Assembly (NCBI GenBank): GCA_963768055.1
Contig: CAVYGN010000001.1
Location: forward strand, 1,632,001 to 1,696,000
Length of the DNA: 64,000 nt
Direction of reading: 5' to 3'
Source of the DNA: an uncultured Spirochaetota bacterium
Lineage (GTDB): Bacteria > Spirochaetota > Brevinematia > Brevinematales > JAOACQ01
The translations under genes and the position numbers were made by a program. The notes under the pieces are model-generated. The model was not told the DNA's origin. It did not search any database and saw nothing but the letters and a program-made list of their open reading frames with translations. Shown here in pieces: positions 1-64,000 of the stretch. The stretch's first letter is position 1. Every line of letters starts with the position of its first letter.

Positions 1-351
1 GCTAAAGCCCTCTTCCCATTTTTTAATAAAATCGGGTATCATCGACGGGGGGTCCTGGAGGTCGCAGACAAGCGATATGACCGCGTCGCCCCCCGCCTGG
101 AGCATGCCATGGAACGGGGACCGGATGTGACCGAAATTGCGGATATTGACGATAATTTTTATATTTTTATCGGCGCCGGCAATTTTTTTCAGGATTATGA
201 CCGTATTATCCGTCGAACAGTTATCGATAAATATATGCTCGTAGCGGTATTGAGGAAGTTTATCGAAGACCGACTTCACCAGCTTGTACACTTCCTCGAC
301 ATTGTCCTGTTCATTGTAGCAGGCCGTAAGGACGCTTATAAGTTTTTTCAT
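1..351 (-). CDS. GT2 family glycosyltransferase (DPM1/GtrB-like), runs off the window
   Basis: Manual translation from ATG at 351: MKKLISVLTACYNEQDNV...IFIDNCSTDNT...RNFGHIRS...CDLQDPP. Not in the ORF track. Confidence 0.85.
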   Translation of the reverse strand, partial: MKKLISVLTACYNEQDNVEEVYKLVKSVFDKLPQYRYEHIFIDNCSTDNTVIILKKIAGADKNIKIIVNIRNFGHIRSPFHGMLQAGGDAVISLVCDLQDPPSMIPDFIKKWEEGFS

Positions 352-572
352 ACTATTTTCTTACCTCTGCAAGGACCGCACACGCGAAATCCCTCGATAA
401 TATTCTAAAGAAAGACGGATTTTTGAGCAAATTGTCCGGCTGAACGAAAAAAATCCGCGGATGGCACAGATTCCCCCCTTTGGGGGGAAGCAGATGAACA
501 TAATTAATGTTAAGTTCAATCATTATTTAAAACACAAAAAAGATTTTGACAATTTAATGTTAAATAATTAGA

Positions 573-1334
573 ATGAAACATAAAAACAAAGAGGCAAAAT
601 TTATAAAATTTCTAACGATGATATTTTATATTTTCATGTTCATTACAATATCTGTCTCAATATATGCTGATGATAAAGTTGGCGGAAAACTTTATTATAT
701 TGATGTAACCGGGCTCGAGATTACTAAGCCCCTATACTATAGTCCCAAATATTTCAGAAACCTTAATGATTTTCAGTTAAACCATTTTATGTTTCCTATG
801 ATAGGTTTTATGGCTGTACTAAGTAATCTTGCAGATATTATAACAGAATTCGATATAACAAATATAAAAGGGGAGTACTACTCGTCAGCTTATATCTTAA
901 TAACTGCGGATTATACAAACTCAATCAGCAATAAATATAAAAATGATCCTTCAACATCTTCTCTTGAGCCAATATTACAATGGGATATACAGAATGCGAT
1001 TACTAATTTTAATGAAATGGGCGAGAAATTTCAGAGAATCAAGGATGATTTCTATTATATTATGGGAAATGATAAAAATTACTTTATCGGACCGGTTAAT
1101 ACAAGTGATGATTTATATATATATAAAAAATTTAAAATAAATGGCAACGATTGGTACTGGATAGCGCAATTTGCCCCGTATTCTGATTATGCTAGGGAAA
1201 ATGGCAAAATTGAAGGTTTAAATTATTTTTTTTATCACTTTGAAAAAGGGATAAGATATAGTATATATATAGGCAAAGGGAAAGAATTCGACGCTTTGAA
1301 ATTCCTTGAACGCTTTAAGCTGACAGGAAAATAA
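573..1334 (+). CDS. Hypothetical secreted protein, paralog A
   Basis: N-terminal hydrophobic signal-like segment; shares VGGKLY and YHF.KG.RY...F.ERFKLTGK with paralog B. True start may be downstream (618). Confidence 0.75.
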   Translation: MKHKNKEAKFIKFLTMIFYIFMFITISVSIYADDKVGGKLYYIDVTGLEITKPLYYSPKYFRNLNDFQLNHFMFPMIGFMAVLSNLADIITEFDITNIKGEYYSSAYILITADYTNSISNKYKNDPSTSSLEPILQWDIQNAITNFNEMGEKFQRIKDDFYYIMGNDKNYFIGPVNTSDDLYIYKKFKINGNDWYWIAQFAPYSDYARENGKIEGLNYFFYHFEKGIRYSIYIGKGKEFDALKFLERFKLTGK

Positions 1335-1398
1335 TGTCGGATTGTTGAATAAAGGCTAGTTTTCCCCAAATGGTGAAATTCAAGCTTTCCAATACTGA
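1301..1398. repeat. Direct repeat copy 1 (3' end of paralog plus ~65 bp downstream)
   Basis: taatgtcggattgttgaataaaggctagttttcc..caaatggtgaaattcaag.tttccaatactgaa recurs at ~4779-4847. Confidence 0.9.
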
Positions 1399-1912
1399 AT
1401 TGATTGACTGGGCTCTAAACTACAATGGAGGCTACGTTCCTGTGATATTTAATTCACAACCTAATGGAGGTAATTGAAATGAGGCAGTTTCAAATTTTAT
1501 TATTTTTTCTAGCTATTGCTGGTGGTGTTTATTCGCAGGAACATGTGGGCGGTAAACTGTACACGATTAATGTAATGGGACTTAAGGTAGAAAATCTAAC
1601 TAATTTTAGTTATAGTCATGAATTCATAGATCAAATTATTAGGAATGGGCATGAAGACAAATTTTATGAAGAAAATATAGAATTAGCAAATATGGCAGCA
1701 TTGGGATATTTAGCGGACAGTATAACAAAGTTTCGTATAAAAAATATAGCATATATTTTGGTAACAGCCGATTTTGTTAATGTTGTTTATAAAAATAAAG
1801 AGGATGCCGGACTGTCGAGGACCGGGTAGATTCCCCAGTGGCAGGGGCATGAGATTCCCCACCTTTTCCCGAAAAATACCGTTCTTGATTTTAGAGAGAA
1901 ATCATAAAACTT

Positions 1913-2659
1913 TCAAATAGTTTTCCCTTCCTTCCGGAAAGATTTTCCATCTTTGGATTTTACCAGGATTTTAATTGAGCCTGAAACAAGGCGGTCAAGC
2001 ATAGCCCCTCCAATCACAGGATCAGGGAAGATTGCCAGCCAGTCCTCCGGAGGCCGGTTGCTTGTCAGAATAATGGACCTGTTTCCAAGCCTTTCATCGA
2101 CAATCCGGTATAGGTATTCCGTTTCTTCATTGTCGAGTTTTTTAAATCCGAAATCGTCTATTATCAGGAGGTCTGTTTTAATACACTTTCTGAATAGAGT
2201 ATTCTTAAACATAAGCTTTTCGCTTTTCAAGTCTTCAAGAAGAACCGCGGCTTTCTTGAAAAGAACTGTGTTTCCTCTTCTGCAGGCCTCATGGCCGACT
2301 GATTTTGCAATGCATGTTTTACCTATGCCGGGAGGCCCGGCGATGACAACAAACTGTCTCATATCCATGAAACGGCAGGACGCGATTTCACGAATAAGCC
2401 TTGAAGGGATAGCGCTCTCATTGAAATTAAAATCAAACCCCTCGAAAGTGTTTTCCTGGCCGAACTTCGCTTCTCTCAGCCTCTTTTTGAGCATGTTATT
2501 ATCCCTCTGGCATAATTCATCCTGAACTAACAAAGAGAAAAATTCTCCATAGTCCAGGTTTGATTCTTGAGCCTCCCTGATCCGCATAGGAAGGTTGAAT
2601 AGCATCCCAGGAAGCTTTAACCTCCTTAAGTTTGCCTCAAGCTGATTCTGATGTTCCAT
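1913..2659 (-). CDS. istB: IS21 helper ATPase IstB
   Basis: GPPGIGKT Walker A, LLIIDDFG Walker B, TSN and A(M)LDRL motifs. Confidence 0.95.
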   Translation of the reverse strand: MEHQNQLEANLRRLKLPGMLFNLPMRIREAQESNLDYGEFFSLLVQDELCQRDNNMLKKRLREAKFGQENTFEGFDFNFNESAIPSRLIREIASCRFMDMRQFVVIAGPPGIGKTCIAKSVGHEACRRGNTVLFKKAAVLLEDLKSEKLMFKNTLFRKCIKTDLLIIDDFGFKKLDNEETEYLYRIVDERLGNRSIILTSNRPPEDWLAIFPDPVIGGAMLDRLVSGSIKILVKSKDGKSFRKEGKTI

Positions 2660-2677
2660 ATTTCCTCCTCATTATCT

Positions 2678-4221
2678 CTATTGAAAGTAATAGCTGCCGT
2701 CCCTGGTCATTTCAGACCCTTCTTCTGAAATTTCAAACAGGGTGTCCTGTTTATCCTTTCCTTCATTTTCCATCCAGCTTTTGAATAGTTTGGGATCGGT
2801 TATTTTTGCCGATATTGCTCTTTCACAGACTTTATTAAAGTATTCTTCTTTCGAGAATGTTTCCATTACACTTAAGAACCCCAGGGCCCTCCGGCAATTC
2901 AGATTAGCATGAACAGCAAGGATTTGAAAGATCAACTGGTATGCGGCTTCTCCGTATTTCCTCGACTGGTCTAATAAATACTTGGGGTATCCCCCGGATA
3001 GCATCTCCCTTGTATTCTCCGGAAAATCAGTCTTTTCATATGCTGCATGTCCTCTTGGTACGACAAATTCCCGGATAAGTTTGTACTGGAAGAAGATCTT
3101 CACTAAATTGCCGGTTCTCCTGACAAAGACTTCCTCTCCACGATACCTGGGAGGCAGGGAATACCTCTTTTTCTCGAACTGGACAAATTGGTCCGGGTGT
3201 ACCTTGGCCTTTTTCCATACGGGAGTCTTAAACCTTTCTTCAGGAAGCTTCTTAAGCAGGGGCTTCTCTATCGTTTCAAATACCTCTATTGGTTTCAAAC
3301 CTGTTGTTCCATGGTTCCTCATCCCGTATTCATACCTGCACCATTCCAGAGCTTTGATGTTTAATTCCTTTAACGAGGCTCCGGGATTAAGGGCTTTAAG
3401 TTTTCTGAAAAGCTCTCTGGCAACAGGGACCATTCTCTCTATCTTGGCTTTATCCTTTGGTTTCCTTACCCTGCAAGGATCAAGAAAAGTATTGTAATAC
3501 TCCGCATAATCAGCATATGCCTGATTATATTTAGGATCGTAAAGGTCCGGTGATATGATGCCGGTTTTCAGATTGTCCAGGGATATTCTTACAGGCACAC
3601 CGCCGTAAAACTCCAGCATATCCACATTGCTTTCAACGAATGATTCCTGGTTTTGTGAATAGACATATTGAACAAATGGCAGCCTTGAACTCGACATTAT
3701 TCCGATAAAAGACTGCACGATCTTGTTGTGCCCCAGGTATTCCATTGTGCCGGCCCTGCCGTAGTCAAGCTGGATCTCCTGACCAGGGTTAGTTTCAATC
3801 CGGATGGTTTCCTTTAATTCTTTAGCTGTAAGGCCGCTCTTTATCGAGAATCTCTTGAAACTTGTATAGCTTATGTCCAGATTATGCCTTATACAGACAA
3901 CTTCAAAGGCTGTCTTGGGTTTCATTCCGTTTTTCGGGTCATTTATGAGCCCGTACAGCTCATCTTTATATCGTTCAAGTATGCTTGTGCCTTATTTTCA
4001 TTTTTTGGAGGCCCTACAAAGGGGCGTTTCAGATGGAATTCTTCCCGGCTTATTGTTTCTCCCGCCTTTTCAAAGCCGTAATCGATAATTTTTTGAATCG
4101 CTAGTCGGACTGTTTTCCTATCCCTGTTTTCCTGTTCGGAAATTTCACTTATGCTTTGATCGGCTTTCCATCGTCTGTAAATGTCATAGTAATCCTGTTC
4201 GTTCATAAATCTGTACCCCAT
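2678..4221 (-). pseudogene. istA: IS21 transposase IstA with a frameshift near 3985-3995
   Basis: N-terminal HTH part in ORF 3943-4221; DDE core (QLDYG, DNLK, KAKIER) in ORF 2678-3925, in another frame that opens just after a TAA near 3992. Confidence 0.85.
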
Positions 4222-4812
4222 CCATTCCCCTCCGGTTTTTTCCGGAGAGTATGTTTGATTTTTTAGATTCTGAACAGGAAAAGGTGGGTGGGGAATCTCA
4301 TGGCCCTGGATGCTAAAAAGTGGGGAATGTGGTGGCCCTGACCCTGGGGAATCTCATGGCCCTATTTTGCCTTTTTACTGGGGAATCTGGGTGGCCCCGG
4401 ACAGCCGGACCATATTTAACCCTAGAACCTGCTCTGCAAACAGACATGCGAACTGCGGTTACTAACACAAATGATAAAAAATTTTTAAAGGTTAAAGATA
4501 ATTTTTATGAAGCAATCGGAAAAGATAAGAAATACTTTCTGGGTACGATAGGTTTTGATACCTATATTTTTAATAGTGTAGTTATTATTGGGTTAAACTG
4601 GTATTGGGAGGCAGAATTTGATGCAAATAATGCAAACGATTCGGATAATGGGAAAGGACAGGGGGTATTGTACTATTTTTATCATTTTGATAAAGGGGTA
4701 AGATATTGTGTATGTATGATACATGATAAAGATTTCGACTCGTTGAAATTCATGGAACGTTTTAAGTTGACTGGAAAATAATGTCGGATTGTTGAATAAA
4801 GGCTAGTTTTCC

Positions 4813-4878
4813 TCAAATGGTGAAATTCAAGGTTTCCAATACTGAAATTATTTCCCTTGATGAGTAAAGCTTAGACAT
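4813..4878 (-). pseudogene. Truncated HicA-like toxin remnant (MSKLYSSREIISVLETLNFTI*)
   Basis: Overlaps the stop of the HicB-like gene; resembles a HicA N-terminus but stops after 21 codons. Confidence 0.55.
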
Positions 4879-5080
4879 TGATTTTTTCTCTTCCGATAAA
4901 AATATTATTAATTTCAGGCAATTCAACTTCATCCTCAAAGTAAAGTTCAACCGCTTCTTTAAGGTTATTTGCGGCTTCGTCAATGGTTTTTCCAAAAGAG
5001 GAAACATTGACATTCAGACATTGCGAAACATAGTATTCCCCTTCCTGCCAGACTACAAAATCTACTTCCTTTTCCTGCAT
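4871..5080 (-). CDS. HicB-like antitoxin
   Basis: EGEYYVSQC...SSFGKTIDEAANNLKEAVELYFED pattern; GGAG RBS. Confidence 0.8.
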   Translation of the reverse strand: MQEKEVDFVVWQEGEYYVSQCLNVNVSSFGKTIDEAANNLKEAVELYFEDEVELPEINNIFIGREKINV

Positions 5081-5287
5081 ATTTATCTCCTGTAAAAAAT
5101 GATAATGTTAATTGATCCTTAAATCAAGTTTTATTTTTGGTCATTAATGTTGGCTTCCATCAACAGTCTTTGACAAACAACAAAATTTGATAAGATTTTG
5201 ACAAGCAATTGTTAATTAATTAAAATCTAAGAATAAAAAAGTCTCAAGTTTTGATTATAGGGCTAAGGGAATTTTGTATTCGACGGA

Positions 5288-6829
5288 GTGAACCGGATCG
5301 CCGCCATTTCGGAAACGGCGGCCAGCACGGTTTTCTACCTGCATACCGATAATGTCGGTTCTACTACCCTTGTCACTACCGCTAATGGAACCGCTTACCA
5401 GAAGATAATTTATGCAAACTACGGCGCGATCTACAAGGCCTGGGACTCCGGGTCGGGAAGCTGGAATTCCCCGAATTCAGGGACCCTTTCAGACATCGGG
5501 AACTACGCGTTTACGGGCCAGGAAATAGACGGCGATACGGGGCTTTTATACTGCGGAGCGCGCTACTACGACCCGGATATCGGGAGATTTATCTCGGCAG
5601 ATTCACATGTCGACGGCAAGGGCCTCGATACTCAGGGATATAACAGGTATTCATATGCGAGAAACAACCCGATCGTTTATAATGATCCGAGCGGGCATGA
5701 CTGGTTGAATGATTTGTTTGGGGGCTGGAATAAAACTGTAGAGGGTATTATTGGAGCTGTAGTTATATTAGCCGGTATAATTTCAGTATGCAGCCCCGAT
5801 TTCTACGGCTCCTCAGCGGTTAGCAATTCAGTTGGATCTTTATTAATTACAATTGGGTATACAATGCTTTGCTACGCATTTAATGATCCGCAAGCTGCTC
5901 AAATAGAAACCACACCAGGCGATATACCAGTAGGACCAGATCCAGGTAACAATGGTCCTGGAGGCGGTGGCGGGGATAACAATGGCGGAAATAATAATGG
6001 AAACGGCGGCAATGGTAATGGAGGCTACCCGATCCCCGGAATCGGGGGCATGGGGTATCCAGGCGATACCACTACTGATCCCACTACTGTAAATGGCAAT
6101 ATTAACAATGCTGATCCCAATAACCCTAATTCAACGGCAGGAACATCAGGGGTTACATATAATAACGACATATCATGGCAGAACTGGTATAATCCTAGCT
6201 TCAATTATACCGCTGGCGGCACCTCACCAAACCTTACAACAACTGGCGATATAATCTATGATTATAACGGATTACAAACTTACGTTAATAATCAAACTCA
6301 AGCACCGGAGCCATGGTTTAATGTAGGAGATACTTCGGCTGCCGGTTTTTCAGACATGGTTGGTCCAGGATATTATATTTTGACCAGGGATATAGGTGGT
6401 GGTGTGTTTGACACATTTGGTTTAACTGATCCAGTACATTCAGCCTCTTTATTAGTATATACTAATTACGATGGAACAACTAATTTCCTCGCAGATGAGC
6501 TTATGCCAAGTAATGGTATGATCGTTTGGGGAGATGGATATTACCTAAAAACATTTTCAGGAGTCTTTAATATCAATGATTCAAATTATAATAATTTTTA
6601 TAATGAAATGTATAAATATAATTTTACCGTTTATGGACCTATGAATACTGGGAACGGTAATTATGGCCCAAATTTAGTCGATGAAATGAGTAATAATCTG
6701 AATAATTGGGGCCATCCTGCATATTGGTTCTTAGGTGGGCAAAACTGCAACAATTTGTCAGAGTATCAGTATAACACTCTATTTCCCGGCTCAATTTGGC
6801 CAAAAATTCCAGGAGCAGTAGGTCAATAA
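5288..6829 (+). CDS. Orphan Rhs-core protein with C-terminal toxin domain (5' truncated)
   Basis: YLHTDNVGS, FTGQEID.DTGLLY..ARYYDP.IGRF, NRYSYARNNP..YNDPSG; no upstream YD-repeat body. Confidence 0.85.
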   Translation: MNRIAAISETAASTVFYLHTDNVGSTTLVTTANGTAYQKIIYANYGAIYKAWDSGSGSWNSPNSGTLSDIGNYAFTGQEIDGDTGLLYCGARYYDPDIGRFISADSHVDGKGLDTQGYNRYSYARNNPIVYNDPSGHDWLNDLFGGWNKTVEGIIGAVVILAGIISVCSPDFYGSSAVSNSVGSLLITIGYTMLCYAFNDPQAAQIETTPGDIPVGPDPGNNGPGGGGGDNNGGNNNGNGGNGNGGYPIPGIGGMGYPGDTTTDPTTVNGNINNADPNNPNSTAGTSGVTYNNDISWQNWYNPSFNYTAGGTSPNLTTTGDIIYDYNGLQTYVNNQTQAPEPWFNVGDTSAAGFSDMVGPGYYILTRDIGGGVFDTFGLTDPVHSASLLVYTNYDGTTNFLADELMPSNGMIVWGDGYYLKTFSGVFNINDSNYNNFYNEMYKYNFTVYGPMNTGNGNYGPNLVDEMSNNLNNWGHPAYWFLGGQNCNNLSEYQYNTLFPGSIWPKIPGAVGQ

Positions 6830-6854
6830 TAAGATAAGCAATAGTGGAGGGAAT

Positions 6855-7421
6855 ATGTTAAAATTTATGGGGTTTGTTATAATTGCTGTGTTATTGTTTG
6901 TAACATATTTTTTCTTTATTGGAAATCGTACAAAGATGTTTGCAGTGAAAGGATATGAAAATATTGTTAATTGGGAAGGTCCTGCTGAAAGAGATAGAAA
7001 AATAATTATAGATGATAATAATATTTTTATTCAGTATACAGTTTTATTCTTAGCAGATAGGATAAATTCATCATATTCTTATCTAACAATAAAAAACAAA
7101 ACAGCAAAAAATTTAAAAATATTAAAAGTTGAATTTTATCACATTTTTAAAAGCGAATCCTTAGAAAATACTTACACAAACAAAGGGTCTATCGGAAAAG
7201 ATAGATATACAGATATTCAACCTCCTTTAATATTAAGCAGTAAAATTAACCAGGCATTTTTTAATTTTACCTCCAATAAAGTGAGCAAGGGCTTCAACGT
7301 CGGTGATATAATTAACGTTATGGTGGAAGTAGAATATGAAGTTAACGGTCAGGTTTTAACCGTCAATGAAAATATTCCAATTGTTGTGCAGATGAGGAAA
7401 ATTCCAATTGCCTGGTTTTAA
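6855..7421 (+). CDS. Membrane-anchored hypothetical protein, candidate Rhs immunity protein
   Basis: Directly follows the Rhs C-terminus; GGAGG RBS; N-terminal TM helix. Function inferred from position. Confidence 0.6.
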   Translation: MLKFMGFVIIAVLLFVTYFFFIGNRTKMFAVKGYENIVNWEGPAERDRKIIIDDNNIFIQYTVLFLADRINSSYSYLTIKNKTAKNLKILKVEFYHIFKSESLENTYTNKGSIGKDRYTDIQPPLILSSKINQAFFNFTSNKVSKGFNVGDIINVMVEVEYEVNGQVLTVNENIPIVVQMRKIPIAWF

Positions 7422-7919
7422 CAATACAGCACGTAAAGTGAAAGAAAAATAGATATGTCTCAAATTTTTTACTAGGAAAAGGTATTTTAACCTAATTTAT
7501 GTTATAACAATAATCATGTTGCTTAGTGAACATTGTTATTATTTTAAACATATGTCCTACGGCAACCTACTATCATCAGGTACAAAATTAAAAAAGGCAA
7601 GTTGATTTTCTTATCTATCTCAAATCCCGGTGATTTGAAGGGAAATATTGCATTTATCAGCCGTGATATGGGATTACAATGACAAATGGTATCATTGACA
7701 AAAGGTTCCCGGTCGGCATAAAATTCAAAGGCGTATATTTAATTTTGCAGGGAAATCAATAGCGCATATCGAAAGAAATGTCTTTTGCACAAAACCGGTA
7801 ATTAGCTTTCATTTACAGATTGTTGAAAGGTAATATGGTGTACGCCGGTTCTTCGTTTGACTAATAAAAAGCAATGCTATAAACAATTTGCATAAGAATA
7901 GATCTTCTTGAGGCATCGA

Positions 7920-8053
7920 ATGCCGAGAGTATTGTATATTAATGGTTTCCGGTTTTTCTTTTTCAATAATGAACGGAACGAGATGCCGCATTTCATATTA
8001 TAATCTCCGATCTGGAACTATTAAAGGAGGCATGGCATGGATACTTCGGTTAG
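7920..8053 (+). pseudogene. DUF4160-like toxin gene with internal deletion
   Basis: N-terminus MPRVLYINGFRFFFFNNERNEMPH joined directly to C-terminus DLELLKEAWHGYFG* in another frame; overlaps the DUF2442 gene start. Confidence 0.7.
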
Positions 8054-8291
8054 ATCAGGGCCGTTTTCAATATCAGCAAGAGCTATAGATGTAAAGACCA
8101 CAAAAGAAGAATTATCAGTATATCTCGAGGATGGAAGGAAATTGTCTGTCCCTCTGGAATGGTTTCCGAGGCTGCGGGACGCTACGGAAGCAGAGCTGGC
8201 TGATTGGGAATTTATCGGCGGCGGCATCGGCATTCACTGGGAAAAGCTTGACGAGGACATTTCAGTCCGCGGGTTGCTGGAATCGGAATAG
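8037..8291 (+). CDS. DUF2442 domain protein (putative antitoxin)
   Basis: LEDGRKLSVPLEWFPRL..AT......W...GGGIGIHW..LDEDIS. Confidence 0.85.
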   Translation: MDTSVRSGPFSISARAIDVKTTKEELSVYLEDGRKLSVPLEWFPRLRDATEAELADWEFIGGGIGIHWEKLDEDISVRGLLESE

Positions 8292-8414
8292 AAATCAGGA
8301 GAAATACCCTCTTGTTGGAGGTGTTTTTTCAATCCTAGAAGAAGAATTGAAGAATAAAATAGACCTTTTTACTGGTGAATCTGGGTGACAGATTGCATAT
8401 TGATCGATTCGGCC

Positions 8415-10226
8415 CTATTCGCTCTCATCAAGCAGGGGCACTATCATGTTCTCCCTTAATTCCTCCCTGCTCAGGAAGGGATAAAGATCCTCCAGGGGCT
8501 TGGAAATGATCCTGCCGTCCGGAAGCTTTTGAGAAGAAAGTTTCGGCTTGAATTCGTAATCCTCAGGAAGTTTAAGCTCGCAGATCAAGGGCCCGGCATG
8601 GCTTAAAACATCCTTTATCCGGTTTTTCAAATCTTTCTGGTTTTCAATAACCATTGACGGAATTCCGTAAGCGTCCGCTATTTTCCTTATATCCGGAAAG
8701 CCGACGCCCGTCGACGGATCCGTGCCTGTCCGCCTCCCGAAGAAATTGTCCTGGGTCTGCTTGATCGAGATATATCCGTTATTATTAAAATAAAATAATT
8801 TTATGGGAAGCCTGAAAGAAGATACCGTCATTAATTCCTGGATATTCATCTGAAGACTGCCGTCCCCGCAAAGGCAGATCACGTCTTTTTTATTGCCGGC
8901 GAAACATGCTCCTATCGCGGCGGGCAGATCGTAACCCATCGCGGCGCAGCCGGAATTCCAGATCACCCTCTGCCCTTTCCTGACAATCCCGTTCTGGAAA
9001 TACGCTATGCTGGGAGTGGCGTTGCCCGCAACAACTATTGCATTATCAGGGAGGCATTCGCTTAATACCGAACAAAAAAAGTACGGATCTATACGGGAAT
9101 CCTCTCGTTTGTTCTCTTCAGGAACGATAAAATACCTGTTTTTCCTTTCTATGCACCAGTCGAGCCATCCGGACCAATCAGGGAGTTTTAATCTGCCCAT
9201 AGCGCCTGTCAAATTATCAAGAAATGCTCCCGCATCGGCCAGGATAGAAATATCGGGGACCATCGTATTTTTCAGTAATTCGGATTTATCGATATCGACG
9301 ACGATCTTTTTTGCTGAACGCGCGAAATACCGGTATGAATAGCTGATCTGGCGGATATTGTTCCTCGATCCGACCGACAGCAATAAATCCGCGTTTTGCA
9401 GCGCGAAATTGCCGCTCCGGTTGCCTATTGTGCCGATCCTGCCGGCAAATAGAGGATTACCGGTTTCAATTAAATCAAAACCGTTAAAACTGCTGAGGAC
9501 CGGAATTTTGATTTTTGAGATAAAATTATTTAATTTATCTATCGCATGCGCAAGGCGGATTCCATGACCGGCTAAAAATACCGGCCTTTTCGATTCAAGA
9601 ATTTCTTTTATTACTGTTTGCAGCTGGGAACCGGATGGATTTATGCCGGCGTCTATCGGATTTTTTATAGTCGAATCAGATGACAGTTTGTTTTCATCTA
9701 CCTGGGCGGACTGCACGTTCATCGGTATATCCAGCCAGACGGGCCCCGGCCTCCCGGACAATGCTATTCCGATTGCTTTATCCAGTTCTTCACGGATTTT
9801 CATAGGATCGGTGACCATTTTTGCATACTTGGTAAGCGGCCTTACGACACTTATAATATCAGTTTCCTGATCGCCCAACTGCCTCAGGGAAATATCCGGC
9901 TGTGAGTAAATTGTGGTCTCGAATTTCACCTGTCCGGAAATATACAATACGGGGACCGAGTCGGTCCATTGACCCATCAATCCTGTCAGGGTATTTAAAC
10001 CTCCGGGGCCCGTAGTGACGTTTACAACTGCAAGTTTGCCTGTCGTCCTTGCATAACCCTCGGCGGCTATGGCGCAAGCCTGTTCATGGTGATTGAAAAC
10101 ACATTCTATACCCGGGCAAAAGCCGAACGCGTCATTGAGATGCATCGCTCCGCCCCCGGTTACCATAAAAACATGTTTAACTCCGATTTTATTAAGATAT
10201 CCCGCAATAAAATCAGCCAAACGCAT
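8415..10226 (-). CDS. ThDP-dependent enzyme, acetolactate synthase-like (YerE-like sugar carboligase by context)
   Basis: HHEQAC, TTGPG and GDGS...NN ThDP motifs; in an operon with CDP-dideoxysugar genes. Confidence 0.85.
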   Translation of the reverse strand: MRLADFIAGYLNKIGVKHVFMVTGGGAMHLNDAFGFCPGIECVFNHHEQACAIAAEGYARTTGKLAVVNVTTGPGGLNTLTGLMGQWTDSVPVLYISGQVKFETTIYSQPDISLRQLGDQETDIISVVRPLTKYAKMVTDPMKIREELDKAIGIALSGRPGPVWLDIPMNVQSAQVDENKLSSDSTIKNPIDAGINPSGSQLQTVIKEILESKRPVFLAGHGIRLAHAIDKLNNFISKIKIPVLSSFNGFDLIETGNPLFAGRIGTIGNRSGNFALQNADLLLSVGSRNNIRQISYSYRYFARSAKKIVVDIDKSELLKNTMVPDISILADAGAFLDNLTGAMGRLKLPDWSGWLDWCIERKNRYFIVPEENKREDSRIDPYFFCSVLSECLPDNAIVVAGNATPSIAYFQNGIVRKGQRVIWNSGCAAMGYDLPAAIGACFAGNKKDVICLCGDGSLQMNIQELMTVSSFRLPIKLFYFNNNGYISIKQTQDNFFGRRTGTDPSTGVGFPDIRKIADAYGIPSMVIENQKDLKNRIKDVLSHAGPLICELKLPEDYEFKPKLSSQKLPDGRIISKPLEDLYPFLSREELRENMIVPLLDESE

Positions 10227-11318
10227 TTATAAACCCCTTTTATAGATTAAATCCTTCAATTCTTCGTTATAAGCGTAAGGGCTGTCTATATCCTCGATTT
10301 TTATAGGTTCATCCCTGTTAATCGCCTTCAATAAAACTTCACCGGACATTAATTCCCGGCATGAAATCTGGCCTTTCAGCAGCGGCACTGCCATATAAAT
10401 GTCATCGTTTATCAATGCATGCTTGAGGGTGTAACCGGCCGGCAGGTCGCGTTTCGCATATACGCCCCTGACCAATCCGTCCAGATATTCTATTTCAGCT
10501 TTACTTTGAGGCCGGAAATCGCTTCCCGGAGAACCGCTCATTTCTTTTGCTTTTTTAAAGGCCTTGATCCAAGTATCGATCTGGTGAGGCTGCGAGCAAT
10601 AAGGAGAAATTTTATAGCCCTCCTCTTCAATATCGATATGTCTTTCATAAGTTCTCGCGCCCTTTGCATATGCTATCAAAATTGAAGAAGCCCAATCATG
10701 GTATTCATGGGTCGAATAACCTATAACATGATTCGGATAACGTTTTTTCAGGAAATCGATCTGGTTTAAATTCAAATCCGCATCCTCCGACGGGTATAAG
10801 GACACGCAATGATTTATTGCCAGAGGTATATTTCTGTTTTCAAAAAAAGTCACCAGATCGTCCAGATCCTTCAGGGACGCCCCGCCGATCGAAACGATAG
10901 TCGGTTTTCTGCACTTTGCCACCGCTTCAATAAGGGGCCAGTCGTTCATGTCGGAACTGGCGATTTTCAGTATTTGAACCCCCAGGTCGCTGCATAAATC
11001 GACCGATTTTTCATCAAACGGCGTGCACATTGTTATACAGCCCGATTTTCTTGTTTCTTCGATCAATTTGCCGTATTCATCGACGCTCAGTTGCGTATCC
11101 AGAGTTTTTTTTATGTATCTTATATCGTTACGGTTAACATAATCTTTATGAATAAAATTTTTCACATCCCTGAATTGAAGTTTGATAGCCGCACGGACAT
11201 TGTTAAAACGTATAATTTTAGAAAATTCACCGATTATCTTCAACCCCCTGTCGACCTTTCCCCAGTGGTTGTTTGCCAATTCCAGAACAAATAAATCTTC
11301 AAAAAGATCCCTGTTCAT
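10227..11318 (-). CDS. NeuB-like PEP-dependent (N-acetylneuraminate synthase family) enzyme with SAF domain
   Basis: ELANNH.G, TPFD, KIASSD, HCVSLYP, GYSTH, ERH, then RGVYAKRDL. Confidence 0.85.
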   Translation of the reverse strand: MNRDLFEDLFVLELANNHWGKVDRGLKIIGEFSKIIRFNNVRAAIKLQFRDVKNFIHKDYVNRNDIRYIKKTLDTQLSVDEYGKLIEETRKSGCITMCTPFDEKSVDLCSDLGVQILKIASSDMNDWPLIEAVAKCRKPTIVSIGGASLKDLDDLVTFFENRNIPLAINHCVSLYPSEDADLNLNQIDFLKKRYPNHVIGYSTHEYHDWASSILIAYAKGARTYERHIDIEEEGYKISPYCSQPHQIDTWIKAFKKAKEMSGSPGSDFRPQSKAEIEYLDGLVRGVYAKRDLPAGYTLKHALINDDIYMAVPLLKGQISCRELMSGEVLLKAINRDEPIKIEDIDSPYAYNEELKDLIYKRGL

Positions 11319-11984
11319 TTAAACCTCCAAGTTTAATAACGTAAGCAGCTGGCGCATTTTATCCAGCCTGTAATCGGGATTTTCAGAATTTAACTCTTCC
11401 CGGTCTCCATATCCCCCGTAAAAAGCGGCGCTGATGCAGCCCTTATTCCTGGCTGAACGGATATCGGCGGCTGTATCGCCGATAACTACAGTTTCTTCCC
11501 CTTCTATCTGCCATTTATCAAGCAAATCCTGTATTATATCATCCTTTGAATCGTAACTTTTTACCCCGCCGCTCGCGGTAAAAACATCCTGGAAAAAGCC
11601 TCTCAGTCCGAATTTAACCAGTAGCCTTTCCGTCGGAATAAAAGGTTTATTGGTCGCGACAAATATCTTCTTTTTATTATGAACGATTCTTAAAATTTCT
11701 TCAACACCGGGATATATACGTGAGAAAGGATAATCAGACGTATCATAGCCTGTCCTGAAACCCGATAAAATTTTTTCCCTCATTTCAATCGATAAATCCG
11801 GGTCGATATTTTCGATCATTTTCTTTACCGGCGGTCCTATACGCAGCTTCTTTTTATTCTCCTCGCTTAAAATAAAACCGTTTTTATAAAAAGAAGATAC
11901 GATCGTATCGATAATATCCTGCGCAGTATCTATCAAAGTCCCGTCAAGATCGAAGACAAGGTTCTTTATTTTTATTCCGTTCAT
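11319..11984 (-). CDS. HAD family phosphatase
   Basis: FDLDGTLIDT, ATNK and IGDT..DI motifs; start taken as ATG at 11984. Confidence 0.85.
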   Translation of the reverse strand: MNGIKIKNLVFDLDGTLIDTAQDIIDTIVSSFYKNGFILSEENKKKLRIGPPVKKMIENIDPDLSIEMREKILSGFRTGYDTSDYPFSRIYPGVEEILRIVHNKKKIFVATNKPFIPTERLLVKFGLRGFFQDVFTASGGVKSYDSKDDIIQDLLDKWQIEGEETVVIGDTAADIRSARNKGCISAAFYGGYGDREELNSENPDYRLDKMRQLLTLLNLEV

Positions 11985-11988
11985 AGAG

Positions 11989-12870
11989 TTACTTGTCAAT
12001 GAGCAATTTATTGCGGTCGATAGCCGGCTTGTTATTTTCATAGTAAGCCATCAAATCTTTAATAGAATCATCAAGGGGGGTAAATCCAAGATTTTTCATC
12101 TCTTTCTTCAATCTGAAGTTGTCGCCGCTATATTCCATACCCATTCCCGGCAAAGCGGCCCGGATCGGAATATTCTTGCCGGACAATTTTAATATTTTAC
12201 CGGCTATATCCAGCAATTCGACAGCGCTGTCGGGAGTCACATTATAGGCGTGGAACAAAGGGGTTTCTTCGATGAAATATTCCAGGACCGGCATCAAATC
12301 GTCAATATACAGATAATCGAAACGCCTGTTTTGATTCATTGTCATAGGCAGGCCGAATATCGCTTTGCAGATCATATTCGAAATAAACCGGATGGCATAA
12401 TCCTCATATTTACCGAAGATCCCGAATATCCTTAAATCGTAAATATTACCGCCTCTTTCAATAAACCGGTCGATAACATATTTGGAGAGCCCATGTTCGT
12501 CAAGCGGTACGTGCGTGCCGGCGTATTCTTCTTTCATTTTCGGCTGATAGTATCTCATATCGTAAACCGCCCCCGAACCCGTGACGATCATCTTGCTGTA
12601 ATAATCGGCGTTGCGGGCCAGGTTGAAGAAGATCCTCGTATTGGTATAAAAGATCCCGGCGGGGTCCTTCGCGTTCCTGTGCCCGGGCTTTGCCGCCGCA
12701 TGGATTATAACATCTATTTTATTATTTTTGATATAATCCCTGACCGAATTTTCATCCATAAGCTCGAGTTCCTTATGGCCCGGCGCTTTGATAGTATACT
12801 TGCGGGCGAGGGCGGATTCCAGTATGTTCCTGCCGATAAATCCGCTGCCCCCGGTCAGAAATATATTCAT
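11989..12870 (-). CDS. NAD-dependent epimerase/dehydratase (sugar reductase)
   Basis: TGGSGFIG Rossmann motif; HGLSK in place of YxxxK. Confidence 0.85.
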   Translation of the reverse strand: MNIFLTGGSGFIGRNILESALARKYTIKAPGHKELELMDENSVRDYIKNNKIDVIIHAAAKPGHRNAKDPAGIFYTNTRIFFNLARNADYYSKMIVTGSGAVYDMRYYQPKMKEEYAGTHVPLDEHGLSKYVIDRFIERGGNIYDLRIFGIFGKYEDYAIRFISNMICKAIFGLPMTMNQNRRFDYLYIDDLMPVLEYFIEETPLFHAYNVTPDSAVELLDIAGKILKLSGKNIPIRAALPGMGMEYSGDNFRLKKEMKNLGFTPLDDSIKDLMAYYENNKPAIDRNKLLIDK

Positions 12871-12880
12871 CTTTATACCT

Positions 12881-13579
12881 TCATTCCCATTCGTCGGTCC
12901 TGACGAATACTTCAGGGACTCCTTTATCGAGCATGTACCGCTTAAAATTAAGGGTCATGACCGGAGGCCCTGAAATAAAGAACACAGAGCCGGCAGAGCC
13001 GGCGGGGTTTTCGTTCAAAATCCTTGCTATATCGAGCATGCCCTTGTCTTCCTGGTCTATTATAAAAGCCCGGAATGACGGATTGATCTCTTTCGCTTTT
13101 GCAATCTCTTTATCATATATATAATAATCTTTCGACCGAACGCCTAAATAAAGCCTCGGATTTGCATACTCCGCGAACAGGCCGCTTGTAAAAAGGGAAA
13201 GGAAAGGCGTAACGCCGGTGCCTCCCGCTATAAATACGGTTTTATCTTTAGAATGGGGCCTGCTGAAAAGCTCTCCGTAAGGCAATTTAAGCCACAGGTT
13301 TTTTCCTGCAGCGATCTCTCCGGCCATCCTTCCGGTAAAAACCCCTTTTACAGAATAAGTGATTTTAATCATACTGTCGCTCTCGCAGGTCTGCATGGAG
13401 AAACACCTGGACTCGGGCCATGGGGCGGACGGGTCGTATTTATCCAGCGCAAGGTGGAGGAATTGGCCGGGCAGGTATTTATAGGGTTTATCCAGGCTCC
13501 GCATCGACAATGTGAATATTCCCGGAAAATGCGGGGTAACGCACTCGACCCGGGAAAGGTATTTTTTTATAATCGCCAT
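12881..13579 (-). CDS. FAD/NAD(P)H oxidoreductase (FNR-like), possible E3/DdhD partner lacking the ferredoxin domain
   Basis: PGQF, RCFS, AGGTGVTPF, SGPP; directly after rfbH; no 2Fe-2S Cys motif. Confidence 0.75.
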   Translation of the reverse strand: MAIIKKYLSRVECVTPHFPGIFTLSMRSLDKPYKYLPGQFLHLALDKYDPSAPWPESRCFSMQTCESDSMIKITYSVKGVFTGRMAGEIAAGKNLWLKLPYGELFSRPHSKDKTVFIAGGTGVTPFLSLFTSGLFAEYANPRLYLGVRSKDYYIYDKEIAKAKEINPSFRAFIIDQEDKGMLDIARILNENPAGSAGSVFFISGPPVMTLNFKRYMLDKGVPEVFVRTDEWE

Positions 13580-13581
13580 AT

Positions 13582-14886
13582 CTAACCCGTGTAATCTTTC
13601 ATAAAGTCGTTTACCGCGCTTTCTATGTACCGGAGCATATCCTCCGTCATGCCCGGGTATGTGCCCAGGAAAAAGGTATTGTTCATTATATAATCGGTAT
13701 TTACAAGGCTTCCCGCAGTCCTGTAATTGACCCCCTCGAAAAAAGGCTGCCTCGTCATATTTCCCGCGAAAAGATAACGGGTTTCGATGAGTTTTTCGTT
13801 CAAATGCCTTACCAGTGCGTCCCTTTTAAAGGGGGTCCCTTCCTTTAAAGTTACGATATACGCGAACCATGCCGGGTCGGAGTTTTCCGAGGCCTCGGGG
13901 ATTATAAAATATTTGTCGTACCTTCCGAAGATCCGGCAGTACGATTTGAAATTTTTCTTTCTTTTCTCGCAGAAATCCTTAAGCCTGTCCATCTGGGCGC
14001 TTCCTATGGCCGCCTGTATATCCGTCATCTTCAGGTTATAGCCGGCCTCCGAATAAACATATTTATGATCGTAACCCTCCGGCAGGGTCCCGAACTTCTG
14101 GCTGAACCTTTTTCCGCATGTATTGTTCTCGCCGCTGCCGCAGTAGCAGTCCCTTCCCCAATCCCGGAGCGACCTGATTATCCTGGCCAGTTCGTCGTCA
14201 TTAGTGACTACAGCCCCTCCCTCTCCCGTCGTTATATGATGGGCGGGATAAAATGATATAGTCGACATATGCCCGAACGTACCGGTATACATGCCCTTGT
14301 AAGTACTTCCGAAAGAGTCGCAATTGTCCTCGATCAGCCAGAGGCTGTTCTTTTTGCATATATCCGTTACGGCGTCTAAATTATACGGATTGCCGAGAGT
14401 ATGCGCCAAAAAAACGCACCTGGTTTTCGGGCCTAAGGCCTTCTCCAGCATTTCAATATTTATATTGTATGTGCCCAGGTCGACATCCGCAAAAACAGGG
14501 ATCAGACCGTTCTGGATAACGGGCGTAACTGTGGCCGGAAAGCCTGCCGCCACGGAAATAACCTCGTCTCCGGCCTTAAGCCTTTTATCGCCCAATCTTT
14601 TCGAAGTCAGGGCCGTAAGGGCAAGAAGGTTCGCCGAGGAACCGGAATTGGTAAGTATGACATTGGAAACCTGCAGAAAATCCGATATCTTTTCGGAAAA
14701 TTCCTCCGCGAAACGGCCTTCGGTCAGCCAGAAATCCAGGCTGGCCTCTATGAGTTTCAGCATTTCCCTCTCGTCAAAAACCCTTCCCGCGTACCTGACG
14801 ATATCCTTACCGGGCATGAATTTCCTGTTTTTATAATTATCTTCATAATAGCGTTTTACAAGCCCGGAGATTTCACTATCCAGCAT
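13582..14886 (-). CDS. rfbH: CDP-4-keto-6-deoxyglucose 3-dehydrase (E1)
   Basis: NSGSSANLLA, SFYPAHHITTGEGG (His in place of Lys), RDWGRDCYC....NTC, YDHKY. Confidence 0.95.
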   Translation of the reverse strand: MLDSEISGLVKRYYEDNYKNRKFMPGKDIVRYAGRVFDEREMLKLIEASLDFWLTEGRFAEEFSEKISDFLQVSNVILTNSGSSANLLALTALTSKRLGDKRLKAGDEVISVAAGFPATVTPVIQNGLIPVFADVDLGTYNINIEMLEKALGPKTRCVFLAHTLGNPYNLDAVTDICKKNSLWLIEDNCDSFGSTYKGMYTGTFGHMSTISFYPAHHITTGEGGAVVTNDDELARIIRSLRDWGRDCYCGSGENNTCGKRFSQKFGTLPEGYDHKYVYSEAGYNLKMTDIQAAIGSAQMDRLKDFCEKRKKNFKSYCRIFGRYDKYFIIPEASENSDPAWFAYIVTLKEGTPFKRDALVRHLNEKLIETRYLFAGNMTRQPFFEGVNYRTAGSLVNTDYIMNNTFFLGTYPGMTEDMLRYIESAVNDFMKDYTG

Positions 14887-14899
14887 CGATGCTTCCCCC

Positions 14900-17239
14900 T
14901 TATTCCAGCTTTTTATAATAAAACATAGTCCCTGTCCTGTCTGCTATTTTATAATTCTTATCAAGCAAAGTCTTTATAAATGAAAAATAATTATCGTCGA
15001 CCGGCGAAAGATCGTCGAGGAACACTTTCGGCCTTGAGGTTTCAAGAATGCTGCTAAGCCTCCCGGCGTCGTCTCGGGTAAATAATTCAATAAAACCCGG
15101 ATTAAAAGCGGATATTGTCCTGCTGTCGTTCAAATACATTCCTTCGAAACTCCTGGAGAGGACGATGATTTTTTCACCCCTGGCCGCATATTTTTTTATG
15201 AAAGCTATATTATCTTTAAGGAAGTCGCCCCCGCCGGAAGGAATTTTAGAAAACTCGAATACGCAGTTCCTTTTGAAAATCAGGTCGTAGATACCTCCCG
15301 AATTCGAGAAAATATCGATAAATGAAAACGAAAGAATGAAAATAATAGTCCCCGCAAAAAAAGCGGCGGATATATGACGGGACCTTTTTATTTCGGACAA
15401 AAGAAGGTCGGCGAATATGGCTATTAAAATAAAAAAATAGCTCCATACGTTGACAAGGTTCCAGTTATGGCTTCTTCCCCCATAGTAAACGAAGGTTCCC
15501 GTCCCGACAAGGCTTACAAGGAAGATAATCGCCGCATTTTTGTCGATCCTGTTGTTAATAAAAGCTGCAAAAGCATAAAGAAAACCGATTAGGTAAGTTA
15601 AAACTACTATATTCCAGGGGTGAAGAAGCGGCATCGGAAGCATACCGAAACCCAGGCCCGAAAAAAGGGAAATTGTTGAAAACATTTTCATTAAATCGGG
15701 GAAACTCCCGTAAAACAAGCGGATTGAAAGAGAGTATAATGCTAAAGAAATAAAGAGGATCAAGGCCGCGTTTATAAAATGAAGAATTATCCTGATTGCG
15801 GTTTTCTTAAAATCCAGGTTTTCCAGTTCCAGGTAGCATAAATAAAACAGCCATGATAAGAAAACGACAGTCCCTGTATCCGGGTTCCATAAAACCGAGA
15901 TTGAAGATAATATGAAAGAAAGATAATAAAGCCGTTTTTTCCTGTATTCAAAATATAAGGCTGAAATCATCAAAAGCAGCATGGGGAAGATAAACCTCAA
16001 GGGATGATACTGGAAATAAAAATCCCATGTCATTATTTTGCCGAAAAGATAGCCGAGAAACACGATCGAAGTGAAGCATAAAAAGACAATCGTCCTGTTA
16101 TCGATAATTTTATGCAGAAAAATCAAAAGGAACCCGAAAGACAGGCACAGCAGGACTGACATCACGATAGAAAAGCTAAGAATGGAGAGGCCGGTTAGGT
16201 TGAACAGGGGGACCAGAAATTGGGGATACAGACCGTAAGTATTTGTAAAACCGCTGACAAGCAGCGGAACGCCGGCGGCGGCCTGAGTCACGGAATAATA
16301 TACCGCGGAGAAGCTCCAGAGCGAGTTGAACATTCTTTCGGCGTCGAATTTAGTCATGAGATTTATAAAATTGAAATCGATATTAAATATGTTAATAGCC
16401 GGAATCAGGAGAAATATATATGCATAAACAGCAGAAAAAACAATTTTTAAACCCCTGTTTATCTTTCCATCAGCGGGATATTTCATTAAAAAGAAAAATA
16501 TTGCCGGGAATATTATTAGGCTGTAAATAGAAAACTGCAGGTATGGCAGGGATTTTAAAAAATAGAACTGGACGTTAAGAAGATTATGGTCGGGATCGCT
16601 GTGAAGGAGCCCTGCCAGGGCGAGACCCAGGAATGCCGGAAAGCTTGCCGGAAAGGCGATCGAAAATATCCGCCCGGTATTTTTACTGCTTTGTTTGCTA
16701 AAAACGGTTTTAAAAAAAATGTAAAAAACAAATGCAAATACAGGCAACAGGATAAGCCCTGTACCGAAGATCAATCTTTCAAGGGGCTTGGGCTGAAAAA
16801 TCCCGGGATCCAGGATCGATACTTCGGATGCTTTTTTCAGGATCGCCCCGATATCGGGATGGTAGAATTTTGTAATTATGAAAGCGATTATGATAAATAA
16901 TAAAATAGCCGAACACAGGCTGAATATAAAGTATAGGTATTCTCTTTTAAATCCGGTTAAGTCTTCGGGATCCGCAGGCGGGGTTTTAAATCCCGGCAGT
17001 TTTATAAATTGAAAAAACAGGGCCCATAAAAAAAGAATAGCCCCGAATTTAACGCTTTCCCAGCCCAGGGTCTTCAATTTATCCGCCCAATCGGCAGCCG
17101 CCGCTTTGCCTTTAAGCAATGAGCCGCCGTGAAGCAGCAGGCTTGAGAAATCCCTGTCGTTGATAACGGCGAGACCCAGAAGAAGAAAAAGGAATCCTGC
17201 AAGGAACAGGAAAACGCTGCGAGGTTTGATCACAATCAT
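14900..17239 (-). CDS. Large polytopic membrane protein (possible GT-C-like or polysaccharide modification protein)
   Basis: Many hydrophobic helices; lies within the sugar operon; start uncertain (17239/17260/17302). Confidence 0.6.
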   Translation of the reverse strand: MIVIKPRSVFLFLAGFLFLLLGLAVINDRDFSSLLLHGGSLLKGKAAAADWADKLKTLGWESVKFGAILFLWALFFQFIKLPGFKTPPADPEDLTGFKREYLYFIFSLCSAILLFIIIAFIITKFYHPDIGAILKKASEVSILDPGIFQPKPLERLIFGTGLILLPVFAFVFYIFFKTVFSKQSSKNTGRIFSIAFPASFPAFLGLALAGLLHSDPDHNLLNVQFYFLKSLPYLQFSIYSLIIFPAIFFFLMKYPADGKINRGLKIVFSAVYAYIFLLIPAINIFNIDFNFINLMTKFDAERMFNSLWSFSAVYYSVTQAAAGVPLLVSGFTNTYGLYPQFLVPLFNLTGLSILSFSIVMSVLLCLSFGFLLIFLHKIIDNRTIVFLCFTSIVFLGYLFGKIMTWDFYFQYHPLRFIFPMLLLMISALYFEYRKKRLYYLSFILSSISVLWNPDTGTVVFLSWLFYLCYLELENLDFKKTAIRIILHFINAALILFISLALYSLSIRLFYGSFPDLMKMFSTISLFSGLGFGMLPMPLLHPWNIVVLTYLIGFLYAFAAFINNRIDKNAAIIFLVSLVGTGTFVYYGGRSHNWNLVNVWSYFFILIAIFADLLLSEIKRSRHISAAFFAGTIIFILSFSFIDIFSNSGGIYDLIFKRNCVFEFSKIPSGGGDFLKDNIAFIKKYAARGEKIIVLSRSFEGMYLNDSRTISAFNPGFIELFTRDDAGRLSSILETSRPKVFLDDLSPVDDNYFSFIKTLLDKNYKIADRTGTMFYYKKLE

Positions 17240-17240
17240 A

Positions 17241-18314
17241 TTAATGCCCGCTATTTTCATATTCTTCAATCTGTTTAAGGCTGACTTCAAGCATGTCTTC
17301 ATTATTCCGGTAAGCTTTTATCCAGCCGACTATTTTATCGATAGCCGTTTCAAGCTTCCAGCGCGGGCGCCAGTCTAGTTTATGCCTGGCCTTGGTGCAA
17401 TCAAGCTTCAGATATCCGGCTTCATGGGGCCCTTCGCCTGAAACTATCCTGTATCGGGCGCCTTCGCCCCATTTTTCACAGATTTTTTTTACTATCCATT
17501 CAACCTGCCTGGCGTCTTCATCGTCGGGCCCGAAATTCCAAGCCTCGGCGTAAAGCGGCCCTTCCTCATAGAGATTTTTTGAAAGCTGAAGGTAGCCTTG
17601 AAGCGGTTCCAGGACATGCTGCCAGGGCCGTATTGCAGCCGGATTTCTTATCAGTATCTCTTCGCCCTTTAAAATCGCCCTGACGATATCCGGTACCAGC
17701 CTGTCAACGGCCCAATCGCCGCCGCCGATAACGTTCCCGGCCCTTGCCGAGGCAATTGCAGTTTTATGGGATTTCCCGTAACCGGCAGGGTTGAAATATG
17801 AATTGCCGTATGCAGATACGACCAGCTCCGCGCAGGCCTTGCTGGAACTGTAAGGGTCGTACCCCCCGAGACGGTCGGACTCCCTGTATCCGTACACCCA
17901 TTCCCTGTTTGAATAACATTTATCGGTAGTTACAATAACGGCCGATCTTACGCTTTCGGTTTCCCTGACGGCTTCGAGGATATTGACTGTGCCGATCACG
18001 TTGGTTTCATAAGTCAGTTTGGGCTCCCTGTACGACTCGAGAACGAGGGGCTGGGCGGCCATATGGAAAACGATCTCGGGTTTCATCCCGGCCATCAGCC
18101 GCTTGAGGTTTTTATCGTCAAGGATGTTCCCTATATTGTGGTTGATAAATTTTTTCAATCCCGATATTTCGAAAAGCGAAGGGTCGGTGGGCGGTTCAAG
18201 GGACAGACCTGTAACCTCGGCGCCCATTTTATTCAGCCACATGCATAGCCATGAACCCTTAAAACCCGTATGCCCGGTTACAAATACCCTTCTGCCCCTG
18301 AAAAAATCATTCAT
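17241..18314 (-). CDS. rfbG: CDP-glucose 4,6-dehydratase
   Basis: VTGHTGFKGSWL, AAQPLV, TTDKCY, YSSSK, RAGNVIGGGDW, RPWQHVLEPL. Confidence 0.97.
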   Translation of the reverse strand: MNDFFRGRRVFVTGHTGFKGSWLCMWLNKMGAEVTGLSLEPPTDPSLFEISGLKKFINHNIGNILDDKNLKRLMAGMKPEIVFHMAAQPLVLESYREPKLTYETNVIGTVNILEAVRETESVRSAVIVTTDKCYSNREWVYGYRESDRLGGYDPYSSSKACAELVVSAYGNSYFNPAGYGKSHKTAIASARAGNVIGGGDWAVDRLVPDIVRAILKGEEILIRNPAAIRPWQHVLEPLQGYLQLSKNLYEEGPLYAEAWNFGPDDEDARQVEWIVKKICEKWGEGARYRIVSGEGPHEAGYLKLDCTKARHKLDWRPRWKLETAIDKIVGWIKAYRNNEDMLEVSLKQIEEYENSGH

Positions 18315-19092
18315 TCCAGACCTTCCAGCCGGCATTTCCGGAATTCCAGAGATTTTCGAGATCGATCTTGTCCCTGAGCGTATCCATCGGTTTCCAGAAT
18401 CCATGGTGCTTATAGGCCATCAGATGCTTATCTCCGGCGAGCCTTTCGAGGGGTTCGTGTTCCCAGATAGTCGAGTCCCCTTCTATGTAATCGAAAATCT
18501 GCGGTTCGAGAACAAAAAAGCCCCCGCTAACCCAGGCCCCGTCGCCCCTCGGCTTTTCCTCGAAAGAAAGGACATGGCCGCCGTCGTCAAGGTTAAGGGC
18601 GCCGAAACGCCCTGAAGGCTGTACCGTCGTCAGGGTTGCGTATCTTCCATGATCTTTGTGGAATTTTAAAAGTCCGGGAATATCGATACAGGCGACCCCG
18701 TCTCCGTAAGTCATCATGAAGGTCTCGTTTTCGAGGTATTTCCGGACCCTTTTGATCCTTCCCCCGGTCATGGTGCTCTGCCCGGTATCGATGAGCGTTA
18801 CATTCCAGGGCTCCACGTTTGTCTGATGGATTTTGATCGAGTTCTCCTTTAGATCTAAAGTTACATCGGACCTGTGAAGATAATAATTTGCAAAATATTC
18901 CTTGATCATGTAACCCTTATAGCCAAGGCAGATAATAAAATCGTTAAAGCCGAAATGTGAATATATTTTTAAGATGTGCCATAGAATAGGCTGGCCGCCG
19001 ATTTCAACCATGGGTTTCGGCCGCAGTTCTGTTTCCTCGGTAAGCCGGGTCCCGAGACCGCCGGCCAGTATCACTACTTTCACACAATTCAC
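18307..19092 (-). CDS. rfbF: Glucose-1-phosphate cytidylyltransferase
   Basis: ILAGGLGTRLTEET..RPKPMVEIG, TMTGGRIKR, TYGDG, GFW.PMDTLRDK; start probably GTG at 19083. Confidence 0.97.
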   Translation of the reverse strand: MNCVKVVILAGGLGTRLTEETELRPKPMVEIGGQPILWHILKIYSHFGFNDFIICLGYKGYMIKEYFANYYLHRSDVTLDLKENSIKIHQTNVEPWNVTLIDTGQSTMTGGRIKRVRKYLENETFMMTYGDGVACIDIPGLLKFHKDHGRYATLTTVQPSGRFGALNLDDGGHVLSFEEKPRGDGAWVSGGFFVLEPQIFDYIEGDSTIWEHEPLERLAGDKHLMAYKHHGFWKPMDTLRDKIDLENLWNSGNAGWKVWNE

Positions 19093-19160
19093 CTGTTCCG
19101 TTAGGTTTGATAATACACCTAATTATATGCCGATTATCATGATAAGTCAAGAACCTGTCA

Positions 19161-19248
19161 GGAGGATTTCTCGGAGCTGCGCTCCTCGAAATGACGGAGC
19201 GACTGTCATTTCGAACGCAGTGTTCGTCCTGTAAGGAAGAAATCCTCC
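19161..19248. repeat. Palindromic REP-like element
   Basis: GGAGGATTTCT...AGAAATCCTCC outer stem with inner TCGAAATGAC/GTCATTTCGA stem. Confidence 0.6.
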
Positions 19249-19249
19249 C

Positions 19250-21433
19250 CTAGTTTGTCAATATAGTTATCCGGCCGTATCCGTAAAACAGGCTGTAAAA
19301 ATAACGGGTCTGGACAATCCTCTTTATATAATCCCTCGATTCTTCGTAATCCAGGCATTCTATCCAGAGTTCGTTATCATATAAGTATTTCTTTTTCCAG
19401 CGGTTTGCGGCGGGTTCTCCCGCATTGTAGGCGGCAAGGGCGCATGGATAGTTGTGGCGGTACTTCCTGAACAGATAATTCAAATGAAAGGCCCCGATTT
19501 CCAGGTTGTCCCTGAAATCATAACAGTCGTATTCTTCCTTCTTCATATTTTTTTTAATGATGTCGGCAGTCGCCGGCATAAGCTGGGCCAGACCCGCGGC
19601 CCCTACGGGAGAGATCGAACTCTTGTTGAAATGGCTTTCCTCCCTGAATACCGAAAGGGACCAGAGAGCGTCGTTGGTGTTTTTTGAAAAAGCCAGAACA
19701 TCGTCGAAATAAAGCAGGGGATACAATGCTTTTTTCAATTTTTCATCCAGGAGAGGATAGTATTCCCTTCCACCGCAGAGTTTCGTTATATAAATGTTGA
19801 GCCTTGCCAGAGCCACACCGTCAAGCCCCAGAGCCCTGTAAAAATCCCCATAGTTTAACGCCGCTTTATATCTGCTGAGAGGGTCCGTAATTCTTCTTTC
19901 AAGGATATTGAAAATCTCATGATTATAGCTGAGCAAACCCCTGTTTACAAAAGAGAACCATTTCATGGGAATGATCCCCGCATCGTCGGAAAAAGTTTTA
20001 CTTAACTCCTCCCGGAAATCATTCTCAAGCCTAGATTTGTCAGTTGAAAATTCCGTATCGTTAAGGGCGGTAAATGAGCTTAGCCTGTCCGCAGGGGCCA
20101 TATGGATATTATTCTTTCTGAAATCGGCTATTTCAGAGTTGTAGATATTGGAAAAGGAGGAACGAAGGCTTGACTCGTAATTTCCCGAAACTATTCCCTC
20201 AAAAGTAAAGGGATGGTATAGATATACCTTAAGGAAGCTTGAATAAGCCGATGAGTTGTCCCCGTCGATCAAATCGAAAAGGGCGTTTACATAAAGAAAA
20301 TATCCGTCGTTTTCATTTTTTTTCAGCATCGCCAGGGCGAAATTCCTGGCCCAAGCCCTGTTATTCTGTAAAAGGATCCTGAAAATCCTCCTGTTGCCGC
20401 CTTCATCGATTCCGCCCTTTAAATCTTTTACCCAGGCGTATAGTTCGTCAGGCTTATGCAATTTATCAAGCACTCTGATCCAATCCGAAGCGAGTTCTAA
20501 AGGGTATTTTTCCATAACCTTCCTGAGTAAAAGATAAGCTTCCCCGTTACGGCCATGTTCCTGGAGAATACTGGAGAAAAACTCCGCAATATCCGCGGTA
20601 TATTTCCCCCGGTTGAATCCGTCGTCAAATAATTTCATCGCCCCGGCAAAATCCCCCTTCCTGCATAAAAGGAAAAGGCGGTTCCGGAATATAAGGTCCT
20701 CGTCGTTGGTATATTGTGCGTATCTATTCAGGAGGTAGCCGGCTTTATCGTCCATATTGAATTTATAAAATACGCCGAGCGAGGGTATCAGCCGGTCGGC
20801 GGGAATTCTGTCCAGATCGTTTTGTCCGATAAGGTTGGTTATCCCGGTAAACACTATGTTGAAATCTTTTTCATCGATGAAATTGAATATATTCGAAAAT
20901 AAATCATGCTTGCCCTGGACGATATACGAAAAAGTCCTGTACATAATTGCGGAGGAATTTGTCTGTTTTAATTTTGCCAGCAGATCGAAATTACCTGTCC
21001 TCCATTCGTACAGGAGATAAATTTTAAAAACATCATCATAGTATATCGATCCCGGATCGAGCCGATTGAAGAGGCCGGTTATGCCCTGATTATTTGTCTG
21101 AAAGGTATTTAAAACGAGAGAAAAGAAATAAATATAATTGTCCCTGAAAAATCCCGATTCGGGAAATATGTTAAAACTGTCGGGTGTGATCTTCGAGAAC
21201 TCCTCCGACGCGTTTTTATAGTCTTTCAGTTCCTGGTAATCCCTCCCGAGAAGATAAATCCCGATGGGAGTTAATGAACTGTTCGTATCAAGCAGCGCAA
21301 TGGACCGGCGGTAACTGCCCTCCTTGTAAAGTTTGAGTGCGTCATCGAAATTATCCGGGTAAATATAGCCGTAAATTAAAAAAAACAATAAGACGACAGG
21401 AAGGGCCTTCATGCAAATCTCGCCAAAGAACAT
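19250..21433 (-). CDS. Soluble lytic transglycosylase (SLT domain) with helical N-terminus
   Basis: REESHF, SPVGAAGLAQLMP.TA, ALAAYNAG, ESRDYIK. Confidence 0.9.
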   Translation of the reverse strand: MFFGEICMKALPVVLLFFLIYGYIYPDNFDDALKLYKEGSYRRSIALLDTNSSLTPIGIYLLGRDYQELKDYKNASEEFSKITPDSFNIFPESGFFRDNYIYFFSLVLNTFQTNNQGITGLFNRLDPGSIYYDDVFKIYLLYEWRTGNFDLLAKLKQTNSSAIMYRTFSYIVQGKHDLFSNIFNFIDEKDFNIVFTGITNLIGQNDLDRIPADRLIPSLGVFYKFNMDDKAGYLLNRYAQYTNDEDLIFRNRLFLLCRKGDFAGAMKLFDDGFNRGKYTADIAEFFSSILQEHGRNGEAYLLLRKVMEKYPLELASDWIRVLDKLHKPDELYAWVKDLKGGIDEGGNRRIFRILLQNNRAWARNFALAMLKKNENDGYFLYVNALFDLIDGDNSSAYSSFLKVYLYHPFTFEGIVSGNYESSLRSSFSNIYNSEIADFRKNNIHMAPADRLSSFTALNDTEFSTDKSRLENDFREELSKTFSDDAGIIPMKWFSFVNRGLLSYNHEIFNILERRITDPLSRYKAALNYGDFYRALGLDGVALARLNIYITKLCGGREYYPLLDEKLKKALYPLLYFDDVLAFSKNTNDALWSLSVFREESHFNKSSISPVGAAGLAQLMPATADIIKKNMKKEEYDCYDFRDNLEIGAFHLNYLFRKYRHNYPCALAAYNAGEPAANRWKKKYLYDNELWIECLDYEESRDYIKRIVQTRYFYSLFYGYGRITILTN

Positions 21434-23013
21434 TAATTCGTTTCGAAAAGCAGGTCTAAGAAACCCCTTTCTACATTGACTTTTTTTACTATAATATTGA
21501 CGCTGTCTCCCAGCGTATACTTTTTCCTGGATTTTTTCCCTACCGCGCAGTAATTCTTTTCATCATAATAATAATAATCGTCATCCATATCGCCGTACCT
21601 GACCAGGCCTTCTACGCCGAACATCTTGATCTGTACAAAAATTCCGAACGATGAAACGCCGGTGATCATGCCGTCGAATTTTTTATTGACCTTACCCTCC
21701 ATAAAGCGTATGGATTTTATCTTGTAAAAATCCCTTTCGGATTCCATGGCGACCCTTTCCATAGTTGAAATATGATCGGCGATTTTTCTTAATTCGTCCT
21801 CGCTGTATTCGGAATTGGGCGCTTTATCCTTCATAATTGAATTCTTGATAAGCCTGTGAACGATAAGGTCGGCATAGCGCCGTATAGGGGATGTAAAATG
21901 TGTATAGAATTCGAAGCCCAGGCCGAAATGGCCTATATTGTCGGTATCGTACCTGGCCTGCTGCATGGAACGAAGTAGAAGCTGGCTGACAAGTTCCTTG
22001 TGAGGTTTATTCTTCGATTCGTCAAGGACCCTCTGGAGTTCCAGGGGCGAGGGAATAGGCACTCCGTAAATTTTATGGCCTAGTTTAAGAGCCAGCCTTA
22101 CAAAATCCTGGATTTTTTCAGGGGTCGGTTCGCTGTGGATCCTGTATATCGATTTGCCTTTTTCGGCGAGGAATTTCGCGGTCGTCTGATTCGCTACAAG
22201 CATGAATTCCTCTATGATCCTTTCCGAGTTCAGGCGGTCCTTCAGCCAGAATTTAACCGGTTCGCTGTTTTCATCCAGAACGCATTTCTGTTCCCTGAAA
22301 TCAAGGTCGATGGCCCCTTCCCTGATCCTTTTTTTATATAATATCTGATATAGCTCGTTCATTTCGGATAAACTTTTCCTTAGTTCAGGCGAGGGATATT
22401 CCTCCCTGCCGTCCAGATAGTCCTGTACTTTCTCATAGGTAAGCCTATAACTTGTATGTATCACGGATTCATGCAGAGAATATTTAGTTACAGCCCCGTT
22501 TGTATCTATATCCATTATAATTGAGAGGGTAAGCCTGTCTTCACCGGGATTAAGACTGCAGATACCGTTTGAAAGCTTTTCCGGGAACATTGGAACGACC
22601 CTGGTAATAAAATAAAAGCTGTTGGCTCTTTTCTGAGCTTCCCTATCCAGGTGGGAACCCTTGCGGACATAATAAGAGACGTCGGCGATGTGGACCCCTA
22701 ATTTCCAGCCCCCGGCCGTTTTTTCGATAGATACGGCATCGTCAAGGTCCTTGGCATCGGCTCCGTCTATGGTAAACACCATACTCCGGCGCAAGTCGAG
22801 ACGCCTGCCTGTTTCCGGGAGTTCGATACCGGCAGGGATCGACTCCGATTCCTTCAGGGCATTCTGGGGAAAGTTTTCTCTGATCCTGTATTTTTCTAAT
22901 ATCGAATTAAAATCTTCCGCAGCGGATGATTTTTTCCTTTTTTCCATGAACCGTTTATCTACCGGGGTTCCATCCGCTCTCATTTTACCCTTTTTTTCAT
23001 TCCGAAGCGCCAA
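21433..23013 (-). CDS. rnr: Ribonuclease R / RNase II family exoribonuclease (short N-terminus)
   Basis: TIDGADAKDLDDA, HIADVS, HFTSPIRRYADL, C-terminal S1 domain. Confidence 0.9.
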   Translation of the reverse strand: MALRNEKKGKMRADGTPVDKRFMEKRKKSSAAEDFNSILEKYRIRENFPQNALKESESIPAGIELPETGRRLDLRRSMVFTIDGADAKDLDDAVSIEKTAGGWKLGVHIADVSYYVRKGSHLDREAQKRANSFYFITRVVPMFPEKLSNGICSLNPGEDRLTLSIIMDIDTNGAVTKYSLHESVIHTSYRLTYEKVQDYLDGREEYPSPELRKSLSEMNELYQILYKKRIREGAIDLDFREQKCVLDENSEPVKFWLKDRLNSERIIEEFMLVANQTTAKFLAEKGKSIYRIHSEPTPEKIQDFVRLALKLGHKIYGVPIPSPLELQRVLDESKNKPHKELVSQLLLRSMQQARYDTDNIGHFGLGFEFYTHFTSPIRRYADLIVHRLIKNSIMKDKAPNSEYSEDELRKIADHISTMERVAMESERDFYKIKSIRFMEGKVNKKFDGMITGVSSFGIFVQIKMFGVEGLVRYGDMDDDYYYYDEKNYCAVGKKSRKKYTLGDSVNIIVKKVNVERGFLDLLFETN

Positions 23014-23025
23014 TTTTATCTCCTG

Positions 23026-23358
23026 TCAGTCTATGATATCGATGATATTTCCTTTGCCTTCTTCTTTGGGCGCGGGCTTGTAAGGCTCTTTCTCCTGGTT
23101 GCCCTTTTTCCTCTTTTCCTTCAGACCGGCTTTTTCGCCCTTTTTTCTTTCGCCGGATTCGGGGTTTATCTTATTAAAATCCGCTGAATACTGTTCCATA
23201 TTTTTGACTTTAACATTCGTCTCATTGGATTCTACACGGTTCTTTTCATAGCTCATCATCTGGCCGCTCTGGGCGGCGTTAGTATGGCGTGCTATATTTT
23301 CAGAATGTTCGGGGACTTTTGAAAAAAGAACCTGAAGATCAATAGGTAATACGCTCAT
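23026..23358 (-). CDS. Hypothetical protein
   Basis: Intact 110-aa ORF with GAGG RBS, co-oriented between rnpB and rnr. Confidence 0.7.
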   Translation of the reverse strand: MSVLPIDLQVLFSKVPEHSENIARHTNAAQSGQMMSYEKNRVESNETNVKVKNMEQYSADFNKINPESGERKKGEKAGLKEKRKKGNQEKEPYKPAPKEEGKGNIIDIID

Positions 23359-23373
23359 AGGCGCCTCTTATTG

Positions 23374-23753
23374 AAAGCAGGCTTGTAAGCCGGGTTCTGT
23401 TACGGGAAACATCTATCTTGATTTATTCTTACGAATAAATTCCAGCGGTTTACCCGCACTCCAAACCGCAAAGCCGCGGCAGAGGAATGCCTATTTAACC
23501 TTGCATACGAGGGGGCTTGCCATGCCGGACAGCTTATGCCGTCCGCGGTGGTCTCTTAAACCGCCTTTTCACCCTTATCTCCGACCAGTAAACCGGTCAG
23601 AGACGGTATATTTTCTGTGGCGCTTTCCATCCCCGCCATTTTTTTGGACGGGGTCCGGCTCTTAACCGGCCTCCTGCTTTTCTATGCCCGGACTTTCCTC
23701 TTCGCACCTTTTTGTAATCCAAAGCAGTGCGAAGCGTTTCCCCAGCCTGCTTT
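23374..23753 (-). ncRNA. rnpB: RNase P RNA
   Basis: Minus strand has GAGGAAAGTCCGGGC (~23700) and ACAGAACCCGGCTTAC (~23400); terminal AAAGCAGGCT/AGCCTGCTTT forms the P1 helix. Confidence 0.95.
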
Positions 23754-23798
23754 ACCTATATTATATATTGCTATTTAAAAGCTCTTTTGTCAAGTCTT

Positions 23799-24722
23799 TC
23801 ACTGCATAGCCGGACGGGCGGGATAATTTACAAAAGCGATTTCTTTTACGCTTAAGGCCGGATACAATTCCATTACGTTAAGGTTTCTTTTGCCATGCCT
23901 GATCTCAAGATATACTCCGCTATCGTTTGATTCTACAATCCCCGCGCTGCCGATCTCCTGCTCCTCGGAAACCGCTTCTCCCTCACCCACCTTTCTTTCG
24001 CCAAGATAACCGTAAACGGCGAAAAGATCGTCCCCGTAATCGATGATAATAACATTATTGTATCCGTTCATCCTGCCTGAAAACCTGACTATGCCTTTCT
24101 GAATGCTTTTAATCTTCGTATCTTTATTTAAGAATACGATCACTCCCCTTCCCTTGTTCCTGACCTGTTTTACCTCACCCAGATCGGCGGGAGGGAGAAA
24201 TTTTTTGTCTTTTATTTTGTTGCTGTCTTTAGAGATTATCTCGTTTGTCCGGAAATTCGGTCTTCTTGTAATGAAATATTCGGAATACTCTCTTGATTTG
24301 TTCTGTAAAGGTTTAGCCTGTAAAGGATTATTCATATTGTTTTTTATAATTGGAAGCGATAATACCTGTCCTTCATTAAGATTGCCGTCATAGAGTTTAT
24401 TGATCTTTTTTACAATTTCGGATTTGACACCGTAATCACGCGTTATCTTTGAAAGGTTGTCGCCCTTCCTGACTACATATCTGATCATCCTATCAGGTAT
24501 AGTAAGCACCTGGCCCTGCATTATTTTGCCTGCCCGGGAAAAGTTTATGGAAGAGATGACATCGCATGGAACATTGAATTTTTTTGAAATGCTCCACAAT
24601 GTATCCGATTTTTTTACCCTATATTCAAGAGCATGGCCCTGAATAGCTATAATGATAAAAATAATAAAAAGGGTGAAATTGCGATAAAAATGAATAATAT
24701 CAGCCCCCTTGTCAATATACAC
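23799..24722 (-). CDS. LysM-repeat protein with M23-like domain (catalytic motifs look degenerate)
   Basis: Two LysM units (YRVKKSDTLWSIS, YVVRKGDNLSKI); C-terminal GIVRFSG..NGYNNVIII...LEIR; start uncertain. Confidence 0.8.
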   Translation of the reverse strand: MYIDKGADIIHFYRNFTLFIIFIIIAIQGHALEYRVKKSDTLWSISKKFNVPCDVISSINFSRAGKIMQGQVLTIPDRMIRYVVRKGDNLSKITRDYGVKSEIVKKINKLYDGNLNEGQVLSLPIIKNNMNNPLQAKPLQNKSREYSEYFITRRPNFRTNEIISKDSNKIKDKKFLPPADLGEVKQVRNKGRGVIVFLNKDTKIKSIQKGIVRFSGRMNGYNNVIIIDYGDDLFAVYGYLGERKVGEGEAVSEEQEIGSAGIVESNDSGVYLEIRHGKRNLNVMELYPALSVKEIAFVNYPARPAMQ

Positions 24723-24766
24723 ATAATTGTCGGTAACTGACAGCCGGTTCTGAACCTATAACAAAA

Positions 24767-24800
24767 TCGGCTCCACCTCCTATAAAGGGGCGGAGCCGAT
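24767..24800. terminator. Hairpin, probable terminator downstream of the ABC ATPase gene
   Basis: ATCGGCTCC...GGAGCCGAT stem; T-run follows on the minus strand. Confidence 0.55.
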
Positions 24801-24814
24801 GTATAAACGACTTC

Positions 24815-24949
24815 TTAAGGGCGGTTCCAAAAGCTCAACTCTTCAAAAATTTAAAAAATTGAAGCTAATAATTCCGCCCTATGGGCCCTACCTTGCTGCC
24901 CCAAAGGGCTTGTCCCCGTAAGGGGGGCAGTTTTTAGAAGGGCCCTTAA
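24815..24949. mobile_element. MITE-like repeat copy 1
   Basis: TTAA-GGGCGGTTC...GAAGGGCCC-TTAA; right half nearly identical to 46185-46321. Confidence 0.7.
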
Positions 24950-24955
24950 GTATTT

Positions 24956-26062
24956 TCAGATAATAGACATCTCGGTTTCATTATCGAACAAATGAGCATT
25001 TTTAAGATCGAATATGAAATTAACATTCGTGTCGCCTATATGAAGAACGACCGACGGATCATACTTCGCGGTAAACGAAGTATTTGAGGTTGAGAAGAAT
25101 ATATGTTCTTCCGAACCGAGATGTTCGACGATTTCCACGTTGCCGACCCCGATATTGTTGTCAAGCTGGCTGTGGAATGTCGTTTTATCGTAAATATCCT
25201 CCGGCCTGATGCCGAATGTAGCATCTTTATTGATATAAGCCCTGGCTTTGTCAAGGAATTGGCCGGGCAATTTCATCTGAAAGTCCTTGAAATCGGCCCA
25301 AAGAGCGCCATGTTTTTCGGATAAAGTCACATTGAAAAAATTCATAGGCGGCGTACCTATGAAACCGGCTACGAACTTATTGATAGGATTCGAATATACT
25401 TCCATCGGGGAACCTATCTGCTGAATGAGCTGATTGTTCATAACCACGATTTTTGTTCCCATTGTCATAGCTTCAAGCTGGTCATGCGTAACATAAATCG
25501 AAGTAACTTTCAGTTTCGCATGGAGCTTGATAAGCTCGGCCCTCATCTGGACCCTGAGCTTCGCATCAAGGTTAGAAAGGGGTTCGTCGAACAGGAACAC
25601 TTTGGGTCTTCTCGTGATGACTCTTCCTATAGCAACTCTCTGTTTCTGACCGCCCGAAAGGGCCCTGGGTTTTCTCTTGAGATAATCGGTTATGTTTAGA
25701 GTCGTAGCTGCGTCCATTACTCTTTTTTTGATCTCTTCCTTGGGATAGTTCCTGAGCCTGAGTCCGAACGCCATATTTTCTTCAACAGTCATGTGGGGGT
25801 AAAGAGCATAGTTCTGGAAAACCATCGCTATGTCCCTGTCTTTAGGCTGCTTGTTATTGACAAGCACATTGTCGATAAAGATCTCGCCCTCGGAAATTTC
25901 TTCAAGGCCGGCGAGCATTCTCAGGGTTGTGGACTTGCCGCAGCCGGAAGGTCCGACAAGAATGACGAATTCCCTGTCCTTGATCTCGAGGTTAACGTCT
26001 TTAACCGCAACAACACCTCCTTCATAAACTTTAGTGACGTGTTTAAACAACACTTCAGCCAT
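24956..26062 (-). CDS. Sugar ABC transporter ATP-binding protein (MsmX/UgpC-like)
   Basis: GPSGCGKST, VFQNYALYPHM, LSGGQKQR, FDEPLSNLDAKLR, TOBE tail; no permease nearby. Confidence 0.95.
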   Translation of the reverse strand: MAEVLFKHVTKVYEGGVVAVKDVNLEIKDREFVILVGPSGCGKSTTLRMLAGLEEISEGEIFIDNVLVNNKQPKDRDIAMVFQNYALYPHMTVEENMAFGLRLRNYPKEEIKKRVMDAATTLNITDYLKRKPRALSGGQKQRVAIGRVITRRPKVFLFDEPLSNLDAKLRVQMRAELIKLHAKLKVTSIYVTHDQLEAMTMGTKIVVMNNQLIQQIGSPMEVYSNPINKFVAGFIGTPPMNFFNVTLSEKHGALWADFKDFQMKLPGQFLDKARAYINKDATFGIRPEDIYDKTTFHSQLDNNIGVGNVEIVEHLGSEEHIFFSTSNTSFTAKYDPSVVLHIGDTNVNFIFDLKNAHLFDNETEMSII

Positions 26063-26466
26063 CTGTATCCTCCTAATTTTTTTTAATAGAATTTAAGGCA
26101 TATTACTAATTTTACAATCAATATTTTAAAGGGAAAAACAAAATGGTCAATATTTTAACAGTAAAAAATAAATTATATTATTATAAATCATTAATGCCTC
26201 AATAATCAACACTTTAAATGAAATATTGCAAAATAATTATCATTTTCTGCTGAAAAATGCATTTCAACCGCGAAGAGTCCGGTGGGGATGGCTGGGAAGC
26301 CGGCGGCCAAAAACGGTCCCTTTCATACCTTTTTACATTGACAAAAAACCGGCTCTTTTATAAGATATTTGAGGGCGCTTCTAATCCTTCGGCCCTGCGG
26401 GCACCTTCGGCACCCTTACAGGCGCCTTCGGCCCTTCGGATAGGAAGCTCCCATAGAGAGGTTCCC

Positions 26467-27723
26467 ATGGCCGCTGGAGTCTTCAGTCTCATCCGGTTCA
26501 GGAAAGGGGCTTATATTCTTATGGAAGGTCAGCCCGAAAATAAAGATTTCTATATAATCAAAAATGGGGCGGTCAGGGTAAGCAGTACGATCAATTTCTC
26601 GGAAAAACAATCTAAAGACGGTACTGTAGTCCTTAATCCCGGAGATTTCTTCGGTGTAATTTCCTGTATGGCAAGGCGTCCCAATCTGGAAACGGTTTCA
26701 GCCGAAGAAGAAACCATGGCTGTAGCAGTACCCAGTAATAAATTCGGCCTATTGATTGAAAATAGTCCGGCTATAGCAATGAAAATCATCCGTTATTTCA
26801 GCCGCCTGCTGAGATATTACGACTCTTTTTTATCAGGAATGATTTCTAAAACCTCCTTACCGGGTATTGATGAGGACTGTCCGGACAGCTTGTTCCAGCT
26901 TGGAGAATATTTCTTAAAAAAAGGGAATCCTCCGTATGCCGGCTACGCATATCTTCAATTCATCAGTGCGCTGCCGGACAGCCCGAACTGCGACAGGGCA
27001 AGGGAAAGGCTGCAGAAGATAGATAAATCATCCATAAAAATCTCTCCTAAAAAAGATGGAAATATCTTCATTTATGACAGCAAGCAGGTAATATTCCTTC
27101 AGGGTGAAACCGGCCATGCCCTGTATGTGATCCAGGAAGGCGAGGTAAAAATTACAAGATTTTACAACGACCAGGAGATACTGTTAGGGGTCCTGAAAAA
27201 AGGAGATATTTTTGGAGAAATGGCTATTCTGGAAGATAAGCCGAGAAATGCAAACGCTTTTGCCAACGACGGGCTTAAATTAATGCTTATCACAAAACAG
27301 AATTTCGATTTTGTCGTTCATAATTATCCGCAGATTGCTACAAAAATTATTGAAATGCTTTCGGACAGGATCTGGATCATATACCGCCAGATGATCAACA
27401 TGCTTATAACAAATCCCGAAACCAAGTTATACGATGCATTATACACACAGCTTCTGAAAAACAGGGTATCCCTTGGGAAAAGGCCCTACACTTTCGATTT
27501 CGGAGCCGAGGATCTTCTGAAATTCTCCGGGATGCTGGATGAAGAAGGCTGGGCAATGTGGAAAAACCTCAAGCAGAGCGATAGAGATATCGGCGTTTCA
27601 CCCGAAGGGAAAATAGTATATGAGGATATTTCGCATATCGAGCACAAGATCAATAAAATCCTCAGGCAGAGGGAAATAAATGAAAACTTGATGTCAAAAG
27701 CCCAGGAAGACGGGGGGCTTTGA
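26467..27723 (+). CDS. Tandem cyclic-nucleotide-binding domain protein (Crp/Fnr-like) with central TPR-like helices
   Basis: Two cNMP domains (PGDFFGVIS; KGDIFGEMA..PRNANA); start taken as ATG 26467 after GAGAGG. Confidence 0.8.
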   Translation: MAAGVFSLIRFRKGAYILMEGQPENKDFYIIKNGAVRVSSTINFSEKQSKDGTVVLNPGDFFGVISCMARRPNLETVSAEEETMAVAVPSNKFGLLIENSPAIAMKIIRYFSRLLRYYDSFLSGMISKTSLPGIDEDCPDSLFQLGEYFLKKGNPPYAGYAYLQFISALPDSPNCDRARERLQKIDKSSIKISPKKDGNIFIYDSKQVIFLQGETGHALYVIQEGEVKITRFYNDQEILLGVLKKGDIFGEMAILEDKPRNANAFANDGLKLMLITKQNFDFVVHNYPQIATKIIEMLSDRIWIIYRQMINMLITNPETKLYDALYTQLLKNRVSLGKRPYTFDFGAEDLLKFSGMLDEEGWAMWKNLKQSDRDIGVSPEGKIVYEDISHIEHKINKILRQREINENLMSKAQEDGGL

Positions 27724-29147
27724 TGGGCGTCTATAACAATCCGCTTGAAACAAGGTATGCGTCAGCTGAAATGCTGGAGCTTTTTTCGGAAGAAACGAAG
27801 TTCCTGACATGGCGGGACTGCTGGATCGCCCTGGCAGAGGTTGAAAAAAAACTCGGGCTCAATATTACTTCCGGACAACTGGAAGACCTCCGGGTTAACA
27901 GGAGCAATCTAAATATTGAAAGAGCCAGGGAGATTGAAAAAGAGATCCATCATGATGTGATGAGCCATATCCGGGCTTACGGAGAAGCCGCTCCCAGCGC
28001 AGGGGGTATTTTACACCTCGGAGCTACTTCGGCCTTTGTGACTGATAATACCGATATGATAATTTTCAGGAAAGCCCTGTTCCTGGTAAAAAAACGCCTG
28101 GTTACCCTGATCGGGACATTGAAAAACAAGTGCATGGAATACAAGGGATTACCGGTGCTGGGGTACACCCATCTCCAGCCTGCACAGCCTACGACCCTCG
28201 GCAAGCGCTTCAGTCTCTGGCTGTACGACCTCTTTCTCGACTTTAACGAACTTGAACGCCTCATATCCGGACTTACAGCGCTCGGGGTTAAAGGAACAAC
28301 CGGCACACAGGCGAGTTTTATGGAACTCTTCGATAATAACGACGAAAAGGTAAAACAGCTCGATAAACTTGTTGCGAAGAAATTGGGTTTTAAAAAAAGT
28401 ATACCGGTCAGCGGCCAGACGCTGACAAGAAAATACGATGTCCGGATCCTGGAAGTCCTTTCCGGTATCGCCCAGTCGGCTCACCGTGCGGCTAACGACA
28501 TTAGAATGCTCCAGCATAGTTCGCAGCTCGAAGAACCTTTCGATAAAAAACAGGTCGGATCTTCCGCAATGCCTTATAAACGGAATCCTATCCTTGCCGA
28601 AAGGATGACTTCCCTTGCGCGTTATCTTATGAACGACGTTCAGAACGCCGTATATACCTATTCATGCCAGTTCCTCGAAAGAACGCTCGATGATTCGGCT
28701 AACCGCCGTATTTCCATGGCCGAGGGCTTTCTCGCCGCGGATTCAATCCTGATCATATACCAGAAATTGATCGGCGGGCTTAATGTTTATCCTGAAGTCA
28801 TAAAAGCCCATCTCAAGAACAATCTCCCGTTTTTCGCAACGGAAAATATTTTAATGAAAGCGGTTAAAAAAGGAGGCGACAGGCAGGAACTCCATGAAGC
28901 CGTACGCTCTTTCGCAATGAAAGCTGTCGAAGCGGCAAGAAAAGGACTGCATTACGACATGCTCTCCGAGATGAAAAATAGCGGCATGTTCAAATTGACG
29001 GATAAAGAATGGAATACCGTTTCAGATTACAGCATTTATACAGGAAGGGCTGAAAAACAGGTGGAAGAATTCGTCAGTGAATACATCGACCCTATTTTGA
29101 ATGAAAATAAAGATTTTCTAGGTTCGAAAGCCGAGATACGGGTCTGA
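27723..29147 (+). CDS. purB: Adenylosuccinate lyase
   Basis: HDVMSH, HLGATS, GYTHLQPAQ, GSSAMPYKRNP. Confidence 0.95.
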   Translation: MGVYNNPLETRYASAEMLELFSEETKFLTWRDCWIALAEVEKKLGLNITSGQLEDLRVNRSNLNIERAREIEKEIHHDVMSHIRAYGEAAPSAGGILHLGATSAFVTDNTDMIIFRKALFLVKKRLVTLIGTLKNKCMEYKGLPVLGYTHLQPAQPTTLGKRFSLWLYDLFLDFNELERLISGLTALGVKGTTGTQASFMELFDNNDEKVKQLDKLVAKKLGFKKSIPVSGQTLTRKYDVRILEVLSGIAQSAHRAANDIRMLQHSSQLEEPFDKKQVGSSAMPYKRNPILAERMTSLARYLMNDVQNAVYTYSCQFLERTLDDSANRRISMAEGFLAADSILIIYQKLIGGLNVYPEVIKAHLKNNLPFFATENILMKAVKKGGDRQELHEAVRSFAMKAVEAARKGLHYDMLSEMKNSGMFKLTDKEWNTVSDYSIYTGRAEKQVEEFVSEYIDPILNENKDFLGSKAEIRV

Positions 29148-31783
29148 TGGACAGCATTCAAATGACCCCTATGGTCAGACAATATAACGATATTAAATCA
29201 CGCCACCGAGATAAGATCCTCCTGTTCCGGGTCGGTGATTTTTATGAGATGTTCTTCGACGACGCCAAAGAAGCGGCGAGGGTTCTCAATATAGCCCTTA
29301 CCTCGCGCAACGATATGCCCATGGCCGGTTTTCCCCACCATGCGTCATCTCAGTATATTCAAAGACTCATCGCTGCCGGGAAAAAGGTGGCTATTTGCGA
29401 ACAGCTCGAGGACCCGTCAAAGGCAAAGGGGCTTGTTAAACGGGATATCGTCAGCATAGTCACTCCGGGGACCCTTATCGACGAAAATTATCTGGGGAAA
29501 AAACAGAACAACTTCCTGCTCTCTTTATACAGCGAAGACGGAAATATCGGCCTTACATTTTTTGACGTCTCGACGGGAGACCTTTACTCGCTTTCAAAAA
29601 ACGGCGGGAAATCGCCATCGGACACCTTGCGTATCCTTCAGGATGAGATCGAGAAATTTTCTCCCTCGGAAATCATATTTAACGGAAAATTAAAAGCCGA
29701 GCATGGGCTTTTTCACGAACTTGAAGGGACGGGGGTCCTCCATGAGGCTTTCCCCGAATGGTATTTCGGTAACTTTTTAGATTCAGACAGGTTTCTTGTT
29801 CTCCCTGACGGGGCGGCCGGCGATCCCCTGATAAAAAAAAGCATCCTGGGCGCTTTCCACTACATTTCCGAAACCAGGGGGGAAAACCCGGAAAGCGATA
29901 ACACCGTCCTTTTTAAAAATCTCCAGGTATCGCTTGACTCTATCCATATAATCAGCGGTAAAAATACCGTCGAGCTCGATGATTTTACCATAAGAAACCT
30001 TGAACTTGTTAAAAATATGCAGGACGGCGGGAAAAAATATACCCTTCTCGATATTCTCGACAGTACCATGACCCCTATGGGAGGAAGACTGCTCAGGCAA
30101 TGGATTTTAATGCCCCTGTACGACTCGAAGGAAATTTATGAAAGACAGAACTGCATTGAGGCATTTTTTGACAATGGAATGCTCGTATCGGAAATAAGGG
30201 CGGTCCTTGAAAAAATAAGCGATATAGAAAGGCTTTCATCCAGGATAGCCCTTAGAAGGGTAATCCCGAAGGAGTTGATTTCACTGTCATTTTCTTTGAA
30301 GCAATCCTTGATCATAAAGTCACGGCTCACCAGGGAGGCCGATCTGAAGCATCTTGGAGAACGGCTTGACGATCTAAGCAAAATATGCACGCTTATCGAC
30401 TCGTCAATAATTGAAGAACCGTCATCGACTTTCGGCGGCGATGTAATTAAGGCCGGGTTTAATGAAGAACTCGATTCAATCCGCGCAGTAATGCGCGAGG
30501 GAAGGGATTTCATACTTAAGCTCCAGGAAAGCGAGAGAATAAAAACCGGTATATCTTCGCTGAAGATCAAATACAACAACATCTTCGGTTACTTCATAGA
30601 GATAAGCAAGGCAAATACGGACAGCGTGCCCGGGCATTACATCAGGAAACAAAGCCTCGTAAACGCAGAGCGCTATACAATCCCCGAACTTTCCGAACAC
30701 GAAGCGAAAATAAACAGCGCATCGGAAAAAGTCATGAAACTTGAAGAGGAAATTTTCAACCTCGTAGTGGAAGAAATTTCTGAAAACTCAAGGCTCCTTC
30801 AGAAATTAGCGCATACGGTCGCCATCATTGACGTTTACTCGAATTTCGCGCTCATAGCAAGGGAAAACGATTATACCAAGCCCCTGATAAACGACGGCGC
30901 CGAATTCTACATAAAGGACGGAAGGCATCCTGTTGTCGAAAAGTACCTGGGCAGAAATCTTTTCGTTCCCAACGATACCCTGCTTGACGACGAAGATAAC
31001 AGGATAATTATTCTGACCGGCCCGAACATGGCGGGAAAATCCACCTATTTGCGTCAAAACGCATTGATCGCCCTTATGGCCCAGGTCGGCAGCTATGTTC
31101 CGGCAAGGGAAGCGCGGATCGGGATGGTAGACAGGATATTCACGAGGATCGGGGCTTCCGACAACCTTGCCCTCGGCAGGTCCACATTCCTGGTGGAAAT
31201 GCAGGAAGCGGCAAACATCATTCACGGATCGAGTTCTAAAAGCCTTATAATAATGGATGAACTGGGGCGCGGTACATCGACATACGATGGGCTTTCGATA
31301 GCCTGGTCGGTTATAGAATACCTTCATGACCATAACACGAATACGGGCAGGACCCTGTTTGCGACTCATTATCATGAGCTCACCAGGCTGGGCGGGAAAA
31401 AGGGGATCAGGAATTACAATATAGCCGTAAGGGAATACGGCGACGAACTTATATTTCTACGGAGGGTTATCGAAGGCCCTTCCGACAGAAGCTACGGCAT
31501 TTACGTGGCAAGGCTTGCAGGGATCCCCCTTGAAATAATCGATAGGGCTAAGATCATACTCGAAACGCTTGAGGCCGAAGGCGACAAGGCCGGAGAGAGA
31601 ATAGAAACTATATTCGACAAAAAATACAGGAAGCCCTGCGAGAGAAAATCGTCTTCGGAAATCGGGCTTTTTGCAGACCCCTCGTATAAGAATGTAATCG
31701 ATAAAATTCAGAACATCGATATAAACAGAATAACACCCCTGGAAGCTATAGCTTTTCTCGCTGAAATAAAAAAACTGGTTTGA
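29147..31783 (+). CDS. mutS: DNA mismatch repair protein MutS
   Basis: GDFYEMF, TGPNMAGKSTYLRQ, STFLVEM, DELGRGTST, FATHYHEL. Confidence 0.98.
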   Translation: MDSIQMTPMVRQYNDIKSRHRDKILLFRVGDFYEMFFDDAKEAARVLNIALTSRNDMPMAGFPHHASSQYIQRLIAAGKKVAICEQLEDPSKAKGLVKRDIVSIVTPGTLIDENYLGKKQNNFLLSLYSEDGNIGLTFFDVSTGDLYSLSKNGGKSPSDTLRILQDEIEKFSPSEIIFNGKLKAEHGLFHELEGTGVLHEAFPEWYFGNFLDSDRFLVLPDGAAGDPLIKKSILGAFHYISETRGENPESDNTVLFKNLQVSLDSIHIISGKNTVELDDFTIRNLELVKNMQDGGKKYTLLDILDSTMTPMGGRLLRQWILMPLYDSKEIYERQNCIEAFFDNGMLVSEIRAVLEKISDIERLSSRIALRRVIPKELISLSFSLKQSLIIKSRLTREADLKHLGERLDDLSKICTLIDSSIIEEPSSTFGGDVIKAGFNEELDSIRAVMREGRDFILKLQESERIKTGISSLKIKYNNIFGYFIEISKANTDSVPGHYIRKQSLVNAERYTIPELSEHEAKINSASEKVMKLEEEIFNLVVEEISENSRLLQKLAHTVAIIDVYSNFALIARENDYTKPLINDGAEFYIKDGRHPVVEKYLGRNLFVPNDTLLDDEDNRIIILTGPNMAGKSTYLRQNALIALMAQVGSYVPAREARIGMVDRIFTRIGASDNLALGRSTFLVEMQEAANIIHGSSSKSLIIMDELGRGTSTYDGLSIAWSVIEYLHDHNTNTGRTLFATHYHELTRLGGKKGIRNYNIAVREYGDELIFLRRVIEGPSDRSYGIYVARLAGIPLEIIDRAKIILETLEAEGDKAGERIETIFDKKYRKPCERKSSSEIGLFADPSYKNVIDKIQNIDINRITPLEAIAFLAEIKKLV

Positions 31784-31811
31784 TAATATTTAATGCCGAT
31801 CGGAGGATAAA

Positions 31812-33032
31812 ATGCGGAATGCATTACTGGTATTGCCTTTGTTAATATTGCTTTTTACAGGATCATGCTCTTTAACTCCCGGCAACGGAAACAACAGCGG
31901 CGGCGGCGGAACCTCAAGTTCCCAGGGCAGCGGGCTGGCAATGACGCCGCAAATGGGGTGGAACAGCTGGAATGTTTTCGGGGGCAATATAAATGAAGTA
32001 AATATCAAGCAGATAGCCGATACGATAGCCGCCGACGGATTGAAAAGGGCAGGTTATACTTATGTCAATCTTGACGATAACTGGATGGCATCGAGCCGGG
32101 ACGCTAACGGCAATCTGCAGGCCGATCCCACCCGCTTTCCTGACGGCATAACGGCTTTAGCCACTTATGTCCATAATGACGGCCTTAAATTCGGTATTTA
32201 CGGAGATCATGGGTTCACCACATGCATGGGTGTCCCTCAAAGCGGAGGATACGGCAATTATCAGCGGGATGCAAATACATACGCATCCTGGGGAGTAGAT
32301 TACCTTAAATATGACAATTGTAACCTGCCGGCCGGCGACAACCTATCAAATGATTATACGCAGATGGCGCAAGCCCTTATAAATAGCGGGCGTCCGATTC
32401 TCTTCAGCATTTGCGCCTGGGCCTTTTACCCATGGGAGCCTGCTATCGGTAATTCATGGAGGACCACAGGAGATATCAATGACAGCTGGAGTTCGGTTTT
32501 AAATAATATTTACGGAAATGCGGAGCTTTCTTCCTATGCAAAACCGGGACATTGGAATGATCCGGATATGTTAGAAGTTGGGAACGGCGGACTGAGCGAT
32601 GACGAATCCTGGTCGCATTTCGCAATGTGGTGTATAATGGCCGCTCCCCTGATTATTGGAAATGATGTAAGAAGCATGACAACTAACACCCTCGGGATCC
32701 TCACCAACACACTGGCGATCTCTATTGACCAGGATCCGGCCGGTATTCAAGGAACTGTTGTCGATGGAAATTTCCAAATCTGGGTAAAACCGCTCGGAAG
32801 TTCAAACGGCAATATGAAGGCTGTCGCATTATTGAATACTGGAAGTGCTCCCGCCGATATTACAGTCTTATGGAATCAGATCGGTTTAAGCTCATCAGGG
32901 GCTTTGGTTGTAGATTGCAGGTCGGGCGCTGTTCTTGGAACTTTCAGCACAGGTTATACCGGCAATAACATCCCCTCGCATGGTACCCTGCTTCTTATAG
33001 TGACCGCCACTTCATCGGGCAGCGGTTTTTAA
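31812..33032 (+). CDS. GH27 alpha-galactosidase, probable lipoprotein
   Basis: TPQMGWNSWN, NLDDNW, WGVDYLKYDNC, WRTTGDI, WNDPDMLEVG; lipobox-like FTGSC. Confidence 0.92.
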   Translation: MRNALLVLPLLILLFTGSCSLTPGNGNNSGGGGTSSSQGSGLAMTPQMGWNSWNVFGGNINEVNIKQIADTIAADGLKRAGYTYVNLDDNWMASSRDANGNLQADPTRFPDGITALATYVHNDGLKFGIYGDHGFTTCMGVPQSGGYGNYQRDANTYASWGVDYLKYDNCNLPAGDNLSNDYTQMAQALINSGRPILFSICAWAFYPWEPAIGNSWRTTGDINDSWSSVLNNIYGNAELSSYAKPGHWNDPDMLEVGNGGLSDDESWSHFAMWCIMAAPLIIGNDVRSMTTNTLGILTNTLAISIDQDPAGIQGTVVDGNFQIWVKPLGSSNGNMKAVALLNTGSAPADITVLWNQIGLSSSGALVVDCRSGAVLGTFSTGYTGNNIPSHGTLLLIVTATSSGSGF

Positions 33033-33554
33033 CTTTCTGATACATTTATCCCATTCCGCAAGGCCCTGCGGCAAGCCTGAAAAATAACGGATGATATTAT
33101 TTTTATCGGCGAATAACAAACCGGGAGAAAGTGAAATGGCGTTTCTGTAATCCTTCGTGTTTTCAATAAATACAAGGCCCCTTTCTTTCGGTAAAAAATC
33201 CCGGTGTTCCAGCGGAATTTTTCCTGAATAGAGAACGTAAATGATAACTTTGTCAGTGAACATGCTCTTCAGCCCATCGATCCGGTTGTATAAAGTCTCG
33301 AGACAATGATGACAGGTTAGATTATCAGCCATTAAGATCAATATTTTTTCCCGTCTATCGCTCTGAAAATTGAGACCTTTATTTACATTGTTAATTGCCG
33401 TTCCGTTTAAATCCGGCAGCAGCCTGCCGATTACCGAAGGCTGCTTGATCAGGTACCTGATTCCAAAAATTCCGCCCGCAAACGCCATCGCTATCAATAC
33501 AATCAAGGAGTAAGCCGTTATCTTTTTCATATTTATATCAGTTCCAAAAAACAT
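33012..33554 (-). CDS. Membrane-anchored thioredoxin-like hypothetical protein
   Basis: N-terminal TM helix; CHHC motif. Confidence 0.5.
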   Translation of the reverse strand: MFFGTDINMKKITAYSLIVLIAMAFAGGIFGIRYLIKQPSVIGRLLPDLNGTAINNVNKGLNFQSDRREKILILMADNLTCHHCLETLYNRIDGLKSMFTDKVIIYVLYSGKIPLEHRDFLPKERGLVFIENTKDYRNAISLSPGLLFADKNNIIRYFSGLPQGLAEWDKCIRKLKTAAR

Positions 33555-33754
33555 GTAAACTCAATGATATAATTATAACAATGTTTATTTAATATGTTAA
33601 GCTTTTATACCGGCAAGCATTCAAACGTATTAAATTTAAACATAAATCTGCGTATCTGTATTAAATAAGACGAAAAACACCAGAAAATCTTGACGAAAAT
33701 GAGTTTTCCCATTATATTTTTACATTAAAATTTATGGGATAAAGGAGAGGAAAT

Positions 33755-35383
33755 ATGGCTAAAGAGTTATTATTTTCAAGCGATGCCCACCAGAAGGTAA
33801 TGGCCGGCGTAGAGAAACTGGCCGCAGCTGTGGGCGCCACATTAGGACCGCGCGGACGGAATGTAGTTATCGATAAAAAGTTCGGCGCTCCGACAATAAC
33901 GAGGGATGGCGTAACAGTAGCCAAGGAAATCGAACTTGAAGACAGGTTCGAAAATATGGGGGCCCAGCTTGTAAAGGAAGTGGCGACCAAAACTAACGAT
34001 ATAGCTGGCGACGGAACTACAACGGCGACAGTACTGGCCTACTCCATAATAAAAGAGGGTTTCAAGAACGTTACGGCCGGCAGCAATCCGACTTTGATTA
34101 AAAAAGGAATCGACAAAGCGGTTGCGAAGGTAGTCGACGAGATCAAAAAGAATTCCAAACCTGTAGCGGGAAGAGAGGAAATTCGCGACGTAGCCGCGAT
34201 TTCCGCTAATAACGATCTTGCGATCGGGGATCACATTGCGGACGCAATGGACAAGGTCGGTAAAGACGGGGTTATCACTGTCGAAGAATCGAAAGTAATG
34301 GAAACATTCATTGAAATCGTCGAGGGTATGCAGTTCGACAGGGGATATCTTTCAGCTTATATGGTTACAAACTCCGAGAATATGACAGCAGAACTGGACG
34401 ACCCTTTCATTCTTATTTACGATAAAAAAATCTCGTCACTTAAAGAAATCGTTCCCCTTCTGGAAAAGATCGCACAGAGCGGTAAACCCCTTCTTATCAT
34501 CGCGGAGGATGTGGAGGGCGAAGCCCTTGCCACTCTCATAGTGAATAAGCTCAGGGGGACTTTGAACTGTGTTGCGGTTAAGGCGCCTGCATTCGGCGAC
34601 AGAAGAAAAGCAATGCTTGAAGATATTGCTATACTCACAAAAGCGCAGGTTATATCCGAGGAAAAAGGCATGAAACTTGAGAATACGACCTTGAATGACC
34701 TCGGGCATGCAAAAAAGATAAAAGTCGACAAGGACAATACAATATTGGTTGACGGCGCCGGTTCAAAAGAAGCCATCCAGGCCCGCGTAAAGCAGATCAA
34801 GAAGCAGATGGAGGATACGACCTCCGACTATGACAAGGAAAAGCTCCAGGAAAGGCTTGCAAAGATTTCGGGTGGGGTTGCGGTTATAAAGGTCGGCGCG
34901 GCGACCGAGGTCGAACTTAAAGAAAGGAAAGCCAGAGTCGAAGACGCCCTTTCCGCGACTAAAGCCGCAATAGAAGAAGGCATTGTTCCCGGAGGCGGCC
35001 TGTCTCTATTAAAATGTCAGAAATCCCTCGATGCTATTAAATTCGAAACTCCCGAAGAGAAGGTGGGAATCGATATCATCAGGAAAGCCCTCGAATCTCC
35101 TATGAGATTGATAGCCGATAACGCCGGCATCGACGGATCGGTAATTGTCTATAAAGCCAAGGAAATGAAAGAAGGTTTCGGTTATAACGCGCTGACGGAC
35201 GATTGGGTCGACATGATCAAGGCCGGTATTATAGATCCTGCCAAGGTCGAAAGGTCCGCCCTTCAGAATGCGGCGAGCATCGCCGGCCTTCTGCTGATCA
35301 CCGAAGTGCTTATCACCGACAAGCCTGAAAAAGAAAAGATGCCTCAGATGCCTGCCGGCGGCGGTATGGGCGATATGTATTAA
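33755..35383 (+). CDS. groEL: Chaperonin GroEL
   Basis: [28 protein letters not shown] tail. Confidence 0.99.
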
Positions 35384-35404
35384 ACTAAACCTGGAAATAA
35401 CAGT

Positions 35405-35432
35405 GGCTGCCTGAAAAGGCAGCCCTTTTTTT
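35405..35432 (+). terminator. Rho-independent terminator of groEL
   Basis: GGCTGCC-TGAAAA-GGCAGCC followed by a T-run. Confidence 0.85.
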
Positions 35433-35445
35433 AAGGAGTTTTACA

Positions 35446-36480
35446 ATGAAAGTTCTGATAATAGGCGGGACCGGCTTAATTTCTACCTCGATAGTAAATC
35501 AGCTTGTCTTGCGCGGCGACGATGTGACGGTTTACAACAGGGGAATAACCGAAAGGAGGATACCCGGATCCGTAAAAGTAATTACGGGCGACAGGTGGAA
35601 ATACGGCGAATTCGAAAATCAAATGAAAAATTACACATTCGACGCAGTAATCGACATGGTGGCCTTCGACCCTGAAAACGCCAGGTCTGTCCTGCGGGCT
35701 TTCTCAGGAAGGACGGGGCACATTGTCGTCTGCTCCACGGTCTGTGTATACGGCGGACCAATGACAAAACTGCCCGCCCGGGATGACGAGCCCCATCGAT
35801 TCGTGTCTGATTACGGAAGGAATAAATCTATGATCGAATCCATCCTTCTGGAAGCCGATGGAAAAGCGGGCATGAGAGTTACGGCGTTAAGGCCTTCACA
35901 GACTACGGGCGAAGGCGCCGTGGCAAACGGAATATTATTCGACGACAGCCTCGTCGACCGCATCAGGAAGGGCCTTCAGGTTATCGTTCATGATAACGGC
36001 CGCACCAGATGGGCGATCGCCCATGTATCCGATGTGGCAAACGGATTCGTTAATTCCCTGCAAAATCCCAGGGCTTTCGGGCATGCTTACCACCTTACAA
36101 GTTCGGAACATACTACATGGGACGGAGTTTATAACGAACTCGGCAAAGCGGCGGGCGCGATGCCGGATATCGTTCACATTCCCACCGACTGGCTTTACTC
36201 GGCCGCGCCCCGAAGGAGCGTCGGCGTAAAATATATTTATCAATACGACTCGATCTTTGACAATACAAAGGCTGAAAAAGATCTTAATTTTAAAACTACC
36301 GTTCCCCTGATGGAAACTTTCCGGAGGCAGATACACTGGATGGAGAAAACCGGGAGGGTTTTACCGGCGGAAAGCGACCGCTTCGAGGATATAATGATCG
36401 ATTCTTATAAATCGGGCGTCATGCCTCCCTCCGAGGGATGGACCGATTTTAATACCTGGGGGAATAATACTACAAACTGA
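35446..36480 (+). CDS. NAD-dependent epimerase/dehydratase family protein
   Basis: IGGTGLIS, YGRNK. Confidence 0.85.
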   Translation: MKVLIIGGTGLISTSIVNQLVLRGDDVTVYNRGITERRIPGSVKVITGDRWKYGEFENQMKNYTFDAVIDMVAFDPENARSVLRAFSGRTGHIVVCSTVCVYGGPMTKLPARDDEPHRFVSDYGRNKSMIESILLEADGKAGMRVTALRPSQTTGEGAVANGILFDDSLVDRIRKGLQVIVHDNGRTRWAIAHVSDVANGFVNSLQNPRAFGHAYHLTSSEHTTWDGVYNELGKAAGAMPDIVHIPTDWLYSAAPRRSVGVKYIYQYDSIFDNTKAEKDLNFKTTVPLMETFRRQIHWMEKTGRVLPAESDRFEDIMIDSYKSGVMPPSEGWTDFNTWGNNTTN

Positions 36481-36679
36481 GGGGGCCGAATCGATCAATA
36501 TGCATATTTGTTTATGAAGTAAAATACTCAATCCGCTGGTTCTATTGACTAAAAAATTAAAATTGCTTGTCAGAGTTTTCGTGCCGTCGCAAGATTTCTC
36601 GTCTCCCTCAATTTGATTTGTACTAATTATCATTATGTATTATAATATGACAGGTTTATAATTTAAGAGGGCCAAGCAA

Positions 36680-38353
36680 ATGATGAATTTCAAGAAATAC
36701 AAGCATTTCCAGCCTCTCGCCATGCCCGACAGGCAGTGGCCGTCGAAAACAATCGAAAGAGCCCCGGTCTGGTGCAGCGTCGATCTGCGCGACGGCAATC
36801 AGTCCCTGCCGATACCGATGAGCGTAGCTGAAAAGATGGAATTCTTCAAACTTCTGCTCGATATCGGGTTCAAGGAAATCGAAGTCGGTTTTCCTTCCGC
36901 TTCAGAAACGGAATACCGCTTCCTGCGGGAACTCGTCGACAACCGCCTTATACCCGATGATGTTACTATCCAGGTATTGACGCAGTCAAGAAAGCACCTG
37001 ATCGAAAAAACATTCGAATCACTTGCAGGTATAAATAAAGCTATCGTACACCTTTACAATTCGACATCCGAGCTCCAGAGAAGGGTTGTTTTCAACAAGG
37101 ATAAACCCGCTATCAAGGAAATAGCCCTCGAAGGGGCTAACATAATCGAGGAACTGGCCCATGTTTCGGGGATAAAAAATCTTGTACATGAATACTCACC
37201 GGAAAGCTTTACAGGGACGGAGCCCGATTACGCGATCGAGGTATGCGAAGCTGTAATGGAAGTCTGGCATGCAACCCCCTCGAAAAAGATAATCCTCAAT
37301 CTGCCCGCCACGGTGGAAATGGCGATGCCTAATATCTACGCGGACCAGATCGAATATTTCAATACTCATATAAGGAACAGGAACTCATGCATGATAAGCC
37401 TGCACACCCATAACGACAGGGGCACCAGCGTCGCCGCGACTGAAATGGGCCTGCTTGCCGGCGCGGAAAGGGTCGAGGGAACGCTTTTCGGCAACGGGGA
37501 AAGGACCGGCAACTCGGATATTCTGACCATAGCCCTCAATCTTTTCTCGCAGGGGATAGATCCCGAACTGGATTTCAGCAATATCAATAACGTTATTAAT
37601 TCTTATGAAAAATGCACCCGCATGACCGTCCATCCGAGGCACCCTTATGCAGGCGAGCTTGTTTATACGGCATTTTCAGGTTCTCACCAGGACGCCATCA
37701 GGAAGGGCCTCAGCATTTATGAGCTTAATAAGCCGGAATTCTGGGAAGTTCCCTATCTTCCAATAGACCCTTCGGATGTGGGGCGCGAATACGAGGCGAT
37801 CATCAGAATAAACAGCCAATCCGGGAAGGGAGGAGTGGCTTTTATAATGGAGCATAATTTCGGTTATAAACTCCCGAAGGACATGCATCCCGAATTAGCG
37901 GGAGCTGTACAGAAGGAAACCGACCTTACCGGCAAAGAGCTTGCCCCCGAACGTATTCTCGAAATTTTCAAGAAAGAGTACCTCGAAAACGATAAGCCTT
38001 TAAAGCTGCTTAAGTATAAAATAGAAGAAAACCAGTACCTTACACAGAAGGAGAACCTTGTTCACCTCCAGGCGGCAGTTCTATTGAATGGAGCCGAGAA
38101 AGAGATCGTCGGAGAGGGGAACGGGCCGATCGACGCATTTTTTCATGCAATGAAAGGCATAGATGTCCCTGATTACAAATTTGTCTCATATGATGAACAC
38201 GCGCTGAGCGAGGGATCGGATTCGAAGGCAGTCTCTTATATCTGCCTTGAGAATAGGGCGGGCGACAGGATGTACGGCGTAGGAATTGCCCAGAATATCA
38301 CTACCGCTTCGCTTAATGCTATCGTCAGCGCTATAAACAGGCTCGGGATTTAA
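36680..38353 (+). CDS. leuA: 2-isopropylmalate synthase (yeast/actinobacterial type)
   Basis: WCSVDLRDGNQ, HTHNDRG, GNGERTGN, IRINSQSGKGG, GNGPIDA. Confidence 0.95.
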   Translation: MMNFKKYKHFQPLAMPDRQWPSKTIERAPVWCSVDLRDGNQSLPIPMSVAEKMEFFKLLLDIGFKEIEVGFPSASETEYRFLRELVDNRLIPDDVTIQVLTQSRKHLIEKTFESLAGINKAIVHLYNSTSELQRRVVFNKDKPAIKEIALEGANIIEELAHVSGIKNLVHEYSPESFTGTEPDYAIEVCEAVMEVWHATPSKKIILNLPATVEMAMPNIYADQIEYFNTHIRNRNSCMISLHTHNDRGTSVAATEMGLLAGAERVEGTLFGNGERTGNSDILTIALNLFSQGIDPELDFSNINNVINSYEKCTRMTVHPRHPYAGELVYTAFSGSHQDAIRKGLSIYELNKPEFWEVPYLPIDPSDVGREYEAIIRINSQSGKGGVAFIMEHNFGYKLPKDMHPELAGAVQKETDLTGKELAPERILEIFKKEYLENDKPLKLLKYKIEENQYLTQKENLVHLQAAVLLNGAEKEIVGEGNGPIDAFFHAMKGIDVPDYKFVSYDEHALSEGSDSKAVSYICLENRAGDRMYGVGIAQNITTASLNAIVSAINRLGI

Positions 38354-39114
38354 GAAAATAATCCGCGGATGAATTCCCCTACAGCCCCTATTCCCTTTTC
38401 ATCGGCGATCCTTATTGTCTGTGTTCCAATTATAGCTATATCGACTTTACCTTTTAAGAAATCTATATCGTTTCTATCCTTTATACCGAACCCGATCGCG
38501 ATCGGAAGGGTTGTGGCCTTCCTGCACCTTTCAAGGTATTGATCTATCTCCGAATTGAAATCAGTCGATCGACCTGTCACACCCTTTCTCGAAACACAGT
38601 ATATGAATCCCGAGGCAAAGCCTGAAATGTACTTCATCCTTTCAAGCCCTGAAACCGGCGAATAGATAAAAATCGGGGAAAGCCCCTTCTCTTTCATGGC
38701 TTCGAGATAGAGCGACCCTTCCTCAGGCGGCAGATCCGGCACTATCGAACCCTTAATACCCCTTTGGGCCATTTCATTGACAAATTTTTCAACCCCGAAG
38801 CGGAAAAGAATATTATAATAGCTCATAAAGAGAAAAGAAATTGGAAAATCCGCCGCGACCTTTTCCGCGAAATCAAGGCATTTTGCCACTGTGATCCCGC
38901 CCTCCAGTGCGGCATGGTTTGCCTTCAGTATGACCGGTCCGTCGGCAATAGGTTCGGAAAAGGGAATCTGTAGTTCAATAAGTTCCGCTCCCGCCTCGAC
39001 CATCGATTCAACCATTTTATAAGAAGCATCGAGTGTCGGGTAACCGATGACTATATGAGTCATCAGAAGTATATTCCTGGAATTTCTTTTATCTTTTATA
39101 TATTCCTCAAGCAT
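38350..39114 (-). CDS. trpA: Tryptophan synthase alpha chain
   Basis: ELQIPFSEPIADGPVI, PDLPPEE, SRKGVTG, IGFGI. Confidence 0.95.
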   Translation of the reverse strand: MLEEYIKDKRNSRNILLMTHIVIGYPTLDASYKMVESMVEAGAELIELQIPFSEPIADGPVILKANHAALEGGITVAKCLDFAEKVAADFPISFLFMSYYNILFRFGVEKFVNEMAQRGIKGSIVPDLPPEEGSLYLEAMKEKGLSPIFIYSPVSGLERMKYISGFASGFIYCVSRKGVTGRSTDFNSEIDQYLERCRKATTLPIAIGFGIKDRNDIDFLKGKVDIAIIGTQTIRIADEKGIGAVGEFIRGLFS

Positions 39115-40345
39115 TGCCGCCTCCCCTGTAGTTATCCGCTTTTTTAATAATAAAATCCTTCCATTTAGGATCATTCAGCGCATCAGCCACTGTAAATATG
39201 TCTTTATCCCCCCTGCCGGACTGATTTATGATTATACAGTCTTTTTTAGAAAACGCCGGGGCTTCCTTGAAAGCCTGGGCGAAGGCATGGGAACTTTCGA
39301 GAGCCGGGATTATGCCCTCTTTTTTCACGGTCAGAGACAAAGCATCCAGTGTTTCCCTGTCGGTCGCGGCTTCAAACCTTACCCTGCCGCTCTCTTTGAA
39401 ATCGGAAAGTATGGGGGAAACCCCGACATAATCGAGGCCGGCTGCCACGCTGTGGGTTTCAAGCATCTGCCCGTCGCTGTCCTCTAAAAAATATGTCTTA
39501 TAACCCTGGGCGACCCCTATGCTCGAGTCTTTGGAAGCAAGCCGCGCGGCATGCCTTTTAGTGTCTAGGCCCTCCCCGCCCGCCTCCACTCCGACCAGCT
39601 CGACATTATCGTTTAAAAAAGCGGAAAATATCCCGAGGGCGTTCGAACCGCCGCCGACGCATGCGTATATCCTCGCCGGAAGCCGGTTTTCCCTTTTCAG
39701 GACCTGAATCCTGGCCTCTTTGCCTATGATCGACTGGAAATATGAAACCATCGCAGGAAATGGGTGGGGGCCGCAAGCGGTTCCCAGAACGTAATGAGTA
39801 GAATCCATATTCGTAACCCAGTCCCTTAGCGCCTCGTTTATAGCGTCCTTTAAAGTCCTCGAACCGACCGTGACGGGGACTACCTCGGCTCCGAGCCTCT
39901 CCATCCAGAACACATTTGGCCTCTGGCGCATGACATCGATCTCTCCCATATAAATTGTGCAGTCGAAGCCGAATTTTGCGGCCATCGTAGCAGTCGCGAC
40001 CCCATGCTGCCCCGCGCCGGTTTCGGCTATTACACGTTTTTTTCCCATCTTTTTTACGAGAAGGCCCTGTCCCATGACATTGTTTGCCTTATGCGCACCG
40101 GTGTGGTTCAGGTCTTCCCTTTTTATATATATCCTCGCGCCGCCGAAATATTCTGTCAGGTTTCCGGCATAAGTAAGGGGCGTCGGCCTGCAGGAATATT
40201 CAGACATAATATCCTCGTATTCCTTCCAGAATGAGCTGTCAGCTCTGGCTTTTTCAAAAATATCCGTCAGGTCCCTGATTGTCGGGATAAGGATTTCCGG
40301 CATGAAGGCCCCGCCGAACTGTCCGTAATAGCCATTTTTATTCAT
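39107..40345 (-). CDS. trpB: Tryptophan synthase beta chain
   Basis: KREDLNHTGAHK, AETGAGQHGVA, CVGGGSNA, SGRGDKD. Confidence 0.97.
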   Translation of the reverse strand: MNKNGYYGQFGGAFMPEILIPTIRDLTDIFEKARADSSFWKEYEDIMSEYSCRPTPLTYAGNLTEYFGGARIYIKREDLNHTGAHKANNVMGQGLLVKKMGKKRVIAETGAGQHGVATATMAAKFGFDCTIYMGEIDVMRQRPNVFWMERLGAEVVPVTVGSRTLKDAINEALRDWVTNMDSTHYVLGTACGPHPFPAMVSYFQSIIGKEARIQVLKRENRLPARIYACVGGGSNALGIFSAFLNDNVELVGVEAGGEGLDTKRHAARLASKDSSIGVAQGYKTYFLEDSDGQMLETHSVAAGLDYVGVSPILSDFKESGRVRFEAATDRETLDALSLTVKKEGIIPALESSHAFAQAFKEAPAFSKKDCIIINQSGRGDKDIFTVADALNDPKWKDFIIKKADNYRGGGNA

Positions 40346-41066
40346 AGATTTTTCCTCCCAGGTCCTGGTAAAAAACAAACCTGTCGGTCCTGCATAAAAG
40401 TTCGGAATAAAAAGCTTTTTTATTCTGTTTAAAATAGAGTTCTCTTTTTACTGATAGGGCAGGTTCATTGGTTCCAAGGCCGAGAAGCTTTGCCTCCCCT
40501 GCCCTGCAGAATTTTATGCCGAAACTCTGCCTGCCGCCCGCCGGAGTCAAAAAAAATTCATTCTCGATAACTCCTGAAAGGGGTTGTTTTATTAGATCGA
40601 ACTTCTCGATACCCTTGAAAAGGCCGGCATCCATAAATATATCTTCCAGGAGGACGGGAAAACCTTCGGCAATGTTCAGTCTCGACATGTGGTAAACCCG
40701 GATCCCATGAAGAGGATTCGTTTTATCTCCAGGTATTATCAATTCAAGCTTCCTTACCGTTGTCCTTCTGACCTTTATTCCCTCTTTCATGAAGGCGGCG
40801 CTGGTCCCGGCAAGAGAAAAAAGATTAACAGCCTTCGGCGCTTCGCTGACAAAAGTCCCCGAACCTTTGCGTTTCATTATAAGGCCTTTCCGGTGCAGAA
40901 GGTCAAGGGCTTGCCTGACAGTCGGGCGTCCTATCCCGTAACTGCTCGACAAAGCAGTTTCAGAAGGTACCCGGCCGCCCTTTTTCAATTCTCCCGAATC
41001 GATCATTTCCTGAAGGTCCCTGGCAAGTTGAAAATAAAGGGGAAGAGGGGAATCGGGATTGATCAT
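40338..41066 (-). CDS. GntR family (HutC/UTRA type) regulator
   Basis: PLYFQLA, PSE..L...YGIGRPTVRQAL, GSGTFV, UTRA-like C-terminus; GGAGG RBS before ATG 41066. Confidence 0.92.
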   Translation of the reverse strand: MINPDSPLPLYFQLARDLQEMIDSGELKKGGRVPSETALSSSYGIGRPTVRQALDLLHRKGLIMKRKGSGTFVSEAPKAVNLFSLAGTSAAFMKEGIKVRRTTVRKLELIIPGDKTNPLHGIRVYHMSRLNIAEGFPVLLEDIFMDAGLFKGIEKFDLIKQPLSGVIENEFFLTPAGGRQSFGIKFCRAGEAKLLGLGTNEPALSVKRELYFKQNKKAFYSELLCRTDRFVFYQDLGGKIYE

Positions 41067-41094
41067 CGTTTTCCTCCGTAACAGTTTCAATAAG

Positions 41095-41128
41095 ATTATA
41101 AAATATATTTGTAAAGTTGTCAATACAG
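41095..41128 (-). promoter_or_regulatory. Consensus sigma70 promoter with overlapping HutC-like operator
   Basis: TTGACA (41123-41118), 17 bp, TATAAT (41100-41095); CTGTATTGACAA overlaps the -35. Confidence 0.75.
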
Positions 41129-41197
41129 CTTTTAAGAATATTACTAAATATTTTTATACTAATATTAGAATTTAATTATAAAATACATTAAAATTTC

Positions 41198-41282
41198 TTA
41201 AGGGCGGTTATAATACCTCAAGAATATTATCATTTAATATAACATTTTTCTGCTTAACTCCATATGTACTTGCGCCCCTTAA
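41198..41282. repeat. Degenerate MITE-like copy
   Basis: TTAAGGGCGGTT at the left end and GCCCCTTAA at the right; interior divergent. Confidence 0.4.
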
Positions 41283-41325
41283 AGAAGCGTTTTAAAGAAT
41301 CGTTAAAAACTAAAAAGGATCTTTT

Positions 41326-43059
41326 ATGCACCCGCTGGAAAAACATCCTATACCGGAAAAAATTAAAAATAGAATGATCTCGATTCTTATGCCCTTCCTT
41401 AACGAAGAAAAGATAATCGTTAAAAACACCCATGAAGTCATCAATGCCCTGGAGGAAATGGGGCTTAAATTTGAGATCATCCTGATCGACGACGGTTCAA
41501 AAGACCGTTCTTATGAATTACTGGCCGAAGAATTCGCTTTTAACAGCAAAGTCAGGATTGTAAGGAACATGAGGAATTTCGGCAAGGGCTGGGCTCTTAA
41601 AACCGGCTACGAATATTCAAGCGGTTATTACGTGTTGTTCCTGGATTCCGATCTCGAGCTTTCGCCCGGACATATTCCGAATTTTTTCAGGGAAATGGTA
41701 AAAGAAGATGCCGACGCGGTCATAGGGAGTAAACTCCATCCGCAGTCCGTTATCGATTACCCTTTGACGAGAAGGATCATCAGCTTATCCTATTATTTTA
41801 TTATCAGGATATTATTCGGCCTGCCGGTAATGGACTCTCAAACCGGAATAAAGCTTTTTAAGAGGGAGGCCCTGGAGTTGTCCCTTCCCAAAGTACTCGT
41901 AAAAAAATTCGCTTTTGACATCGAACTTCTCATAATTCTTGTTAAAAGAAAGAAAAAAATCGTCCCGGCCCCGATAGAACTCCGATACAGCCGGAAAAAT
42001 TTCGGAAATATAAGGTTTGAAACAGCCATGAACACCCTGATAGACACGGTTGCGATCTTTTTCAGGGACAAGGTTCTCCATTTTTATGACAGGCCTATGG
42101 GGGAAAATAAAAAATATTCTTACACATTTGTACTTTTTCCGGCAAGATACGACGAATATGAAAAAAAGAGCCTTGGGCATTTCCTGAAAATAATGTACGA
42201 CGATTACTGTGCGGTATTGATTGGGAAAAACGACATGGGTGTCAGGGACCAACGCTTGAAATTCTGTAAGTCGGAAGCAGATGATTTCAATACCCGGCTA
42301 ATGGCCGCCTGGAAAAAGGGGTTGATTACGGGTGAAATAATAATATTTTCCACACTTGAGTGTTATCCGGACGAGAGATTTTTATTTTCGGCCGGAAGGA
42401 TATTAAGCATTCCGGAGATCGGCAGTACAGGAGGGTATGTAACCCCCCGGCCGGAACATGCCCCTTTCGAAAACTTCTCATTTTCAGTACTTTCCAGCTT
42501 TTTTCTTAATCTCAACCTCGCATACCGTTATAAGCCCTTGAATTACATGGAAGTCGGCGAACTCCAGCTTAATGGCCTTTTCATTAAAAGAGATTGCCTG
42601 AAAATGGAAAATATGTCAGGAGTACAAAATACAAAGCTCGAATACAGCCTGGGAAGCTGGGTAAGGGTTTGCGGAAGAAAGATCGCTTACAGTCCGGACA
42701 TCATTCTTTACAAAAAGTTCCCGGACAGTCCGAAAGAACTGATCGATTATGTCAGGACAAGTTCTTCCCAGCGTGCCCGACAGTTCAGAAAAAACCGGAT
42801 AAATAAACGCACAAGGATCAGAGACAATTTTTATATACTATCTGTTTTATTACTTATATTTATCCTGGCGGATATCATAGCCCCGTTTTATTTTCATAAT
42901 ATCCTTTTCGCCGCGCCTTTAATCCTGTATTATTCGTTTATGCTCTTTTGCAGGGTATTGTTTTACGGTTTGAAAGACGGGCTGAAGAGCTTCATATACC
43001 TCGCCTATCTTCAGATCGTATATGGCGTCAGGTTCCTGGCGGGCCTGATCGGAAAATAG
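41326..43059 (+). CDS. GT2 glycosyltransferase with a second degenerate GT2-like domain and C-terminal TM helices
   Basis: MPFLNEE, IDDGSKD, NFGKG, LDSD, DSQTGIKLF, FAFDIELL. Confidence 0.88.
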   Translation: MHPLEKHPIPEKIKNRMISILMPFLNEEKIIVKNTHEVINALEEMGLKFEIILIDDGSKDRSYELLAEEFAFNSKVRIVRNMRNFGKGWALKTGYEYSSGYYVLFLDSDLELSPGHIPNFFREMVKEDADAVIGSKLHPQSVIDYPLTRRIISLSYYFIIRILFGLPVMDSQTGIKLFKREALELSLPKVLVKKFAFDIELLIILVKRKKKIVPAPIELRYSRKNFGNIRFETAMNTLIDTVAIFFRDKVLHFYDRPMGENKKYSYTFVLFPARYDEYEKKSLGHFLKIMYDDYCAVLIGKNDMGVRDQRLKFCKSEADDFNTRLMAAWKKGLITGEIIIFSTLECYPDERFLFSAGRILSIPEIGSTGGYVTPRPEHAPFENFSFSVLSSFFLNLNLAYRYKPLNYMEVGELQLNGLFIKRDCLKMENMSGVQNTKLEYSLGSWVRVCGRKIAYSPDIILYKKFPDSPKELIDYVRTSSSQRARQFRKNRINKRTRIRDNFYILSVLLLIFILADIIAPFYFHNILFAAPLILYYSFMLFCRVLFYGLKDGLKSFIYLAYLQIVYGVRFLAGLIGK

Positions 43060-43073
43060 AAAATGTTTTACGC

Positions 43074-43104
43074 AAAAAACCCCGTCCATTTGTAAAGGAC
43101 GGGG
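43074..43104 (-). terminator. Terminator downstream of groES
   Basis: CCCCGTCC/GGACGGGG stem with T6 on the minus strand. Confidence 0.7.
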
Positions 43105-43130
43105 ATGCGTTAAATTGTTATTATCGATTA

Positions 43131-43427
43131 TTAATCCTTATCCTTTACTATGGCAAGGATATCATCGGCTGAAACGATAAGAAAATCAGCTCCGTCGATC
43201 TTGATCTGAGTTCCGGCGTACTTATCGAAAATTATTTCATCCTTGGGCTTAACAGTAATGGGTATCAAATCGCCCTTATCATTGGTCTTGCCTGGTCCGA
43301 CAGCCTCAACTATTCCGGCCTGGGTCTTTTCCTGGGCTGTCTGGGGAATAAAAATTCCGCCTTTTGTTTTTTCTTCGCTTTCCTTTACCTTGATCAAGAC
43401 TCTGTTACCCAAAGGTTTTACTTTCAT
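43131..43427 (-). CDS. groES: Co-chaperonin GroES
   Basis: MKVKPLGNRVLI, KTKGGIFIP, AVGPG, KYAGT. Confidence 0.97.
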   Translation of the reverse strand: MKVKPLGNRVLIKVKESEEKTKGGIFIPQTAQEKTQAGIVEAVGPGKTNDKGDLIPITVKPKDEIIFDKYAGTQIKIDGADFLIVSADDILAIVKDKD

Positions 43428-43502
43428 TATTTCCTCCAATATTATTTTATTTTAGATAATAATTTAACTAAAAATTCAAAAAAGGTCAAGTCCTATAGGG
43501 CT

Positions 43503-44900
43503 TTAGATTTTCTCTTCGTCGCATAAAATCAGCAGGGCCTTTAAAAAATCTCTCCTGCTTTCCGCTATCCGGTAATCTTCGAATTTTTTTATTTTAATCT
43601 TGCCTCCGAGCACGTCTTCGTAGATATTTAAGAGAGGGCCCGATAGTATTGAATAAACCCAATCTCTGGCCATGTTTTTAAGCGCGAATACAACCTTTGC
43701 GAAACCTATTTCATCAACTATGAGATCAACCGAGTCTCCGCCGGAAATTTTTCTCATTACCTCTTTGTTGAAATCCATTTTTCCTACCAGGGGAGCATAT
43801 GTTAAATCTTTAACTTTCCTGTAGAATTGAGCTAGAGAGAGAAACCGCTTTTCCTCGGTAAGCGACCGCGAGAATTCCACATCCTGTCTTATGAGTTCAA
43901 CTCCATCCTTCGATACATATTTTTCAAAGAAGCCTGCTGCATCGTTCCATTCAGCAAATGAAAGGGCTTCTACAAGGACCTTTCTCCTGATTTCCGAAAG
44001 AATGGCTTGAAAATTCGAATCCCTGTCGAAGGCTGCCAGCCATTCCGCAACACTTCTTGCCTGCAGCATATGTTTTGCCGCATTCCGCTCGTAACTCCTC
44101 GATATAAAATCAAGCGCTTCCATCCCTTTGATGATTATATCAAGTTCCCTGGCTGCGGCATACAGGTTTCGATGAATAATGTATTTGACCTCTTCGGACC
44201 AGCGGTATGTGGATTTTAAACGGGCGAGTTTCACTTTTTCAATGACCTGTGCTCTTACCGATTTCGAGAGGTTGTCTGTTATCCTTAATCCGTCGTCTCC
44301 AAGGCCATAGATATATGAAGCAAGCATATCGGCTGATGCTATATTTTTATGGAGAATATGGTTTAACAGCAGTTGAAGGTCCCTGTCCGATACAGATAGG
44401 ATAGAATCGGAAAAATTCGGGGGAGGACCCGATAGTTTCCTGTAAAGAATCTTTTCCAGGGCGCGTATGTGGCCTTCATCGATGAAATCATCCAGGTCGC
44501 TGATAGAATGCCCCAGGATTTTAAATATATTCTTGATATTGCTTTCGAATAGGGACAAAGACCCGGCGAAAACACCAGGACTGCCGTAATTGTAAGGAAC
44601 AGCCAGGTATTTATTAAACAAGTTACCCGAAAACAACGGCGGCCTGACCTGTAAAAAAACTTTTTTGCCGCTTATGAGGGATATTATTTTATAGTTTTCA
44701 ATTTCCTTTGTTACAGTGCTTCGAAGCAATTCAGCTGTCAAATTACCGGCCGCAGCCACGCTTAAAGCTGCACAGTCGTCTACCGAATCCTGTTTACTGA
44801 AGATCCTCACAGCCAGAAGGATGCTTCCGGACGGCCGGCCGGATGAAACTTTATGATATCCCGGATTGAAATTCCGGTTTAATAAAAGATTTCCTATCAT
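43503..44900 (-). CDS. Hypothetical protein with FliG C-terminal-like repeats
   Basis: SVSDRDLQLLL...NLSKSVRAQVIE resembles FliG_C; weaker repeats follow. Confidence 0.5.
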   Translation of the reverse strand: MIGNLLLNRNFNPGYHKVSSGRPSGSILLAVRIFSKQDSVDDCAALSVAAAGNLTAELLRSTVTKEIENYKIISLISGKKVFLQVRPPLFSGNLFNKYLAVPYNYGSPGVFAGSLSLFESNIKNIFKILGHSISDLDDFIDEGHIRALEKILYRKLSGPPPNFSDSILSVSDRDLQLLLNHILHKNIASADMLASYIYGLGDDGLRITDNLSKSVRAQVIEKVKLARLKSTYRWSEEVKYIIHRNLYAAARELDIIIKGMEALDFISRSYERNAAKHMLQARSVAEWLAAFDRDSNFQAILSEIRRKVLVEALSFAEWNDAAGFFEKYVSKDGVELIRQDVEFSRSLTEEKRFLSLAQFYRKVKDLTYAPLVGKMDFNKEVMRKISGGDSVDLIVDEIGFAKVVFALKNMARDWVYSILSGPLLNIYEDVLGGKIKIKKFEDYRIAESRRDFLKALLILCDEEKI

Positions 44901-44920
44901 GAATTAATATTAATTAAGAC

Positions 44921-46150
44921 TTACATGTTTTTCAATATCTCCCCGGCGAATTCGCTTGTCTTAACTTCTTTTGAACCTTCTATCTGCCTCGCGAGGTCGA
45001 AAGTCACCGTCTTGCTCATTATAGTCTTTTCAAGGGCTTTTTTTATAAGATCGCCTGCTTCATTCCAGCATATATATTCAAGCATCATAACCCCTGATAG
45101 TATGACTGAGCCGGGATTGATCCTGTCCTGGTTTGCGTACTTGGGAGCCGTTCCATGGGTGGCTTCAAAAACGGCGTGATGCTCGCCGATATTCGACCCC
45201 GGGGCCATGCCGAGGCCCCCGATCTGGGCTGCTATAGCGTCGGACAGGTAATCGCCGTTCAGGTTAGTTGTAACTATAACATCGTAATCTGAAGGTCTTA
45301 AAAGGACCTGCTGGAACATGCTGTCTGCGATCCTGTCTTTGACAATAACCTTGCCGGATATTTCAGGTCCGGTTATTTCCGACTCGAGAATCACTTTATC
45401 CCTGAATTCCCCCGTGGCTACTTCATAAGCCCAATTCTTGAAAGCGCCCTCCGTATACTTCATGATATTGCCCTTGTGTACGATCGTAACGCTTTTCCTT
45501 TTATTCTTCACCGCATAATCAAGAGCCTTCCTCGCTATACGCTTGCTTCCGAATTCGCTTACAGGTTTTATTCCTATCCCCGAATCTTTTCTTATATCTT
45601 TTTTCATGGTATTTCTTAAAAAGTCAATGACGAGCCCTGCTTCTTTCGACCCTTCCTGCCACTCGATTCCGCTGTATACGTCCTCCGTATTTTCCCTGAA
45701 AATGATCATATCGACATCATCCGGATTTTTAACGGGAGAGGGTGTTCCCTTATAAAACTTAACCGGCCTTATACAGGCGTATAGATCGAGAAGCTGGCGC
45801 AGAGTCACGTTAAGGCTTCTGAAGCCTCCTCCGACAGGAGTTGTCAGGGGCCCTTTTATAGCGACAATATACTCCTTAATAGCCTCAAGCGTCTCGTCGG
45901 GGAGATGGCTTTTGTAAAGGGATTCGGCTTTTTCACCGGCGAAAATCTCCATCCACAAAATCTCCCTTTTCCCGTTATAGGCTTTTTTGACTGCTCCGTC
46001 GAAAACCATTCGGGACGCTCTCCATATATCGGGCCCTGTCCCGTCGCCCTCTATAAACGGGATAATAGGGTTGTCCGGTATGGATAATTTGCCGTTTTCT
46101 ATCGCTATCTTTTTTCCGGCCGCAGGGACTTTGATATGCTGATAATTCAT
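44921..46150 (-). CDS. icd: NADP-dependent isocitrate dehydrogenase
   Basis: [54 protein letters not shown]. Confidence 0.98.
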
Positions 46151-46184
46151 AAATACCTCTGCCGATAAATAATATTAAAATTAT

Positions 46185-46321
46185 TTAAGGGCGGTTCTAA
46201 AAACTAACATTGTTATTAAAAAAAGATGGTCTTACAGTAATAAAACCGCCCAATGGGCCCTACCTTGCTGCCCAAAAGGGCTTGTCCCCGTAAGGGGGGC
46301 AGTTATTAGAAGGGCCCTTAA
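46185..46321. mobile_element. MITE-like repeat copy 2
   Basis: TTAA flanks; terminal inverted repeats GGGCGGTTCTAAAAACT / GGGCCCTTCTAATAACT. Confidence 0.7.
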
Positions 46322-46370
46322 TATTAATAATAAAGCGGTAAAAAGGCAATTTTGAATATCGAAACACCTG

Positions 46371-46535
46371 CTAACTTCTTTGCGTTCTTTGAGCCTCTGC
46401 TCTGATTAAATTATAAACCATTTTAAACCTCTCCAGAATGATCCTGTCAAGGGCCAAGGGCTCGCAATATTTAAGAACCTCTTTTCTAAGGGCTTGGTAC
46501 TCCTGTTCAAGCATCATCTCCTCTTTATCAGGCAT
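46371..46535 (-). CDS. Small hypothetical protein (54 aa)
   Basis: AAGGAGG RBS; MPDKEEMMLEQEYQALRKEVLKYCEP...; below the ORF-track cutoff. Confidence 0.55.
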   Translation of the reverse strand: MPDKEEMMLEQEYQALRKEVLKYCEPLALDRIILERFKMVYNLIRAEAQRTQRS

Positions 46536-46734
46536 ATGACCTCCTTGATTATTGATAGTCTAGAACATTTCGAGGCCCCCTTAACTCCTCCCCCGTTCTA
46601 TTATTAGTATCCGTTGTTAAAATATAATAAAGATGGAACCTTGAAAAATTAGTTGGAAACCGGATAATTTAAATGGAACTTGTTTTGCTTATTTATGTCA
46701 TACCATCAATGAAGTGTGTTTTAATATGTTTATA

Positions 46735-48786
46735 TTATTTACACATTGATATCAATTCTTTTAACTTTGATTCTATAAGTTTCCAGTCCTCATTATTGCT
46801 TTTATATGAAAACTCCATTATCTTTTTTTTAAAATCAAGTAATGAAATTCTTAATTTATATTCCTTATGAATATCAATTAATACTTGTTTTCCATCACAT
46901 TTAATTATCCATTTAGATTCCCAATCATCTTTAATAGAAGTTATACGTTTTTGGATTTCAGATAATACAACATCTTTTCTAAAATCTGTTTTTATTCTAA
47001 TAGAAGATGCTGCGATTTTATCTAGTATAGAAAATAAATTGTTTACAGTTTCTTCCGGATTATCAGTTAATATTTCTGTTATTTTTATATAAATTTCATC
47101 AGTTAAATATTTAAGTACAACATCTTTTGCTCCAATTTTGTTTATTTGCATAAATGCTATATTTTTTATTATTCCCAACATTGACCCTCTTGTCAATCCA
47201 TCCTGATTTGCTCCGTTTTCTTTGATAACATCAAATATTGTATCAGAATTAAGTAAATAATTTTCAAGGCAATATCTATCCCATTGAAGTAAGATAACAT
47301 TTTTAGTTGATTTCAAACTAGTTGGAAGATTATCAAGATCAAACAAGAATAACTGATATGAGTCAAGTGTACCTTTTTTATCTTCATCTTGAAGAGTTTT
47401 AATATTTTTTTCAATTTCTTTTCTTCCACCTAAATACTTTGCCGCATAACCAGGCATAATGGTAGTAATAGCAAAATCTAAAAGTTCTGTGTCATGAGGA
47501 CCTTCTAAGTAAATAATGCCTTTAGTCGATAATAAATCTGTACTACTTGAGCCTAATTTTTGTAGAACACTAAATACTTCAGCTTTATCCTTTTTATAAA
47601 TTACCGAAATATCATTTCCGGATATTAAATGATAGATTTTGCAATCATTTCTCTCAAAAGCAGTTGCAAACATTTCTGGGCTATGAGTACTAAGAATAAT
47701 TTGTCTATTTTTTACATTACAAACAGTATCAATGAGATAATTTATAATCTTCTTTTGGACTGCTGGATTTAAATGTAGTTCGGGTTCATCAAAAAGAATT
47801 ATTCCATTTTCATTAGTAGTAAGATCCATAAATAGTATAGTTAATAATAAATTTTTTTCGCCAGAACTCATACTATCTATATCGTAATGGCTTCCTTTTA
47901 TAGTATCATTTATCCATATTGAAATATTTCCATTTGGATTTATTCCAACTCCACCAAGATTTTTTCCAGGAAGTAATGAGTCAAATATTAATTCAAATGT
48001 TTCTTCTATCATTTTCTTAGATTCATTACTTGAAAAATACATGTTAATAATAAATTGTTTTATTAATAGGTATTTTGATTGTGGGTTTGCAATATACGAT
48101 TGAAGCTGCTGATTCGCATTTTGAAAACCGATTTGTAACGGTTGATCACCCAAAGGCAAAGATCTATCTGCTGGAAAATAATTAAAATAAGAATATGAAT
48201 ACCCACTTGTCTCACAAAGTATTGCAAGAAACTCTTGATCTAATAAAGAAGAACCAGATATAAGTAGATTATCTATAGTTAAACTTGCAATAGCCTTCTT
48301 TGTAGTCAATAGAGTTTTCAAATAAGAATCGATTTCCAAACGACCTAATTCCATCATCTGTTTTCCAGGTTCACTACTGAGATATTGAGCTTCAGAAAAT
48401 GATTCACGAAAAACAGGAAATCTATTTGTATTTTGCAAATGCTTAATAATCAGATTATTAAAGAAAGATTTTTTTACAGTTTCTATTTCTGATTCCTCAA
48501 TAGAATATTCAATTGATATCTCAAGCTTTTTGGTTCGATCATTTAACAAAGTGTTTGTAATAACACCTTGTTGATTTGGACTAATAGCTTTAATACTAGT
48601 TAAAACCATATTTGTTTCACCTTGTATGTTTGGAAATAAAAAAGCCTTATTTAAACGAATAGCCTCGAAAATGGTTGATTTACCAACAGCATTTGGACCT
48701 ACGATTAAAATTCCTTGAGCATCCGTGTTAAATTCAATATCTTTTATACCTTTAAGATTAATTATTCTAATTTTGGTAATTTTCAT
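46735..48786 (-). CDS. ABC-type ATPase fused to a TOPRIM nuclease (OLD/PARIS-like defence candidate)
   Basis: GPNAVGKS, MSSGEK, FDEPELHL, STHS; then YLEGPHD, FDLD, RYCLENYL, CDGK. Confidence 0.8.
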   Translation of the reverse strand: MKITKIRIINLKGIKDIEFNTDAQGILIVGPNAVGKSTIFEAIRLNKAFLFPNIQGETNMVLTSIKAISPNQQGVITNTLLNDRTKKLEISIEYSIEESEIETVKKSFFNNLIIKHLQNTNRFPVFRESFSEAQYLSSEPGKQMMELGRLEIDSYLKTLLTTKKAIASLTIDNLLISGSSLLDQEFLAILCETSGYSYSYFNYFPADRSLPLGDQPLQIGFQNANQQLQSYIANPQSKYLLIKQFIINMYFSSNESKKMIEETFELIFDSLLPGKNLGGVGINPNGNISIWINDTIKGSHYDIDSMSSGEKNLLLTILFMDLTTNENGIILFDEPELHLNPAVQKKIINYLIDTVCNVKNRQIILSTHSPEMFATAFERNDCKIYHLISGNDISVIYKKDKAEVFSVLQKLGSSSTDLLSTKGIIYLEGPHDTELLDFAITTIMPGYAAKYLGGRKEIEKNIKTLQDEDKKGTLDSYQLFLFDLDNLPTSLKSTKNVILLQWDRYCLENYLLNSDTIFDVIKENGANQDGLTRGSMLGIIKNIAFMQINKIGAKDVVLKYLTDEIYIKITEILTDNPEETVNNLFSILDKIAASSIRIKTDFRKDVVLSEIQKRITSIKDDWESKWIIKCDGKQVLIDIHKEYKLRISLLDFKKKIMEFSYKSNNEDWKLIESKLKELISMCK

Positions 48787-48964
48787 TTTTTACCTCTCTT
48801 GAAATTCTTTATATTATATTTATTGAATTGTCTTAATTTTTTCAACATTATCTTCAGATCGATTTTAATAAATAACTCCAAAGTTTCTTCAGTTATTAAA
48901 GAATATAAATATTTGTTTTATATTTTCTTATTTTTACAAGCCAAACTTAGTTTAATTTTTCTAT

Positions 48965-49666
48965 TTATTGCAATAATATTTCAGATTGGCTATCATCTTT
49001 TATAATATATTTATTAACTAATTCAATAATGGATTTGCATTCTAAAAAAGGATATATTTTACGAATAGCTTCATCTAAAACTGTTAAATTATAATCTCCA
49101 CTCCAGCGTTCTGATTCAGAGATTGTAATATTATTCCCATGCTTTAAATATTTTTCAAGTAAATCCAGACCTAATTCTTTTTGTCCTTTTTCATCTCTAG
49201 CATGCCTTGCTTTTGCTACTGTAGACCATGGATCTCTGCCAGCTTTTTCACCTTTTCCATGTATTAATGATAAGATTCTAGCAACTTTATGAGCCTCATT
49301 TATTGAGTATATTGTACAAGGAACTTTTAAATTATCCCTTTTCCATTCATCTGAAATGGTTTTAATCTTTATTGAGATTTCTCTTGGGATTTCGATTTCA
49401 GTTAAAAATCCATGTAAGATTTTTAATGATGCTACTCTACGATTTCCCTCTTTTACAAGATGAATTCCTTTGTCAAACATAATAATGATATTTTCTGTAG
49501 GGAAATAACCATTATCTAATAGGCTTTCTAGCAATCCCCAAAAATAATCAGGACTTATAGCAATCATAGTATTAACAGCATCTATATCACTTTTTTTATG
49601 GATTGTTCTGAAATTATCAAGATCTAATGATAATTTATCAACAGAGATTTCCCCTAATGTTGGCAT
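48965..49666 (-). CDS. ParB/Srx-like N-terminal domain protein, possibly truncated
   Basis: LSLDLDNFR and VKEGNRRVASLK motifs. Confidence 0.6.
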   Translation of the reverse strand: MPTLGEISVDKLSLDLDNFRTIHKKSDIDAVNTMIAISPDYFWGLLESLLDNGYFPTENIIIMFDKGIHLVKEGNRRVASLKILHGFLTEIEIPREISIKIKTISDEWKRDNLKVPCTIYSINEAHKVARILSLIHGKGEKAGRDPWSTVAKARHARDEKGQKELGLDLLEKYLKHGNNITISESERWSGDYNLTVLDEAIRKIYPFLECKSIIELVNKYIIKDDSQSEILLQ

Positions 49667-49843
49667 GAATATATCCTAAAACAATGATCTTAAAAAGTTA
49701 TATTCTATTATATATCGCCAATAACCTATATGAATATAAATATATAACAACAATTTATTATTATTTTGTTGAATTGGAAGGTTGCAGTTCGGCAGGTTTA
49801 GTGACCCAAGGTCAGCATTTTTGAGGATACTTAAATTCTATAA

Positions 49844-50356
49844 TTAATTATATTTTTCTCTTAAGAATTCAGATTGTCTTTCAAGTTCTGGGAAAAATGC
49901 TCGTTCATTTATTCCTATTCTATTTAACTCATCAAGAATTTTTGCTTTTTAATAAATAAGAAACTTATTTTTATCTTCTTTTAACAAAATCCAATCTTGA
50001 TTAAGGATAGCCGGGTTATTTTTTTATAATTTATACCAAATAAAAAGAAGGCGCCTTCTTGTCTTAAAATTCGTTGATTATTCATTTTAAGACGTACACA
50101 TATAACTGAATTAATAGTTTTAGGATCTATTAAAGGTAAAAAGTATGGTTTTTCACTTTTAATTTCATGTAGAAGAGTTTGCATTTCAGGGGTTTCATTA
50201 TTGAAATTTTCAATTTCATCATTATTTAAAATTAGGGAATCCTTTAGTATATTAAAACTAAAAGGTCTTTTTGATATATTGGAAATAATTGAAACACTAT
50301 CACTTTCATAAAGTCGAATTTCCTTCTTAGGTATTCTAAAAAACTATTACTTCCAC
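49844..50356 (-). pseudogene. FRG-domain protein, C-terminal remnant
   Basis: EVIVFRIPKKEIRLYESDSVS, LLHEIKSEKPYF, NNQRILRQEGAFFLFG, ILDELNRIGINE..FFPEL; frameshift and stop, 5' part missing. Confidence 0.7.
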
Positions 50357-50374
50357 ACATTAAGGATTATATTG

Positions 50375-50506
50375 ATGCCTAAAAAAGAGAAAAAGAAAAG
50401 AAAATCAAAATATGACAAACCCTTCTCACTTTATCCGTTGAATCCAGATCAGGCACTGGAAATATTTATGAGCATCCCGCTGGAAAAGGTCAAGGAAATT
50501 AAGTAG
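50375..50506 (+). CDS. Small basic hypothetical protein (43 aa)
   Basis: MPKKEKKKRKSKYDKPFSLYPLNPDQALEIFMSIP... Confidence 0.45.
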   Translation: MPKKEKKKRKSKYDKPFSLYPLNPDQALEIFMSIPLEKVKEIK

Positions 50507-50581
50507 AAATAGAAAATTGCTATTGACAATATTTTCCTCCACATTATACTTTTACCAAAATTCTTAAAGGAGGAATTGAAA

Positions 50582-50809
50582 ATGGCAGACTTTAAAGTCG
50601 GTGATGTTGTTAGATTAAAAAGTGGTGGACCTGATATGACCATCATTGAAATTTATGGAGATTCAAAAAACACCCCAAATGCTTATGTAGCCAGATTAAA
50701 ACATAGGATAGAAGGAGATTTGGTTTGTCGTTGGTTTGATTCAGGAAAGCAAACTGTTGATTTCTTTGGGCCAAACGAAGTGGTACTTATTCCTTCGGGG
50801 CAACAGTAA
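50582..50809 (+). CDS. YodC/DUF2158 family protein
   Basis: FKVGDVVRLKSGGPDMTI...CRWF; GGAGG RBS. Confidence 0.85.
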   Translation: MADFKVGDVVRLKSGGPDMTIIEIYGDSKNTPNAYVARLKHRIEGDLVCRWFDSGKQTVDFFGPNEVVLIPSGQQ

Positions 50810-50969
50810 GAGGGCTAAATTCCATCATCGTAGCATAAATGATCTTCTGATTGTTGTATATTGCCCCACCAAGAACAGATGAGGGTTCCTCATCTTTTAC
50901 TTTTTCAACAATCAAATCAGGACTTCCTGATTTAAGTTTTACCTTATCCCCTTTTTTGTAGTTTTTCAT
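50787..50969 (-). pseudogene. Second YodC/DUF2158-like gene, truncated
   Basis: YKKGDKVKLKSGSPDLIV N-terminus; lacks the C.WF C-terminus. Confidence 0.55.
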
Positions 50970-51121
50970 TGTAATTTTACCTTGCTTTCCTTTATACTAA
51001 ATATAAACGGGCAGACAAAATTTCAGAAGGAAAATTGTATGATACAACGTGAACTTAGGAGACTAATTAGAGAATCACGTCTTTCTCAAGAAAGAAAGGC
51101 TGTTTGGAGAAATATATTAAA

Positions 51122-52780
51122 CCCACATTTCCCAGATGAAATTTTGTTTTCTTAGAGAAAACATGGCATAATCATATATCAGGATAGGAATTAGATTACT
51201 AAAAAACCTTCATAACTGGAGGATTCAATGGGTGAAAGCCAAAATCAGGCATTACGAGTCGATTTTGATAAGAGTCTAAGGCTTGAATTTCATGGTTCAA
51301 CCATTACTTCTGATGCCGGACTACTTGCTTATCGTGAACTTGATGACGCATTGGGATTGACAGACATTGCGGCAAAGTGCCTGAAAGATATCAGATTTGG
51401 AAAGAACAAACAGCATAGTATTGCAGCACAATTGCGGCAATCCGTATTCAGCAGGCTTGCGGGATATGAAGACACAAATGATGCGGAACGTCTTTCCGTT
51501 GATCCTGCCATGAGGCAGGTTGTCGGGGGAAGAGCTCTTATTCATACGGCTGCGTCAACGAGCCAGATGGGAAGGTTTGAAACTGAAGTTCTAACTCTTC
51601 CGGATAACATCAAAGCCCTTATGAATCTTTCCGGGCAATGGATTGACAGGTTAAGGGATCAGGTTCCCATGAGAAATCTTGTTCTCGATATGGACAGCTC
51701 TGTGAGTGAAACATATGGAAGACAGGATGGGACTGCATATAATGGACACTTTGGATGTACTTGTTACCACCCCCTTTTTTGCTTCAACCAGTTTGGCGAT
51801 GTCGAGTTTGCCCTTCTTCGGGAAGGTAATGTACACAGCGCTGATAACTGGAAAAAAGTATTAGATCCAATTGTTGCCCGTTACCGTAATAGAAAATTTC
51901 CTCATTACTTCAGAGGGGATGCCGGCTTTGCCAAACCCGAGATTTACGAGTACCTGGAATCAGAACATTTCAAGTATGCCATTCGCTTACCAGCCAATGA
52001 TATTTTATACAGTGAAATCGGACATCTCCTTACAAGGCCGGTAGGACGGCCGTCATATACACCTGTTGTCTGGTACCATGAATTCCTGTATAAAGCGGCA
52101 TCCTGGGCTCGTGATCGCAGGATAATAGCAAAGGTGGAATGGCACCAGGGAGAACTCTTTCCCAGGGTCGGTTTTATCGTTACAAATCTAAGGGCTAAAA
52201 AGAAGAAAGTAGTCCATTTTTACAATATGAGGGGAACAGCGGAACAATGCATTAAAGAGGGTAAGAATGCTGTAAAGTGGACAAGGCTCTCCTGTCATGA
52301 TTTTATCGATAATCATGTCCGGCTCCAGTTATTTGTCCTTGCCTACAATCTTGGAAACTTCTTCCGGCATTCAGCTTTACCCAGAGTAATGAAACACTGG
52401 ACCATGACGACACTCAGGGAAAAGCTAATAAAAATCGGTGCAAAGGTTGTCAGCCATGCTCGCTATGTGGTTTTCCAGATGGCGGAAGTCGCCGTCCCGA
52501 AAGGGCTGTTTGCCGTTATCCTTGATAGATTACATAGATTAAGGCTACTGTTTGGCGTTGGTTAATACTATTTATTTGATATCGGATTTTTCAAGGGGTT
52601 ACTGTCGCCTTTTTGTTTAAAGGTTAGCAGAACATCGCCTGAAATCTGATTTTATGTTATTATCGAATGAATTTTATATAAAGAAACCTGGATTTTAATG
52701 TTGACAAAGTTATTTTACGGAATCATAATAAATCAATCCATTAAATGGGAGAGTTTGGGGTGTCATTTGGGAAATATCGG
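51122..52780 (+). mobile_element. IS1380 family insertion sequence (1659 bp)
   Basis: 18-bp inverted repeats CCCACATTTCCCAGATGA / CCGATATTTCCCAAATGA; 5-bp target duplication TTAAA at 51117-51121 and 52781-52785. Confidence 0.93.
51228..52565 (+). CDS. IS1380 family transposase
   Basis: [39 protein letters not shown]. Confidence 0.95.
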
Positions 52781-53171
52781 TTAAACAGTGGCAGAGATGA
52801 TCAAGATATCGATTTAAATGTATTAAGAGAAGCTTGCTTAAACAATAATCAATCAGAAACAACAAGAAGGGCTACCGATCAAGCTTTAAGTGATTATCAA
52901 ATAGAAAACATAATTCTATACAATTATCATATAGAAGAAAATACCAATTTAATCAGAGATATAGATTCTTTATTATCAATACCCCATGTATAGTATTTTT
53001 TTATATAAAAGCTTTTTTTTGCTTCGTCAAGTGCATAGTTCCGAATTTATATTGTCAAAATTCATTATTACTTTTTATTGGAGAATTTGTTAAGGAAGTA
53101 AACATTTTTATTGATTTTATAAATTTGCGTAATCCGGGGCACCAGACGAAACCTTCCATGTAATCCGTTTC

Positions 53172-53372
53172 AAATCTGCCACCTAATCCTGTTGAACCCT
53201 GCCGGGTATTCCGGGTGAAATTTCCCCTGGATGATTTGATTAGATATGATGGTTGGGGATTTTAGCTTGTAATTTAAGGGGATTCTATTTTGGAAACACC
53301 CAGGGGAATTCGCCATTCATTTAATTTTCTTTAATACGTTTTTCAAATTCTATCATAAATTTGACTATTGAA
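53172..53372. repeat. Left direct repeat of the RiPP cassette, including an XRE 3' remnant (53321-53371)
   Basis: Imperfect match to 57281-57474; minus strand encodes SIVKFMIEFEKRIKEN* versus STVEFMIEFEKRINEN* in the intact XRE. Confidence 0.85.
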
Positions 53373-53397
53373 TGACAGAATTTATTAATTAATTAAA

Positions 53398-54123
53398 TTA
53401 TTCACAAATAATATGTTGAGTTGGAATAGTCTGATATTCAATATCATAAATCCAAAAGTTTCCAACATTATTAAAGGGAAACCAACAATCACTCTTATTT
53501 GGTACCCTAAATTTTTCTAACCTGTATGTATCTTTATTCTGATTTGAGTATTCAACCTGACAAAATACTATCCCTATTCCTTTAGCTAATACTACTAATC
53601 TTTTTGTGTAACAGTAACCAGTATAATTTAAAGGAAACTCGAAGGAAGATTCAACGGCAATACAGTTAGATATTTTCCTCTTAATCTTATTTGGAATTTT
53701 ATCATACGGAACACTATTAAGCCTTTTGGTTTTTATTTTTGTCTTAAATCCATCACTTTCTTGATTTTCAATCCATTCAGAACTTTCATGAAGGATGTAT
53801 TTACCTGGTGAGATTATGACATGGGTAAATGAATTTATAAACGCGTACCTATTAACATAAATAATTTCAGAGTTGTTAGTTAGTAATAGATCCATAAAAC
53901 CCACTGCATTATCAAGACTGCTTTTGGTTAGAATTAAACGCATTGAATGAATAAATCCAGTCGACTCCTGATGAGATACTTTTTCTATTACCTGATAACA
54001 TTCTTTATGATGTCCACCTCCTTTTATACGATACTTTGAAGAAAAGTAAATGTTAAGATAATATCCGATAAACGCTAGAACAAGAGCTATTATTATTGAA
54101 ATTAAAGTCATTGATTGATCCAT
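53398..54123 (-). CDS. Membrane-anchored hypothetical protein, last gene of the RiPP cassette
   Basis: N-terminal TM helix; starts 35 bp after the rSAM-2 stop. Confidence 0.7.
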   Translation of the reverse strand: MDQSMTLISIIIALVLAFIGYYLNIYFSSKYRIKGGGHHKECYQVIEKVSHQESTGFIHSMRLILTKSSLDNAVGFMDLLLTNNSEIIYVNRYAFINSFTHVIISPGKYILHESSEWIENQESDGFKTKIKTKRLNSVPYDKIPNKIKRKISNCIAVESSFEFPLNYTGYCYTKRLVVLAKGIGIVFCQVEYSNQNKDTYRLEKFRVPNKSDCWFPFNNVGNFWIYDIEYQTIPTQHIICE

Positions 54124-54158
54124 ATTTGAAATCCTTAAGTAAACGGAATCTTATTTTA

Positions 54159-55481
54159 TTAATTTATTTGTTTGCTCCAGCACATAACATCCTTTCTACG
54201 AATTCCATCATTGGTAAGATTGTAATTGCATCCACCACCACATTTATTTATAAACTTACATCCAATACAATCAAGTGGTGATTTTGATATTATTTCCTTA
54301 CCAAATTCTGCTGCTTTTTGCCATATTTTTTCAAGAGAGTCTTTTGGATATTTGCCAAGATGATAATTTCTCATATGTGGACATGGTGTAACAGTCCCAT
54401 CCGCACAAATATTAAGCACATCATTTCCAGCATTACAAGGACCAAGAACAGAATAGCTTTCATTAACTAAGTGCGGGTAAAAACATAAAGGTTCAAACCC
54501 GATAACAGTTTCACTATGTTTTTTTTCAAGCAAAACTAATTTTCTGGAAACTTTTTTTAACTCATTTATACTCAAGGAAAGCTTTTCTCCATTTGGTCCG
54601 GAAGGCATATAACGAAAAACCACAAATCTATCAGCTCCATTTTTAAATGCTAAATTCGCAGTTTTTTCTATCAGGTTCCAGTTTATAGATGATACTGTCA
54701 TTGCGACTCTAGTTTCGATACCAATTTTGGAAAATATTTTAAGCGCATTAATAGCCTTATTATAAACTCCATTACCACGAATATAATCATGAACAGTAGG
54801 CGGACCATCTAAACTTATCTGTGCAATACCCAAACCTGCATTTTTTAGTTTTATCGCATTTTTATTGGTTATAAAAACACCACTAGTACTAATAGCAGTT
54901 TTTATTTTTGTTGAAGCACAACGACTCAAATATTCCGGAAGATTTTTGTCAAGGGTCGGTTCGCCTCCTCCAAAACCAACAGTCATAACTCCAAGTTTTG
55001 TTAGTCCATCTATAAGTTGAAATACCCACTGACTCCTATCTTCAAAATTTTTCTCTTTCTTAATCTTTGCCCTTGTATAGCAGTGAATACATTGCAAGAT
55101 ACATTTATCTGTAATTTCAATAAAAGCGCTAAGTGGCGCTGAAAGCTTTGGGGTAAATTTTAAATTTACTTTTGTGAAATTATATCTATCGAATCTGGGG
55201 AAGGAATTATTATCAACAACCTTTAGTATTCCTATTTGAGATAATTCATTAATAAAGCTTTCGATCATATTTTTATCGATTCTCGGGTATTTTATTAGCA
55301 CCTTTTCGGTAAGATTTCTAACAGATATTGGAATTTTGCAATTCTCAAGAATTGTTGTTCCAACTCTATTAAGTTTAAAAAATTGGGGAACATCAGGTCG
55401 CTCAAGTTCAAAAGGTACTAAAATAATTGAGCCGAAAGTTTCATTCCTTAAATTAATTCCTTTATGTAAAAATACCTTCAT
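54159..55481 (-). CDS. Radical SAM/SPASM peptide maturase with fused PqqD-like RRE (rSAM-2)
   Basis: CILQCIHC, GGGEP; SPASM CNAG...PCPH...CIGC....CGGGC; N-terminal LRNETFG...KLNRVGTTIL...FINEL RRE pattern. Confidence 0.92.
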   Translation of the reverse strand: MKVFLHKGINLRNETFGSIILVPFELERPDVPQFFKLNRVGTTILENCKIPISVRNLTEKVLIKYPRIDKNMIESFINELSQIGILKVVDNNSFPRFDRYNFTKVNLKFTPKLSAPLSAFIEITDKCILQCIHCYTRAKIKKEKNFEDRSQWVFQLIDGLTKLGVMTVGFGGGEPTLDKNLPEYLSRCASTKIKTAISTSGVFITNKNAIKLKNAGLGIAQISLDGPPTVHDYIRGNGVYNKAINALKIFSKIGIETRVAMTVSSINWNLIEKTANLAFKNGADRFVVFRYMPSGPNGEKLSLSINELKKVSRKLVLLEKKHSETVIGFEPLCFYPHLVNESYSVLGPCNAGNDVLNICADGTVTPCPHMRNYHLGKYPKDSLEKIWQKAAEFGKEIISKSPLDCIGCKFINKCGGGCNYNLTNDGIRRKDVMCWSKQIN

Positions 55482-55567
55482 GGGTTTCTTCTCAGTAAAA
55501 ACTTAACAATAGCATCGATGAAAGCTCCTGACTCACAATGGCTTGGATTAACCTCCGCAACAATCAT
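55478..55567 (-). CDS. 29-aa ORF coupled by ATGA overlaps to both neighbours (MIVAEVNPSHCESGAFIDAIVKFLLRRNP)
   Basis: Start overlaps the precursor stop and stop overlaps the rSAM-2 start; GGGAG 5-6 nt upstream. Confidence 0.45.
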   Translation of the reverse strand: MIVAEVNPSHCESGAFIDAIVKFLLRRNP

Positions 55568-55782
55568 AATAGCTCCCAAGGTTTCTTTACACCATAAGCT
55601 TTACATGGTCCACAAGACCAATCAGGGCGCTGTGAACACGAAATATGAAGTGGAACTATTTCAGGTATTTCCTCCAATAATAAATCACTTCTAACGAGAT
55701 GCTCATCCGCATCTTTTTGCAATTTGCTCTCATTTACAATGTCTTTAGGTAATTCACCTTGATATAAGTCTGTTTTTTCCAT
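55564..55782 (-). CDS. Putative RiPP precursor peptide (72 aa)
   Basis: GGAGG RBS; acidic leader with DLLLEEIPE; core HISCSQRPDWSCGPCKAYGVKKPWELL; lies between two rSAM/SPASM genes. Confidence 0.8.
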   Translation of the reverse strand: MEKTDLYQGELPKDIVNESKLQKDADEHLVRSDLLLEEIPEIVPLHISCSQRPDWSCGPCKAYGVKKPWELL

Positions 55783-55796
55783 AAGTACCTCCAAAT

Positions 55797-57038
55797 TTAA
55801 TTTGCCATTTTATTATTTTTAGCCCATTTGCCACTATAGGGGTCATACAAGCATCTATTGTTTTTTTTATAAATGTTATTTATATTTTCTTCATAAGCCA
55901 ATGGTCTGCAATCTGTACAAATATACTTAAATTCACATTCTTTACATATTTGCACATCATCCAATGTCAGTGTCCAAGGCTGCGAAATTGCAACATCAAT
56001 AATATCTTCAAAATTATCAGTAATTATATCTCCCAATATCAAGTCTCGAGCATGAGGGCATGGGACAACTTTACCATCGAAACGTAAAAACAGCATGTTT
56101 CCCCAACATGAATTATATCGTTTAGAATATAGGAATGATTGTGGTGTCGATTCAAAAAAAGGAGCATTTCTTATATTATAATATTTTTTGCACTTTAAAT
56201 ATTTATTCCTTCCTCTACCAAAAGGCCTTACTGGGTCTGGCTCACCGAAATGTAAATTCATTTTTTTACAAAAGCTAATAATATCTTCATATTGATTTTC
56301 AGTTTCAGACATCAATATAATTGAGGCATTAACAGAAACACCAGCATCTTGAAGAAACTTTATATTCGAAATCATTCGCTTAAATGAACCTTGTGAATTT
56401 GTTAATCGATCATGTGTTTTGGCATCAGCTGCAAGTATTGTAGTGCTTACAATAATATCATATTGGGCTATTCTCTTTAAAAGGTTTCTATTATCCGTAG
56501 AAAGATTAGAAAATATCTCAATTTCTTTTACTTTATTCTTTATTGAAAAATCAATAAAATGAAGAAGGTCTTTCCTTAAAAGAGGTTCCCCTCCAGTAAA
56601 TTGTATTGATTCACATCCAAGTATAAAAACATTTTGAAGAAAATTTTGGATTTTGTCTGTCTCTAAACCTTTTGACGCCTTGGGTGATGCTGTAGCGTAG
56701 CAATGGACACATCTTTGGTTACACTTATTTGTCAATTCAACCCATATTTTTTTAAATGGTTTTTTAGGTAGAGGACCCATAGAAATTGTTTCATTATTTA
56801 ATGAACCATCATCTTTTAAAAATTGATATTTAATGAGTTCATTAAAAATGCTGCGAGGAAGAATCTTACTTAAATTTTCAACCGGCTTTTTGATTATATT
56901 TTTTATAATTTGAGTAGCAGCTTCGTTTACATGATAAGCTTTAGCAAGTTTAAGATCATAAATTAATGAGCATTTTGCCCCAAAAACTGTTTGGAAACGA
57001 TCATGTGAAGAGAACGGTGTTTGAAGTTGGAATTTCAT
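55797..57038 (-). CDS. Radical SAM/SPASM peptide maturase (rSAM-1)
   Basis: CNQRCVHC, FTGGEP; SPASM CWGN...PCPH...CKECEFKYICTDC...C; RRE-like N-terminal extension. Confidence 0.92.
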   Translation of the reverse strand: MKFQLQTPFSSHDRFQTVFGAKCSLIYDLKLAKAYHVNEAATQIIKNIIKKPVENLSKILPRSIFNELIKYQFLKDDGSLNNETISMGPLPKKPFKKIWVELTNKCNQRCVHCYATASPKASKGLETDKIQNFLQNVFILGCESIQFTGGEPLLRKDLLHFIDFSIKNKVKEIEIFSNLSTDNRNLLKRIAQYDIIVSTTILAADAKTHDRLTNSQGSFKRMISNIKFLQDAGVSVNASIILMSETENQYEDIISFCKKMNLHFGEPDPVRPFGRGRNKYLKCKKYYNIRNAPFFESTPQSFLYSKRYNSCWGNMLFLRFDGKVVPCPHARDLILGDIITDNFEDIIDVAISQPWTLTLDDVQICKECEFKYICTDCRPLAYEENINNIYKKNNRCLYDPYSGKWAKNNKMAN

Positions 57039-57280
57039 AACCTTCCCTTTTGAGCAAACAATAAATTATACGAAACTAAATATTTAGAAACATACTATTG
57101 TTATTGTATTACAAATCCATTCAATATTTAGTTTTGCTCATTGAATAATTGATAATTCGAGCATATTTTTTAATGTATTTTGTTAACCTCTAAATAATTA
57201 TTTTTGATAATTAATCATATCTCTTAAAATAGTCAAAGTCAAGCATTATCATTGGATATTATCATTGGAAAATCCGGGTG

Positions 57281-57474
57281 AAATATGCCACCCAATCCGG
57301 CGGAAACCTGCCGGTAAGTTTAACCTTCCCCTGGATGATTATATCGGTGATGGTAGGGGGATTTTAGCTTGTAATTCATGGAAATTCTATTTTGGAAACA
57401 CCAAGGGGAATTTTTTATTCATTCAATTTTCATTAATTCGCTTCTCAAATTCTATCATAAATTCGACAGTTGAA
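57281..57474. repeat. Right direct repeat of the RiPP cassette
   Basis: Shares ttcccctggatgatt, ggggattttagcttgtaatt and attctattttggaaacacc.aggggaatt with the left copy. Confidence 0.85.
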
Positions 57475-57671
57475 ATTTTAAGGGCCTCACACATATTAAT
57501 AAATTCAAGAAAGTCTACCCTGCGCTCACATTTTTCAAATTTGCTTATAACCGCCTGTTTTGTGCCTATCATTTCAGCAAGGCCGGCTTGTGTTACATCC
57601 TGCTTTCGTCTATATTCCCTGAGCAGGGATATAAATATTTTGTATTTCTTATTGAAAAGACTCTTTTCCAT
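57423..57671 (-). CDS. XRE family HTH regulator
   Basis: LREYRRKQDVTQAGLAEMIGTKQAVISKFEKCERRVD. Confidence 0.9.
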   Translation of the reverse strand: MEKSLFNKKYKIFISLLREYRRKQDVTQAGLAEMIGTKQAVISKFEKCERRVDFLEFINMCEALKISTVEFMIEFEKRINEN

Positions 57672-57712
57672 TAACTCTTATCCAAATAAAATCAGTATAA
57701 TATTTGTTGTAA

Positions 57713-57733
57713 TATAATCCTAATAGGATTATA
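57713..57733. promoter_or_regulatory. Perfect palindrome between the divergent XRE and ankyrin genes (candidate operator)
   Basis: TATAATCCTA-A-TAGGATTATA. Confidence 0.55.
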
Positions 57734-57805
57734 ATATTACTATTATGAATAAAATATATTGATTTAAGTAATCAATTGATTTCAATATCTAGGAGGATTT
57801 ATTAT

Positions 57806-58717
57806 ATGAAAAAACTGTTGATTTTGATTATGCTTACAATCCCTGTATTTGTTTTTGCCGACCGCTTGGGTGATGCTGCTGTAGATGACGACTTGAAATT
57901 TATTACGAATTATCAAGGTGATGTTAACAAGTTAGATTGGCATGGTATGACAGCTTTAATGTGGGCGGCGCATTATGGTCATCCTGATGCGATGGAATCT
58001 TTGATAGAGAAAGGGGCAACTGTCACCAATATTGATAATTCCGGCTGGACAGCAATGATGTATGCACTTGATTTTGGCAACATGGAATCTGTAAAGGTAT
58101 TAGAAAAAGCAAAGATCGATATAGATACAAAAGATAAAGATCACGGCAAGACCATATTAATGTATGCTGCTGAACACGGGAATGTAGAATTAGTGGACCT
58201 TTTAATTAAAAATAATGCTGATATTAATGCCGTTGATAATGTGGGTGATACAGTATTAATGTACGCGGCCCGAGGAGGGAGTGCAGTTAAGCTCATAATT
58301 AAGGCGGGTGCTGATGATGTAAATTTTTTTAACAAAAAAACTGGTAAGACAGCATTGATTTATGCTGCTCAATATGGGCAAGCGGAAGCTATTAAGAATT
58401 TAATTGAAGCAAAGGCCGATGTTGATATGGGATATGGTGGCTGGACACCTTTATTTTTTGCAGTTTTTAGTTCAAAAATAGATGCAGTGAAAGCTTTAAT
58501 TGCATTAAAGGCTGATGTAAATCTTGTAGATAATCATGGAAGGACACCTTTAATGTTAGCAGTCGAAGAAAACCAAACTGAAATTACTAAAGCGTTAATT
58601 CAAGCAAAGGCTGATGTAAATGCGACTGATAGTGAAGGCAAGACGGCCTTGTCTATTGCTTATAAGTCAGAAAATGCTGAAATAATCAACCTTTTAAAGA
58701 AAGCTGGGGCGAAATAG
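57806..58717 (+). CDS. Secreted ankyrin repeat protein
   Basis: Signal peptide; about 8 G.TALM.AA..G repeats; AGGAGG RBS. Confidence 0.92.
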   Translation: MKKLLILIMLTIPVFVFADRLGDAAVDDDLKFITNYQGDVNKLDWHGMTALMWAAHYGHPDAMESLIEKGATVTNIDNSGWTAMMYALDFGNMESVKVLEKAKIDIDTKDKDHGKTILMYAAEHGNVELVDLLIKNNADINAVDNVGDTVLMYAARGGSAVKLIIKAGADDVNFFNKKTGKTALIYAAQYGQAEAIKNLIEAKADVDMGYGGWTPLFFAVFSSKIDAVKALIALKADVNLVDNHGRTPLMLAVEENQTEITKALIQAKADVNATDSEGKTALSIAYKSENAEIINLLKKAGAK

Positions 58718-58971
58718 AGACTGAATCAAAAAGGAGTATCAAACTCTTATATTGAAAATAATGACATTGGGAAGTTTGTTCGATGGAGGTATTTATGATA
58801 AAAAAGTTATTTACCCCATCCGATATAGAACGCATAACAGGTGCATATCGCCATGAACCTGTAAAATTACCATTTTATTATGCGCCCCCATTTTTAGATC
58901 AACTCAGGGCATTGATTCAAAAGAGACTTTCATCTCTTGGTAGAAAGACTTCTAAATAGGCTGATCCCAGA

Positions 58972-59208
58972 ATGAAAAGAAGATGAAAAGGATTTTATAA
59001 ATACGAAATTTTTCATCCTTTAAACCGTCTTTTAAAATTAATAAAAATTGCAAAATTAACACTCGACGAAAATGTTGTCAAAGAATGGCTTCAGACAACA
59101 AATCAATACCTTAACAATGTGGCTCCGATTTCTTCCCTGCGTTCAGATGAGGAAATGGAAAAAGTAATTTCTTTATTAGGTACTATAGGGCATGGGTTGC
59201 CCTCTTGA
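58972..59208 (+). pseudogene. Xre/MbcA/ParS-type antitoxin C-terminal remnant
   Basis: KEWLQTTNQYLNNVAPISSLRSDEEMEKVISLLGTIGHGLPS*; in-frame TGA at 58984; no RES toxin follows. Confidence 0.6.
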
Positions 59209-59238
59209 ATTAGAGTTACTGATTATACAGAAGGGGAT

Positions 59239-59361
59239 ATGGTTTTTATTTTACTTCTACCAGAATTAATTGTTTATATCATGACTGTAATATTATTGGC
59301 AATGTTTATTTATATATATTATGCATTTTATATAAAGGCAAGATTTAGAAGAAAAAAATGA
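59239..59361 (+). CDS. Small membrane peptide (40 aa)
   Basis: AAGGGG RBS; hydrophobic stretch then KARFRRKK. Confidence 0.4.
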   Translation: MVFILLLPELIVYIMTVILLAMFIYIYYAFYIKARFRRKK

Positions 59362-59519
59362 TCCTATCGATTCTTGCATGAGGCGATGGACCCAGCCCAG
59401 CTAGTCCTATCTCATATGTAATGTAAAAAAATGAATATTTCAAAAAGCTATTGACACATTCACAAACCGTGATAAAATTAACTCAGAATAGGGAAAAAGT
59501 TTTTCTTGGGAGGCTTTCT

Positions 59520-59687
59520 ATGGCAACAGCAGAAGTAAAAAAGTTGCAACCCGCTGATTATCTTGAAGTTGTTGAAAGAAGAGCTAACGAACTTTTTCTG
59601 GAACGACTTGATAAAGCAGCCGAAGGAAACTACTCATCCGACTGGTCTCAGGCGGAAAAAGAAATCAAATCAAAATACCATCTGTAA
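59520..59687 (+). CDS. Small hypothetical protein (55 aa), antitoxin-like
   Basis: GGGAGG RBS; upstream TTGACA...TAAAAT promoter-like motif. Confidence 0.55.
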   Translation: MATAEVKKLQPADYLEVVERRANELFLERLDKAAEGNYSSDWSQAEKEIKSKYHL

Positions 59688-59792
59688 AAATCCCATAATT
59701 TATGCACTCTTTGATTTTTAAAAAGAAACCTAATATTAATTTTCCCTGATATCGTCTGTAAAGATAAAAATAATAATGCTAATAATAAATTA

Positions 59793-60845
59793 TTAGGGTC
59801 GGACAACCCGGAATCCTCCTGTGATACCTTGTAACGGATCGCAAAAACGATAGTTAATCGAAATGTTTGTCGTACTCCAATCACCACCCCTAAGTATGTG
59901 TCTCGCTTTTGGAAAATGCTTATCCCCGTAATCTTCTCTAAAGTTTGTTATAGCACCCACTTGATCCTGCTGATAGCCCCAGCACCATTGCCATTCATTT
60001 CCGCTCATGTCAAACAATCCTATTTCATTGGGTAATTTTGTCCCGGCAGGATGTGTAGTACCGCCGCTATTTATAGCGTTCCATTCATAGTCTTCAATAT
60101 TATTTGTTCCTGCGCTTCCCGCAAACACCTTTAAGTATCCGTTGGTATTTACCCTTCCCGGATTTGACGAATCGGCTCCCATAGCTGCCCACATCCATTC
60201 CATTTCTGTTGGCAGCCGATAGCCGTTAGCGGACCAGTTGGCTGTTACAGCATCCCAGGCACCGATTTTTTCCCGTACTTCTTCCGGTACTATAGAATCT
60301 CCAATCTGGTATATCGCCGAGTCATACTCAGGCGGTGTTCCCCAAGCAGAACAATCTGTATTACTTTTAATGGAATATACCGGAATCAGTCCCTCAAGCA
60401 AACTCAGCTTATTGCAAAACAAAATTGCCTGATACCAGTTTACATACTGTACTGGATCAGAGATCCCTGAAGAATGATTTGAAACCGACGGATTTAAGAA
60501 AATTGGATCAAACCCTGTTACATTAGAAAATTGAGCCCTGGTAATGTCATTTTCACTGATATGGAAAGGTGAAGTAATGGTAGCAGTGTCAGTATTTGTA
60601 CCGTCAGACTGAAATGTTCCGGCAGGAACATACTTTAAAATGCCGATGTTTTTTGAAATATAATTGGTATTTCCAATAGTTATAACCTCACTTGAAGAAG
60701 TACTGGAACTGGTTGAAGAATTGAGTTTCCCTGATGATTTTGAACAATTATTAATGATTAGGACAATAATTGCCGTAATAGCAAAAATAAATAGGGATTT
60801 CTCATTTAGCATATTGAAACTCCAAAAATCCGAATCCCAATGCAT
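59793..60845 (-). CDS. Formylglycine-generating-enzyme (SUMF1/FGE) fold lipoprotein
   Basis: PVQYVNWYQA..FCN, GYRLPTEMEW, PNEIGLFDMSGN..QW, RGG.W, GFRVVR; Ser-rich linker after a Cys. Confidence 0.88.
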   Translation of the reverse strand: MHWDSDFWSFNMLNEKSLFIFAITAIIVLIINNCSKSSGKLNSSTSSSTSSSEVITIGNTNYISKNIGILKYVPAGTFQSDGTNTDTATITSPFHISENDITRAQFSNVTGFDPIFLNPSVSNHSSGISDPVQYVNWYQAILFCNKLSLLEGLIPVYSIKSNTDCSAWGTPPEYDSAIYQIGDSIVPEEVREKIGAWDAVTANWSANGYRLPTEMEWMWAAMGADSSNPGRVNTNGYLKVFAGSAGTNNIEDYEWNAINSGGTTHPAGTKLPNEIGLFDMSGNEWQWCWGYQQDQVGAITNFREDYGDKHFPKARHILRGGDWSTTNISINYRFCDPLQGITGGFRVVRP

Positions 60846-60968
60846 TCTACTAAATTTTCAGATCCTTTGCCCTCATTAGCGTTTATCTGCGTTCATCGGT
60901 AGTGTCAAAAATCTTTCATACTTTCCTCAATCTGACCCTGGATCCTGATACCAAATCTATGACCCGCT

Positions 60969-62327
60969 TTAAGTCCTGAACTTACGTCTTATAGCAAAAC
61001 CAGCTAATACAAAAAGAGTTGCAAGGACTATATTTTCCAGTCTGGCAAGTATCAATGTGAATATTCCCCAAAAAGCGGCAGCGTTTATTTCGACTGTTTT
61101 TTGCTGTATGAATAATACATTGTATAAAAAATAAGGGGTAAGCAACTGGTTATTTTTATCATTTGAACCATTCTGTATTACAATTCCAGGCATCCATATG
61201 CATGCCATTATTACATATATTTCCATAATAATCATTATAAGGAATACCCAACCTAGTGGCTTTATCCAGCTCATTCCGAAATCAGAGGCCAACTTATACA
61301 ATCTTTCCCAGCTTATTATTTTAGATATTCCTTTCTTTTGCTGAAGTTTCATTCGGAATTCACCATATAGAAAGTCATCGGATAGAGAATAATTCATGTT
61401 ATTTAAAAACTTACATTTAAGCTGTCGGTAAAGTATTTCAATATGCTTTATCTTATTATCTTTATCTTTTTCATCCTTTATATTAAATTCATCAAATACA
61501 GCATTCCTTCCTTTAAAATCAACCCATTTTACGTTTTGGAAATCAAAACAGTCTATATTCGAATACAAAAAAGAACAATTACCAACAAATGTATCCTGGA
61601 ATATTATTTTTGCGTTAAAAGAGGGCTTCTGAATATAAATAAAGTCAGTTCCACCCGAAAATTTGGTGAAGTAAAAATAAGTTTCGCTGGAAAATTCTGC
61701 TCTGGTAAAGTCAACTCCACTGGAAAACTCGGTTCTGCTAAAGTCAGCTCCATCAGAGAATTTGGCTCTAGTAAAGTCAATTCCACCCAAGAATTTGGCT
61801 TCGTGAAAATCAGCCTCATTGGAGAATTTGGCTTCGTGAAAATCAACCCAACCAGAGAATTTGGCTCTGGTAAAGATAATCTTACTCGAAAATTTGGCTT
61901 CATGAAAGTCAGCTTCACAAGAAAATTGGGCGCTTGTAAAGTCAGTCTCACCGGAAAATTGGGCTTTGTCAAAGTCAGCATTACCGAGAAATTGGGACCC
62001 GATAAAGTAAGCCTCACTTAAAAACCTACATTTATAATAAATATTTTCTTTAATTTGATAGAAATATAGATCTCCTCTGAAAACACAGTTTTTAAAAGAT
62101 ATTTTATTTTTTATTATTATATTAATATCTTTATCGTTTACAATTTCAATCAATTTATCACAAACTGTTATATCAAGATCTCCAATTATTTCCACATTTT
62201 CATATGCAACATCAATTCCTTCATTAATTTTGTTAATTATTTTCTGTACATCAATTTTTTTCTTTTCTTTTCTTGGAATATCTGGTTTTTCATCCATTCT
62301 TTTCTCCAAAGGGATGTCGTTTGACAT
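60969..62327 (-). CDS. Pentapeptide repeat protein with C-terminal membrane helices
   Basis: Repeated (A/T)DF..A(K/Q)FS 11-residue units; SDFGMSWIKP followed by TM segments. Confidence 0.85.
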   Translation of the reverse strand: MSNDIPLEKRMDEKPDIPRKEKKKIDVQKIINKINEGIDVAYENVEIIGDLDITVCDKLIEIVNDKDINIIIKNKISFKNCVFRGDLYFYQIKENIYYKCRFLSEAYFIGSQFLGNADFDKAQFSGETDFTSAQFSCEADFHEAKFSSKIIFTRAKFSGWVDFHEAKFSNEADFHEAKFLGGIDFTRAKFSDGADFSRTEFSSGVDFTRAEFSSETYFYFTKFSGGTDFIYIQKPSFNAKIIFQDTFVGNCSFLYSNIDCFDFQNVKWVDFKGRNAVFDEFNIKDEKDKDNKIKHIEILYRQLKCKFLNNMNYSLSDDFLYGEFRMKLQQKKGISKIISWERLYKLASDFGMSWIKPLGWVFLIMIIMEIYVIMACIWMPGIVIQNGSNDKNNQLLTPYFLYNVLFIQQKTVEINAAAFWGIFTLILARLENIVLATLFVLAGFAIRRKFRT

Positions 62328-62462
62328 TCTCCAGCAATCGATTTCTTCACTAATTTAATTTTAATTTATTGTAGGATGAAATACAAGAATTATATCATTT
62401 ACATTTTGTTATAAATAAAGTAAAATCATGAGAAATTATTAATTAATCAAAAAGGAGCCCTT

Positions 62463-63044
62463 ATGCCTATCAACCTGCCAAACTATGCGGATGATGAAGA
62501 AGAAAGAAACCTTGAGGCAAAATATAAAGCTTTAAAAAAGATTCTACTTAAAAACTATGACCCCTCTTCGCTTGAAAAGTTGATTATGAAAAAAGTAATA
62601 CCTGTTTTTAAGGCTGTTGTCAAGGAAAATGCTTCGAAAATGGGTAAACCTGTTTTAGCTATTGCAAAGTTTAATTTCAGCACTTTTACTGTTTCAAAGG
62701 CTGTTTATGACAGGTACTACGAGATTAATGATAAATATTCTGAAAAATATTTTGCTGGTAAAGCACGTTATTTCAATGAATTTATCATTAAGAGCGGCTG
62801 TGAAAACCTGTTTAAATTAAAGGGAAAAGTCATCGGAAAGCCAATCAAAAACAAGATTCATCTCAAGCTGTGGTTTTATGATTTCATAAGCGACAGGCTA
62901 AAAGAGGTGCGTGATAAGGTTGTTTCAGGAAATATTTTTCAGACGGCCAGGATAAACGAGAAAAAAATAATGTGTAATGATTTATTAATAAATACCGGTC
63001 TTGATTGTGTTCTTGGATTAGGGAAAAAAAGAAAATTTGAGTAA
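62463..63044 (+). CDS. Hypothetical protein
   Basis: AAGGAG RBS; intact 193-aa ORF. Confidence 0.65.
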   Translation: MPINLPNYADDEEERNLEAKYKALKKILLKNYDPSSLEKLIMKKVIPVFKAVVKENASKMGKPVLAIAKFNFSTFTVSKAVYDRYYEINDKYSEKYFAGKARYFNEFIIKSGCENLFKLKGKVIGKPIKNKIHLKLWFYDFISDRLKEVRDKVVSGNIFQTARINEKKIMCNDLLINTGLDCVLGLGKKRKFE

Positions 63045-63246
63045 GAGACAATAAAAAATTTGGTTTGACACGATGTTTTGGTCATTGTATAATTGTTATT
63101 GGAATGAAGGAGTTTCAAAAGTGGCAAAATTTATGGGCCATTGGGGAAATCTCGATTAAGAAGTGAAAAAGAAATGAGTTAGAAAGACCCATGCAAATAT
63201 TTTATTCACCTTATATAATTTTGTTAATTGTTGCATAGAGGTTTAT

Positions 63247-64000
63247 ATGGATAAAAGTACGCTTATTGCTGCAATTATTGGCGCAGTTTCAACAATTATA
63301 GCCGCTTTACTACCAATTATTTTTAGTAAAAATAAAGAAAATTCCAAGCCTAAACATAATAATGTATTAAATATTAAATTTAATAAATATAAAATATTAA
63401 TTTATATATCATTTTCATTTACAGGTTTATGTGTTTTAATCATAATAATTATGGTAGTTAATTTGATGCTTCACCCTTCAAACATTATTCAAAATCATAC
63501 AAGTAGTTCAAATAGTTCAAAAACAATAAGTAGCGTATCGAAAATTTCAAATTATTTTCATATTTCCAGTAGTTCAAGCCATTCGTCGAAAGTTACAACT
63601 GGCATTCATACTTTCAGTAGTAATATTAGTTCCTTTAATGCTAATGAAACATTGTCCAATTATTCATCAAACATTACCCCTGGTTCAATCTGGACGGTAC
63701 GAACCATGCCAGTCTCTACCAACTGGCAATCGGTCATTTATGGTAATGGGATTTTTGTAGCAATTGCAGCGCGTAGTGAAGTGGTGGAAACTTCACCTGA
63801 CGGCATAATCTGGACCTCAAGAACTCTACCGGTTTCTGCTTGGTGGTCTTCAGTCACCTTTGGAAATGGGACATTTGTTGCAGTGGCTTTTAATACAAAT
63901 TTGGCAATAACATCAACTGATGGGATACACTGGAAAGCTGCAACTCTCCTAAAATCTTTACCTTATTCTGCAGTCACTTATTGGTATTCAGTCACCTATG
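63247..64000 (+). CDS. Membrane-anchored beta-propeller (BNR-like) repeat protein, runs off the window
   Basis: Two TM segments, Ser-rich linker, repeats W.SV.YGNG.FVA.A...TS.DGI.W; not in the ORF track. Confidence 0.75.
   Translation, partial: MDKSTLIAAIIGAVSTIIAALLPIIFSKNKENSKPKHNNVLNIKFNKYKILIYISFSFTGLCVLIIIIMVVNLMLHPSNIIQNHTSSSNSSKTISSVSKISNYFHISSSSSHSSKVTTGIHTFSSNISSFNANETLSNYSSNITPGSIWTVRTMPVSTNWQSVIYGNGIFVAIAARSEVVETSPDGIIWTSRTLPVSAWWSSVTFGNGTFVAVAFNTNLAITSTDGIHWKAATLLKSLPYSAVTYWYSVTY

Follow-up and report, generated by a model that had tools for sequence, protein, structure and literature searches.

A sporadic two-enzyme radical SAM cassette with a conserved peptide gene looks like an undescribed modified-peptide pathway in uncultured bacteria

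In a 64,000-nucleotide stretch of DNA from an uncultured Spirochaetota bacterium (the window), genes for two radical SAM/SPASM enzymes enclose a gene for a small peptide, and this three-gene set of uncultured bacteria looks, judged by its sequence, like a real, undescribed modified-peptide pathway of fairly conventional kind. On balance we favor the reading that it is a mobile cassette whose two enzymes, guided by RRE domains, crosslink the core of a single 72-aa peptide. A preliminary description had claimed five minus-strand open reading frames here, and all five were found where it had placed them, together with the following features:

55797..57038, minus strand: rSAM-1, 413 aa
rSAM-1, about residues 10-70: N-terminal RRE-like winged helix
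55788..55792, minus strand: Shine-Dalgarno GGAGG, 5 nt before the peptide ATG, read from the sequence
55564..55782, minus strand: precursor peptide, 72 aa counted from ATG
55478..55567, minus strand: 29-aa ORF in the spacer between peptide and rSAM-2, probably not a gene
54159..55481, minus strand: rSAM-2, 440 aa
rSAM-2, about residues 2-88: N-terminal RRE
53398..54123, minus strand: 241-aa protein, a single hydrophobic (likely membrane) segment at its N-terminus

The strong ribosome-binding site attributed earlier to the 72-aa peptide is this GGAGG; a 76-aa form starting at TTG overlaps it. At each end the 29-aa ORF overlaps its neighbor, the peptide gene or rSAM-2, by ATGA, and the gene for the 241-aa protein starts 35 nt past rSAM-2.

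Both enzymes combine the RRE, radical SAM and SPASM regions that characterize peptide maturases of the RiPP type. In rSAM-1, the radical SAM core (Pfam Radical_SAM, E 2.4e-21) carries C106-x3-C110-x2-C113 and GGEP at 149-152, followed by a full seven-Cys SPASM domain (C311, C327, C365, C368, C374, C377, and C396; Pfam SPASM, E 2.1e-5). In rSAM-2, the core (Radical_SAM, E 6.6e-20) carries C127-x3-C131-x2-C134 and GGGEP at 171-175, and the SPASM domain is likewise full (C349, C367, C405, C408, C414, C418, and C434). Both enzymes exceed the Pfam SPASM cut-off of 21.5 bits (25.1 and 29.9), and the seven Cys, which fit two auxiliary clusters, do not vary in the alignments of either enzyme. The Cys of rSAM-1 are invariant in its orthologue alignment (A4) and in a wider one (A6), as are the cluster Cys and SAM motif of rSAM-2 in its own (A5). 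Because CxxxCxxC, GGE, and the SPASM Cys are strictly conserved in both, neither enzyme looks degenerate.

The PqqD-like RRE previously ascribed to rSAM-2 is borne out by a weak Pfam PqqD match (residues 31-86, E 0.0046, 17.7 bits, below the cut-off of 23.4) and by the AF2 model (pLDDT 88.4), which begins with strands and three helices. The rSAM-1 model (pLDDT 89.0) opens with four strands and three helices, and Pfam PqqD matches 10 of 48 members of its wider family. Foldseek aligned the models to the RRE-bearing enzymes SuiB, SkfB, and CteB (5wgg/5why) over 430–470 columns. The two maturases are as dissimilar as had been described, with 24% identity by search and 21% by profile alignment, and their families can be aligned from end to end, the RRE included (hhalign E 8.5e-52).

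A metagenome search returned eight loci, of which five contain the conserved peptide gene and the other three are short chance matches; the peptide gene is also kept in one MAG. The order rSAM-1, peptide, rSAM-2 is complete in the window, in L010/L012, and in L014. Contig ends cut off rSAM-2 in L015, the peptide in L016, and the upstream side in L013, and no informative locus breaks the order. The cassette family spans about six lineages, and the peptide adjoins both enzymes in all informative loci, in agreement with the initial reading of a radical SAM/SPASM RiPP locus. These comparisons support, at the level of sequence, a peptide-maturation cassette with a conserved neighboring precursor.

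The peptide itself divides into a variable region (residues 1–36), a predicted recognition segment E37-H46 (E-E-I-P-E-I-V-P-L-H), and a near-invariant core S48-L72 with the pattern SCSQRPDW-x-CGPC-x-AYG...PWEL. The core holds the C-x7-C-x2-C arrangement, two Trp, and one Tyr noted beforehand (C49, C57, and C60; W55 and W69; Y63), and the three Cys are invariant in the homologue alignment. The acidic leader motif DLLLEEIPE is also present (D33 to E41), although it is conserved from E37 only and not in its N-terminal half. Across eight aligned peptides, 20 residues in positions 37–64 are invariant and the leader is unalignable. Purifying selection acts on residues 37–72, which hardly vary, unlike the N-terminus: over the last 36 codons synonymous differences exceed non-synonymous ones in all ten pairwise comparisons, with 18 synonymous and 6 non-synonymous between the window and L014. 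This excess, together with conservation in five of the eight metagenome loci and one MAG, indicates that the peptide gene is more than a chance ORF. A basic residue lies three positions before each Trp (R-P-D-W and K-K-P-W). The L015 peptide carries K61S and W69C, so W69 is not strictly required, and H46 is replaced by Q in L014 and L016. Among 5.8 billion proteins the peptide forms only four clusters; it has no match in Pfam, NCBIfam, or the PDB, and its core motif was not found in the published literature.

In complex models, rSAM-2 and the peptide scored 0.73 in each of three runs, compared with 0.01 for the best of three controls. Of 157 solved complexes 116 attain the mark for docking, as do 2 of 215 mismatched pairs; because the alignments were self-made, these counts apply only approximately. 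At least 53% of the contacts recur between runs, and the partner pLDDT is 41–46. Confident contacts involve peptide residues 37–49 and 51 and rSAM-2 residues 31–41, 44, 61–80, 85, 102–118, and 346–355/367, placing the conserved non-core residues on strand 34–37 and the helices of the RRE. It is on this predicted docking of residues 37–49 that we base the recognition segment, and of the previously proposed DLLLEEIPE leader the half from E37 docks while D33-L36 lie outside the confident contacts. In the model, core residues 50–72 lack a confident placement, and the fold of the partner itself is uncertain. Since RRE-leader complexes have already been solved (SuiB-SuiA, 5v1t; ChlB-ChlA, 9gm3), the pass may reflect likeness to these rather than this pair. 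Within these bounds, the model predicts an adjacent conserved precursor that binds the RRE, as expected of the class.

These observations suggest the following scheme. The 72-aa product would consist of a dispensable, variable N-terminus, the recognition segment, and the 25-residue core. The segment is predicted to form a beta-strand alongside strand three of the rSAM-2 N-terminal RRE, and the homologous RRE of rSAM-1 is probably bound likewise. Binding would feed the core into the active site, where the [4Fe-4S] cluster of each enzyme would cleave SAM to a radical that abstracts hydrogen from a core residue and the two auxiliary SPASM clusters would help to close an intramolecular crosslink. 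Given the 21–24% identity and the intact catalytic motifs of both enzymes, the most likely outcome would be two different sets of modifications on the single core. As to crosslink types and sites, leader removal, and the role of the product, we infer: the first set may comprise Cys thioether(s) at C49 and possibly C57/C60, and the second a carbon-carbon link to the aromatic ring of W55, Y63, or W69. C57-G-P-C60-K contains the thioredoxin active-site tetrapeptide, and C57 and C60 may on that account form no thioethers and keep free thiols for redox activity or metal binding. A core this close to invariant, with neither peptidase nor exporter found, suggests that the product has a single fixed target or works within the cell.

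That the two enzymes perform a single chemistry, acting as an obligate complex that makes one kind of link, strikes us as rather doubtful. Three thioethers from C49, C57, and C60, with one partner mainly handling the substrate, would be an example. The precedent is thuricin CD, in which, as here, one peptide cluster holds two radical SAM enzymes, and there both are needed: in the TrnC/TrnD report, neither works alone, the two form a tight complex, and only TrnC's radical activity is strictly required (PMC12093266). Thuricin CD, however, pairs two precursors with one chemistry, whereas in the cassette one precursor lies between two dissimilar enzymes. The three invariant Cys, the RRE-like domain in each enzyme, and the constant pairing of the enzymes in homologous loci fit a single chemistry, but it leaves unaccounted for the strict conservation of CxxxCxxC, GGE, and SPASM Cys in both partners, their low identity, and their differing nearest models (AhbD, StsB, and SkfB for rSAM-1; GeoRSP, MftC, and PqqE for rSAM-2).

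The peptide might instead be a cofactor-type precursor like PqqA or MftA, from whose invariant tail a few residues (Trp, Tyr, Cys) are crosslinked and excised as a small intracellular redox molecule; we consider this improbable. The last 36 peptide residues are near-invariant compared with 51–83% identity among the enzyme homologues, and a core more conserved than its enzymes is typical of cofactor precursors. Moreover, no exporter or immunity gene was found among the window neighbors or in the L014 flanks, and the second-best named model of rSAM-2 is MftC, with PqqE also matched. Yet the MftC and PqqE scores lie far under their cut-offs, no peptidase, oxidase, or dehydrogenase is conserved beside the triad, the sporadic, strain-specific occurrence (in none of 60 related genomes) is unlike that of a cofactor with dependent enzymes, and an invariant core of 25 residues far exceeds what a small cofactor needs. 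Hardly credible to us is a peptide that is no substrate at all but a small Cys protein with a redox or metal-binding function, or else a regulator, with the enzymes acting elsewhere. Its CGPC resembles a thiol-disulfide redox centre, and it has no family match; nonetheless the gene keeps strictly to its place between the two enzymes wherever a locus is informative, each enzyme has a peptide-recognition domain, and the conserved non-core segment is predicted to dock on the RRE far above controls. A His/Cys3 metal site is also not conserved, because of H46Q in L014 and L016. We return to two enzymes crosslinking one core as the preferred reading.

Neither enzyme reached any family cut-off in NCBIfam; the best scores, 129.9 bits to GeoRSP (TIGR04303, cut-off 400) and 93.7 bits to AhbD (cut-off 500), are far under. 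On the two points where the preliminary description could be contradicted computationally it held up: the collected loci and precursor alignment yielded a conserved neighboring peptide, and neither enzyme falls into a named, characterized family. Rejected alongside the GeoRSP system were sactisynthase AlbA (65.5 and 66.7 bits vs cut-off 850), the SkfB family (64.9 and 81 bits vs 300), StsB (83.8 and 72.2 bits vs 625), and PapB (68.3 bits vs 340). SkfB (6efn) is nevertheless the best PDB sequence match of both enzymes (E 2.1e-13 and 3.3e-15) and the top Foldseek match of rSAM-1, followed by SuiB, with CteB also among the top. The cassette shares with sacti- and ranthipeptides a Cys-bearing core, here with three invariant Cys, but C-x7-C-x2-C with CGPC is to our knowledge unlike the sactipeptide and SCIFF Cys patterns.

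SuiB, which makes streptide from SuiA (5v1q, 5v1t), shares the arrangement of RRE, radical SAM, and SPASM, is the best fold match of rSAM-2 (Foldseek E 2.1e-21, TM 0.67–0.69), and binds its leader on the RRE as in our rSAM-2–peptide model; its identity to the cassette enzymes is 12–20%. The peptide core has Lys and Trp, like the Lys-Trp crosslink of KxxxW in streptide, but K66-K-P-W69 does not have that spacing, and the KxxxW family was rejected (TIGR04080, 61.8 bits vs 500). Streptide is the work of a single enzyme on a short precursor.

The peptide resembles MftA and PqqA in its invariant C-terminal core, variable N-terminus, and missing exporter. Mycofactocin (MftC TIGR03962, 112.7 bits for rSAM-2 and 62.1 for rSAM-1 vs 265) and PQQ (PqqE TIGR02109, 90.4 bits for rSAM-2 and 53.4 vs 381) were rejected; MftD/E/F genes were not found among the window neighbors or in the L014 flanks, nor pqqB/C/D among the window neighbors. 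The RRE is fused to the cassette enzymes and is a separate protein, MftB or PqqD, in those pathways. The peptide ends in PWEL(L/V/I), unlike the tails of MftA and PqqA, which contain Tyr. SynChlorMet (ScmE/ScmF) and His-Xaa-Ser (HxsB/HxsC) also combine two differing radical SAM enzymes with a small peptide, but were rejected on score (ScmE 71.9 and 104.1 and ScmF 70.8 and 82.2 bits vs 400; HxsC 65.3 bits vs 267.9, HxsB 55.6 vs 370), and the locus lacks the remaining genes of those cassettes; going by the NCBIfam names, their chemistry is likewise uncharacterized. Grasp-with-spasm was also rejected, as TIGR04193 scored 74.5 bits on the rSAM-1 C-terminus vs a cut-off of 175 (92–113.5 bits in wider rSAM-1 relatives) and no ATP-grasp family was found among neighbors in the window or in the L014 flanks.

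The two remaining open reading frames fared differently from the core genes. The 29-aa ORF, presented earlier as an operon member, is not conserved: it stops after nine codons in L010, the closest relative, and the other loci have in its place a 54–82-nt spacer with a hairpin. RNA-fold z-scores of the spacer are -3.9 in L010, -3.2 in L014, -4.4 in L013, and -2.1 in L015, compared with +1.2 in the window. The GC-rich spacer hairpin of the four relatives is decayed in the window, and the ORF is probably not a gene. The protein described as TM-anchored is real and has its N-terminal hydrophobic segment, but it is missing 3' of rSAM-2 in L014, the sole other locus with sufficient downstream sequence. 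It has two further clusters of relatives (64% and 47% identity), a best atlas score of 0.80, and no Pfam, NCBIfam, or PADLOC family; the family is rare, and the gene is probably a lineage-specific accessory. In line with what had been stated, no peptidase or transporter family was found among the window neighbors or in the L014 flanks. Such a lack would be atypical of a secreted RiPP, and maturation is left without an explanation.

The cassette appears compact and horizontally moving, with a sporadic, strain-specific distribution. The operon is AT-rich, lies in a variable region alongside defence genes, and was found in none of 60 related genomes and in none of four from the same genus. Among PADLOC defence models the peptide matches nothing, and the pVip models gave only generic matches, to the radical SAM core (46–65 bits). 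Its flanks hold the following features:

57423..57671, minus strand: HTH_3 (Xre-type) regulator, 82 aa, directly upstream (Pfam HTH_3, E 2.1e-9)
57271..57474, no strand: direct repeat, upstream copy, beginning within the final 12 codons of the HTH gene
57214..57242, minus strand: candidate sigma-70-like promoter TTGACT-17-TATGAT, 10 of 12, best match upstream of rSAM-1
57073..57134, no strand: perfect 12-nt inverted repeat AAACTAAATATT / AATATTTAGTTT, 38 nt apart
53160..53372, no strand: direct repeat, downstream copy, with what remains of the final codons of an HTH gene

The two copies of the direct repeat (~205 nt) are 78–86% identical, and with the HTH remnant in the downstream copy they bracket the 4.1-kb operon. 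The HTH_3 regulator was not seen beside the system elsewhere, the neighbors of L010, L014, and L016 being different. The promoter is a candidate, because a consensus scan of the region gave 30 matches where 25.8 are expected. Between it and rSAM-1 sits the 12-nt inverted repeat, which might serve as an operator or form a structure in the 5' UTR.

The peptide gene lies among five ORFs, all on the minus strand within window positions 53398-57038, and the gene layout agrees in every structural detail with the preliminary description:

55797..57038, minus strand: rSAM-1, a radical SAM/SPASM enzyme of 413 aa
55564..55782, minus strand: peptide gene, 72 aa counted from the ATG
55478..55567, minus strand: 29-aa ORF with an ATGA overlap with each neighbour
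54159..55481, minus strand: rSAM-2, a second radical SAM/SPASM enzyme, 440 aa
53398..54123, minus strand: 241-aa protein with one N-terminal hydrophobic segment

The two enzyme genes and the peptide gene between them (the triad) span ~2.9 kb. A GGAGG site lies 5 nt ahead of the peptide's ATG, and because the listed TTG start overlaps this site, the 72-aa form is the likely product. No Rfam match was found in window 52600-57800 at E values up to 1.

Pfam assigns Radical_SAM and SPASM domains to both enzymes, with a sub-threshold PqqD match in rSAM-2; PqqD is also matched by 10 of 48 wider relatives of rSAM-1. The C106-x3-C110-x2-C113 motif, the GGEP motif and seven SPASM cysteines of rSAM-1 are invariant in its seven orthologues and in the wider 48-sequence alignment, while in 31 rSAM-2 sequences C127/C131/C134 and C349/C367/C405/C408/C414 are conserved and C418 and C434 are nearly invariant. 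The AlphaFold2 models (mean pLDDT 89.0 for rSAM-1 and 88.4 for rSAM-2) both contain an N-terminal four-strand, three-helix RRE-type domain. Foldseek ranked SuiB first for rSAM-2 (E 2.1e-21, TM 0.67-0.69) and placed SkfB, SuiB, and CteB on top for rSAM-1; these alignments span 430-470 columns and therefore include the N-terminal domain. Furthermore, the two enzyme families align end to end, N-termini included, with 21% identity (24% by direct search). Taken together, the domains, invariant motifs, models, fold matches, and end-to-end alignment indicate that rSAM-1 and rSAM-2 are complete, apparently active, RRE-bearing maturases; by sequence comparison they are only distant relatives of each other.

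When searched against named families, as the preliminary description had proposed, neither enzyme reached the curated cut-off of any NCBIfam model. The best scores were 129.9 bits for GeoRSP (cut-off 400) and 112.7 for MftC (cut-off 265) with rSAM-2, and 93.7 bits for AhbD (cut-off 500) and 83.8 for StsB (cut-off 625) with rSAM-1; 12 sampled wider relatives of both enzymes likewise reached no NCBIfam cut-off. Judged by these profiles, no named family fits, and the nearest models lean weakly in different directions, sacti-type for rSAM-1 and MftC/PqqE/GeoRSP-type for rSAM-2. Orthologues are 54-79% identical for rSAM-1 and 51-83% for rSAM-2. Outside the orthologues, rSAM-1 relatives do not exceed 36% identity, and the next full-length relative of rSAM-2 stands at 35%, with a truncated one at 41%. 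Among 1.84 billion representatives (50% clustering), rSAM-2 has a single orthologue cluster.

For the peptide itself, Pfam, NCBIfam, and PDB searches yielded nothing at E values up to 10. It forms only four clusters in 5.8 billion proteins, one of them the window's own. A genome scan yielded one locus in a metagenome-assembled genome (L010) and a weak candidate (L011), which we rejected as an orthologue at 24% identity over just 90 residues. A metagenome scan returned eight loci, five of them real (L012-L016); the other three (L017-L019) were discarded as chance matches of 10-14 residues on GC-rich contigs with no radical SAM gene. In viral contigs, none of 100 pattern matches was confirmed. 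L010 and L012 represent one and the same system, and L014 is close to L016, giving about six lineages in total when two relatives known as proteins (P0003 and P0004) are counted. Alignment of the homologous loci bears out the proposed arrangement of a precursor flanked by its enzymes: the order rSAM-1, peptide, rSAM-2 is kept in every locus long enough to judge, and the peptide core is near-invariant. Three DNA sequencing runs of one study contain short, low-depth, mostly identical contig pieces, which add no independent context and probably represent the source material; no RNA run is listed as containing the sequence.

In the eight-sequence peptide alignment, residues 1-36 are unalignable, while E37, P40, I42, P44, L45, S48-W55, C57-C60, and A62-G64 are invariant. 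The core (S48-L72) contains three cysteines and three aromatic residues, and its conservation exceeds that of either enzyme. All 10 pairwise comparisons of the last 36 codons show more synonymous than non-synonymous differences (e.g., 18 vs 6, 16 vs 7, and 22 vs 4), demonstrating that the frame is translated and under strong purifying selection. Two substitutions, K61S and W69C, mark the L015 peptide (L015:1527-1733), and the closely related P0004 retains the Lys and Trp. Natural variation at two candidate crosslink residues may account for them, or else a mistake in assembly. C57-G-P-C60-K matches the thioredoxin active-site motif. Thioredoxin homology of the peptide was rejected, as neither Pfam nor a profile search of PDB gave a hit at E values up to 10 and only the short CGPC(K) is in common. 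A His/Cys3 metal site (H46, C49, C57, and C60) was also ruled out, since H46 is replaced by Gln in L014 and L016. A basic residue occupies position -3 of both tryptophans (R52-P-D-W55 and K66-K-P-W69), an arrangement that recalls the Lys/Arg-to-aromatic crosslinks listed in PMC11851443.

To examine leader recognition, we modeled the complex of rSAM-2 with the peptide. The complex scored 0.73 in three runs, and the best of three controls scored 0.01; among solved complexes 116 of 157 attain the mark applied, as do 2 of 215 mismatched pairs, counts that are rough because we supplied our own alignments. At least 53% of contacts recur between runs, and the partner pLDDT is 41-46. On the peptide, the confident contacts lie at residues 37-49 and 51; on rSAM-2, they lie at residues 31-41 (strand 34-37 and where the first helix begins), 44, 61-80, 85, 102-118, and the SPASM stretch 346-355/367; the core past residue 51 has no confident placement. 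This docking corresponds to the textbook RRE-leader mode and is similar to the solved SuiB-SuiA and ChlB-ChlA complexes, a likeness to which the model may partly owe its score. The only residues conserved outside the core are the ones docked, and hence the model places the recognition segment at E37-H46, about ten residues. The acidic leader DLLLEEIPE put forward in the preliminary description holds in its C-terminal half, which overlaps this segment, but not in D33-L36, which are not conserved.

Between the peptide gene and rSAM-2, the 29-aa ORF is broken after nine codons in L010, and the other loci have a 54-82-nt spacer without an equivalent. Four of five spacers instead form a GC-rich hairpin (RNA-fold z = -3.9, -3.2, -4.4, and -2.1) whose sequence differs in each lineage:

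L010:2590-2626: spacer hairpin, peptide gene to rSAM-2
L014:4184-4203: spacer hairpin, same position
L013:256-282: spacer hairpin, same position
L015:1749-1774: spacer hairpin, same position

The hairpin is lost in the window's spacer (z = +1.2). Adjusting the ratio of precursor to enzyme by a hairpin behind the precursor gene is well known from peptide operons. Based on the break in L010, the absence from other spacers, and the hairpins in relatives, we dropped the 29-aa ORF as a second precursor. The 241-aa protein belongs to a real family with two other clusters (64% and 47% identity), in which Pfam, NCBIfam, PADLOC, and atlas searches found no known domain; its best atlas score, 0.80 to a DUF3108-like entry, is under the level of a usable lead. 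L014, the sole other locus with downstream sequence, has unrelated ORFs after rSAM-2 that show no similarity to it. We treat the protein as an accessory specific to the lineage. A search of G061, the L010 genome, did not recover it either, a negative that carries no weight because this 1.5-Mb MAG is incomplete. The HTH_3 gene upstream was likewise not seen in other loci of the triad.

The G+C content of the operon is 31.8%, and that of the window as a whole is 40.8%. Direct repeats of ~205 nt (53160-53372 and 57271-57474; 78-86% identical) flank the operon; the upstream copy begins within the final 12 codons of the HTH gene, and a remnant of a similar tail persists in the downstream one. The repeat's distal ~60 nt (53160-53224) recur at two further places on the other contig with 82-85% identity, so the repeat may consist in part of a small dispersed element. 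A 15-nt inverted repeat is kept in both copies (TTCCCCTGGATGATT / AAACACC.AGGGGAA). The peptide was not found in any of 60 related genomes, including four of the same genus and 11 of the same family. At the DNA level, same-genus genomes match only window 44015-46170 and nothing of the operon. Nearby features of the window include:

46735-48786, minus strand: fused PARIS-type AriAB, 683 aa, AAA_15 and DUF4435 (PADLOC E 3e-100, model positions 1-692 of 694)
48965-49666, minus strand: 233-aa ORF matching only the first 222 of 491 positions of PD-Lambda-5_A (E 1.3e-101)
~51111-52785: IS1380-family element, transposase 51228-52565 (NCBIfam E 2.4e-113)

The PD-Lambda-5_A-type ORF lies directly upstream of AriAB; it represents a defence gene that is truncated, or else a short form. 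The IS1380 element recurs at two other places in the genome with 100% identity, and one same-genus genome contains many copies. In the other loci, L014 encodes a HEPN_Cthe2314-domain protein 2 kb downstream of the triad (L014:7637-8410, E 2.4e-10), and L016 a tyrosine recombinase C-terminus upstream (L016:2-238, E 5.8e-19). PADLOC has no defence-system model that matches the triad. The low G+C, flanking repeats, absence from related genomes, and neighbouring genes suggest mobile cargo in variable, defence-rich DNA, only a lead drawn from two or three loci.

Computation thus shows two complete maturases that flank a conserved peptide gene, together with a modeled RRE-leader contact. That at least one of the enzymes uses the peptide as its substrate is likely; the alternative, that the peptide is not the substrate, is improbable. 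Both enzymes would act on the core, and they might do different things, although we hold this tentatively. We consider the formation of at least one thioether an even bet, and two distinct modification types somewhat less probable than that; the CGPC cysteine pair could also stay a redox pair rather than form thioethers. A rival to two chemistries would be an obligate two-enzyme complex performing one, by analogy with TrnC/TrnD, for which PMC12093266 provides the precedent. The distant relationship of rSAM-1 and rSAM-2 and their different nearest models speak against this rival. A cofactor-type precursor is a further rival. Bacteriocin cores are usually less conserved than their enzymes, and a core more conserved than its enzymes resembles the situation in cofactor precursors.

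The boldest proposal, which we consider improbable, is that the triad makes a new polycyclic peptide class that is not a secreted antibiotic, its crosslinked W-x-C-G-P-C-K dithiol serving as an intracellular redox or decoy module of a defence or conflict island. The invariant motif would supply a dithiol like that of the thioredoxin active site, and radical SAM crosslinks would turn it into a rigid mini module, for example to block a thioredoxin-dependent step of an invader or to act as a portable redox centre. Conservation of the core above the enzymes is consistent with such a module. No peptidase or exporter, as the preliminary description had noted, and no immunity gene is present beside the triad among the window neighbours and the L014 and L016 flanks, which is also consistent with it, as are AriAB and the PD-Lambda-5_A fragment in the window, HEPN in L014, and the recombinase in L016.

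Leader-guided radical SAM/SPASM peptide cassettes, including two-enzyme ones, are a well-known kind, and uncharacterised examples are numerous; until its chemistry is seen, the triad is a good candidate and no surprise. A general literature search returned known systems only, and a search for GeoRSP gave nothing relevant. Core motif strings retrieved no relevant paper among 8.1 million PMC papers and 0.36 million preprints, a scope outside which RiPP-survey supplementary tables might list the enzymes anonymously; the three hits to one core hexamer are conotoxin and tick papers. Should the two enzymes install different crosslinks on the same core of 25 residues, a compact polycyclic peptide of a so far undescribed type would result, and the enzymes would enlarge the toolbox of leader-guided radical peptide cyclases. 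Strict core invariance in hosts with little else in common, together with the mobile, defence-rich setting, raises the question of which fixed target the core meets.

The window contains further repeats and small genes. A GC-rich repeat of ~85-165 nt in this AT-rich genome occurs at 24866-24949 and 46238-46321, and also at 46165-46205 and 41178-41218; the stretch 46169-46334 has dozens of copies (75-93% identity) across both contigs. An IS21-type pair on the minus strand (1913-3925), comprising an IstB-like ATPase (E 5.9e-57) and a Mu-transposase-C-domain protein, is bracketed by 254-nt direct repeats at 1152-1405 and 4599-4852 that are 76% identical. Finally, two convergent overlapping small ORFs (50576-50809, plus strand; 50787-50969, minus strand) carry similar KxGDxVxLKSGxPD motifs, and one of them matches DUF2158 (E 8.3e-13).
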